NCBI GenBank assembly: GCA_041300305.1
Contig: JBFYUA010000118.1
Coordinates: 1-31,250 of the forward strand
From: Dehalococcoidia bacterium
GTDB lineage: Bacteria; Chloroflexota; Dehalococcoidia; GIF9; UBA5629
Direction: 5' to 3'
Length of the DNA stretch: 31,250 nt
Position numbers and translations under genes: made by a program. Positions 1 to 31,250 of this stretch are shown in pieces (within the stretch, counting starts at the first letter, position 1; every line of letters begins with the position of its first letter). Under the pieces are notes generated by a model. The model made no database searches. It was not told the origin of the DNA and saw nothing but the letters and a program-made list of their open reading frames with translations.

Positions 1-2
1 CC

Positions 3-287
3 TCGATAGTCCGCCGGGGGAGCGTTTCAATAGCTGTCTCAACGGCCGGTAAAAGCCCCGCCCTGGCACGTAAGATCCGCATTATGCTGGAAGGCAAACT
101 GGAGAATGAGTACGCAGAACTGGCCCTGCTTATTGAGGGGGTGCGACGGGAAGCTAAGAGACTTAAGCTGAAAATCAGCAGTAAACGCTGGCAGGAGGCT
201 ATTGATTTAGATTATATGCTGCGCCTGATCAAACAGGGAAACGGTGAGAAGGCCCGTGACGCACTATTGGAAAGGTTGAGTAAATAG
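3..287 (+). CDS. cysG: Precorrin-2 dehydrogenase/sirohydrochlorin ferrochelatase (CysG N-terminal/SirC/Met8 type), 5'-partial
   Basis: Frame is open from the window edge and reads SIVRRGSVSIAVSTAGKSPALARKIR, the family 'ISTxGxSPxLARxIR' motif. The track's ATG at 84 is internal. The TAG abuts the hemA ATG. Confidence 0.85.
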   Translation, partial: SIVRRGSVSIAVSTAGKSPALARKIRIMLEGKLENEYAELALLIEGVRREAKRLKLKISSKRWQEAIDLDYMLRLIKQGNGEKARDALLERLSK

Positions 288-1547
288 ATGTATTTTACCC
301 TGACCGGGATAAACCACCATACAGCGCCGATCGAAATGCGTGAAAAGGCGGCTGTCAACGCCGACGCGCTGCAAGGGGCCCTGCTGAAACTGCGCCAGTA
401 TGCGCAGCACGCCATTATTCTTTCCACATGCAACCGCAGCGAAGTTTACGCCTCCGGCATTCACGGTGAGGATACTGCCTCCTCGTGCGCCCTTTACATG
501 CGGGATACTTTGAACATGCCGGATGGCAGCTCCGCCCCTTATATTTACGCAACCAGCGGCATAGAGCTTTTCAGGCATCTCTGCAGTGTAGCCTGCGGGC
601 TTGATTCAATGGTTATCGGAGAATATGAAGTGCTCGGCCAGGTCAGACAGGCGCTGGCAGCCGCAGAGAAAGCAGGCATGGTCGACTTGCCACTGCGCCA
701 CCTCTTTCAGAGCGCCATCCGCACCGGCCGGCGCGCCCGCGAAGAAACGGGCATCAGCAAGAATGCCCTGTCCCTCAGTTCCATCGCCGTGAACAAGGCC
801 CTTGATATCATACCTGATATCAAGCAGGCAAAAATTATAGTTATAGGGGCGGGCGAAGCCGGCAGGCTGGCCCTCAGGATTGCCCGCAGCCGGGATATCT
901 CCAGTATAGTAGTTGTGAGCCGCACGGAGCAGCGCGCTATCGTTTTAGCCGGGCAATACGGGGCCCGGCCGGTCAGCCCTGCTTTGCTTATAGATGAGCT
1001 GCGCGATGCTGATATCGTCATCACCTGCGCGGCTTCCCCTCATCCGGTTTTGCGCTGCAAGCAGGTCGGCGAAGCCATAAGCCGGCGCCCCGGCCTGCCG
1101 CTGGTGATACTTGATATCGCTATGCCCAGGAACGTCGAACCCTCCGTCCGGGACATACCCGGCGTACATCTTTTTAATATCGACGACCTTAATGATATCG
1201 CCGGCGAACACCGTTTGGAACGTGAAACTGAAGTCAAGGCGGTCGAGAGGATTATAGGGGAGGAGGTTGCACTGCTGACGAAATGGTGGCAGTCTTATAA
1301 TGCCAGGCCTGTCATCAAGTCACTGATGAAAAAGGCCGAGCGGATACGGTCTGAACAATACGGCAGGTCGCTAAAAAAGCTGCCTGCGCTCACCGTTGAA
1401 GAAAGGCAGGCTATAGATTTACTGACCAGGTCCATAGTGGACAAGATACTCAGGGCGCCGATAATGTTCCTCAAGTCAGGCGATGGCACAGACGGCTCAG
1501 AGGCTATCAGCCGCCTGTTCGGCCTTAACGATGAAAGCGAATCATGA
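288..1547 (+). CDS. hemA: Glutamyl-tRNA reductase
   Basis: GINHHTAP N-terminus, catalytic STCNR, GEYEVLGQV, NADPH-binding GAGEAG, DIAMPRNV. Confidence 0.97.
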   Translation: MYFTLTGINHHTAPIEMREKAAVNADALQGALLKLRQYAQHAIILSTCNRSEVYASGIHGEDTASSCALYMRDTLNMPDGSSAPYIYATSGIELFRHLCSVACGLDSMVIGEYEVLGQVRQALAAAEKAGMVDLPLRHLFQSAIRTGRRAREETGISKNALSLSSIAVNKALDIIPDIKQAKIIVIGAGEAGRLALRIARSRDISSIVVVSRTEQRAIVLAGQYGARPVSPALLIDELRDADIVITCAASPHPVLRCKQVGEAISRRPGLPLVILDIAMPRNVEPSVRDIPGVHLFNIDDLNDIAGEHRLERETEVKAVERIIGEEVALLTKWWQSYNARPVIKSLMKKAERIRSEQYGRSLKKLPALTVEERQAIDLLTRSIVDKILRAPIMFLKSGDGTDGSEAISRLFGLNDESES

Positions 1548-2464
1548 AAGATAGAATCATAATCGGGACAAGGGGCAGCAGGCTGGCTATGATACAGGCC
1601 AATATAGTTGCCTCTGAATTGCAGCGCGCCCACCCCGCTACGCAAATAGAGGTATGCAAAATAGTAACGGAGGGCGACCGCAACCGCAATATGAGCATAG
1701 ACGAAGCCGGCGACACCGGCATTTTCGTCAAGGCGCTGGAAGAAGCCCTGGCAGACGGGCGCATTGACATAGCCGTGCACAGCCTCAAGGACCTGCCGAC
1801 AGAATTACCCGGCGACATGGTTTTGGCCGCTGTGACGGAAAGGCTGGACCCGCGCGACGCACTGATCGCCTCTGCCCGGCTTGGCGAACTCCCGCCGGGC
1901 GCCCTGATAGGCACCGGCAGCCTGCGCCGCACCGCCCAGATTAAAAACGCGCGCAGCGATCTGCAGACCATCAGCATACGTGGCAACGTGGACAGCCGCC
2001 TGCGCAAAGTTAACTCGGGCGAACTGCAGGGGGTCATCGTTGCCGCCGCTGCCATGCTAAGGCTCGGCTGGGATGATAGAATAACGGAGTACCTTCCGCT
2101 TGAGTCCTTCCTGCCGGCAGTGGGGCAGGGCGCCCTGGCTGTTGAAGCCAGGAAGGGTGACCGGGTAATGGAAGGATATTCAACCGTTTTGAATCATGCG
2201 CCGACCCGGCAGGCAGTGAATGCGGAACGCGCTTTCCTGCATGCCGTAGAAGGAGGCTGCCGCGCCCCGGTGGCGGCCCTGGCCACGGTGGATGGCCGGA
2301 TACTGAAGATAACCGCCATGGTGGCGGACAGGGCAGGGATAAAGATAATAAAAAGGTCACTGGAAGGGGATGCCCGGCAAGCTGAGAGCCGGGGAGTAGA
2401 ATTGGCGCAAATGATGCTGGACTCAGGCGCAGCCGACCTGATTGGTGAGTTAAGATGCCGCTGA
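1544..2464 (+). CDS. hemC: Hydroxymethylbilane synthase (porphobilinogen deaminase)
   Basis: GTRGSRLA, DIAVHSLKD, GTGSLRR, RGNVDSRL, cofactor Cys in GGCRAP. ATGA overlap with hemA. Confidence 0.97.
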   Translation: MKDRIIIGTRGSRLAMIQANIVASELQRAHPATQIEVCKIVTEGDRNRNMSIDEAGDTGIFVKALEEALADGRIDIAVHSLKDLPTELPGDMVLAAVTERLDPRDALIASARLGELPPGALIGTGSLRRTAQIKNARSDLQTISIRGNVDSRLRKVNSGELQGVIVAAAAMLRLGWDDRITEYLPLESFLPAVGQGALAVEARKGDRVMEGYSTVLNHAPTRQAVNAERAFLHAVEGGCRAPVAALATVDGRILKITAMVADRAGIKIIKRSLEGDARQAESRGVELAQMMLDSGAADLIGELRCR

Positions 2465-3981
2465 CAACTGGAAAGGTCTACCTGATCGGGGCGGGCCCGG
2501 GTGACCCCGGGCTGATCACACTGAAAGCTGTCAGCTGCCTGGCAAAGGCCGATGTGGTGCTTTACGACCACCTGGTCAGCAGCCTCATACTTGATTATGC
2601 GCCGGCCCGGGCGGAAAAGATCTACGCCGGCAAGACGGGAGGCGTTCATTTTATTGAACAGGATGAGATAAACGGCCTCCTGGTCGCAAAGGCCAGGCAG
2701 GGCAAAACCGTCGCCCGTCTCAAGGGCGGGGACCCCTTCGTGCTCGGCCGCGGCGGCGAAGAAGCTGAAGCACTGCGCAAAAACAATATCCTTTTTGAGA
2801 TCGTGCCGGGCGTGACGTCTGCCGTGAGCGTGCCGGCCTATGCCGGCATACCGGTTACCCACCGCGGCCTGGCGTCTTCGCTGGCTATCATAACCGGTCA
2901 TGAAGACCCGGCCAAGAAAAATTCCAGCATCAACTGGGGGAAGCTGGCCACAGCTACCGATACGCTGGTCATTCTGATGGGAATGCAGAAGCTCCCGCAG
3001 ATAGCCGCCCGGCTGATCAAACACGGCAGAAAAGCCTCAACCCCGGTGGCGGTAATAAGGGACGGCACGCTTCCGTCGCAGCTTACGTTGACGGGTACAT
3101 TGAAAAATATCGCCGGTAAGGTCAGTAAAGCGGGACTCGAAGCGCCGGCAGTCATAGTTGTCGGAGACGTTGTCAGGCTGCGTGAAAGCCTGCGCTGGTT
3201 CGATTCCCTGCCTCTTTTCGGCAAGCGTATCCTGGTCACGCGCGCCGCTGGCCAGGCCGGCAGCTTTGAAAAGCTGCTCACCGAACACGGCGCCCTGCCG
3301 GTACGTTTTTCAAGCATCGCAATCAGGCCCCTCGGCGCTAATAAAAAACTGGATAATGCCCTCTCCCATTTAGATAAATACGATTGGATCGCCTTTACCA
3401 GCGTTAACGGCGTGGAAGTATTTTTCAATCGCCTGCGTGATTCAGGACTGGATTCCCGCTGCCTGTCCGGGCTGAAAATCGGCGCAATCGGGCCAATGAC
3501 CGCACAGGCGCTGCAAAAAATGGGCATTACAGCGGATTATATGCCCTCCGAATTCACCGGGCGTGGTTTCGTGGCAGGACTAAAAAAGCGGCAGGCCGGC
3601 GGTCAGAGGTTCCTGCTGCCGCGCGCCGACATAGCGGACGATGAAATAATACAGGGGCTGAAAAAGCTGGGCGCCGGGGTGGACGAAATAGCCGTCTACA
3701 GCACCATCCGTCCGGGCAGCAATAATACACGGCTGAGAGAACTGCTGTTCCGTGACAATATCGACATTGTGACCTTTACCAGTTCTTCTACTGTTACAAA
3801 CCTGCTTCACGGCCTCAGTCAAGCGGAGATAGCACAGATACGTCCTGTAATTGCCTGCATAGGCCCCAAGACCGCCCGCACCGCTGCTGAAGCGGGCCTC
3901 AAAGTAGCAATTATTGCCAGGGAGCAGACGATGCCGGGTTTGCTGGCAACGATGGAAGATTATTTCATGAAGGAGGCTTAA
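2455..3981 (+). CDS. cobA: Fused uroporphyrinogen-III C-methyltransferase / uroporphyrinogen-III synthase (CobA-HemD)
   Basis: N-terminal GAGPGDPGLIT, RLKGGDPFVLGRGGEE, GIPVTHRG. C-terminal HemD motifs ILVTRA, WIAFTSVNGV, TFTSSSTV, ACIGPKTA. 508 aa. Confidence 0.95.
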   Translation: MPLTTGKVYLIGAGPGDPGLITLKAVSCLAKADVVLYDHLVSSLILDYAPARAEKIYAGKTGGVHFIEQDEINGLLVAKARQGKTVARLKGGDPFVLGRGGEEAEALRKNNILFEIVPGVTSAVSVPAYAGIPVTHRGLASSLAIITGHEDPAKKNSSINWGKLATATDTLVILMGMQKLPQIAARLIKHGRKASTPVAVIRDGTLPSQLTLTGTLKNIAGKVSKAGLEAPAVIVVGDVVRLRESLRWFDSLPLFGKRILVTRAAGQAGSFEKLLTEHGALPVRFSSIAIRPLGANKKLDNALSHLDKYDWIAFTSVNGVEVFFNRLRDSGLDSRCLSGLKIGAIGPMTAQALQKMGITADYMPSEFTGRGFVAGLKKRQAGGQRFLLPRADIADDEIIQGLKKLGAGVDEIAVYSTIRPGSNNTRLRELLFRDNIDIVTFTSSSTVTNLLHGLSQAEIAQIRPVIACIGPKTARTAAEAGLKVAIIAREQTMPGLLATMEDYFMKEA

Positions 3982-4965
3982 ATGCCGGATTTTCCAGAGT
4001 TACGCTTGCGCCGCCTGAGAAACAACGAAGCGATCAGGTCGCTGGTCAGGGAAACCGCAGTAGACAGCGGCGATTTCGTTTACCCGCTTTTCATCGTGGA
4101 AGGCAAAGGCGTCAAAAAAGACATTGAAACCATGCCGGGCATTTGTCATTTCTCTGCCGATAAGCTGGGAGGGGAGATAGATGACCTTGTCCGCCTCAAA
4201 ATACCCGCGGTCCTGCTCTTCGGCGTTGTCAGCAGCAAGGACGAACTCGGGTCGGGCGGGTATCGTCCCGGCGGAGTAGTACAGCAGGCCATCCGCGCCA
4301 TCAAGAAAGCTGCGCCCGGCATGCTGGTTATTACCGATATATGCCTGTGCGAATATACCAGCCACGGCCACTGCGGCGTCATCGAAAACGGTGACGTGGA
4401 TAACGATAAAACCCTGCCGCTGCTGGCACAAATGGCGCTCTCGCACGCTGAAGCGGGTGCAGACATACTGGCGCCGTCCGACATGATGGACGGCCGTGTT
4501 AAAGCCATACGGCAGGCGCTGGACGGCAACGGGTTCAACTCCATTCCCATCCTGTCCTATGCGGCAAAATATGCCTCGGCCTTTTACGGCCCTTTCAGGG
4601 AGGCCGCCGGGTCGGCGCCGCAGTTCGGCAACCGCAAATCCTACCAGATGGACCCGCCCAATGTGCGCGAGGCCCTCAGGGAGATAGACCAGGATATCAA
4701 GGAGGGCGCCGATATCGTAATGGTCAAGCCGGCGCTGGCTTACCTCGACGTCATCCGGCGGGTGCGCGAGACCTTCAACCACCCGCTGGCGGCCTATAAT
4801 GTCAGTGGAGAGTTCGCCATGGTCAAAGCAGCCGCTGCACGCGGCTGGGTAGACGAAAAACGCATTGTGCCCGAGATATTAACCTCGATCAAAAGGGCGG
4901 GGGCTGATATTATCATCACCTATCACGCCAAAGAAGCCGCGGCCTGGCTTGCGGAACAGGTGTAA
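3982..4965 (+). CDS. hemB: Porphobilinogen synthase (Zn-type)
   Basis: RLRRLR, Zn site DICLCEYTSHGHCG, YAAKYASAFYGPFR, MVKPALAYLD. SD AAGGAGG. Confidence 0.97.
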   Translation: MPDFPELRLRRLRNNEAIRSLVRETAVDSGDFVYPLFIVEGKGVKKDIETMPGICHFSADKLGGEIDDLVRLKIPAVLLFGVVSSKDELGSGGYRPGGVVQQAIRAIKKAAPGMLVITDICLCEYTSHGHCGVIENGDVDNDKTLPLLAQMALSHAEAGADILAPSDMMDGRVKAIRQALDGNGFNSIPILSYAAKYASAFYGPFREAAGSAPQFGNRKSYQMDPPNVREALREIDQDIKEGADIVMVKPALAYLDVIRRVRETFNHPLAAYNVSGEFAMVKAAAARGWVDEKRIVPEILTSIKRAGADIIITYHAKEAAAWLAEQV

Positions 4966-4971
4966 AGCCCC

Positions 4972-6258
4972 ATGAAGAAAACTCAGATATCCCGGCGCCT
5001 GTTTAAAGAAGCCCAACTGCTGCTGCCTGGCGGCGTGGACAGCCCGGTACGGGCCTTCAGGGCGGTCGGCGGCACACCACGCTTCATAACCAGGGGCAAG
5101 GGATCGAAGATTTATGACGCCGACGGAAACCGCTATATCGATTATCTTGGCTCCTGGGGGCCACTCATACTCGGACACGCCGACAAACGTGTGACTTCCG
5201 CCTTAAAACGGGTGATTGTAAATGGGACCAGCTTCGGGGCGGCCACCGAGTTGGAGACCCGCCTAGCGGACATGATTAACCTGGCCATGCCGTCCATTGA
5301 GATGCTGCGCTTCGTCAACTCCGGCACAGAGGCCGCCATGAGCGCTATACGCCTGGCCCGCGCTTTCACGGGCAGGGAGCGCATTATCAAATTTGACGGT
5401 TGCTATCACGGGCATTCGGACAGCCTGCTGGTCAGCGGAGGTTCAGGCATGGCCACGCTGGGCATTCCCGATTCGCCGGGGGTCCTGAGGCAGGCGGCAC
5501 GCTGTACACTGGTAGCAGCTTATAACGACACACTGTCGGTACAGCGCCTCTTCGATAAATACCCCGGTGAAATCGCCGCCATCATCGTCGAACCGGTAGC
5601 TGCCAACATGGGACTGGTGCACCCCGCCAGGGGTTTCCTCGGCGCCCTGCGCAAACTCAGCAAAAAGCACGGGGCGCTGCTTATCTTCGACGAGGTAATC
5701 ACGGGTTTCCGTGTCGCTTACGGGGGTGCACAGGGCCTTTTCGGCATCAGGCCCGACCTCACCTGCCTGGGCAAAATCATAGGAGGCGGACTGCCGGTAG
5801 GCGCTTACGGTGGGAGGAGTGACATCATGAAGATGGTCGCTCCCGAGGGCAGGGTATACCAGGCCGGCACCTTGTCCGGCAACCCGCTGGCCATGACGGC
5901 CGGCATCGAAACACTGCGCATACTTCAGGACCCGCAGGTCTATCTCCAGCTGGAAGAAAGGACTGCAGCCCTGCAGGACGGGATAGCCGCAGCGGCCTGC
6001 CGGGCCTGCGTACCGCTCAGCATACCGCGCGCAGGCTCGCTGCTGACGGTGTTTTTCACCGGGTGCGAAATAGTGGACTATGCTTCAGCGCAGCACTGCG
6101 ATACCGCCCTTTTCGCGCGTTTCTTCAACTCGTTACTTAATAACGGCATCTACTGGCCCCCCTCGCAATTCGAAGTTGCCTTTGTCTCACTTTCCCACAG
6201 CCGGCAGGACATAGAAACTACGATTCTGGCAGCCGGCAAAGCATTCAAGAACCTGTAA
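4972..6258 (+). CDS. hemL: Glutamate-1-semialdehyde 2,1-aminomutase
   Basis: PGGVDSPVRAF, VNSGTEA, GCYHGHSD, FDEVITGF, PLP lysine in GKIIGGGLP, AGTLSGNP. Confidence 0.97.
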   Translation: MKKTQISRRLFKEAQLLLPGGVDSPVRAFRAVGGTPRFITRGKGSKIYDADGNRYIDYLGSWGPLILGHADKRVTSALKRVIVNGTSFGAATELETRLADMINLAMPSIEMLRFVNSGTEAAMSAIRLARAFTGRERIIKFDGCYHGHSDSLLVSGGSGMATLGIPDSPGVLRQAARCTLVAAYNDTLSVQRLFDKYPGEIAAIIVEPVAANMGLVHPARGFLGALRKLSKKHGALLIFDEVITGFRVAYGGAQGLFGIRPDLTCLGKIIGGGLPVGAYGGRSDIMKMVAPEGRVYQAGTLSGNPLAMTAGIETLRILQDPQVYLQLEERTAALQDGIAAAACRACVPLSIPRAGSLLTVFFTGCEIVDYASAQHCDTALFARFFNSLLNNGIYWPPSQFEVAFVSLSHSRQDIETTILAAGKAFKNL

Positions 6259-6281
6259 AATGACGTTTTAAGGCCGGGCAC

Positions 6282-6659
6282 TTACTTGATAGCGATAGCC
6301 TCGACCTTGAGTTGGAAATTGCCCGGTACCTCTTTAACCGCCACGCAGGTCCTGGCCGGGGGGTCAACGGGGAAATACCTGGCATAAACCGCGTTCAGCC
6401 TCTGGAAATCCGCCATGTCCTTCATGAAGATTGTCACCTTGACCACCTTGGACAGGCTGCTTCCCACCGATTCCAGCAGCCTCTTCATATTCTCCAGAAT
6501 GATCTCCGTGGCCTTCTCGATGTCATCCATGATGATCAGCCCTTTCTCAATATCCATAGGGTCCATGCCGGTGATAAAGAGAAAGCCGCCCGCCTCCACC
6601 ATATGAGAATAAGCCCCGCCTTTAAAGAGGAAACCAACATCAATTGCTTTCTTTTCCAT
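6282..6659 (-). CDS. RidA/YjgF/UK114 (Rid) family protein, divergent
   Basis: AYSH (Tyr17), VVKVTIF, LNAVY, PPARTCV (Arg105 equivalent). SD GGAGG upstream on the minus strand. Confidence 0.9.
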   Translation of the reverse strand: MEKKAIDVGFLFKGGAYSHMVEAGGFLFITGMDPMDIEKGLIIMDDIEKATEIILENMKRLLESVGSSLSKVVKVTIFMKDMADFQRLNAVYARYFPVDPPARTCVAVKEVPGNFQLKVEAIAIK

Positions 6660-6703
6660 TTATTGCACCTCCGGGGTATTCAGTATACAAATATTACATG
6701 ATA

Positions 6704-6712
6704 TGTTACCAT
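6704..6712 (+). promoter_or_regulatory. Extended -10 (TGtTACCAT) 6 nt before the TetR ATG; probable leaderless promoter
   Basis: TGn plus TAnnnT match, no SD between the element and ATG 6719. Confidence 0.55.
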
Positions 6713-6718
6713 CATGCC

Positions 6719-7312
6719 ATGCCCGGGTATAACCAGACAGAAGAGAAAATCATCACTAACGCACTGCAACTCTTCCTGGCCCAGGGGATCAAGAAGACCA
6801 CGATAGAAGACATCTCGCTGAAATGCGGACTGACGCGGGCCACTGTTTACCGTTACTTCAAAGACAAGAAATACCTGGTCAGGGCCAGTTTCCTTAACAT
6901 GGTGGCTGTGCTCAGCGAAGCCATCGCCTACCTCGACAAGCACCGTGAACTGGGGACCGAGAAATCTGCCGAACGTATTAAAGAAGTGGTCAACACACTG
7001 CCCCACGGGGACATGCCTGCGCGCATCACTGAACTGAAACAGCTTTACCCCGACATCTTCGCCGAATACCAGATAGCCCGCTTCGCCTCCATCCGCGATA
7101 TCTACCGGCGGGTATTCAACAAGGCAAAAAAAGACGGCCTGATACTGCCATCGGAGGCCGACTGGAACCTGGTACAGGCTATCCTGACAGAGGCCACGCT
7201 CTACGTGGCGGAAAGCCCGCTGGTGATATCGCACGGGGCCTCAATCGGGAAGATATACTCCACCGTGCTCGATATCATGCTCTACGGCATTGTAGGCAGG
7301 CGCAAGAAATAA
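6719..7312 (+). CDS. TetR/AcrR family transcriptional regulator
   Basis: HTH GIKKTTIEDISLKCGLTRATVYRYFKDK. Start moved from the track's TTG 6644, which overlaps the Rid gene, to ATG 6719. Confidence 0.9.
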   Translation: MPGYNQTEEKIITNALQLFLAQGIKKTTIEDISLKCGLTRATVYRYFKDKKYLVRASFLNMVAVLSEAIAYLDKHRELGTEKSAERIKEVVNTLPHGDMPARITELKQLYPDIFAEYQIARFASIRDIYRRVFNKAKKDGLILPSEADWNLVQAILTEATLYVAESPLVISHGASIGKIYSTVLDIMLYGIVGRRKK

Positions 7313-7334
7313 GCGGCTACGTTCGGCTGCCCGG

Positions 7335-8540
7335 CTAATTCCCGCCGCTTCTTCGTCCGTACACCCTGGGCCTTCTTTCCATTCGGCGCGGTCCCGAAGC
7401 AGCCGTTTCAGGAGCAGGCGCGTCATAGTTAAAACCTTTCAGCATGCAGCGCTCTATGCGTGTTTTAAGAACGGTCTCGATGTCCTTGACCACGGCAGCG
7501 TCTGCAGATGTAACGAAAGTCAACGCGTCACCCTTCTGGTCCACACGTCCCGTGCGGCCTATGCGGTGGGTATAGGCATCGGTGTTCTCCGGCATATCGA
7601 AATTAATCACATGTGAGATGCTAAGCACATCTATACCGCGGGCGGCTATGTCCGTGGCAACCAGTATTTTGACCGACCCGTCGCGGAAGTCGTCCAGGGT
7701 GGCCTGGCGCCTGTTCTGGGCCAGGTCGCCGTGCAGGGCCGCGGCCCTGAAACCACTTCTTTTCAGCTGCAACGCCACCCGGTCCGCCCTGTGCTTGGTA
7801 CGTGTAAATACCAACACTGAGTCCGTATCGTAGCTGCGTAATACCGCGGTCAGCAGGCTGGTTTTGAGGTGCTGCTTGACCGGGAAAAGGGCGTGCGACA
7901 CGGTGTCGGCCGGCGCAGAATGCCCTATCTGGATGGTAACAGGATTGCGCAGGGTTTCATTCACCAGCCTGCGGATATCAGCCGGCATGGTGGCCGAAAA
8001 AAGCAGTGTCTGGCGAGGCTTGATCAGGCATCTCAATATATTTTTGATATCGGGCAGAAAGCCCATATCGAACATGCGATCTGCTTCATCTATGACCAGT
8101 ATCTCAAGGTCGGACAAATCTATCGTGCTTTTCCACAGGTGGTCGAGCAGGCGTCCCGGGCAGGCCACCACCACCTCTACCCCGCTGCGCAGCCTGCGGA
8201 TCTGTTGGTCCATGCTGACCCCGCCGTAGACAGATATGCTTTTCAAGCCTGTTGCCTGGCCCAGGGAGTCGATGGCCTCGCAGGTTTGCTCGGCCAGTTC
8301 ACGCGTAGGCGATATGATGGCAGCCCCGATGCGTCCGCGCGGCAATTTCAATAAGTGATGCAGGACAGGCAAAACGAACGCTGCAGTTTTTCCCGTGCCG
8401 GTTTGCGCAAGGCCGATGATATCACGCCCCTGCATAATAGGCGGGATAGTCTCCTGTTGTATCGGTGTCGGTACGGCATAGCCGAGAGCCTTAACTCCCG
8501 TCATGATGCTCGGATGGAGATTAAATTTTTCAAAACTCAA
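7335..8540 (-). CDS. DEAD-box ATP-dependent RNA helicase (RhlE-like)
   Basis: Q motif PTPIQ, AQTGTGKT, PTRELA, CPGRLLD, DEAD, SAT, TDIAARGID, HRIGRTGR. TTG start with GAGGT SD. Confidence 0.95.
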   Translation of the reverse strand: MSFEKFNLHPSIMTGVKALGYAVPTPIQQETIPPIMQGRDIIGLAQTGTGKTAAFVLPVLHHLLKLPRGRIGAAIISPTRELAEQTCEAIDSLGQATGLKSISVYGGVSMDQQIRRLRSGVEVVVACPGRLLDHLWKSTIDLSDLEILVIDEADRMFDMGFLPDIKNILRCLIKPRQTLLFSATMPADIRRLVNETLRNPVTIQIGHSAPADTVSHALFPVKQHLKTSLLTAVLRSYDTDSVLVFTRTKHRADRVALQLKRSGFRAAALHGDLAQNRRQATLDDFRDGSVKILVATDIAARGIDVLSISHVINFDMPENTDAYTHRIGRTGRVDQKGDALTFVTSADAAVVKDIETVLKTRIERCMLKGFNYDAPAPETAASGPRRMERRPRVYGRRSGGN

Positions 8541-8655
8541 TGGATGACCTCATAAATAAGTATATTTAGCCGGGGTTCGGGCCATCCAAGGCTTGAGATA
8601 AATCTAGAGTGATTATAAGAAGCTTTCAATAACCTAAACTTGAACTATTAAGTAG

Positions 8656-8685
8656 ATTATACACAATTATTGACAAACATGGCAA
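8656..8685 (-). promoter_or_regulatory. Sigma70-type promoter for the helicase (TTGCCA-N18-TATAAT)
   Basis: Minus-strand TTGCCA at 8680-8685 and TATAAT at 8656-8661. Confidence 0.55.
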
Positions 8686-8698
8686 TTAAGGCTAAATT
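8670..8698 (+). promoter_or_regulatory. Sigma70-type promoter for the diguanylate cyclase (TTGACA-N17-TAAATT)
   Basis: Perfect -35 at 8670-8675, 17-bp spacer, TAAATT at 8693-8698. Confidence 0.65.
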
Positions 8699-8765
8699 GA
8701 AATTATTCCAGCGTGGTTGGAGTTATATTGTCTCAGCCAGGCTGATGAGCGCACCGGAGGTCATT

Positions 8766-9773
8766 ATGTCGAAGGCAAACACCAATACAAAGCAGCAGTT
8801 GACGGAGGAATTAGAACAACTGCGGGAGCAGGTCCGGCAGTTCAAGAAACTGGAACAGGAGTTTAAAAACATCGAGCAGGTATTGAGGTGCGCGGAGGAG
8901 CAGTGGCGGCGCCTTTTTGAGGATGCCCGTCACGGGATACTGGTAATGGACGCAGATACAGAACTGGTCCGGGACGTCAACCCGCATTTTTTGGCTATGC
9001 TGGGTTATTCCAAAAACGAGGTGATTGAAAAGAACCTCTTTGACCTTGACTGCTTCATCGACGTAGAAAAAAACAAGGCCGCTTTCCGGGAATTGAAGAC
9101 GAAGGGCCACTGTCATCTTAATAATGTGCCTCTGGAAACCAGGGGCGGCCTGCGCCTCGATATAGAGATAGATTCCAAAGTGTGCACCGTCAATGATAAC
9201 AAGATCATACACTGCAATTTCCGTGATAATACCGAGCGCAACCGCACTGAGAGGGAGATACGTTTAATCGCTACCCACGATACTCTGACCGGACTGCCCA
9301 ACCGGATATTGTTCCTTGACCGCGCGCACATAGCGTTACTGCACGCGCAGCGCAGAAAAAAGATGGTGGCCGTGATTTCACTGGACCTGGATAAATTCAG
9401 CGCCGTTAACGAGACGCTGGGCAACGATATGGGAGATAAATTATTGAAGGCCGCGGCGGAAAGGTTCACCGGCCTGCTGCGTAAGAGCGATACCGTTGCC
9501 AGGGTCGGAGGGGACGAATTCGCCATAGTACTGCCCGAACTGGAGCATACCGGCCATGCGACCGGGATCGCCGATAAACTCATCGGCGCCTTCAGGCAGC
9601 AGTTCATGGTCAACGGCCGCAGGGTGATAATTACCATCAGCGCAGGTATGGCAATCTACCCCGGTGACGGTAAAGACATCGAAACATTACTCCAGTGCGC
9701 CGATAAGCTGATGTACAATGTCCGCTCTCACGGCAGCAATACTTACCAGGTGTCACAAAAAACACCGGCCTGA
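8766..9773 (+). CDS. Coiled-coil/PAS/GGDEF diguanylate cyclase
   Basis: N-terminal coiled coil, PAS (FEDARHGILVMD...DVNPHF..MLGYS), HDTLTGLPNR, intact GGDEF with RxxD I-site (RKSD). SD GGAGG before ATG 8766. Confidence 0.9.
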   Translation: MSKANTNTKQQLTEELEQLREQVRQFKKLEQEFKNIEQVLRCAEEQWRRLFEDARHGILVMDADTELVRDVNPHFLAMLGYSKNEVIEKNLFDLDCFIDVEKNKAAFRELKTKGHCHLNNVPLETRGGLRLDIEIDSKVCTVNDNKIIHCNFRDNTERNRTEREIRLIATHDTLTGLPNRILFLDRAHIALLHAQRRKKMVAVISLDLDKFSAVNETLGNDMGDKLLKAAAERFTGLLRKSDTVARVGGDEFAIVLPELEHTGHATGIADKLIGAFRQQFMVNGRRVIITISAGMAIYPGDGKDIETLLQCADKLMYNVRSHGSNTYQVSQKTPA

Positions 9774-9811
9774 ACGGCAATCACAAATAACTGCCCTGCA
9801 ACGTCGTAATT

Positions 9812-10576
9812 ATGCCGGATGAAAGAACAGGGGCGCTGAAACCGCTTAAATGGTATAAAAGCCTGGCCACCAGGGAGGGGCGGATTGAAGCCGGGGCTTT
9901 TCTGGTGGAGGGTGGCCGCGCCATCAGCCAGGTAGCCGGCAATCACCCTGGTGAAGTAAGTGAGATACTATTTACCACCGAACTGCCGCCCGGGTACAAC
10001 AGCTTCGCCAACCGCAGGGTGACAGATAGCCAGCTACGATCCATTTGTTGCTCTCAGACACCCCAGGGGACCGCTGCTGTGGTACGTATGCCCGGCGATA
10101 TCTACTCTGACATCCTGCCGGAAAAGACCGGAAATAGAATCCTGCTGCTCGAAGATATCCAGGACCCGGGCAATGCAGGCACGCTCATACGCACGGCCGC
10201 AGCCTTCGGTTACTCGGGTGTGATTCTGACTGAGAAAAGCGCCGACCCTTTCTCTCCCAAATGCGTCCAGTCAACTGCCGGCGCTATACTATCGTTATGG
10301 ATAAGAAGAACACCTGCTTATCTCGAACTTATAAAAGCACTTAAACGCGATAGCTATCAGCTTGTAGCAGCAGACCTTGAGGGAGACGAAAGTCCATCCC
10401 TATTGCACGCAAAGACAAAACTGCTACTAGCACTCGGCAACGAAGCATCCGGCCTCTCGGCAGCGGTGCTCCAGGCGGCGGACAACAGGATAAGAATACC
10501 CATAGGCCGCGAAAGGGCCGAGTCGCTGAATGTCGCCGCCTGCGGCGCCATCTGCATGTATCTCAGCCGGACCTGA
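9812..10576 (+). CDS. TrmH/SpoU family RNA 2'-O-methyltransferase
   Basis: EDIQDPGNAGTLIRTA, LGNEASG, ESLNVAA SPOUT motifs. Confidence 0.92.
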   Translation: MPDERTGALKPLKWYKSLATREGRIEAGAFLVEGGRAISQVAGNHPGEVSEILFTTELPPGYNSFANRRVTDSQLRSICCSQTPQGTAAVVRMPGDIYSDILPEKTGNRILLLEDIQDPGNAGTLIRTAAAFGYSGVILTEKSADPFSPKCVQSTAGAILSLWIRRTPAYLELIKALKRDSYQLVAADLEGDESPSLLHAKTKLLLALGNEASGLSAAVLQAADNRIRIPIGRERAESLNVAACGAICMYLSRT

Positions 10577-10591
10577 TGGCAGATTATTATT

Positions 10592-11023
10592 CTAATACCA
10601 TCTATAATACTGCGCGATAGCAATAATACCCTGTATTATGAAGGCAATGCCCACGATTACATTAAGCGTGGCGGGATTGATCAGTATCATAATGCCGAAG
10701 ATAAAGAATAAAATACCCGTTATCAGCGGCACCATGGCAAATCCCGTAGTGAAAATATAGGTCAACCCGATGATGATGAGGTAAATGGCCACGAGATAAT
10801 TGAGTATCCTCGGTATTATCATGACCACGATGCCGAAGATGAGCGAGATGATCCCTATCAACAGACTGCCCGACATTATACCGCCGATGCCTGCCAGGAT
10901 AAGGGCGATACCGACCAGGTAGTTCAGTATGCGGGGAAACGCCAGAATAAGGATGCCGAAGAGCAGGGCGATGATACCGCCGATCAGGCCTGCCACCGGG
11001 AAAGCAAAATTAAACGGAAACAT
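10592..11023 (-). CDS. Small hydrophobic membrane protein with three tandem DUF3096-like hairpin repeats
   Basis: PRILNYLV occurs twice (residues 30-37 and 71-78) and PATLNVIV is a third copy. SD GAGGAGGTG lies 7 nt before ATG 11023. Confidence 0.75.
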   Translation of the reverse strand: MFPFNFAFPVAGLIGGIIALLFGILILAFPRILNYLVGIALILAGIGGIMSGSLLIGIISLIFGIVVMIIPRILNYLVAIYLIIIGLTYIFTTGFAMVPLITGILFFIFGIMILINPATLNVIVGIAFIIQGIIAIAQYYRWY

Positions 11024-11238
11024 CAATTGTCACCTCCTCACTCATATATTACAATAACGCGCCAAATTATTCGCCCCGGGACTGCCGCCCCGCCGCTACC
11101 ATGCTCCTGTCCCCGCCATCATGTGAACGCCGCGTATTGGTTGCGTACATGGAGCAGAGGCCGACGGCCGGTGAACCCCGGAGGCTGATGTAGTAGAATA
11201 CAGGTAATCAGGCTTAAGTTAGCGCAAAGGAGGCTATC

Positions 11239-12828
11239 ATGACTCGCAGAGTATTTATGCTGCTATTGGCACTTATCCTGTTGTCCTGGTGCCTTTCACT
11301 CTCCTGTGCGGGGGGAGTAAAACCGGAAGTGCCGAAAATCACGCTGGACAGCGGTATCATCAGCGGGACCGCATCGGACGGGGTGCCGGCCTACCTCGGG
11401 ATCCCTTATGCGGCGCCGCCGGTGGGAGACCTGCGCTGGCGGGAACCACAGCCTGTGAAAAAGTGGGACGGGGTATTGGACTGCAGCCAATACGCACTTG
11501 CCTGCCCGCAGGCAAAATCACTTTTTTATGATGTGGGGGCTACCAGCGAAGATTGCCTCTACCTGAATGTCTGGTCCACAGCCAAAAGCCCTGAAGCAAA
11601 ATTACCGGTAATGGTCTGGATACATGGAGGCAGTTACACCACCGGGGCGGGTTCACAACTGATGTACGAGGGCAAGAACCTGGCCAAACGGGATGTAGTA
11701 GTGGTGACTATCAATTACCGACTGGGCCCGTTGGGCTTTCTCTCTCATCCCCTGCTCAGCAGGGAGTCCCCGCACGGCGTATCAGGCAACTACGGCCTGC
11801 TCGACCAGATAGCCGCGCTTAAATGGGTAAAAAAGAACATACAGGGCTTCGGCGGTGACCCCAACCGTGTGACTGTTTTCGGCGAGTCGGCCGGCGCCGC
11901 CAGCATCTGCAGCCTGATGGTTAGCCCCCTTGCGGAGGGCCTTTTTCAACAGGCAATATCCGAAAGCGGCTCCTTCGGAGATGCCTATCCCGTAGCCAGG
12001 GAAAACACGGTTGAGAAGGCGGAGAAAACCGGGCTTGACCTGGCTGTCACACTTGGCTGCGATAAGGCAGAAAACGTGCTGGCGGCGATGCGGCAGAAGA
12101 GCGCCGACGATATTGTCTGCGCCGCTTATAAAAACTACGATGCCAATGGAGGAATAAAATTCAGGCCGGTAAACGATGGTTGGGTCATACCCGGTAACCC
12201 ATGGTCGCTATTCACGGCAGGCAAACAGGCTAAAGTTCCCCTATTAATCGGCACAAATACCGATGAAGGCAGCATTTTCATACTTCCCAGGCTACTCGTA
12301 AAGAGGATGACCCGGCAGGATTACGAAGGGTTTATTAAGGATCTTTATAAGGATAATGCGGCAGCAGTCCTTGCCCGGTTTCCCGCTGCCGGCACAGACG
12401 AGGTACCTGCCTCCTACAGCAAGATGTTCACCATCATGAGCTTCGCCGCAGGGGCGCTGCATGCCGCTGACACAACGGCAGCCATCAATTCCCCGGTTTA
12501 TATGTATAAATTCACGCGTGTCCCGGATACACTGTTAAAAATTTTCGGCTCTTTCCACGGCCTGGAGATATTCTATCTGTTCGGGAACTTTATGATACGG
12601 GTCATCTCTATACCCGATACCCCGGCCGATTCATCACTTTCGCAGACTATTATGGGCTATTGGAGCAATTTCGCAAAGACCGGTAATCCCAACGGGCCGG
12701 GGCTGCCCGATTGGCCGGCTTACTCGGCTGATAAGGGCCGGTATATCGAACTCGGCGAGAACGTTACTGCCTCGGCCGGCCTCTATGAAGAATACCGTGA
12801 GCTGATCAACCTGGTCACCGTCAGGTAA
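11239..12828 (+). CDS. Type-B carboxylesterase/lipase (pNB-esterase-like) with N-terminal signal peptide
   Basis: GIPYAAPPVGDLRW, SEDCLYLNVW, WIHGG, nucleophile GESAG, Glu in GTNTDEG, His in SFHGLEI. SD AAGGAGG. Confidence 0.93.
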   Translation: MTRRVFMLLLALILLSWCLSLSCAGGVKPEVPKITLDSGIISGTASDGVPAYLGIPYAAPPVGDLRWREPQPVKKWDGVLDCSQYALACPQAKSLFYDVGATSEDCLYLNVWSTAKSPEAKLPVMVWIHGGSYTTGAGSQLMYEGKNLAKRDVVVVTINYRLGPLGFLSHPLLSRESPHGVSGNYGLLDQIAALKWVKKNIQGFGGDPNRVTVFGESAGAASICSLMVSPLAEGLFQQAISESGSFGDAYPVARENTVEKAEKTGLDLAVTLGCDKAENVLAAMRQKSADDIVCAAYKNYDANGGIKFRPVNDGWVIPGNPWSLFTAGKQAKVPLLIGTNTDEGSIFILPRLLVKRMTRQDYEGFIKDLYKDNAAAVLARFPAAGTDEVPASYSKMFTIMSFAAGALHAADTTAAINSPVYMYKFTRVPDTLLKIFGSFHGLEIFYLFGNFMIRVISIPDTPADSSLSQTIMGYWSNFAKTGNPNGPGLPDWPAYSADKGRYIELGENVTASAGLYEEYRELINLVTVR

Positions 12829-12873
12829 CACCCCGTGCGGAAGATTTCAGTTTTGTAAATATGTATTCAGCCT

Positions 12874-12882
12874 TGCTATAAT
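12874..12882 (+). promoter_or_regulatory. Extended -10 TGcTATAAT 9 nt before ATG 12892
   Basis: Consensus match with no SD. Confidence 0.6.
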
Positions 12883-12891
12883 GATCACGTT

Positions 12892-13515
12892 ATGAAAAGT
12901 GGCTGGAGCAGCTTTTTCCCGTGCTCTAACTGCGGCTCACAGAATGTCACCGGCGCCGGTTACTGCGGCAATTGCGGGGTAAACCTGTATTATAATTGCC
13001 CCGAGTGCCAGGGGTGGGTGGATGCGACATCCTCAAATTGCCCCAACTGCAGGGTAAAACTCGATTGGCCGGCAGGCGACTTCCGTGCCAAACCTCCATC
13101 CGCTGTCATGCTGCTGCTGCTGGGCATTGTTATGCTGGCCATCGGCGGTGTCTACCTCATCGCAAATAATTCAGATTCCGCTAACGCAGTTTCTCATAAA
13201 ACAGTCAACGCCACGTCCTCAACTCCTGCTTCTAATCCGTGGCCGGAAATAAACGCCGCGCAACCGTTGATCCCGTATCAATACAACCCGCCTTCGATTG
13301 ATAATACGGATACCGCAGATTATCCGGGTTACAGCCCGGCTTCAGCGTCCAACCGGGATACGGCCTTCTACGACCCGGTTATTATCATACCGGCCAACAC
13401 ACCACCGGTGGCCGAAACCGGTATGAATAGCCCGCAGGGCCGGTCTTACCTGGACACTGTTTACCCCACCTGGGGCCATTGCTCAGGCGGCCGTTGCCGC
13501 AGTATTACACAATAA
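12892..13515 (+). CDS. Double zinc-ribbon, single-TM protein with P/T/N-rich tail
   Basis: Four CxxC pairs (CSNC, CGNC, CPEC, CPNC) ending in WP, TM SAVMLLLLGIVMLAIGGVYLIA, C-terminal WGHCSGGRC. Confidence 0.8.
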   Translation: MKSGWSSFFPCSNCGSQNVTGAGYCGNCGVNLYYNCPECQGWVDATSSNCPNCRVKLDWPAGDFRAKPPSAVMLLLLGIVMLAIGGVYLIANNSDSANAVSHKTVNATSSTPASNPWPEINAAQPLIPYQYNPPSIDNTDTADYPGYSPASASNRDTAFYDPVIIIPANTPPVAETGMNSPQGRSYLDTVYPTWGHCSGGRCRSITQ

Positions 13516-13555
13516 CGTCCCGCCAACAGCTTATCTCATGGGTATTGCGCTGTAG

Positions 13556-13735
13556 TTACCTGCTCTTCTGGACGCTGTCCAGGACAACTTCATAAAGTTC
13601 AAGCTTTTCTTTCTTGAGCAGGGCCTCTATCTTCTTTTTAATGGCCAGCGCCTTCTCCATGGATTTGCTCTGTTCCTCGTCCGGAAAGGTTGCCTGTACC
13701 TTAATATGGGCCGTGTTAAACCGGGCGTGTGTCAT
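13556..13735 (-). CDS. Small hypothetical protein (59 aa), absent from the ORF track
   Basis: MTHARFNTAHIKVQATFPDEEQSKSMEKALAIKKKIEALLKKEKLELYEVVLDSVQKSR. Strong SD AAGGAGGT 8 nt upstream; 41 nt downstream of the glpX stop. Confidence 0.75.
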   Translation of the reverse strand: MTHARFNTAHIKVQATFPDEEQSKSMEKALAIKKKIEALLKKEKLELYEVVLDSVQKSR

Positions 13736-13776
13736 TTCACTTTACCTCCTTGTAATCCGCCATGACCGTGGCCAAT

Positions 13777-14778
13777 TCAATGTACTTCAAAGAAACTTAG
13801 TTTGTCCAGCCGTTCAAAGTTATGCTGGGCTTCAATCCAACGGACAGTGCCTGAACGGCCGCGCATCGCTATGGACTGGGTCGACGCCCCTCCGCTAAAG
13901 TAGCGGACGCCCTTCAACAGTACGCTGCTGCTGATGCCGGTAGCTGCGAAAAATACATCGTCACTGTCTATCAGGTCCTCCGTTTTATAGACCTTATCCA
14001 CATCGATACCGCCGGCTGCGGCTGTCTCTCTTTCCCCGCTATCACGCGGCCAGGCCTTGCATTGAATAGCGCCCCCGATGCAATGGATTGCCGCAGCGGA
14101 GAGCACACCCTCCGGCGTGCCTCCGATGCCCATGAGGACATCGACCTCCCTGTCGGGCAGGGCCGCCTCGATGCTGGCCGCGATATCGCCATCGGAGATC
14201 AATTTGACCCGGGCGCCGGCGCTCCTGATATCTGCTATCAACTGCTCGTGGCGCGGCCTGTCCAAAACAACCACGGTAAGCTCGGATAATTTTCTTTTCT
14301 TGGCTGCGGCGATATTTTTCAGGTTTTCAGCTACCGGTGCATTGATATCGATACAGTCTTTGGCCTGTGGACCGGTGACGATTTTATTCATGTAAACAAA
14401 ATGCCTTGGCCAGTGCATGGTGCCCCTGGCCGAAAGCGCCACAACGGCGATGGCCCCCGGCAGTCCCCTGGCAACGAGAGTGGTGCCGTCGACAGGGTCA
14501 ACGGCGATATCCACCTTTAAATCCGAGCCGCCGCCGATATGCTCCCCAATGAATAACATGGGAGCGTGGTCCTTTTCCCCTTCCCCTATAATGACGATAC
14601 CATCCATCGCAACATAACCCAAAACATAACGCATGGCAGCTACGGCTGCCGCATCCACCTTTATCTTATCGCCCCTGCCCAGGTAACGGGCTGATGCCAG
14701 GGCTGCAGCTTCAGTAACCCGCACCAGCTCCATGGCAATATTACGTTCGATTGGCATATCGGATTTTCTGGATTTCAT
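13777..14778 (-). CDS. glpX: Class II fructose-1,6-bisphosphatase
   Basis: ELVRVTEAAA, IGEGEKD, DIAVDPVDGT, GIGGTPEGV, DVFFAATG. Confidence 0.95.
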   Translation of the reverse strand: MKSRKSDMPIERNIAMELVRVTEAAALASARYLGRGDKIKVDAAAVAAMRYVLGYVAMDGIVIIGEGEKDHAPMLFIGEHIGGGSDLKVDIAVDPVDGTTLVARGLPGAIAVVALSARGTMHWPRHFVYMNKIVTGPQAKDCIDINAPVAENLKNIAAAKKRKLSELTVVVLDRPRHEQLIADIRSAGARVKLISDGDIAASIEAALPDREVDVLMGIGGTPEGVLSAAAIHCIGGAIQCKAWPRDSGERETAAAGGIDVDKVYKTEDLIDSDDVFFAATGISSSVLLKGVRYFSGGASTQSIAMRGRSGTVRWIEAQHNFERLDKLSFFEVH

Positions 14779-14907
14779 ATACTGCTCTTCACCTGCTCCC
14801 TATTCATACGACTACTGTCATTGCTGCGAAATAACCACGGTAAGTCTACATCTGATATGCCCCGCATGGCAAAGGTCCGTTCAGCGGAGTGCAATACCCT
14901 GCCGGAT

Positions 14908-14936
14908 TTGCTATTTTATGTTAAGTAGGGTATTAT
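14908..14936 (+). promoter_or_regulatory. Sigma70-type promoter TTGCTA-N17-TATTAT
   Basis: Hexamers at 14908-14913 and 14931-14936, upstream of the ORF at 15006. Confidence 0.5.
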
Positions 14937-15005
14937 TATATTGAAGCCGCAATTCAAGACAGTCCGTTTTACTTACAGCAGCAAAATACTGACGGGGGTA
15001 ATTTC

Positions 15006-15293
15006 ATGTCAATCAATCAATTCGCAGATATCAGTAAAGACCTGTTCAACCAGATCAAGTATATTGAAAGCACGGTAAAGGACGATTTATTCAAAGAAGC
15101 GGCCAGGCTGCTGTCAGCCGCTGAAGAAACCTGCGGAAATCTTGAATCTGCGATGGCACCGGATAACCAGGTACAAACGAAAATAGTGAATAACCGCCGG
15201 CTGGAAATACACTGGCTGCACGATGAAATCCAACAGGGTTTAAGCAAAAAGAACAGCAAACCCATCAAACGGCGCAAGACAAGCAGCAAATAG
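15006..15293 (+). CDS. Hypothetical helical protein with basic C-terminal tail
   Basis: 95 aa, GGGGG SD, own promoter, helical amphipathic pattern, tail KKNSKPIKRRKTSSK. Confidence 0.65.
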   Translation: MSINQFADISKDLFNQIKYIESTVKDDLFKEAARLLSAAEETCGNLESAMAPDNQVQTKIVNNRRLEIHWLHDEIQQGLSKKNSKPIKRRKTSSK

Positions 15294-15373
15294 TAATTGT
15301 ATCGCGGCCGGGACCGGCGCCATGGCTGCCAACCGCTTTTTCAAGACGGCAGTCCAAAAAATGTAGACCCCTG

Positions 15374-15949
15374 CTAAATTTTGCGGAGGAGCACGGCCAT
15401 GCTCATGGATACCGCTGGTTCGGCATCTATCACAAACCCTTCCTGTAGTGCGGTTGATACGGTTTTCTTGAATTCCGCCCGGGTGACATGCAGCCTGGGT
15501 TCCGCAATTAATAACGTGCCCGACGGTTTAAGGGACTCATTTATCTCCCGCAGAAATTTATCCCGTTGGGCGACCTCATGGACCATCCAGAAGGTCAGGG
15601 CAAAATCAGCCGCCATGGTTAAGCCCAGGCTATTTTCTGTACACCTCTGAAACCGCATTCTACTATCCAGCCCGGCTTTTGCGGCCTTATGCCTGGCAGC
15701 TTCCAGCATCCGCGCCTGCATGTCAACGCAAATAACCTCACCATCTTGCCCCACCAGCCGTGCCAGTGGTAGGGAGAAATATCCCATACCGCACCCTATA
15801 TCCAGCACAGTCTGTCCCGGCTGCACCAGGCCCCTTAACATCAAAGCGGGATCCTGAATTAAGCGCCTGAGCGGATTATCAAAAGTAAAGCATAGCCACC
15901 ATGGGCAGGTATGACGCTCCCTGAAGAGCACTCTGTCAATAAATTCCAT
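15374..15949 (-). CDS. Class I SAM-dependent methyltransferase
   Basis: Motif I VLDIGCGMG, motif II VICVD, ADFAL...WMVHE, LKPSG. Confidence 0.88.
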   Translation of the reverse strand: MEFIDRVLFRERHTCPWWLCFTFDNPLRRLIQDPALMLRGLVQPGQTVLDIGCGMGYFSLPLARLVGQDGEVICVDMQARMLEAARHKAAKAGLDSRMRFQRCTENSLGLTMAADFALTFWMVHEVAQRDKFLREINESLKPSGTLLIAEPRLHVTRAEFKKTVSTALQEGFVIDAEPAVSMSMAVLLRKI

Positions 15950-15957
15950 ACCGACAC

Positions 15958-15966
15958 ATCATATCA
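15958..15966 (-). promoter_or_regulatory. Extended -10 TGaTATGAT 8 nt before the methyltransferase ATG
   Basis: Minus strand reads TGATATGAT-GTGTCGGT-ATG, with no SD. Confidence 0.5.
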
Positions 15967-15967
15967 T

Positions 15968-16792
15968 TTAATTATGAACCGGAGTTTTTCGATGCCGCCT
16001 TAAAAACTCGAGAATTATCTTGCCGCTTTCCTCCGCCGAGTCCGAGATAAACCCATGCCCGGCGTTTTCCAGTATCACCAGCTCAGAACCGGGTATCCGG
16101 GAAGCCAGTATCCGTGAATTCTCGAACGGTATAAGCCGGTCCTTATCGCCGCAGATAACCAGGGTCGGCGCCTTAATCTGCGGCAGGCGGTCATAGCTGT
16201 CGAAACTCAAAATGAAATTCCCCTGGCTTGTATAGCCATGAGGCGGCGTGGGATGATCAGTGGTATGCGCCACATAGCGTTTGACGGCCTCCGGGTGCTT
16301 ATCAATAAAATCCTGATTCCACAGCCATGGTATGGTGGATAAGGCTTTTTCCTCATTGGAAAGTTTGGCCCGGCCCGGGTCGAAAAGAAACGCTGTTGCC
16401 TCCGGCGTCGACCTGACAGATTTGGGACCTCCGCAGGTCGTGCAACCTAAAATAAGGTTTTTCACCCGCCCCGGGTAGCGCAGAGTAAACTCCTGTGCAA
16501 TCATGCCTCCCATGGAGACGCCGAAAATATTTGCGGCGCCAATACCAATGGCATCCAGTAACCCGATGATATCCCCGGTCATCATTTCAGCAGTGTAGGG
16601 TATTTCGGGTTTATCACTCCTTCCGGTGCCCCTATTATCAAACAATATTACGCGGTTCTCTTTGGCCAGCCTGTCACGGATGACGAACCAGTGTCCGGAG
16701 TTCGAACCATAGCCCATGATCAGAAGCAAAGGCTCCCCTTCACCGTTAATCTCGTAATGCATATCGATATCACCAATCTTCGCAACAGGCAT
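15968..16792 (-). CDS. Alpha/beta-hydrolase (enol-lactonase/esterase-like)
   Basis: LFDNRGTGRS, nucleophile GVSMGG, acid GDKD, His AGHG. SD GGAGG. Confidence 0.9.
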   Translation of the reverse strand: MPVAKIGDIDMHYEINGEGEPLLLIMGYGSNSGHWFVIRDRLAKENRVILFDNRGTGRSDKPEIPYTAEMMTGDIIGLLDAIGIGAANIFGVSMGGMIAQEFTLRYPGRVKNLILGCTTCGGPKSVRSTPEATAFLFDPGRAKLSNEEKALSTIPWLWNQDFIDKHPEAVKRYVAHTTDHPTPPHGYTSQGNFILSFDSYDRLPQIKAPTLVICGDKDRLIPFENSRILASRIPGSELVILENAGHGFISDSAEESGKIILEFLRRHRKTPVHN

Positions 16793-16865
16793 CGGCAGAC
16801 CTCCTTATTTCTATTCAATTCACCATCGCGGTGGAGCGCCAGGGATCCCCCGGACAGAAAACTGC

Positions 16866-17330
16866 CTATTCTTCCAATTCTTCGTTTAGTGCCGCAATAT
16901 TAGCGATTTTACCCGTAGTAACCTGCAGGGCCACGTGGGTCTGGCTCTTCCTTACACCTGTTATCTTGGGCAGGTAATCCTTGAGAAATTTGGCCATGCC
17001 GGCGGACGATTCGAACCATGCGCCAAACAGGATATCGAACGGACCGGTGCAAAGCGCTACGAAGTCCACATTGCTACAACTGGCCAGTGACCGGGTAATA
17101 TCGTCTACGTGAGGCGCCTCAACCTCCAGCAGGATAAAGGCCCTTACACTGTATCCCAGTTTGGCCGGGTCAGGTATAACCGACCAATTGATTATGCCCT
17201 GCTGTACCAGGCGGATTATCCTTCGCCTCACCGTTTTTTCGCTCACCCCCAGCTTGCGGGACAAATCAATATTGCTCTGCCGCGCGTCGTTAGTCAACTC
17301 ACCGATCAGTTTACTGTCCAACCTGTCCAT
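16866..17330 (-). CDS. Lrp/AsnC family transcriptional regulator
   Basis: LDSKLIGELTNDARQSNIDLSRKLGVSEKTVRRRI HTH followed by a RAM domain (CTGPFDI). Confidence 0.92.
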   Translation of the reverse strand: MDRLDSKLIGELTNDARQSNIDLSRKLGVSEKTVRRRIIRLVQQGIINWSVIPDPAKLGYSVRAFILLEVEAPHVDDITRSLASCSNVDFVALCTGPFDILFGAWFESSAGMAKFLKDYLPKITGVRKSQTHVALQVTTGKIANIAALNEELEE

Positions 17331-17337
17331 GAATCCA

Positions 17338-17346
17338 ATTATAACA
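17338..17346 (-). promoter_or_regulatory. Extended -10 TGtTATAAT 7 nt before the Lrp ATG (leaderless)
   Basis: Minus strand reads TGTTATAAT-TGGATTC-ATG. Confidence 0.65.
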
Positions 17347-17563
17347 TGGCGAGATCCGGCGACAATGTCTACTGTGTGTTCCCCCGGGAAGCAACAGCAT
17401 CCAACATTAATTCGGCAGGAGAAATTTTTTACCGCTGCCCTTTTTACTTTTTTCGGAACCCTTTGGCAAAAGCATGCCCCGGGGAATTCTCAACAACGCT
17501 GCCGAAGTACCATTATCGGCAATATAGCAGCATTTTATGACCGTTATTAGACATGCTTGTCCC

Positions 17564-17597
17564 TTGACAACGTCGTTTTATGTGCATACTCTATAAT
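17564..17597 (+). promoter_or_regulatory. Promoter of the acyl-CoA dehydrogenase pair: TTGACA-N17-TACTCT with an overlapping TATAAT
   Basis: TTGACA 17564-17569, TACTCT 17587-17592, TATAAT 17592-17597. Confidence 0.6.
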
Positions 17598-17629
17598 AGA
17601 ATTAGGCCTGTATGCATTTAGGGGTGACC

Positions 17630-18835
17630 ATGGATTTTGGCCTGGGGCAAAGAGAAGAAGCGTTACGGCAAGAGGTCCGTGAGTTCGCCGAGCGCGAGAT
17701 ACCGGACAGTTGTATAGTCAATTTTCTTGACGAAGAAAGCCGTGACGAGGATTGGACTTTCAGCCTTTCCATTTCTAAAAAGCTCGCTGACAGAGGGTGG
17801 CTGGTTATGGCATGGCCCGGGAGATACGGAGGGCGGGACGCTTCCCCCCTGGAGCAGATAGTTTTTGCCATGGAGTCTGCTTACTGGGGGATCCCCGGGC
17901 TTTCGATGGGAGTAAGCGGCACGGGCTGGGTTGGCCCCTCCCTGATGCTCTATGGCAACGAAGAGCAGCGGCAGAAATATCTCCCGGCAATAGCCTCCGG
18001 CAGTCCGGACGGCGTCTGGTGCACAGGTTACAGCGAACCCAATGCAGGATCGGATTTTGCCAGTATCCGGACGAAGGCCGTGCGGCAGGGCGATGAATAC
18101 ATAATTAACGGCCAGAAGGTCTGGACAAGCTGCGCCCACAGGGCGAGGTGGTGCTGGCTAGCAGCTAAAACCAACTCCAACGGCGGAAAGCCGCAGGACG
18201 GCATAAGCCTGTTGATTGTAGACATGAAAAGCCCGGGCATAACCATTAAGCCGCTGCTCAACTACAGCGGCGAACACATATTCAATGAAGTTTTCTTCGA
18301 CAATGTGCGTGTGCCGGCGGCGGACCTGGTAGGTGAGGAGAACCGGGGCTGGTACCAGCTGATGAAATCACTGGCCTACGAACGTCACAGTTTCGGCGGC
18401 CAGTCCTATGGACTCGGCAAGCGGATATTATCCAGTCTGATCAGATATGCTGGAGAGACAAAACGCAACGGCAGGCTGATGGCCAACGACCCCATAGTCA
18501 GGCACACGCTGGCGGACATGGCCGTCGAACTGGAAACGCTCAAGATGTTTATCTATGAGATTGCCTGGAAACTGGGCGAAGGGACAGTCCCTGTATACGA
18601 AGCTTCCAGGAACAAGTCTTTTGCCGATCACCTGCTGGAGCAGATGGCCCTGGCCGGGACCGAAATCCTGGGGGCCTGCTGCCAGGCAGGGCAATATTCC
18701 AGACAGACCCGGTTGAAAGGCCTGATACAGCGTCAGTACCTGATGTCCCCGGGAACAGCTATCGCGGCCGGGACCGATGAGATTGAAAAGAATATCATCG
18801 GTAAGTTTAAGCTCGGCCTGCCCAGGTCCTATTAG
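17630..18835 (+). CDS. Acyl-CoA dehydrogenase, catalytic subunit (FadE26/FadE29-like)
   Basis: WPGRYGG, CTGYSEPNAGSD, NGQKVWTS, FNEVFFDNVRVP, helix-G Glu in LAYER, C-terminal IAAGTDEI. Start set at the MDF ATG after the SD GGGGTG. Confidence 0.9.
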   Translation: MDFGLGQREEALRQEVREFAEREIPDSCIVNFLDEESRDEDWTFSLSISKKLADRGWLVMAWPGRYGGRDASPLEQIVFAMESAYWGIPGLSMGVSGTGWVGPSLMLYGNEEQRQKYLPAIASGSPDGVWCTGYSEPNAGSDFASIRTKAVRQGDEYIINGQKVWTSCAHRARWCWLAAKTNSNGGKPQDGISLLIVDMKSPGITIKPLLNYSGEHIFNEVFFDNVRVPAADLVGEENRGWYQLMKSLAYERHSFGGQSYGLGKRILSSLIRYAGETKRNGRLMANDPIVRHTLADMAVELETLKMFIYEIAWKLGEGTVPVYEASRNKSFADHLLEQMALAGTEILGACCQAGQYSRQTRLKGLIQRQYLMSPGTAIAAGTDEIEKNIIGKFKLGLPRSY

Positions 18836-18852
18836 CCGCAAGAGGTTCCAAC

Positions 18853-20028
18853 TTGAACTTCAACTTCACAGAACAACAGAATATGCTCAGGGCCATGGCC
18901 AGGGAGTTCCTGGCCGGCGAGTGCCCCAAATCCAGAACCCGTGAACTGGAGAAAGACGTGAAGGGCTATGATCCCGGCACGTGGAAACGCATGGCGGAAT
19001 TAGGCTGGATGGGCCTGCATTTGCCAGAGGAATATCAAGGCAGCGGCGCCGGTTTGGGGGACATGGTTGTCCTGATGGAAGAGATGGGCCGCAATATACT
19101 GCCTGGGCCGTTTTTCTCTACGGTGGCGCTGGCCGCCTTACCTATCATGGACTTCGGCAGCGTGGACCAGCAGGCCAGGTACCTGCCCGGCATAGCGAGC
19201 GGTGAAACGGTCTGGACACTGGCAATAAATGAGGAACTGTCTGGCAGCGGGTTTGCGAATGTCCGGACATCGGTGCGGCCGGCGGACGGGGCTTATGTGC
19301 TTAACGGGAAAAAAACGTTCGTGCCCTACGCCAATGTGGCGGACTATATGCTGGTGCCCGCACGCATGAGTAACAGCAGGGCCCTTGAAAAGGGGCTAAC
19401 GTTATTTATTGTTGATATGAAGCAACCCGGAGTCGAAACCGCCGTTATCCCTACGATTACAGGGGAGACATTGTGCCAGGTTAAATTTAAAAACGTAAAG
19501 CTTGGCGGCAACGATGTGCTGGGGAAGACGGGCACTGCAGAAAACATGCTCGCGCAGCTCCTGGATAAGGCCGCGCTGCTGAAATGCGCTGAGGTATCCG
19601 GCGCCTGCCAGGCAGTGCTTGAAATGACCATTGCCTACGCCAAAGAAAGGCAGCAGTTTGGCAAGCCGATAGGTACCTTCCAGGTCATCCAACACAGGCT
19701 GGTGGATATGCTGATGCAAGTGGAGGGGCTGCAATATCTCGTATACCAGGCTGCCTGGCTTATGAGCACCGGCGCAGACTGCGCCGCGCAGATCGCCATG
19801 GCGAAAGTAAAAGCCAATAAAGTGTACCAGTGCGTGGCCCTCGACGGGATCAAGATCCACGGCGCAATAGGGTTTTCCATGGACCATGACATAGGACTGT
19901 ACTACAGGCGCGTCCTGGCGTCCAGGTTCCTCCCCCATGATACCGGACACTACCTGGAAAAGGTAGCCGAAGGGATCGGGCTTCGATCGATAGATAAGGG
20001 AAAAAAATCAGCAAACAATATCAACTAA
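18853..20028 (+). CDS. Acyl-CoA dehydrogenase, partner subunit (FadE27/FadE28-like)
   Basis: YAKERQQFGKPIGTFQVIQH and HGAIGF motifs are present; the SEP..GSD and C-terminal GT.EI motifs are absent. TTG start with AGAGG SD. Confidence 0.88.
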   Translation: MNFNFTEQQNMLRAMAREFLAGECPKSRTRELEKDVKGYDPGTWKRMAELGWMGLHLPEEYQGSGAGLGDMVVLMEEMGRNILPGPFFSTVALAALPIMDFGSVDQQARYLPGIASGETVWTLAINEELSGSGFANVRTSVRPADGAYVLNGKKTFVPYANVADYMLVPARMSNSRALEKGLTLFIVDMKQPGVETAVIPTITGETLCQVKFKNVKLGGNDVLGKTGTAENMLAQLLDKAALLKCAEVSGACQAVLEMTIAYAKERQQFGKPIGTFQVIQHRLVDMLMQVEGLQYLVYQAAWLMSTGADCAAQIAMAKVKANKVYQCVALDGIKIHGAIGFSMDHDIGLYYRRVLASRFLPHDTGHYLEKVAEGIGLRSIDKGKKSANNIN

Positions 20029-20209
20029 AGCACCTGCGATACCGGCGGATGCCGGGCAACCACCTCGAGCGGGTGTCAAAGCCATGCTTCCCGCAGGACC
20101 GGTTATGGACATTATAAACCAGTATGCCTGACGTTGTGGTTTAGACTTGCTGGTGCAGGCGACTTGGTTGCTATACTGCCACGTCAGGTAAGCCACCCAA
20201 AAATTATTT

Positions 20210-20241
20210 AACAGACAGTGCTATAATGCCGGATGTCTGTT
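20210..20241 (+). promoter_or_regulatory. Extended -10 (TGCTATAAT 20219-20227) enclosed by a perfect 8-bp inverted repeat AACAGACA-N16-TGTCTGTT
   Basis: Read directly upstream of the corrinoid protein gene. Confidence 0.55.
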
Positions 20242-20307
20242 CATTCTATGTAATTTGGACTGTAATCAACTCCGTTGATATCACTATAACTTATTATAGG
20301 AGGAATC

Positions 20308-20940
20308 ATGTCAGATCTCGCCCATGCCATAGCGGACCTCAAGGAAGACGATGTCAAGAAAATCGTGCAGGACGAACTCGCCTCGGGCATAAATCCAATG
20401 TCGATAGTGGATGAGTGCCGACGGGGCATGGAAATCGTCGGGCAACGCTACAAGGATAAAGAGTATTTCCTGGGCGAACTGATCATGTCCGGCGAGATTT
20501 TTAAGGAGGCCATGGCGACGATTGGGCCCAAATTGAAAGCGGGCCAATCGGGAAAACCGGTCGCCAGGATGGTGCTCGGCACCGCCAGGGGAGATATACA
20601 TAACATCGGCAAGGATATCGCAGCCACGCTTCTTAATGCCGCCGGCTTCGAAATCTACGATGTGGGTACAGATGCAGCCCCCGAGGTCTTTGTTAACAAG
20701 CTGAAGGAAACAGGCGCGCCGATACTGGGCATCTCCGGCCTGCTCACACCTTCCTTTGAGTCCATGAAACAGACGGTCCAGGCACTTGAAGCAGCGGGCC
20801 TTCGGGACAAGGTAAAGGTCATCATCGGAGGCGGCATCGTCACCGAGGTTGTGCGAAAATACGTAGGCGCCGATGCCTTCACGGACGACGCCCCTGAGGG
20901 AGTCGAACTGTGCAAGAAACTGGCAGCGGAGGTGAAATAG
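20308..20940 (+). CDS. Methyltransferase cognate corrinoid protein (MtbC/MttC/MetH B12-binding type)
   Basis: Cap domain (GMEIVGQRY...YFLGELIMSGE), base-off DxHxxG motif GDIHNIGK, SGLLT, IIGGG. SD AGGAGG. Confidence 0.93.
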   Translation: MSDLAHAIADLKEDDVKKIVQDELASGINPMSIVDECRRGMEIVGQRYKDKEYFLGELIMSGEIFKEAMATIGPKLKAGQSGKPVARMVLGTARGDIHNIGKDIAATLLNAAGFEIYDVGTDAAPEVFVNKLKETGAPILGISGLLTPSFESMKQTVQALEAAGLRDKVKVIIGGGIVTEVVRKYVGADAFTDDAPEGVELCKKLAAEVK

Positions 20941-22095
20941 ATGATCAGGGAAACCATGACCCCCACCGAACGCACATGGGCCGCTATCAAGCTTGAGCCG
21001 TGTGACCGTATTCCCGTCGCTCCTCTTATGGACGTTATGTTCCCATCGAGGCATAAGGGCATGACGGTGGCCGAGGGCATCTCCCATCCCCGCAGGGGCT
21101 TCCAGGCCATTGTAGACACCTTTGATGACGTTGGCGGCTGGGATGCCATGATACTGCCGGGGTATAGCCTTCCCATACCCCCCAGCATTGCTGCCGTTAT
21201 GCAGATAGTCATCGGTGATACCAGGTACCCCGGGAAGGAACCGGGCTTCTCTGAAGACTCCTCGCCCCAGTTCATAGAAAAAGAGCTCCTTACGATCGAT
21301 GACTACGATGAGATAATAAAGCTGGGCTGGACAGGATTTGCCGAAAAGAACCTCGGCCGCTTTTTCCCGCTGGACCCGGAGCTATTGCTGGCCTGGAGCA
21401 GAAGGCAAATGGACCGCTACAGGACCGAGGGGGAGATATGGAAGGCGCGCAACATACCTTCGTTATGCGGGGCAATAGTGATGTCCCCGCTTATGTTCCT
21501 CTCCACCAGGAGGTCGCTCGTTTCGTTTACACAGGATCTTTACCGGTTCCCCGACAAGGTCCAGGCTGTCATGGACGCCATGATCGACGACCTGATCAAA
21601 TTTCCCATCGAAGCGGCCCGTGCAACCGGTATACCAGGTGTACAGCTGATATTGGAAAGGGGCGGCTGTTTCTACTATCCATTGAGAATATTCGAACGCT
21701 TTGAGTTCCGCTATATGAAAAAGATGATCGAGGCATTTGCCGCCGAAGGACTGATAACGATTATGCATTTTGACCAGGACTGGACGCTCAACCTGCCCTA
21801 CCTCCTCGACCTCCCGAAGAAAATGTGCGTCTGCGAACTGGACAGCACCACCGACATCTTTAAGGCCAAGGAAATACTCAAAAACCACATGTGTATCATG
21901 GGAGACGTTCCTGCCTCACTCAGCAGCATCGGCACAACCGGGGAGATGCAGGCCTATTGCGAAAAGCTGATCGACCATATCGGTAAAGGGAAGACGGGGT
22001 TCATCCTTAGCACCGGGTGCACGATCCCATTCGATGCTAAATTCGAGAATTTCCAGGTCATGATCAATTCCGTAAAAAACCATTTGCCGCAGTGA
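20941..22095 (+). CDS. Uroporphyrinogen decarboxylase-fold (MtaA/CmuA/COG0407) corrinoid-dependent methyltransferase
   Basis: MTPTER..AA..EPCDRIPV, MHFDQDW, CIMGDVP, FILSTGC. Directly coupled to the corrinoid protein gene, with an internal SD GGAGGTG. Confidence 0.85.
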   Translation: MIRETMTPTERTWAAIKLEPCDRIPVAPLMDVMFPSRHKGMTVAEGISHPRRGFQAIVDTFDDVGGWDAMILPGYSLPIPPSIAAVMQIVIGDTRYPGKEPGFSEDSSPQFIEKELLTIDDYDEIIKLGWTGFAEKNLGRFFPLDPELLLAWSRRQMDRYRTEGEIWKARNIPSLCGAIVMSPLMFLSTRRSLVSFTQDLYRFPDKVQAVMDAMIDDLIKFPIEAARATGIPGVQLILERGGCFYYPLRIFERFEFRYMKKMIEAFAAEGLITIMHFDQDWTLNLPYLLDLPKKMCVCELDSTTDIFKAKEILKNHMCIMGDVPASLSSIGTTGEMQAYCEKLIDHIGKGKTGFILSTGCTIPFDAKFENFQVMINSVKNHLPQ

Positions 22096-22098
22096 TTT

Positions 22099-22245
22099 CA
22101 CGGGTCAAGGCAGACACACCTGCCTGACCGGTGTGCGAGTGCGGACAATCATATCGATTAATAGCAGTATGACCCGCCATTACCATTGGCATACCGGGTT
22201 GCCGGGATCCTTAAGGTTAATGTCGAAGATATATTTAAAGATGAA
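22099..22245 (+). pseudogene. Degenerate XRE/Cro-like HTH regulator relic
   Basis: Frame pieces GSRQTHLPDRC / VRTIISI / QYDPPLPLAYRVAGILKVNVEDIF resemble XRE 'GLTQ..LA...GVS..TI.SIE.G.Y.PSL.LAY.IA..L.V.VE.IF'. Two frameshifts, no start. Confidence 0.5.
22101..22130 (+). terminator. Stem-loop after the methyltransferase stop (no U-tract)
   Basis: GGTCAAGGCAG-acacac-CTGCCTGACC pairs 10 bp with one bulge. Confidence 0.35.
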
Positions 22246-22291
22246 AGGCCGCCGGGTGAATTCAACAGCTATCAACCGGCATTGCAGGCCA

Positions 22292-23533
22292 TTACCTCAT
22301 CACAGGGACGCTGTCTATCGTGTCCATTCTTTTAATAGAGCCCAGTTTAAGTGACGCCAGGAAGTCCAGGCAAACAGGCCTGTAGTTAACCAGTTCGGCG
22401 CTCACGTTGATCGTCTTCCTGTCACCATTAATAAAACAATACTCTTTCAAGTCGTTGTTGTGTTTGTGCCCGTGGATTACCCATCCGTTCCAGTCTATGG
22501 GCAGCCTGTCGGGATCATGAGTAAGCAGGAAAGTGTATCTGCCGCATTTTATGACATCGTATTCCTTCGCGTCCCTGACACCGGCGTCGTGCCCGCCCCT
22601 GATAATTTTTTTCTTCCCACTTAGTCTCCCCAGCCAATAATCTGCCGGCCTTGAGCCCTCTCCAAAAGACAGGTCGCCCAGAAAATAAACCTCGTCATTG
22701 CCGACAATGTTATTCCAGTTATCTACCAGCACGCTATTCATTTCATCGACATTTGATGGAACAAACGGCCTGGCGCAATACTCAATGATATTTGCATGGT
22801 CCAGGTGCAGGTCGCTGATAACGTAGGGCGGCCTTCTATCGGCCCCGGGCCTGGCGCCCTCGGTGCCTGTGGCGATCCTGAACAGCTTCAAAGTCCTGCC
22901 CCACTCATCAGTGGCCAGGGATTCCGACCTGGAAAGCAGCCTCTGTTGCAGGAAATCATACTCACAGAGTATTTTAGATTGATCATTCAAAAAGGTAACC
23001 CGCAGGGCGTTCAGCGGTAAATAAAAATACCGCATGTGGTGATCTTCAGCATCCGCCGCGTGGGCTGAGAATTTCGTGGCCAGGGACCCATCGCTGCACA
23101 GGTAGGGCCATATGCGTTCGAACTCCCTGCTGTCCAACTTGTAGGACAGGGTAGCATGAAACAGGAAATCTTCTTCTTTATCAAAATGCTTCGTCTCGGG
23201 CACTATCCTGAGCAGACGCTGCGCCAGTTCCCGGCGGAACTTTATGAACTCGGGAGAAGGTACAATATTAAAATAAACGACCTTACCGTTCCTGCCGTTT
23301 ATCCAGCGGAAGCCGTCAATCAGGTATGGCAGAAATGAATATCTCTTGCCGACGGATAGCAGGACCTCTTTCACACGTTCCACCTGCCTGTAGTCAGCCG
23401 AAAAACTGCCATACAGGGATATATGCGGGACCCTATGTATTTTATCCACTGGCGTACCGCTGAGCCGGTGGACCTGAAGAATGGACTGGGTCAGCTTCCG
23501 CTTCCCCGGCCCTATGCGTATCTCAATTAACAT
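22292..23533 (-). CDS. Fusion of a 2H phosphoesterase (2'-5' RNA ligase-like) and a calcineurin-like metallophosphoesterase
   Basis: 2H motifs PHISL (H37) and FHATL (H126). MPP motifs SDLH, LGD, RGGHD, LTHD, IHGHKH and the 'YCARPF...EMN..LV.NWN' subfamily signature. Confidence 0.85.
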   Translation of the reverse strand: MLIEIRIGPGKRKLTQSILQVHRLSGTPVDKIHRVPHISLYGSFSADYRQVERVKEVLLSVGKRYSFLPYLIDGFRWINGRNGKVVYFNIVPSPEFIKFRRELAQRLLRIVPETKHFDKEEDFLFHATLSYKLDSREFERIWPYLCSDGSLATKFSAHAADAEDHHMRYFYLPLNALRVTFLNDQSKILCEYDFLQQRLLSRSESLATDEWGRTLKLFRIATGTEGARPGADRRPPYVISDLHLDHANIIEYCARPFVPSNVDEMNSVLVDNWNNIVGNDEVYFLGDLSFGEGSRPADYWLGRLSGKKKIIRGGHDAGVRDAKEYDVIKCGRYTFLLTHDPDRLPIDWNGWVIHGHKHNNDLKEYCFINGDRKTINVSAELVNYRPVCLDFLASLKLGSIKRMDTIDSVPVMR

Positions 23534-23613
23534 TTACCGGTCTTGCTATGGCCGTCCTACTATCTCAACGCGTGCATTTTCAGGACGGCCGCTATCCTTT
23601 GCTGAAATGAATT

Positions 23614-25197
23614 TCATTGTACTACAGTCACCGTGACAATGGCCCTGTCAGTGCCGGCGCTGTTTATGGCGGTCAGGGTATAGTCGGTAGTTACAGAGGG
23701 TGATACCAACTGCGAAAATTTTGAAGCTGGAATGCCGATGCCCTGATCGATGGTAAATAAAGCGGCCCCCTTGATAGACCAGGAGAGGCTGGACGTTCCA
23801 CCAACAGTAATACTGCCGGGCACGGCAGTAAAGGATTTTATTACCGGTGCTGTACCGTCTGATGACTTGTTCACCGTAACCGTAACTTCTGCCGTTTCCG
23901 TACCGAAGGTGTTGACAGCCGATAATTTATAGGTGGAGTCAGTAGCGGTGGGGATTACCATCGTCCAACCTGAAGCCGGCACGGCACCGACATCCGGGCT
24001 GATCGAGACCGCCCTTGCCCCGCTAACGGCCCAGGTCAGGGTTATATTGTCTCCCAGCGTGATTGAATTACTACTTGCGGAGAAAGTTTTTATCGCGGGT
24101 GGGTCTTTCGTGATAGCAGCGCCCGGCGCATTGGTTGCCTCGACTGTAACCGTGACTGACCTGCTCACCTTGCTGTTTGCATTTTCGGCCGTCAATGTAT
24201 AGATGGTGGTTGCAGTAGGGGTTACTTCCTTAGAACCCTTTGGCGGCACGGCGCCAACGCCCTGGTTGATATAAATTGTAGCCGGGCCAATAATGTCCCA
24301 TGCCAGGGTCGAACTCTGGCCGCCACTGATAAATGCCTCGCTTGCACTGAAGGTGGTTATGATAGGTGCGCTCGATTTTGTTACCGTGAGCGTTGCCAAT
24401 GCCGTGGGGTTGCCTGCGCTATTAGAAGCCGTCAGTGTGTAGGTGGTAGTTAAAGACGGTGACACGCTTTGCGTCCCGGCCGATGATACGGTCCCTATAT
24501 CGGGGTTGATGGAAACAGACGTTGCCCCGGTAACACTCCATGACAATATGGCTGATTGCCCTGTGAATATGCTGTCAGTATTAAAACCGAATTTGTCTAT
24601 GGACGGCGGGGCAGCGGTAACCTTAATAGTTACAGACTTGCGCACAGAGCCGGACATATTATTGGCAATCAGGGTATATGTTGCCGTTGATTCGGGAGAT
24701 ACGGTCCGGCTTCCGTTAGAAGAAACCGTCCCTATACCGGGACTGATAGAAACCGAACTTGCCCCGGCAACATCCCAGTGCAAAGTCGCCTCCTGGCCCG
24801 GCGTGATCGTCGAGGCGCTGGCATCAAAGGACGACACAACCGGCGCTACGAAAGGCCTCGAGATTTCCCCCCACATGGCGATGACTGCTCCGGCAAACGC
24901 AGTAACTATGACCACGCTAATAGATATTTTTATAATCGTTTCCTTGTAGACCTGTATTCGCTGCAACAAACCCGGTCCGTCATCACTATCTTGCGGATGG
25001 TCCAGGTCCTGATCTCCCGGAACTGCCGATTGATCATCGAAAGAGGCCTGTTGGCCGGGATACTGACTTTGAGGTGATTGGTTTTGAGGTTGAGTCGGCG
25101 ACGGGGGCCAATTAAAAACCATCTTACAGTTGGTGCAATACGCCTGGCCGAAAGCCACCGGCGCTCTACAGTTGGGACAGGAATACATTTGCTGCAT
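23614..25197 (-). CDS. Zinc-ribbon / TM / five tandem Ig(PKD)-like repeat surface protein
   Basis: CPNC..CTNC..WP, Q/P/D-rich linker, TM at about residues 88-110, five repeats of about 80-90 aa. Confidence 0.85.
   Translation of the reverse strand: MQQMYSCPNCRAPVAFGQAYCTNCKMVFNWPPSPTQPQNQSPQSQYPGQQASFDDQSAVPGDQDLDHPQDSDDGPGLLQRIQVYKETIIKISISVVIVTAFAGAVIAMWGEISRPFVAPVVSSFDASASTITPGQEATLHWDVAGASSVSISPGIGTVSSNGSRTVSPESTATYTLIANNMSGSVRKSVTIKVTAAPPSIDKFGFNTDSIFTGQSAILSWSVTGATSVSINPDIGTVSSAGTQSVSPSLTTTYTLTASNSAGNPTALATLTVTKSSAPIITTFSASEAFISGGQSSTLAWDIIGPATIYINQGVGAVPPKGSKEVTPTATTIYTLTAENANSKVSRSVTVTVEATNAPGAAITKDPPAIKTFSASSNSITLGDNITLTWAVSGARAVSISPDVGAVPASGWTMVIPTATDSTYKLSAVNTFGTETAEVTVTVNKSSDGTAPVIKSFTAVPGSITVGGTSSLSWSIKGAALFTIDQGIGIPASKFSQLVSPSVTTDYTLTAINSAGTDRAIVTVTVVQ
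23617..24843 (-). repeat. Five tandem beta-sandwich protein repeats
   Basis: Consensus P.I..F.A....I..G....L.W.V.GA..V.I.P.IG.V...G...V.P..T..YTL.A.N..G......V.V recurs five times. Confidence 0.85.
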
Positions 25198-25387
25198 AAT
25201 AGGTTACCTGTATCAAAGTTGTAGCTATGAGTATATTATACACATAGTGTAAACTTTTAATCCTATGACCTTGCCCTATAATTAGTATCTTACCTGACTG
25301 GCGTTCAAACGTGAGCAGTAATAATATTACCAACCACCGGGGCTGAATTTCGGGCATGTTTTGGGTTATTTGCGGGGTCATAGCAGC

Positions 25388-25417
25388 TTGACTAACAAAT
25401 TTGCAGGGTTGTACAAT
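25388..25417 (+). promoter_or_regulatory. Sigma70-type promoter TTGACT-N18-TACAAT
   Basis: Hexamers at 25388-25393 and 25412-25417, about 155 nt upstream of ATG 25572. Confidence 0.5.
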
Positions 25418-25571
25418 TGGCCGCACGCACAAAAAGGTTCGGCGTCAGCTTTCTGAAGTCGCTATAGGAAGTCCCGGTTTAATTCGTCTTTGGCCGGCCA
25501 CTATTTTCTTTCTATCCCTTCCTTCAGTTACAGCAGAAAGCCGTCCTTCTCATAGCTGATATGGGGATAAC

Positions 25572-25982
25572 ATGAAAAAATGCAGGGAGTGCCAGCATGA
25601 TATAAGTGAACAGGCTTTATCTTGCCCAAAATGTGGTGCTCCCTATCCAGCCAGGGAGAAATGGGATGGGTGGGGATATGAGTATAAAAGCAAAACAATT
25701 ATCTTGGGGTTACCCCTGCTTCATATCTCGTTCAAATATCACCCGAATAGAATGCCGGTACCTGCCAAAGGAATAATTGCCATTGGGCAGTTTGCTATCG
25801 GCATTATAAGTATTGCTCAATTTGGTATAGGTATTATCAGCATTAGTCAATTCACAATTGCCGCCTACGCCCTGGCGCAATTTGCGATCGCATATTCATT
25901 GGTTGCGCAGATTGGATTATATGTTGACCAGGGATATGGGCAGCTTGTCTGGAACATCATTGAACTGATAAAAAATTTATAG
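25572..25982 (+). CDS. Zinc-ribbon protein with GYEYKS..LGLPL.HI segment and 10-residue hydrophobic repeats
   Basis: CREC..CPKC, then GIIAIGQFAI/GIISIAQFGI/GIISISQFTI/AAYALAQFAI/AYSLVAQIGL. SD GGGGA. Confidence 0.8.
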   Translation: MKKCRECQHDISEQALSCPKCGAPYPAREKWDGWGYEYKSKTIILGLPLLHISFKYHPNRMPVPAKGIIAIGQFAIGIISIAQFGIGIISISQFTIAAYALAQFAIAYSLVAQIGLYVDQGYGQLVWNIIELIKNL

Positions 25983-26145
25983 GAAATCAAGGATAATGTC
26001 TCATCGAAGAGTATGTAAGTGTTGGTGGCGAGGCTGGTGACGGTACTCCTTCAATATGCCGCGAAACCAGATAATCCTGGATATACCAGGTAAATATTTC
26101 ATGCCTTAGAAATCCCGTGGTAACAATATACTATAAGGAGTATCC

Positions 26146-27078
26146 ATGAATATAAAATCATTTTGGGGAAATTACAAATTCATCATTATTCTGCTTGTGA
26201 TTATGATAATCGCAGCGGTCGTCGTTTTATCAATGGGACAAACATCAATAGTCGGAGTTCCTCACATGGATAACCTACTGATGATTGTGCTTATAGTTGT
26301 AGGTTTGGCAGCCGGTCTCCTGGGCGGATGGATTGGTACTGGTGGTTGTAGCGTAATGCTTCCGGTTTTACACTTCTGGCTTGGTTTTCCTGCATCCATA
26401 GCTGTTGGCACGACACTTTTCGCAGTTATTTTTACGGCTGTATCAGGCGGCTATGGACATTTTATGCGGAGGAACGTGGATAAACGTGTTGCTCTATGGA
26501 TGGGAGGCGCAGGAATTATCGGTGTATTACTTGGTTCATGGCTTTTCACTTTTATTTCAAGCCAGTCAGCTCTTTTAGGTTGCATTATTGGTATTGTTTT
26601 CTTGTGGCCTGCCATTAGAATGAGCTGGGAAGGAATCACTGGTTTTAAGAAAAACCAGTCTGCATCAGGGACACCCGCAGCTCCTCAAAGCCAATCCATT
26701 AAAGGCCATCCTGCAAAATTGTCAATATTTGGAGGTGGCGTTGGGGTACTGACCGGGGTTGTGGGTCTCGGTGGCGGATATGCTCTCGTACCTGGTCTGA
26801 TATACCTATTTGGTGCGGCTGTTTATATAACCATGGGTACCTCTTTAGCGATTATGGTGCCGATGGCTATCGTGGGTGGATCAATTAAGCTCGCTCAGGG
26901 ATACGTTTTTTTAAGTGCTGCTCTACTTCTGGCAATAGGTACGATCGTAGGAGCTCAATTAGGAGCAGCTACAATAACAAAATTTAAGCCAAATGTATTA
27001 AAATTGATATTTGGTGTCTATTTCCTTTACGTAGCAATTAAATTTATCGGCAATTATCTCGGGATCGCCGTTTGGTGA
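26146..27078 (+). CDS. TauE/SafE (TSUP) family sulfite exporter-like membrane protein
   Basis: Two halves with GxGGG-type loops (IGTGGCSVMLP, VGLGGGYALVP), AVGTTL, MGTSLA. SD AAGGAG. Confidence 0.88.
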   Translation: MNIKSFWGNYKFIIILLVIMIIAAVVVLSMGQTSIVGVPHMDNLLMIVLIVVGLAAGLLGGWIGTGGCSVMLPVLHFWLGFPASIAVGTTLFAVIFTAVSGGYGHFMRRNVDKRVALWMGGAGIIGVLLGSWLFTFISSQSALLGCIIGIVFLWPAIRMSWEGITGFKKNQSASGTPAAPQSQSIKGHPAKLSIFGGGVGVLTGVVGLGGGYALVPGLIYLFGAAVYITMGTSLAIMVPMAIVGGSIKLAQGYVFLSAALLLAIGTIVGAQLGAATITKFKPNVLKLIFGVYFLYVAIKFIGNYLGIAVW

Positions 27079-27086
27079 ATTACTTG

Positions 27087-27129
27087 AAACATGCAGAGGC
27101 TGCTAATAGAAGTAGCCTCTGCATGTTTT
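27087..27129 (+). terminator. Intrinsic terminator with an 18-bp stem
   Basis: AAACATGCAGAGGCTGCT-aataga-AGTAGCCTCTGCATGTTT with one G-U pair, ending in TTTT, 8 nt after the tauE stop. Confidence 0.8.
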
Positions 27130-27321
27130 ATGCAAAGTCGTGTGCCAAGATGGCAAAATTTATAAAGCCACCCTGGCATTGCAGATAATAGAAGTTCGGG
27201 AACTGTCTTGAGTGGTATTGTCTTTAGCTTCAGACTTTTGGATAGTGGGGCATTATGACTGTCCACGAACTACTATTCGAGAAAAAGTCGTTGGTTCTGG
27301 CTTTGCAGCAGTAATAGCAGT

Positions 27322-27333
27322 TGACCTTACCCC
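27322..27333 (+). mobile_element. Solo IS3-family terminal repeat relic (TGACCTTACCCC)
   Basis: 12/12 identity to the reverse complement of the IS right end at 29888-29899. Confidence 0.55.
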
Positions 27334-27412
27334 ATACCACCCATTCGTAACCCTGTTCCCAACCACACCTTGATTCCCTCAGGCAGCAAAGGTACCGAAA
27401 GAGCCTGCCGGT

Positions 27413-27454
27413 TTGACATATATATACTGTATATACTATATTAGTATATATAAT
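27413..27454 (+). promoter_or_regulatory. TetR promoter with overlapping AT-rich palindromes (candidate operator)
   Basis: TTGACA 27413-27418, TATATAC-T-GTATATA 27421-27435, TATATACTA-TAT-TAGTATATA 27430-27450, TATAAT 27449-27454. Confidence 0.6.
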
Positions 27455-27465
27455 ATACAATTGAT

Positions 27466-28035
27466 ATGAAGTATAAAGACGTCCGCATTACAGACCGGGT
27501 TTACAACGTTGCTTCCTCACACATTTTTCGCACGGGTTTAAAAGGCTGGCATATGGATCAACTTGCAGAAGAATGTGGCCTGACCAAACGTACACTCTAC
27601 AAAATCGTTCCAAATAAAGAGGCACTGGTTGAGCAGGTTATGCTGAAATTCATCAATTCGGTGCAGGAAAACCTGTCAGTCGTGTTGAAGGAAAGCAAAA
27701 ACTTCAAACAGTCAATATCGGATATGGCAGATCTTTTCCCGCAACTGGTGAGTGGTACAAATTCAGGGATCATACAGGAGATATTTCTTGAATATCCCGC
27801 CATTGAAGAAAAATTAATAAAACAGCGCAGCAAGATTACCGCCGGTCTTATAGCTTTTTTGCAAAAGGGAGTGAAGCAGGGGCAACTGCGGAAAGACCTC
27901 GAGCCGGCATTTATAATCGAGATGCTGCAGGCTTTTATTCTGTATTTTATCAAGTCTGATCCAACAGGCGCACAATCCCCGGCCAAGATTAAGGCCGCCG
28001 CACATTGTCTGCTGCATGGTATATTGCGTGATTAA
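27466..28035 (+). CDS. TetR/AcrR family transcriptional regulator
   Basis: HTH GLKGWHMDQLAEECGLTKRTLYKIVPNKEAL, 189 aa. Confidence 0.9.
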   Translation: MKYKDVRITDRVYNVASSHIFRTGLKGWHMDQLAEECGLTKRTLYKIVPNKEALVEQVMLKFINSVQENLSVVLKESKNFKQSISDMADLFPQLVSGTNSGIIQEIFLEYPAIEEKLIKQRSKITAGLIAFLQKGVKQGQLRKDLEPAFIIEMLQAFILYFIKSDPTGAQSPAKIKAAAHCLLHGILRD

Positions 28036-28074
28036 AACGTACTAAAAGTGAACCTTTCTTAAGGAGGACCTGCC

Positions 28075-28908
28075 ATGAAAAACGTACTCGTGATAATGGG
28101 TAGCCCCCGTAAAAACGGGGACAGCGCACATATTGCCGGCCTGGTAGAGGAGAAAATGAAATCGCTGGGCGAGGTCAACTTCAAATATATTACATTGAAA
28201 AACACCAGGCTGGAATATTGCCGGGGCTGCCTGGCATGTATGATCAAAGGTGAAGACTATTGTCCACTTAAAGATGATGCACTCTCGCTACGCGCAGACC
28301 TGCTGAACGCTGATGGAGTGATTTTTGCTTCTCCTGTGTATATTCATCAGGTATCAGCGCCGCTGAAGAACTTTTTTGACAGGTTTGCATTTTTTATGCA
28401 CAGGCCGGCTTTTCATAGCAAGTGCTCATTAACTATATGCTCGACCGAGATCAGTGGCCTGGCGGAGACCAGTGCGTATTTAAAATGGATTGCCAGCTGC
28501 TGGGGCTTCTTCAACGTTCACAGTATTGGCATCATTGCCGATGCATTTAAAGAAGAAGGTCCATATAGGCGGAAAGCCATGTCTGAAATAAACAGGGCGG
28601 CGCAGGACTTCTTCGTAGCTATGCAAACAGGCAAGCGCCCCGCTCCAGCGCTGGATGATATGAGATTTTTCAATTTAATACGCATGAAGGTAAAAATACA
28701 CAAAGACAAGATGCCCCGTGATTATCATTACTGGGAAGAGAGGGGTTGGCTAAATGCCGGCTATTTTTATCCTGCAAGGCTTAACCCTCTCTTTGTAATT
28801 CTCGGCAAATTACCGGTACGGTTAATAATGCTGGTACTGCGCCTTAATCTGGGCAGTTCACTTTACCGGCGAATGGTCGGAAGCGCCAACCCTCGGCATG
28901 CCAAATAA
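28075..28908 (+). CDS. Iron-sulfur flavoprotein / NADPH-dependent FMN reductase family protein
   Basis: IMGSPRKNG FMN loop, Cx2Cx2Cx7C (CRGCLACMIKGEDYCP), ADGVIFASPVY, LKNFFDR. SD AAGGAGG. Confidence 0.88.
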   Translation: MKNVLVIMGSPRKNGDSAHIAGLVEEKMKSLGEVNFKYITLKNTRLEYCRGCLACMIKGEDYCPLKDDALSLRADLLNADGVIFASPVYIHQVSAPLKNFFDRFAFFMHRPAFHSKCSLTICSTEISGLAETSAYLKWIASCWGFFNVHSIGIIADAFKEEGPYRRKAMSEINRAAQDFFVAMQTGKRPAPALDDMRFFNLIRMKVKIHKDKMPRDYHYWEERGWLNAGYFYPARLNPLFVILGKLPVRLIMLVLRLNLGSSLYRRMVGSANPRHAK

Positions 28909-29028
28909 AAAACTACCATCATATTATGTAAAATGTACAAAGGTTATGATTAGTGACGTTCCCCCGTAAAACCGCAGCACCTTGTCTTAGAGTCCTCGAA
29001 ATAAATAAAATATCAGGGGAGGGCTCAA

Positions 29029-29295
29029 TTGAAAGCAAGGCAGTACACCGAAGAACAGATCATCAATGTTCTCAAAGAGGGAGAAGCTGGCGCCAAGGTT
29101 TCTGATCTCTGTCGCAAGTATGGGATGAGCGACGCCACCTATTACAACTGGAAAGCCAAATACTCAGGGATGACTGCAAGTGACCTGAAAAAGCTCAAGT
29201 CTCTTGAGCATGAGAACCGCCGTCTGAAACAGATCGTGGGGGAACAGGCCCTCGATATCCGTGCGCTGAAGGACCTACTGTCAAAAAACTTCTAA
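29029..29295 (+). CDS. IS3-family transposase OrfA (HTH)
   Basis: [48 protein letters not shown]. Confidence 0.93.
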
Positions 29296-29867
29296 AGCCC
29301 AGGGCCAGACGTCTGGCAGTCTCCTATACCAGGGAAAGCCATGGGCTGAGCGAAAGGAAAGCGTGCACGCTGGTCAATATATCGACCTCGGTATATCGTT
29401 ACCGGCCGAAACCGGACAATGATACTGCCATCCGGCAGCGTTTTCGCGCGTTGGCCATTGTTGATGACTATTCCAGGGAATGTCCTGCCATCGAAGTTGA
29501 CACTTCTTTAGGAGGGGCCAGAGTGGTCAGTGTCCTGGAAAGGTTATCTCAAACACGAGGCTTACCTGACGTAATTACGCTGGATAACGGGCCGGAGTTT
29601 GCTGGCAGGCATTTAGACGAGTGGGCTTTTCGCAATGGTGTTAAATTGAACTTCATTCGACCAGGGAAGCCGATAGAAAATGCTTTTGCTGAGAGCTTCA
29701 ACGGCAGGCTACGCGATGAGTGTTTGAATACCAATTGGTTTCTCAATCTGAAACATGCCAGGGAGATCATCGAGGACTGGCGCAAGGATTACAATGAAGT
29801 TAGACCACACAGCTCGTTGAATCATAGAACGCCGGTGGAGTATGCTTATACAACGGCTGGATTCTAA
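29283..29867 (+). pseudogene. IS3-family transposase OrfB with an in-frame internal deletion
   Basis: The -1 frame reads KKLLKP...SERKAC...YRY...IRQR and joins directly to [14 protein letters not shown]. The FGYRR/HTH_21 region and the WSxDF segment (first DDE Asp) are missing; DNGPEF and AESFNG remain. Confidence 0.85.
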
Positions 29868-29899
29868 GCGCTGGTGCCGCTAAATGCGGGGTAAGGTCA

Positions 29900-30266
29900 C
29901 TAATCCCTTAACAGTCCTGTTAGGCAGCTTAGGCTTCTTCACATTGGCCATGGGATTGTGTTCAATCAATCCCTCTTCCATCGCCCAGGTAAACATTGTA
30001 GATACGCTTATGTAATAGCTTTTGACCGTTGTAGGCGATACTGGTCTGTTTGCACGAGCATTATTTGTGTCCCATCTATGGGTTGTATCTTTTACATATA
30101 CGAGAAAGCTTCTGATGGTATTGGCATCGATATCCTGGATGCTGTTTTTATCAAGAAACCATCGAAATTTATCGAGGTTATTTTTATAGAAGGATATGGT
30201 TGCAGCTGATTTGTTCTAAACCTTACAGGATAAGAGAAATCCTTCAATCAAACGGTGTAATGGCAT
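29900..30266 (-). pseudogene. N-terminal (SAM-like/core-binding) part of a tyrosine recombinase, with a nonsense codon, truncated by the IS
   Basis: MPLHRLIEGFLLSCKV*NKSAATISFYKNNLDKFRWFL...IRSFLVY...VSPTTVKSYY...MFTWAMEEGLIEHNPMANVKKPKLPNRTVKGL runs into the IS right end. TAG at 30216-30218. Confidence 0.8.
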
Positions 30267-30738
30267 ACTTAATGGCGCTTGAGAATTTGGACGAATAGAA
30301 AGGTGATCAGGATTTGGTTTAGCTTCAGAAAACTGAATGGTGGGCCCTTTTGGACAGTTCCCGAACTCGCATTTGATGGTAAAATGCTTATTCCGGCGCT
30401 TCAGCAATTGCTCATAGGAAAATAAAATAGGCCACCTAAAATTTATTGAGTGTAGCTGATCCGTACCACTGAGTGAACAAAATGTCCAAATTGCGGCCAC
30501 AGACGCGCAGGACCTAGTACCCTACTACCATCAAATAATAACGACAATGGCATTATATTCGGACGTATGGGTAATGCTGATAAATGCGAACTTAACGGTG
30601 AGATTAATATAATAGCCAGCGCTGCAACGGCGCTTAACAGATGCCCTTCATACAAACCCAGCTGTGAAAATAGCTTAATGGGAGCAGAATAGACTTGCCA
30701 TATAACAAGTTATAGAATGTGACGGGGAGTTATATCGC

Positions 30739-31250
30739 ATGTTAAACCAAGAATTACATTCGAATACCAGCTCATCCTTGAAAAAGAAAGGGGAAGGACT
30801 ATCAGCGCATCCATTTGCTTGGCCGTATTATTTATTTGGTTTTGCATTAGTTGCACTCGCCACCTTGTTAGGTCATTTAACCAGCGGGCTATTAGCCCCT
30901 ACCAATATAATCATGATCTACCTACTATGTGTCACCATATCTGCTATATTTGGTGGTCTTGGCCCCTCTATCCTGGTATCCATTCTAAGCGTTCTTGCTT
31001 TTGATTTCTTCTTTGTTCCACCTTATCTTACTTTAAAGGTCGAGGACACTGAATACATATTCACCCTTGTTGTGTTACTTTTGGTTGGTATTGCGGTTAG
31101 CTACCTCACTGCGATGGTACGCCGTCAAACTGAAACATCGAAACGACACGAGCAAGAAATGGCTGCACTTTATGCCCTGGGGCAGGACTTAGCTATCGCC
31201 AATGACCTGCAAGCATACACAACATCTATTATTAACAGGATTAAAGGGAC
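30739..31250 (+). CDS. KdpD-like DUF4118 membrane sensor (TM region and start of GAF), 3'-partial
   Basis: Open to the window end: PTNIIMIYLLCV...LSVLAFDFFFVPPYLTLKVED.EYIFT...ALYALGQDL. SD GGGGAG. Missed by the ORF track because it has no stop. Confidence 0.85.
   Translation, partial: MLNQELHSNTSSSLKKKGEGLSAHPFAWPYYLFGFALVALATLLGHLTSGLLAPTNIIMIYLLCVTISAIFGGLGPSILVSILSVLAFDFFFVPPYLTLKVEDTEYIFTLVVLLLVGIAVSYLTAMVRRQTETSKRHEQEMAALYALGQDLAIANDLQAYTTSIINRIKG

Follow-up and report, generated by a model that had tools for sequence, protein, structure and literature searches.

Two Dehalococcoidia membrane proteins with Trp-ended zinc-ribbon heads as members of a Chloroflexota-expanded class of predicted type-II proteins

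Membrane proteins in which an N-terminal zinc ribbon precedes a single transmembrane (TM) helix abound in Chloroflexota, Bacillota and archaea, and to our knowledge the role of the ribbon is known for almost none of them. Pfam describes such ribbons with the models DZR (PF12773), Zn_ribbon_3 (PF13248) and Zn_Ribbon_1 (PF13240), which cover single or paired Cys4 units with CxxC-x10-CxxC spacing. A related architecture is found in the ZAS anti-sigma factors (zf-HC2), which carry an HxxxCxxC motif in a helical anti-sigma domain and are encoded beside their own ECF sigma factor. [quoted passage not shown] For TcaA of S. aureus, the model places the zinc finger within the cell and, past one TM helix, most of the protein outside it (PMC10328498). 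The membrane-attached CdpC of Haloferax volcanii combines zinc ribbons with a long disordered linker and its ribbon binds FtsZ1 (10.64898/2026.07.16.738847), so that ribbon heads can be docking modules.

Two proteins of this kind are encoded in the window, the whole stretch of 31,250 nt that was analysed, namely protein A (207 aa; 12892-13515, + strand) and protein B (527 aa; 23614-25197, - strand). The two peptides quoted in the initial annotation are exact translations of 12991-13071 (+) and 25105-25185 (-), and the modular layout that it described, in which an N-terminal cytoplasmic head is joined through a linker and one TM helix to C-terminal regions that differ entirely between the two proteins, was supported by prediction, and this kind of head recurs on many bodies. 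Its statement that no description of such proteins exists did not hold, as Pfam places heads of this kind in DZR, Zn_ribbon_3 and Zn_Ribbon_1 and the layout has been studied in Llmg_0524/0526 (PMC4628341) and TcaA (PMC10328498); A and B are ordinary new members of a known layout.

The N-terminal CX2CX10CX2C motif and the TM segment are common to A, B and the L. lactis proteins, which are likened here by motif alone, whereas the latter belong to Bacillota, carry other ectodomains and come from a three-gene operon. TcaA and the B. subtilis YvbJ-type proteins (COG4640) likewise have an intracellular zinc finger, one TM helix and an outer bulk, although the targets of TcaA, the Gram-positive cell wall and teichoic acid, have no evident counterpart for A and B. 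Membership of the TcaA family (NCBIfam NF053815, teico_TcaA, cutoff 550) was rejected, as the model found neither A nor B and matched only the third ribbon protein of the window, protein C, with 10.7 bits over residues 1-24. CdpC is comparable by layout, having a ribbon and a disordered linker at the membrane, whereas it is archaeal, lacks an ectodomain and is anchored by an amphipathic helix instead of a TM helix. The ZAS factors too cross the membrane once, binding zinc through an N-terminal domain in the cytoplasm and varying in their extracytoplasmic part. This identity was rejected for A and B, as the HxxxCxxC motif is absent from the ribbon proteins of the window, zf-HC2 has no match in them at E<=1 (Pfam) and a domain scan of the 25 other window ORFs found no sigma-factor domain.

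The head of protein A is a double zinc ribbon, since a further ribbon (F9-Y33, FPCSNCGSQNVTGAGYCGNCGVNLY; 12916-12990, + strand, with 12922-12975 also given) directly abuts the quoted one (Y34-P60; 12991-13071, +). The initial annotation had described a single ribbon in this head, and the quoted ribbon is real but the upstream one was overlooked. The whole head matches DZR with 33.3 bits over residues 11-53, against a gathering threshold of 27.3. The A family is narrow, with 27 relatives at 42-98% identity, and all four cysteines are invariant in it, as is the tryptophan at position +6 after the last cysteine (W59; 25/25), which is followed by proline (P60) in 96% of cases. In ribbon 1, the four cysteines, N18 and the +6 tyrosine (Y34) are 100% conserved, Y34 being both the +6 aromatic of this ribbon and the -2 aromatic of ribbon 2. 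A short linker leads to the TM helix (residues 71-91; 13102-13164, +), assigned from hydrophobicity and from an AF2 model (19-sequence alignment) of low confidence, with a pLDDT of 39, in which only this helix is usable. Beyond it lie a stalk rich in S, T, P and N and the putatively extracellular C-terminal Cys-loop motif SYLDTVYPTWGHCSGGRC (13444-13497, +), which is nearly invariant in the family. Three K/R residues occur in the 15 residues before the helix and one in the 15 after, which argues for a cytoplasmic N-terminus.

Protein B has a single ribbon (Y5-P31; 25105-25185, -) and its family is broad, with 664 relatives of which the named ones come from Dehalococcoidia and Chloroflexi MAGs. 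The four cysteines are again invariant and the +6 tryptophan (W30) is present in 72 of 72 relatives, whereas position 31 is proline in 43% and glutamine in 43%. Residues 3-26 align to positions 1-24 of the 26 in Zn_ribbon_3, and the score of 19.6 bits lies below the thresholds of Zn_ribbon_3 and Zn_Ribbon_1 (27 and 25 bits) although the cysteine motif is complete; B is not a DZR member (12.1 bits) because it holds one ribbon only. In the AF2 model (mean pLDDT 78) the ribbon is predicted at pLDDT 73-83 (residues 1-30) and has beta bridges at 5-6, 13-14, 20 and 27. The cytoplasmic linker (residues 32-87; 24937-25104, -) is rich in P, Q and D, is predicted to be disordered (pLDDT below 50 for residues 33-94) and ends in a conserved juxtamembrane GPGLLQxI stretch, with L77 conserved at 90% or more. 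It is followed by the TM helix (residues 88-112; 24862-24936, -; AF2 helix and hydrophobicity), which is flanked by three K/R before and one after. Each protein has one predicted helix, as claimed initially. The five Ig-like repeats that had been proposed correspond to five beta-sandwich domains in the AF2 model (residues about 120-193, 199-273, 279-353, 368-443 and 452-526; 23617-24846, -), with strands at pLDDT 85-95. Foldseek relates this ectodomain to the Ig arrays of titin I65-I70, Sidekick and DSCAM in the PDB (E down to 8e-16), and Pfam I-set reaches a summed 39.8 bits over the whole protein against a cutoff of 23.7, with no single stretch passing alone. The ectodomain is thus modelled as a tandem Ig-like fold with domains of about 80 aa, the family assignment being loose.

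The tryptophan extends well beyond these two families. A genome scan with the pattern Y.CP.C-x10-C.NC-x5-W recovered more than 119 loci, where we estimate about one to be expected by chance; 85 of 119 lie in Chloroflexota, two MAGs contain at least five paralogues each, and the strict motif has no match in viral contigs. Among 767 x10-spaced ribbons in the best representative matches of a 32-position module profile, only 9% have tryptophan at +6, and hardly any single protein mixes ribbons with and without it, a pattern that sets the Trp-ended ribbons apart as a discrete subclass. The 3601 proteins that this profile finds among the representatives at E<=1e-3 are not a family size, because the top ranks are dominated by proteins in which 4-19 generic ribbons add up to scores that drown out the single W-type heads. 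On 86 related heads, DZR, Zn_ribbon_3 and Zn_Ribbon_1 were found 59, 57 and 42 times, respectively (E<=1e-3; best E 1.8e-12). These models stop before position +6 and therefore miss both the terminal tryptophan and the tyrosine that joins tandem ribbons. Such a +6 tyrosine was observed in 40 first-of-pair ribbons from other genomes, and in the listed pairs it occupies position -2 of the following ribbon. In a PDB sequence search with the module profile, the best real match was the C-terminal ribbon of 9sfa_A (positions 2-24), C2H2 finger matches covered only 'YxCPxCG', and no structure covering the tryptophan was found.

A TM helix follows within 150 aa in 71 of 88 N-terminal heads, with a median linker of 35 aa, and across these 71 the mean number of K+R is 2.62 before the helix and 0.77 after it. 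A, B and the class are accordingly predicted, from the helix and the positive-inside bias, to be single-pass type-II proteins (N-in/C-out). A catalogue of A-type heads was built from the genome scan and tblastn. Across the N-terminal heads of the class, the bodies include Ig-like repeats, FN3/purple-acid-phosphatase-N, tRNA_anti-like, CreD and TPR domains as well as many regions without a recognised domain. Proline stands directly after the tryptophan in 36-46% of the wider class (46% as against 10-31% for positions further down the linker), 'Q-Q' occurs at W+3/W+4 in 38-53% of heads, and an N-terminal 'MQQxY' recurs in most of the listed heads. The loops are also conserved, with 'APVAYGQ' in B-type and 'WVD' in A-type heads. 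This conservation, with that of 'Q-Q' and 'MQQxY', exceeds what the bare fold needs and hints at a specific binding partner, a point against the reading favoured below.

The heads of A and B had been presented as a shared 27-residue 'WP' module with identical spacing, and both points stand in part only. The spacing is indeed identical, but it is generic, as each of the four ribbons in the window has the CxxC-x10-CxxC pattern. Ribbon 2 of A and the ribbon of B share 10 of 27 residues (26.6 bits), and the B ribbon matches ribbon 1 of A nearly as well (8/25 identical, 21.2 bits). In an alignment of 69 class sequences, A and B are 31% identical through the eight residues required by the scan pattern plus V and P; with eight of the ten shared residues being those required, they define the class of more than 119 members. 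The likeness exceeds chance at class level, with the tryptophan invariant in both families, but it is no specific A-B relation, since each of the two heads is as close to any other class member as to its counterpart. 'WP' as a tag is not supported, since only the tryptophan is invariant and the proline varies from family to family.

A and B do not form a mutual system. In another MAG, their orthologues (L096 and L087) share a contig at a distance of about 8 kb, and glpX, which adjoins A, and the 413-aa ORF that adjoins B are both kept there. With conserved flanking genes and, in the window, unrelated metabolic genes separating A from B, their proximity looks like ordinary synteny, and a partnership was rejected. 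The families also differ in breadth (27 vs 664).

The reading that we favour, and hold to be fairly probable, is that A and B belong independently to a large Chloroflexota-expanded class of type-II membrane proteins in which the ribbon caps the N-terminus. The anatomy, the conservation pattern, the topology signal, the variety of ectodomains and the taxonomic skew are shown by the data. The ribbon unit comprises 25 residues, [YF]-x-C-x2-C-x10-C-x2-C-x3-hydrophobic-x-aromatic, present once in B and as two abutting copies in A. In tandem ribbons the closing tyrosine doubles as the opening aromatic of the next unit, and the last ribbon closes with tryptophan. This tryptophan may be the final core residue of the third strand of the ribbon, and hence a determinant of the fold and not a tag, with the proline after it marking the start of a P/Q-rich disordered cytoplasmic linker that runs to a basic juxtamembrane stretch and a signal-anchor TM helix. 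By analogy with Llmg_0526, the head is expected to bind one zinc ion per ribbon, and it is plausible that it folds fast and forms a small, stable cap in the cytoplasm, retaining the N-terminus on that side. Head and linker together may also provide unrelated surface proteins, such as the Ig-repeat protein (B) and the stalk with a Cys-loop tip (A), with a generic surface for docking or clustering.

The initial suggestion of a conserved cytoplasmic tag, either anti-sigma-like or for sorting and anchoring, leads to a reading in which one common partner recognises the ribbon and its WP end, and the variable ectodomains serve a single system as cargo or as sensors. This partner could be a machine for sorting or insertion, a part of the cytoskeleton or divisome, or a sigma factor that the head sequesters in anti-sigma fashion. 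The presence of one head class on many bodies, with several paralogues per genome, is consistent with this proposal, as are the conservation past the zinc ligands in the loops and the WPxQQ stretch and the precedent of CdpC and FtsZ1, in which ribbons and a disordered linker tether a partner (10.64898/2026.07.16.738847). We nevertheless consider it unlikely, given that proline is found in only 43% of the B family, that the A and B heads are mutually no closer than to the rest of the class, and that the 31-kb window encodes no sigma factor, FtsH or secretion ATPase and no other recurrent partner gene, next to the missing zf-HC2 signature; no candidate partner emerged, and the anti-sigma-like role and a dedicated system thus receive no backing from this locus. 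A narrower form, in which the Trp-ended ribbon, the P/Q-rich linker (WPxQQ...) and 'MQQxY' make up a lineage-specific docking module that connects many surface proteins to one cytoplasmic scaffold, or that clusters them through a multivalent linker, appears improbable. Candidate scaffolds would be cytoskeletal or divisome elements, as for CdpC with FtsZ1.

At the other extreme, A and B might simply be two generic zinc ribbons that share W-P by accident. Pfam sees only generic ribbon families here and places B under every gathering threshold, the module profile mostly retrieves generic multi-ribbon proteins over positions 1-24, and the A-B identities past the residues of the scan pattern are only V and P. 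Against this, the tryptophan, with a background of about 1%, is invariant in both families across 42-98% identity, and the discrete subclass defined by W at +6 is heavily skewed in its taxonomy and associated with a TM helix. With the +6 Tyr/Trp pattern and the all-or-none distribution of W, this reading is largely refuted and is quite improbable. We regard as very improbable that the Cys4 head senses redox state or metal, with oxidation or zinc loss switching the membrane protein during envelope or oxidative stress. A switch formed by four cysteines that face the cytoplasm is conceivable in principle, and the L. lactis study was motivated by this idea and found that deletion of llmg_0524 raised sensitivity to cumene hydroperoxide, but it also described the Cys-Zn complex as highly stable towards oxidants and put forward protein stabilisation as its role (PMC4628341). 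No redox genes in the window are tied to A or B.

A literature search on Dehalococcoidia zinc ribbons returned nothing relevant. At present, our results are an annotation refinement and do not describe a new system. They add a ribbon subclass whose terminal Trp lies past the end of the current Pfam models, tandem ribbons joined by a shared aromatic with a period of 25 residues, and a strong expansion of this subclass in Dehalococcoidia, where it heads many ectodomains. If the head were a common docking module, it would provide a handle on the surface organisation of uncultured Dehalococcoidia and would organise the envelope in cells that, at least in Dehalococcoides, are not known to have a peptidoglycan wall.

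Ribbon 1 of A fits the spacing of the RanBP2-type zinc finger (W-x-C-x2-C-x3-N-x6-C-x2-C), with F in place of W and the invariant N18, as a resemblance only; the assignment was rejected, zf-RanBP having no match at E<=1 (Pfam). The SYLDTVYPTWGHCSGGRC motif recurs behind other double-ribbon heads (loci L008, L099, L105 and L115), with a variant in L019, L025 and L076. The third ribbon protein reported at 25572 was confirmed as protein C (136 aa; 25572-25982, +), which is divergently transcribed relative to B and consists of an N-terminal Cys4 ribbon (25581-25634, +) without the +6 tryptophan, followed by a repetitive hydrophobic region. This ribbon scores 21.6 bits with the Pfam single-ribbon models, under the cutoffs of Zn_ribbon_3 and Zn_Ribbon_1 (27 and 25 bits), although its cysteine motif is complete, and JGI labels the relatives of protein C in its cluster 'uncharacterized membrane protein YvbJ'.

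Four Cys4 ribbons were found in the 31 kb window by a six-frame pattern scan, two of them in protein A (207 aa; 12892-13515, +), one in protein B (527 aa; 23614-25197, -) and one in protein C (136 aa; 25572-25982, +), the third zinc-ribbon protein of the initial annotation, which adjoins B in divergent orientation. That annotation had proposed a 27-residue ribbon module ending in WP, common to A and B. The two peptides it quoted are exact translations of 12991-13071 (+) and 25105-25185 (-) and their spacing is equal, but this spacing is generic because all four window ribbons are of the CxxC-x10-CxxC form. The N-terminal head of A is a double ribbon (12922-12975 and 12997-13050, +) whose upstream unit had been overlooked. 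A passes the Pfam threshold for DZR (PF12773; 33.3 bits, cutoff 27.3), B and C match single-ribbon families below threshold only, and the NCBIfam search of these proteins added nothing specific.

Ribbon 1 of A (12916-12990, +) reads F-x-C-x2-C-x3-N-x6-C-x2-C with N18 invariant, a spacing that we take to be the RanBP2-type zinc-finger pattern with Phe replacing Trp; no Pfam zf-RanBP match was found for it at E<=1. The ribbon of C has no Trp at the sixth position after its last Cys (+6; W59 in A, W30 in B) and is followed by a hydrophobic region of short repeats (…GQFAIGIISIAQFGIGIISISQFTIAAYALAQFAIAY…).

Scanning one genome per GTDB species for the pattern Y.CP.C-x10-C.NC-x5-W yielded at least 119 loci, the chance expectation being about one match by our own estimate. 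Among the matches listed, 85 of the 119 loci belong to Chloroflexota, mostly Dehalococcoidia, and the remaining ones are scattered over Bacillota, Bacteroidota and archaea, mostly as small proteins that carry the ribbon at their C-terminal end. The initial annotation had suggested counting paralogues and cataloguing C-terminal domains. At least five loci occur in each of two Dehalococcoidales MAGs, and the bodies behind the heads match Ig-like repeats (15), FN3/Pur_ac_phosph_N (7), tRNA_anti-like (2), CreD and TPR in Pfam, with many bodies lacking any Pfam domain. A TM helix lies within 150 residues after the head in 71 of the 88 N-terminal heads among the matches listed, with a median linker of 35 aa and post-TM lengths of 10-581 aa, and the modular picture of one kind of head with varied C-terminal regions is upheld. 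Lys and Arg in the 15 residues flanking the TM amount to 2.62 before it versus 0.77 after it, the positive-inside signature of a predicted N-in topology.

In Pfam the heads match DZR (59/86), Zn_ribbon_3 (57/86) and Zn_Ribbon_1 (42/86), and the class represents known ribbon families that have expanded. An exhaustive HMMER search with the module profile retrieved 3601 proteins (E<=1e-3); its best matches are generic multi-ribbon proteins aligning to profile positions 1-24 only. These best matches contain 767 x10 ribbons with Trp at +6 in 9%, and per protein the ribbons are almost entirely all-Trp or no-Trp. Because of this low and nearly all-or-none occurrence, Trp-ended ribbons are a discrete subclass; existing Pfam models end before the distinguishing +6 residue. 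The refuting condition named initially, a generic ribbon with neither WP conservation nor TM association, agrees with the Pfam assignment, but the Trp is invariant in the A and B families and the TM link is common.

The A family is narrow (27 proteins, 42-98% identity), with W59 invariant and P60 conserved at 96%. The B family is broad (664 proteins, the named members from Dehalococcoidia/Chloroflexi MAGs), and all 72 listed members with a retained N-terminus have Trp at +6, followed by Pro in 43% and Gln in 43%. Judged from these alignments, Trp alone is the constant feature of the WP end, the Pro being well kept only in the A family. Across the heads, Pro follows the Trp in 46% versus 10-31% at later linker positions, and Gln is found at W+3 in 38% and at W+4 in 53%; the P/Q-rich linker begins with this semi-conserved Pro, which lies outside the fold. 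In double-ribbon heads the +6 residue of the first ribbon is Tyr (40 cases), which in the listed pairs doubles as the aromatic residue two positions before the first Cys of the second ribbon, and the last ribbon closes with Trp (scan loci and A-family profile). Since the Tyr is shared between tandem ribbons and Trp stands at the last, the unit is a 25-residue repeat, [YF]-x-C-x2-C-x10-C-x2-C-x3-hydrophobic-x-aromatic, with aromatics at both ends.

Most Dehalococcoidia heads, both in the scan loci (L001-L119) and in another numbered set (P0183-P0309), start with M-Q-Q-x-[YF] right before the first Cys, a start from which the MKSGWSSFF of A departs. In many of them a P/Q-rich spacer with repeated QQMY lies between two Trp-ended ribbons.

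The ribbon of B shares 10/27 identities with ribbon 2 of A (BLASTP, 26.6 bits) and 8/25 with ribbon 1 (21.2 bits). A and B are 31% identical in a 69-sequence class alignment, the identical residues being the eight demanded by the scan pattern (Y, C, P, C, C, N, C, W), one Val and the Pro; many other heads in this alignment resemble A more closely, at up to 75% identity. With A as query, tblastn matched some 40 double-ribbon heads of other genomes (E<1e-5), and B-type loci were not among the matches. From these identities, the class alignment and tblastn, the two heads belong to one class with no special mutual relationship, so the claimed module survives as class membership but not as specific A-B kinship.

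The model of B (AF2, 47 sequences) has a mean pLDDT of 78. Its head (pLDDT 73-83) shows beta bridges at residues 5-6, 13-14, 20 and 27, a strand pairing compatible with a putative mini-core of Y5, V14, F28 and W30. A disordered linker (33-94) and a helix (88-112) lead to five beta-sandwich domains which resemble the Ig arrays of titin, Sidekick and DSCAM (Foldseek), in agreement with the five Ig-like repeats annotated initially. The model of A was uninformative (pLDDT 39), and no solved structure covering the Trp position was found. The B family also keeps a juxtamembrane cytoplasmic motif, GPGLLQxI..K (residues ~70-87; ~24937-24990, -), in which L77 is conserved at 90% or more; the rest of its linker is variable and of low complexity.

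The extracellular C-terminus of A closes with the nearly invariant motif SYLDTVYPTWGHCSGGRC (13444-13497, +), which matches no Pfam family. Similar ends were observed at L008, L099, L105, L115, L019, L025 and L076 as YLxxxxPxWGxCxGGxC or ...PxWGxPAAPDPNCPLCN, where they close double- or quadruple-ribbon-headed proteins with otherwise unalignable stalks.

The initial annotation knew of no description of such proteins, but the architecture had already been described. In Lactococcus lactis, N-terminal CX2CX10CX2C motifs have been studied in membrane proteins with one or two TM segments; the zinc complex they form withstands heat as well as oxidants, and the authors suggested that it has a stabilising role (PMC4628341). 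In the model of Staphylococcus aureus TcaA the zinc finger is intracellular, there is one TM helix and most of the protein lies outside the cell (PMC10328498), and in haloarchaeal CdpC a ribbon and disordered linker can tether cytoplasmic FtsZ1 to the membrane (10.64898/2026.07.16.738847). Neither A nor B qualified in membership tests for TcaA and ZAS, and the relatives of C carry the JGI annotation YvbJ. A literature search for a Dehalococcoidia expansion of these heads found no paper. A and B are new examples of an architecture that is known but poorly understood, and the Trp-ended subclass with its Dehalococcoidia expansion usefully refines the annotation but does not amount to a new system.

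The head probably caps the N-terminus of a signal-anchored type-II protein on the cytoplasmic side. Zinc would stabilise each cap, the Trp would be a core residue of the ribbon, and the linker would begin with the Pro. The specific functions would then reside in the ectodomains, a five-Ig surface protein in B and an S/T/P-rich stalk tipped by the conserved two-Cys motif in A. The main rival, a partner-binding tag, would account for the conserved loop residues, the conserved WPxQQ stretch and the frequent MQQxY start; it lacks any apparent partner, and we consider it unlikely. A pure chance likeness of the A and B ribbons is improbable, and a redox switch slightly more so. The anti-sigma-like role suggested initially was rejected: nothing favours it because neither a sigma factor nor FtsH or a secretion ATPase is encoded in the window, and a zf-HC2 motif is likewise absent. 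The initial observation is confirmed, and the anatomy, the conservation and the topology bias are demonstrated; the initial interpretation is supported in part, for the modularity but not for the specific A-B module, the constant WP or the anti-sigma role.

The window starts with a five-gene tetrapyrrole biosynthesis cluster (288-6258), a TetR regulator, a DEAD helicase, a PAS-GGDEF protein and a SpoU methylase, followed by DUF3096, a carboxylesterase and A. GlpX, methyltransferase and hydrolase genes, an AsnC regulator and two acyl-CoA dehydrogenases come after A. Next, a B12-binding-domain protein lies directly 5' of a URO-D-like protein (20308-22095, +), which looks like a corrinoid-dependent methyltransferase pair. 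A 413-aa ORF (22292-23533, -), directly downstream of B as also in L096, matches the 2',5'-RNA-ligase superfamily in its N-terminal third only; the remainder has no Pfam match at E<=1e-5 and contains HD…GHxH-like motifs. The window ends with B, C, TauE, TetR, an FMN reductase and an integrase fragment. In the final 6 kb (~25000-31250) G+C drops from ~0.52-0.58 to ~0.43-0.48, and this stretch, which holds C, TauE, TetR and the FMN reductase, may be acquired DNA because of this fall and the integrase-core (rve) fragment (29451-29867) near its end.

Another MAG has orthologues of A and B on a single contig (CAVWAG010000010.1; L096, L087), separated by ~8 kb, with identities of 66% for B, 88% for the 413-aa protein, 62% for A and 92% for GlpX. 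The flanking genes are the same and the spacing is roughly that of the window, which we read as ordinary conserved synteny across MAGs. Loci L010, L095 and L114 of other Dehalococcoidia MAGs each contain, within 8 kb, a pair of B-like Ig-repeat genes (~535 and ~655-675 aa) that look like tandem paralogues; the same loci contain a 65-79-aa ORF (stop-to-stop) with the ribbon LYCPRCMARVV.GERFCGNCG..L... The window sequence is also present in soil, sediment and lake metagenomes.

Follow-up and report, generated by a model that had tools for sequence, protein, structure and literature searches.

The window analysed here, a 31,250-nucleotide stretch of a Dehalococcoidia contig, encodes a protein of 413 residues in which a 2H phosphoesterase domain is joined to a metallophosphoesterase (MPP) domain. 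We hold with moderate confidence that the protein is a cytoplasmic phosphoesterase with two active sites, from a conserved family of 2H-MPP phosphoesterases that is teamed with a small NUDIX pyrophosphohydrolase and serves in nucleotide clean-up or salvage. No paper on a 2H-MPP fusion was found in the literature, where coverage of comparative-genomics surveys was incomplete and an earlier in-silico mention is possible; a lead on NUDIX, calcineurin and LigT proteins in Deinococcus turned out to be a table of expanded families.

The fusion gene is complete and occupies positions 22292..23533 of the minus strand in the list of open reading frames, with its ATG at 23533 and its stop codon, which follows the 413 codons, at 22292-22294; the plus-strand translation of the same interval is riddled with stops. 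The start codon is backed by the N-terminus MLIE(I/V)RIGPGK, which is common to the homologues. An 80-bp spacer separates this start codon from the upstream gene and holds a perfect 9-bp inverted repeat (GGCCGTCCT / AGGACGGCC, with a 23-nt loop; 23550..23590, no strand assigned), located by a repeat search and read in the sequence, that could be the terminator of the upstream gene or a regulatory hairpin. A weak terminator-like hairpin, a match to consensus only, lies 23 nt past the fusion stop (22248..22269, minus strand). The protein has no signal peptide, and the mean pLDDT of its AF2 model is a moderate 75. The fusion described in the initial annotation is genuine and no frameshift artefact, since 113 full-length collinear fusion ORFs occur on independent contigs. 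Collinear homologues number in the hundreds, at 50-93% identity, in Dehalococcoidia and many archaea, either anaerobic or DPANN; the family comprises 584 word-index matches, and an exhaustive profile search returned 324 clusters (50% identity) at E<=1e-30. Its hosts include Dehalococcoidia, Methanoregula, Methanosarcinales, Methanoperedens, Micrarchaeota, Nanoarchaeota, Thaumarchaeota and Bathyarchaeia. Purifying selection acts strongly on each half: within the clade the median dN/dS is 0.073 over the 2H part and 0.098 over the MPP part.

The 2H domain, which has a YjcG-like / archaeal LigT-like fold by PF13563, Foldseek and the family profile, covers approximately residues 1-205 (22919..23533, minus strand). 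PF13563 (2_5_RNA_ligase2) matches residues 33-148 with an E-value of 7e-12 and 46 bits against a Pfam cut-off of 27, and Foldseek pairs this half of the AF2 model with 1vdx, 2fyh, 2d4g, 1jh6 and Usb1, so that curated model and fold match both place the protein in the 2H superfamily. The two motifs that define the superfamily are present in the alignment as H37-I-S39 within PHISLYG (23417..23425, minus strand) and H126-A-T128 within FHATLSYK (23150..23158, minus strand), the latter followed by an invariant K132. Both histidines are invariant over 120 homologues, position 39 is Ser or Thr in 116 of the 117 aligned homologues, and position 128 is Thr or Ser in every one. Closest to this half in sequence and structure are YjcG of B. 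subtilis (2d4g), which has no known activity, PH0099 of Pyrococcus (1vdx) and PF0027 (2fyh); 2d4g is also the best PDB match in the family profile search (E 1e-3). These proteins share the two HxS/T motifs and a predicted fold corresponding to window residues 1-~205, and metal-independent chemistry would be expected. They are, however, single-domain proteins, whereas the window protein is fused, carries its invariant Lys132 one position later and has an extra disordered insert at 147-169. The window domain is related in sequence to YjcG but is no member by the curated criterion, as the YjcG family model NF010223 scores 15.9 bits against a cut-off of 129. A conserved interdomain helix and linker at approximately residues 206-235 (22829..22918, minus strand), with W211, F218 and R219 invariant in the alignment and the helix spanning residues 208-221 of the AF2 model, connects this domain to the second.

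The MPP domain spans residues 236-413 (22295..22828, minus strand), ends in a conserved tail, KRMDTIDS, and is of the AQ1665/phrog_547 type by profile and Foldseek. The phrog_547 'phosphoesterase' profile matches residues 237-398 (E 2.4e-32), and 1xm7 (Aquifex aq_1665) is both a match of the family profile (E 1.3e-7) and the top Foldseek match of this half, full-domain matches that assign it to these small MPPs; Pfam Metallophos_2 remains sub-threshold on the window protein (17.8 bits vs 27). Four of the superfamily motifs align to 1xm7 and are conserved in homologues: motif I, D241-L-H243 (22805..22813), in 120/120 homologues with a residue at these columns; motif II, G286-D287 (22673..22678), with the bridging Asp in 105/121 and N, G or E in a subclade; motif IV, H339 (22517..22519), in 119/121 sequences; and motif V, G355-H356-K-H358 (22460..22471), with H356 in 117/121 and H358 in 120/121, all on the minus strand. 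The ORF, PF13563, phrog_547 and 1xm7 thus bear out both domain calls of the initial annotation and every residue position that it named, on a gene that runs along the minus strand. The window domain resembles aq_1665 and phrog_547 in its motif order, in the sequence DxHxxHxNI after the first strand and in a similar C-terminal segment; those proteins are stand-alone, of ~180-200 residues and with no reported activity found in the literature, whereas the window domain shares its chain with a 2H domain, has the extra KRMDTIDS tail and carries Gly in place of the motif-III Asn. Homologues of the MPP-domain family account for 1266 phage records.

The best NCBIfam match of this half is TIGR04123 PdeM (E 9e-4), annotated by NCBIfam as a DNA-damage-response endonuclease, and many small MPPs are diesterases, which lends some colour to the idea that the MPP half is a PdeM/MPE-like nuclease or phosphodiesterase through which damaged nucleic-acid ends are processed and no monoester is removed. 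This is nevertheless very improbable, given that the PdeM score of 18.7 bits lies far under the cut-off of 150, which leaves the protein outside that family, and that no ligase, Lhr or exonuclease neighbours of the PdeM-operon type were seen around the family genes. The mycobacteriophage MPE reported to be DNA-damaging gives this idea no support either: Bxb1 gp47, a homologue of Gp48 (EMBO Rep 2025), was compared as a possible relative of the MPP half and is unrelated (hhalign probability 0.3%, BLASTP E 0.86).

Motif III, G313-G314-H315-D316 (22586..22597, minus strand), departs from the canonical GNH(D/E) with its metal-2-binding Asn, and its GGHD aligns with the GNHD of 1xm7. The codons GGC GGG CAC GAC at 22597-22586, with Gly314 as GGG at 22592-22594, are read directly in the sequence as first described. 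Gly314 is no sequencing slip, as a change from Asn to GGG requires at least two base changes and Gly is also found in homologues of 87-93% identity. In several characterised MPPs, enzymes with this Asn replaced are inactive or severely impaired. In the initial annotation the Gly was taken as a change that may retune or weaken the second site, and a check of its conservation was proposed; the Gly is indeed kept among the closest homologues, yet few sites in the clade vary as much as position 314, which does not support a defined retuning. Within the window clade the position is hypervariable (G, R, W, S, C, K, A) with the other metal ligands fixed; its entropy, 2.61 bits where the domain median is 0.65, ranks 14 of 413. 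Ancestral reconstruction points to Asn (Fitch root set N), and over the family this Asn was lost or changed at least nine times. Independent Asn-to-Gly/Ser changes are present in the distant NUDIX-linked members L133 (GGHD) and L137 (GSHD), and also among MPP-containing representatives without aligned 2H histidines (11 with Ser), from which the family seems tolerant of losing this ligand. A comparison of Asn-containing and Asn-lost groups revealed no new ligand that would compensate; the two are told apart by positions 174, 316 (E to D) and 371 alone. Judged from these alignments, the motif-III Asn side chain is dispensable in the window's Dehalococcoidia clade.

Such variability could also mean that the MPP domain of the window clade is a pseudoenzyme or binding module, comparable to Vps29, and that the 2H site alone is catalytic. 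In keeping with this, position 314 admits not only G, S, C and A but also the bulky or charged R, K and W, one subclade, in which D287N is combined with H315R/S/N/Y, has neither the bridging Asp nor the catalytic His any longer, the window protein falls under the Pfam Metallophos_2 threshold noted above, and the non-catalytic MPP Vps29 is among the top Foldseek matches. We nonetheless consider it unlikely: across a 44-member clade with dS above 0.5-1, D241, H243 and H358 never change and H339 and H356 hardly ever do, a constancy that would be difficult to account for if no metal were bound, and the Asn variants of L133, L137 and the 11 Ser representatives suggest that the family can do without this ligand. 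Since purifying selection still acts on the remaining metal site and on the domain as a whole, the second site is probably in use, with altered metal-2 coordination, although the losses in the subclade leave room for a phosphatase step that is weak or lacking in the window clade.

The case for nucleotide clean-up comes from the genomic neighbourhoods, which were sampled over 3 individually annotated contigs, 51 genome loci and 80 metagenome loci, with ~90 distinct loci covered. De novo clustering of all neighbours identified one small orthologous NUDIX family as the only neighbour that recurs across distant lineages. It adjoins family genes in 13 loci representing 12 groups below 70% identity; of the 93 distinct full-length fusion loci only 9 have a NUDIX gene alongside, and there is none at the window gene or its close relatives. 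The same NUDIX family is found fused as 2H-MPP-NUDIX in P0187 (E 8e-47) and as NUDIX-MPP in P0208 (E 2e-41), and P0236 has the 2H and MPP domains in reversed order, MPP-2H. The locus L103 carries a co-directional array of a fusion gene, a small ORF and NUDIX, MPP-only and 2H-only genes, and in two Woesearchaeota loci a uridine-kinase-like gene lies directly upstream of a 2H-NUDIX pair. The partner NUDIX best matches 3f13, an uncharacterised structure (E 4e-26), and ADPRases weakly; its similarity to RppH and YtkD models is weak and sub-threshold. This partner, both adjacent and fused, had been missed by the initial annotation. The repeated pairing and fusion point to nucleotide clean-up or salvage, and not to RNA repair or immune signalling, and shift the likely substrate toward nucleotides or small molecules of the ADP-ribose type. 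Other neighbours are ordinary housekeeping or metabolic genes, among them several generic methyltransferases. The neighbour clustering also placed LemA beside family genes in 5 loci.

RNA repair had been one of the two functions first put forward for this gene. It would have the 2H domain turn RNA 2',3'>p into a 2'-phosphate that the MPP domain removes, so that after ribotoxin damage a classical RNA ligase would have 2',3'-OH ends to join. ThpR and similar 2H enzymes do open RNA>p, and the 2'-phosphate that they produce has to be dealt with by another enzyme (PMC4201822); a fused phosphomonoesterase would be logical, and RppH-type NUDIX enzymes, to which the partner bears its faint likeness, work on RNA 5' ends. 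The window domain, however, lacks the ThpR/LigT signatures HxTxxF and HxTxxR, in the second of which the Arg is essential (motif comparison, PMC4201822): its motif 1, HISLYG, has Tyr at +4 and Gly at +5, and its motif 2, HATLSYK, has Tyr at +5 and an invariant Lys at +6. TIGR02258 gives no match, which sets the protein outside ThpR/LigT. Around the ~90 distinct loci there was no rtcB, hen1, RNA ligase, polynucleotide kinase, Tpt1, CBASS or toxin gene, whether among the frequent neighbour families or at the annotated loci, so that the repair, CBASS or toxin neighbourhoods anticipated by the initial annotation did not materialise. Most of these archaea, moreover, rely on RtcB, whose required substrate, a 3'-P or >p end, the fusion enzyme would destroy. 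RNA end-healing accordingly seems a still poorer prospect than a non-catalytic MPP domain.

The other early suggestion was an off-switch for nucleotide second messengers (cOA, cGAMP, 2-5A or cyclic ADPR isomers) in defence or counter-defence. The 2H class includes viral 2',5'-PDEs and poxvirus cGAMP PDEs, the latter represented by 9bkq among the weak structural matches, the MPP-domain family abounds in phages, as its records attest, and L052 might be read in the same direction. This last, a 2H-only relative, lies in a NUDIX-TIR-2H array; the TIR association is confined to that single locus. We regard a role of this kind as quite improbable. PADLOC gave no match on the fusion protein, a scan of viral contigs found no copy of the fusion, and no CD-NTase, Cas10, SAVED, CARF or effector genes were among the most frequent neighbour families (Pfam counts over 106 and 58 neighbours) in contexts that are of the housekeeping and metabolic kind. 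Nor does the protein belong with the known nucleotide hydrolases of anti-phage defence or counter-defence, such as Acb1-like enzymes and ring nucleases.

A role in nucleotide clean-up or salvage, the reading that we prefer, would proceed in up to three steps. 2H enzymes cleave 2',3'-cyclic phosphates and Appr>p (PMC4201822; PMC9503650), and the metal-independent 2H site (H37/S39, H126/T128) would accordingly be expected to open the cyclic phosphodiester of a nucleotide-type substrate. The MPP site of the AQ1665/phrog_547 type would then strip the resulting 2'-, 3'- or 1''-phosphomonoester, and the NUDIX partner, where present, would cleave the pyrophosphate bond of the same metabolite. The notion, advanced in the initial annotation, that two phosphoesterase steps follow one another holds in general terms, whereas the substrate and the order of the steps are what we infer; the neighbour Pfam counts showed neither kptA/tpt1 nor RNase T2, nor any other gene whose product would make the proposed substrates.

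Known routes offer partial parallels. CpdB is a periplasmic enzyme in which an MPP and a 5'-nucleotidase C-terminal domain carry out both steps, with no 2H domain. It is a 2',3'-cyclic-nucleotide 2'-phosphodiesterase / 3'-nucleotidase. In Arabidopsis vacuolar RNA salvage, dephosphorylation of RNase-derived nucleotides is proposed to fall to the purple acid phosphatase PAP26, of the MPP superfamily (PMC12369478). The likeness that we propose to E. coli CpdB and to the Arabidopsis RNS2 - CPDase - PAP26 route lies in the opening of a cyclic phosphate followed by dephosphorylation by an MPP-superfamily phosphatase (PMC12369478; PMC9958556). The plant steps reside on separate proteins, whereas the 2H and MPP steps proposed for the window protein would reside on one chain that has no signal peptide. 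Eukaryotic disposal of Appr>p runs through yeast Cpd1 or plant CPDase, then the macro-domain phosphatase Poa1, together with a NUDIX ADP-ribose pyrophosphatase, and Appr>p is the one metabolite that could be named as needing all three linked activities; the window phosphatase is an MPP where Poa1 is a macro domain, and no Tpt1/KptA lies nearby. In bacterial Pnkp (Clostridium thermocellum), an MPP-superfamily phosphoesterase acts on 2',3'-cyclic and 3'/2'-phosphate RNA ends. Pnkp shares the end-healing logic of the initial annotation, but the window protein has no P-loop kinase or ligase-like domain, belongs to another MPP subfamily and has an added 2H domain; with 2H and MPP the only domains found and no Hen1-type or kinase neighbours recognised, it is no member of the Pnkp-Hen1 system. 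A bolder proposal, which we put forward only tentatively and think somewhat doubtful, is that the fusion and its dedicated NUDIX form an undescribed three-step pathway of archaea and Dehalococcoidia that fully dismantles a nucleotide bearing both a cyclic phosphate and a pyrophosphate and replaces the eukaryotic Cpd1/Poa1 route, with an MPP subfamily that, having no canonical motif-III Asn, would use a non-standard metal site.

The nucleotide economy of methanogens, DPANN archaea and Dehalococcoidia is poorly known and, by common view, dependent on salvage in some groups. If the pathway outlined here is right, it would fill a gap in these organisms, namely how 2',3'-cyclic nucleotides or ADP-ribose cyclic phosphate are disposed of or salvaged in the cytoplasm. 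It would also provide a first function for the AQ1665/phrog_547 small MPPs, with their >1,200 phage genome records, and for a NUDIX family so far known only from the structural-genomics entry 3f13. The motif-III Asn, lastly, offers a natural experiment on how much of a binuclear MPP site is needed, with position 314 varying freely while the rest of the site and the domain as a whole are constrained.

The fusion gene lies on the minus strand at 22292–23533 (ATG at 23533, TAA at 22292–22294) and encodes 413 residues, and the plus strand over the same interval is stop-rich when translated. Each residue in the motif list of the initial annotation was found at its given number, namely the 2H motifs H37-I-S39 and H126-A-T128 in the N-terminal half and the metallophosphoesterase (MPP) motifs D241/H243, G286-D287, G313-G314-H315-D316 (motif III; codons GGC GGG CAC GAC, 22597–22586), H339 and G355-H-K-H358 in the C-terminal half. 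The N-terminal half exceeds the gathering score of Pfam 2_5_RNA_ligase2 (E 7e-12). The C-terminal half is sub-threshold against Pfam Metallophos_2, matches the phage family phrog_547 ‘phosphoesterase’ (E 2.4e-32), and resembles Aquifex aq_1665 (PDB 1xm7) in sequence, its GGHD aligning with the GNHD of that protein. Foldseek searches with an AlphaFold2 model, built with 28 homologues as input (mean pLDDT 75), matched the N-terminal half to archaeal LigT-like proteins, YjcG, Usb1 and plant CPDase and the C-terminal half to 1xm7 and Vps29/YfcE-like MPPs.

Judged by motif, model and predicted fold, the protein falls within the 2H superfamily. Its 2H domain does not belong to the ThpR/LigT clade and is nearest to the uncharacterised YjcG group, yet falls under that group's curated threshold. 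The C-terminal half is one of the AQ1665/phrog_547 small MPPs, a family common in phages (1266 records) and one for which we found no characterised member; this half falls outside the canonical motif-III criterion of the MPP superfamily. The recently characterised mycobacteriophage MPE was considered as a relative and proved unrelated. In architecture the protein is no homologue of Pnkp, PdeM or CpdB, and a PdeM-like nuclease activity of the MPP half is extremely improbable, the PdeM match being far under threshold.

A word-index search with the fusion protein returned 584 homologues, the best 120 of which are nearly all 405–420 aa long, collinear and 50–93% identical, and are named in their sources only as ‘2'-5' RNA ligase family protein’ or ‘calcineurin-like phosphoesterase family protein/2'-5' RNA ligase’. 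When 1.8 billion representatives were searched exhaustively with a profile, 324 clusters had E ≤ 1e-30, many of them full-length fusions far under 50% identity. The closest kin (86–98% identity) are on Dehalococcoidales MAG and metagenome contigs; bacterial hosts among the genome loci are Dehalococcoidia/Chloroflexota, and archaeal MAGs carrying the family span Methanoregula, Methanosarcinales, Methanoperedens, Micrarchaeota, Nanoarchaeota, Iainarchaeota, Thaumarchaeota and Bathyarchaeia. Within the Dehalococcoidia group of close homologues (hereafter the window's clade), the medians of pairwise NG86 dN/dS over 30 pairs are 0.073 in the 2H part and 0.098 in the MPP part, and both parts are therefore under strong purifying selection. 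This selection, together with conservation of both halves, rules out both decay of a domain and an artefact caused by a frameshift. The proposed fusion in one polypeptide is thus genuine, with two intact domains, conserved 2H catalytic residues and a mostly conserved metal site.

The exception is the motif-III Asn, for which a change from GNHD to GGHD had been proposed. Gly314 is real, because homologues at 87–93% identity share it and its codon differs from an Asn codon by at least two base changes, but Gly is not a conserved replacement: in the window's clade residue 314 is G, R, W, S, C, K, A, E or Y, and its entropy of 2.61 bits ranks 14th of 413 columns against an MPP-domain median of 0.65. 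D241, H243 and H358 are invariant there and H339 and H356 almost so. Homologues at ≤65% identity are mostly canonical GNHE or GNHD, and Fitch parsimony on an NJ tree of 112 sequences places Asn at the root with at least nine changes between N and non-N. In a set of 150 distant representatives, the residues standing in for Asn are S (13), D (5), G (5), T (2) and A (1), and 11 of the 13 Ser cases lack aligned 2H histidines. A new ligand making up for the lost Asn was sought in the homologues and none was found. On our reading of these alignments, the MPP subfamily tolerates loss of the Asn side chain, which in the window's clade would simply be unneeded. In several characterised MPPs, however, replacing this Asn abolishes or strongly lowers activity, so that a second site that is weaker or altered is a live possibility in this clade; a wholly non-catalytic MPP domain there seems rather unlikely. 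Within the Dehalococcoidia group, a subclade (P0014, P0016, P0017, P0023, P0039, P0041, P0045, P0051 and P0066; locus L013) combines replacement of the bridging Asp287 by Asn with R, S, N, Y or D at His315 (e.g. GN...GNRD) and retains every 2H residue.

No neighbour of the fusion gene in the window is functionally suggestive. The gene is convergent with a corrinoid (B12-binding) protein gene directly followed by one for a URO-D-family (MtaA/MtbA-like) methyltransferase (20308–22095, plus strand), a pair that looks like a methyl-transfer or demethylase module. Before these lie two tandem acyl-CoA dehydrogenase genes (17612–20028, plus strand) and a divergent AsnC/Lrp regulator (16866–17330); the minus strand upstream encodes an alpha/beta hydrolase and a class I methyltransferase. 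Immediately before the fusion start codon, the 80-bp spacer holds a perfect 9-bp inverted repeat (23550–23590; GGCCGTCCT ... AGGACGGCC, 23-nt loop, no T-run after it). Beyond the spacer, a 527-aa protein (23614–25197, minus strand) has a zinc ribbon at its N terminus, a linker rich in Pro and Gln, a membrane segment assigned as probable by eye, and some five Ig-like repeats, each ~85–90 aa long (weak Pfam I-set match); its homologues lie within ~300 bp of the fusion gene in six related loci, as local synteny only. From just past the Zn-ribbon genes, GC falls from ~0.50–0.60 to 0.41–0.49 across the final ~6 kb (25001–31250), which may be of different origin and holds a TauE/SafE exporter gene (26146–27078) alongside unannotated ORFs.

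Contexts of homologues (3 contig look-ups, 51 genome loci and 80 metagenome loci) vary by lineage. When all neighbours were clustered de novo, one partner recurred across lineages: small NUDIX hydrolases that make up a single orthologous family (box GGGx5Ex7RELxEETGL). They lie within ~1 kb in 13 loci, which fall into 12 groups at <70% identity; nine of the loci carry full-length fusions and four 2H-only relatives. On metagenome contig L103 (6001–9335), a co-directional array encodes a 2H-MPP fusion, an 83-aa ORF, NUDIX, MPP-only and 2H-only proteins, so that the fused and the split form of one system are next to each other. Domain fusions extend the association: P0187 (567 aa) is a 2H-MPP-NUDIX triple fusion (partner family E 8e-47) and P0208 (344 aa) is NUDIX-MPP (E 2e-41); P0236 has the order MPP-2H. 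NUDIX-linked members include canonical GNHD/E sites as well as GGHD (L133) and GSHD (L137). Adjacency and fusion thus show a functional link between the 2H-MPP protein and the NUDIX enzyme, whose family is closest to an uncharacterised structure (3f13, E 4e-26) and resembles Ap4A hydrolases, RppH and ADPRases only weakly. LemA is a minor recurring neighbour (5 loci). The canonical GNHE homologue P0046 lies within a co-directional oxidative-stress cluster (L003:1–17245, Dehalococcoidales; Fur, glutaredoxin, rubrerythrins, SufBD, flavin reductase-rubredoxin, flavodiiron-like protein, ferritin, Fe-SOD), and the Methanoregulaceae homologue (L005) is flanked by OsmC genes; among distant representatives, P0163 adds a C-terminal DnaJ domain to 2H-MPP, P0225 has VWA then MPP, and P0193 has zf-AN1, MPP and a transglutaminase-like domain.

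By analogy with ThpR and plant or yeast CPDases, the 2H site would open a cyclic phosphodiester without metal, the MPP site would remove the phosphomonoester left behind, and the NUDIX partner may cut a pyrophosphate within the same metabolite. One candidate class of substrate comprises 2',3'-cNMPs or short RNA>p fragments; we cannot rank it with confidence against the other, ADP-ribose cyclic phosphate. CpdB and the plant RNS2-CPDase-PAP26 vacuolar pathway would be parallels to the cNMP or RNA>p route. In two Woesearchaeota loci, a P-loop kinase resembling uridine kinase lies immediately upstream of 2H-NUDIX, which fits salvage. We give a general nucleotide clean-up or salvage role roughly even chances. 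RNA end healing is distinctly unlikely, as the 2H domain lacks the ThpR-type HxTxxF/HxTxxR signatures and RtcB, Hen1, RNA ligases, polynucleotide kinases and Tpt1 are absent from the most frequent neighbour families. The suggested rtcB, hen1 and CBASS neighbourhoods were thus not borne out; CD-NTases and CRISPR genes are likewise missing from those families, a PADLOC search with the fusion protein gave no match, and degradation of second messengers is very doubtful. Viral contigs scanned for the fusion yielded none. The sole defence-like context seen is a Chloroflexi MAG array (L052:8678–11301) of NUDIX, TIR, a 2H-only relative and an unknown 229-aa protein, its TIR protein matching Thoeris ThsB and SAVED-TIR models.

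Our literature search found no description of the 2H-MPP fusion or the 2H-MPP-NUDIX triad, although an earlier in-silico mention is possible. Both domains are of well-known kinds, and the novelty would lie in their combination and the NUDIX partner. Without introducing a surprising new principle, the fusion protein is a clean candidate enzyme that lends itself to testing, and its relaxed metal-ligand position is unusual.
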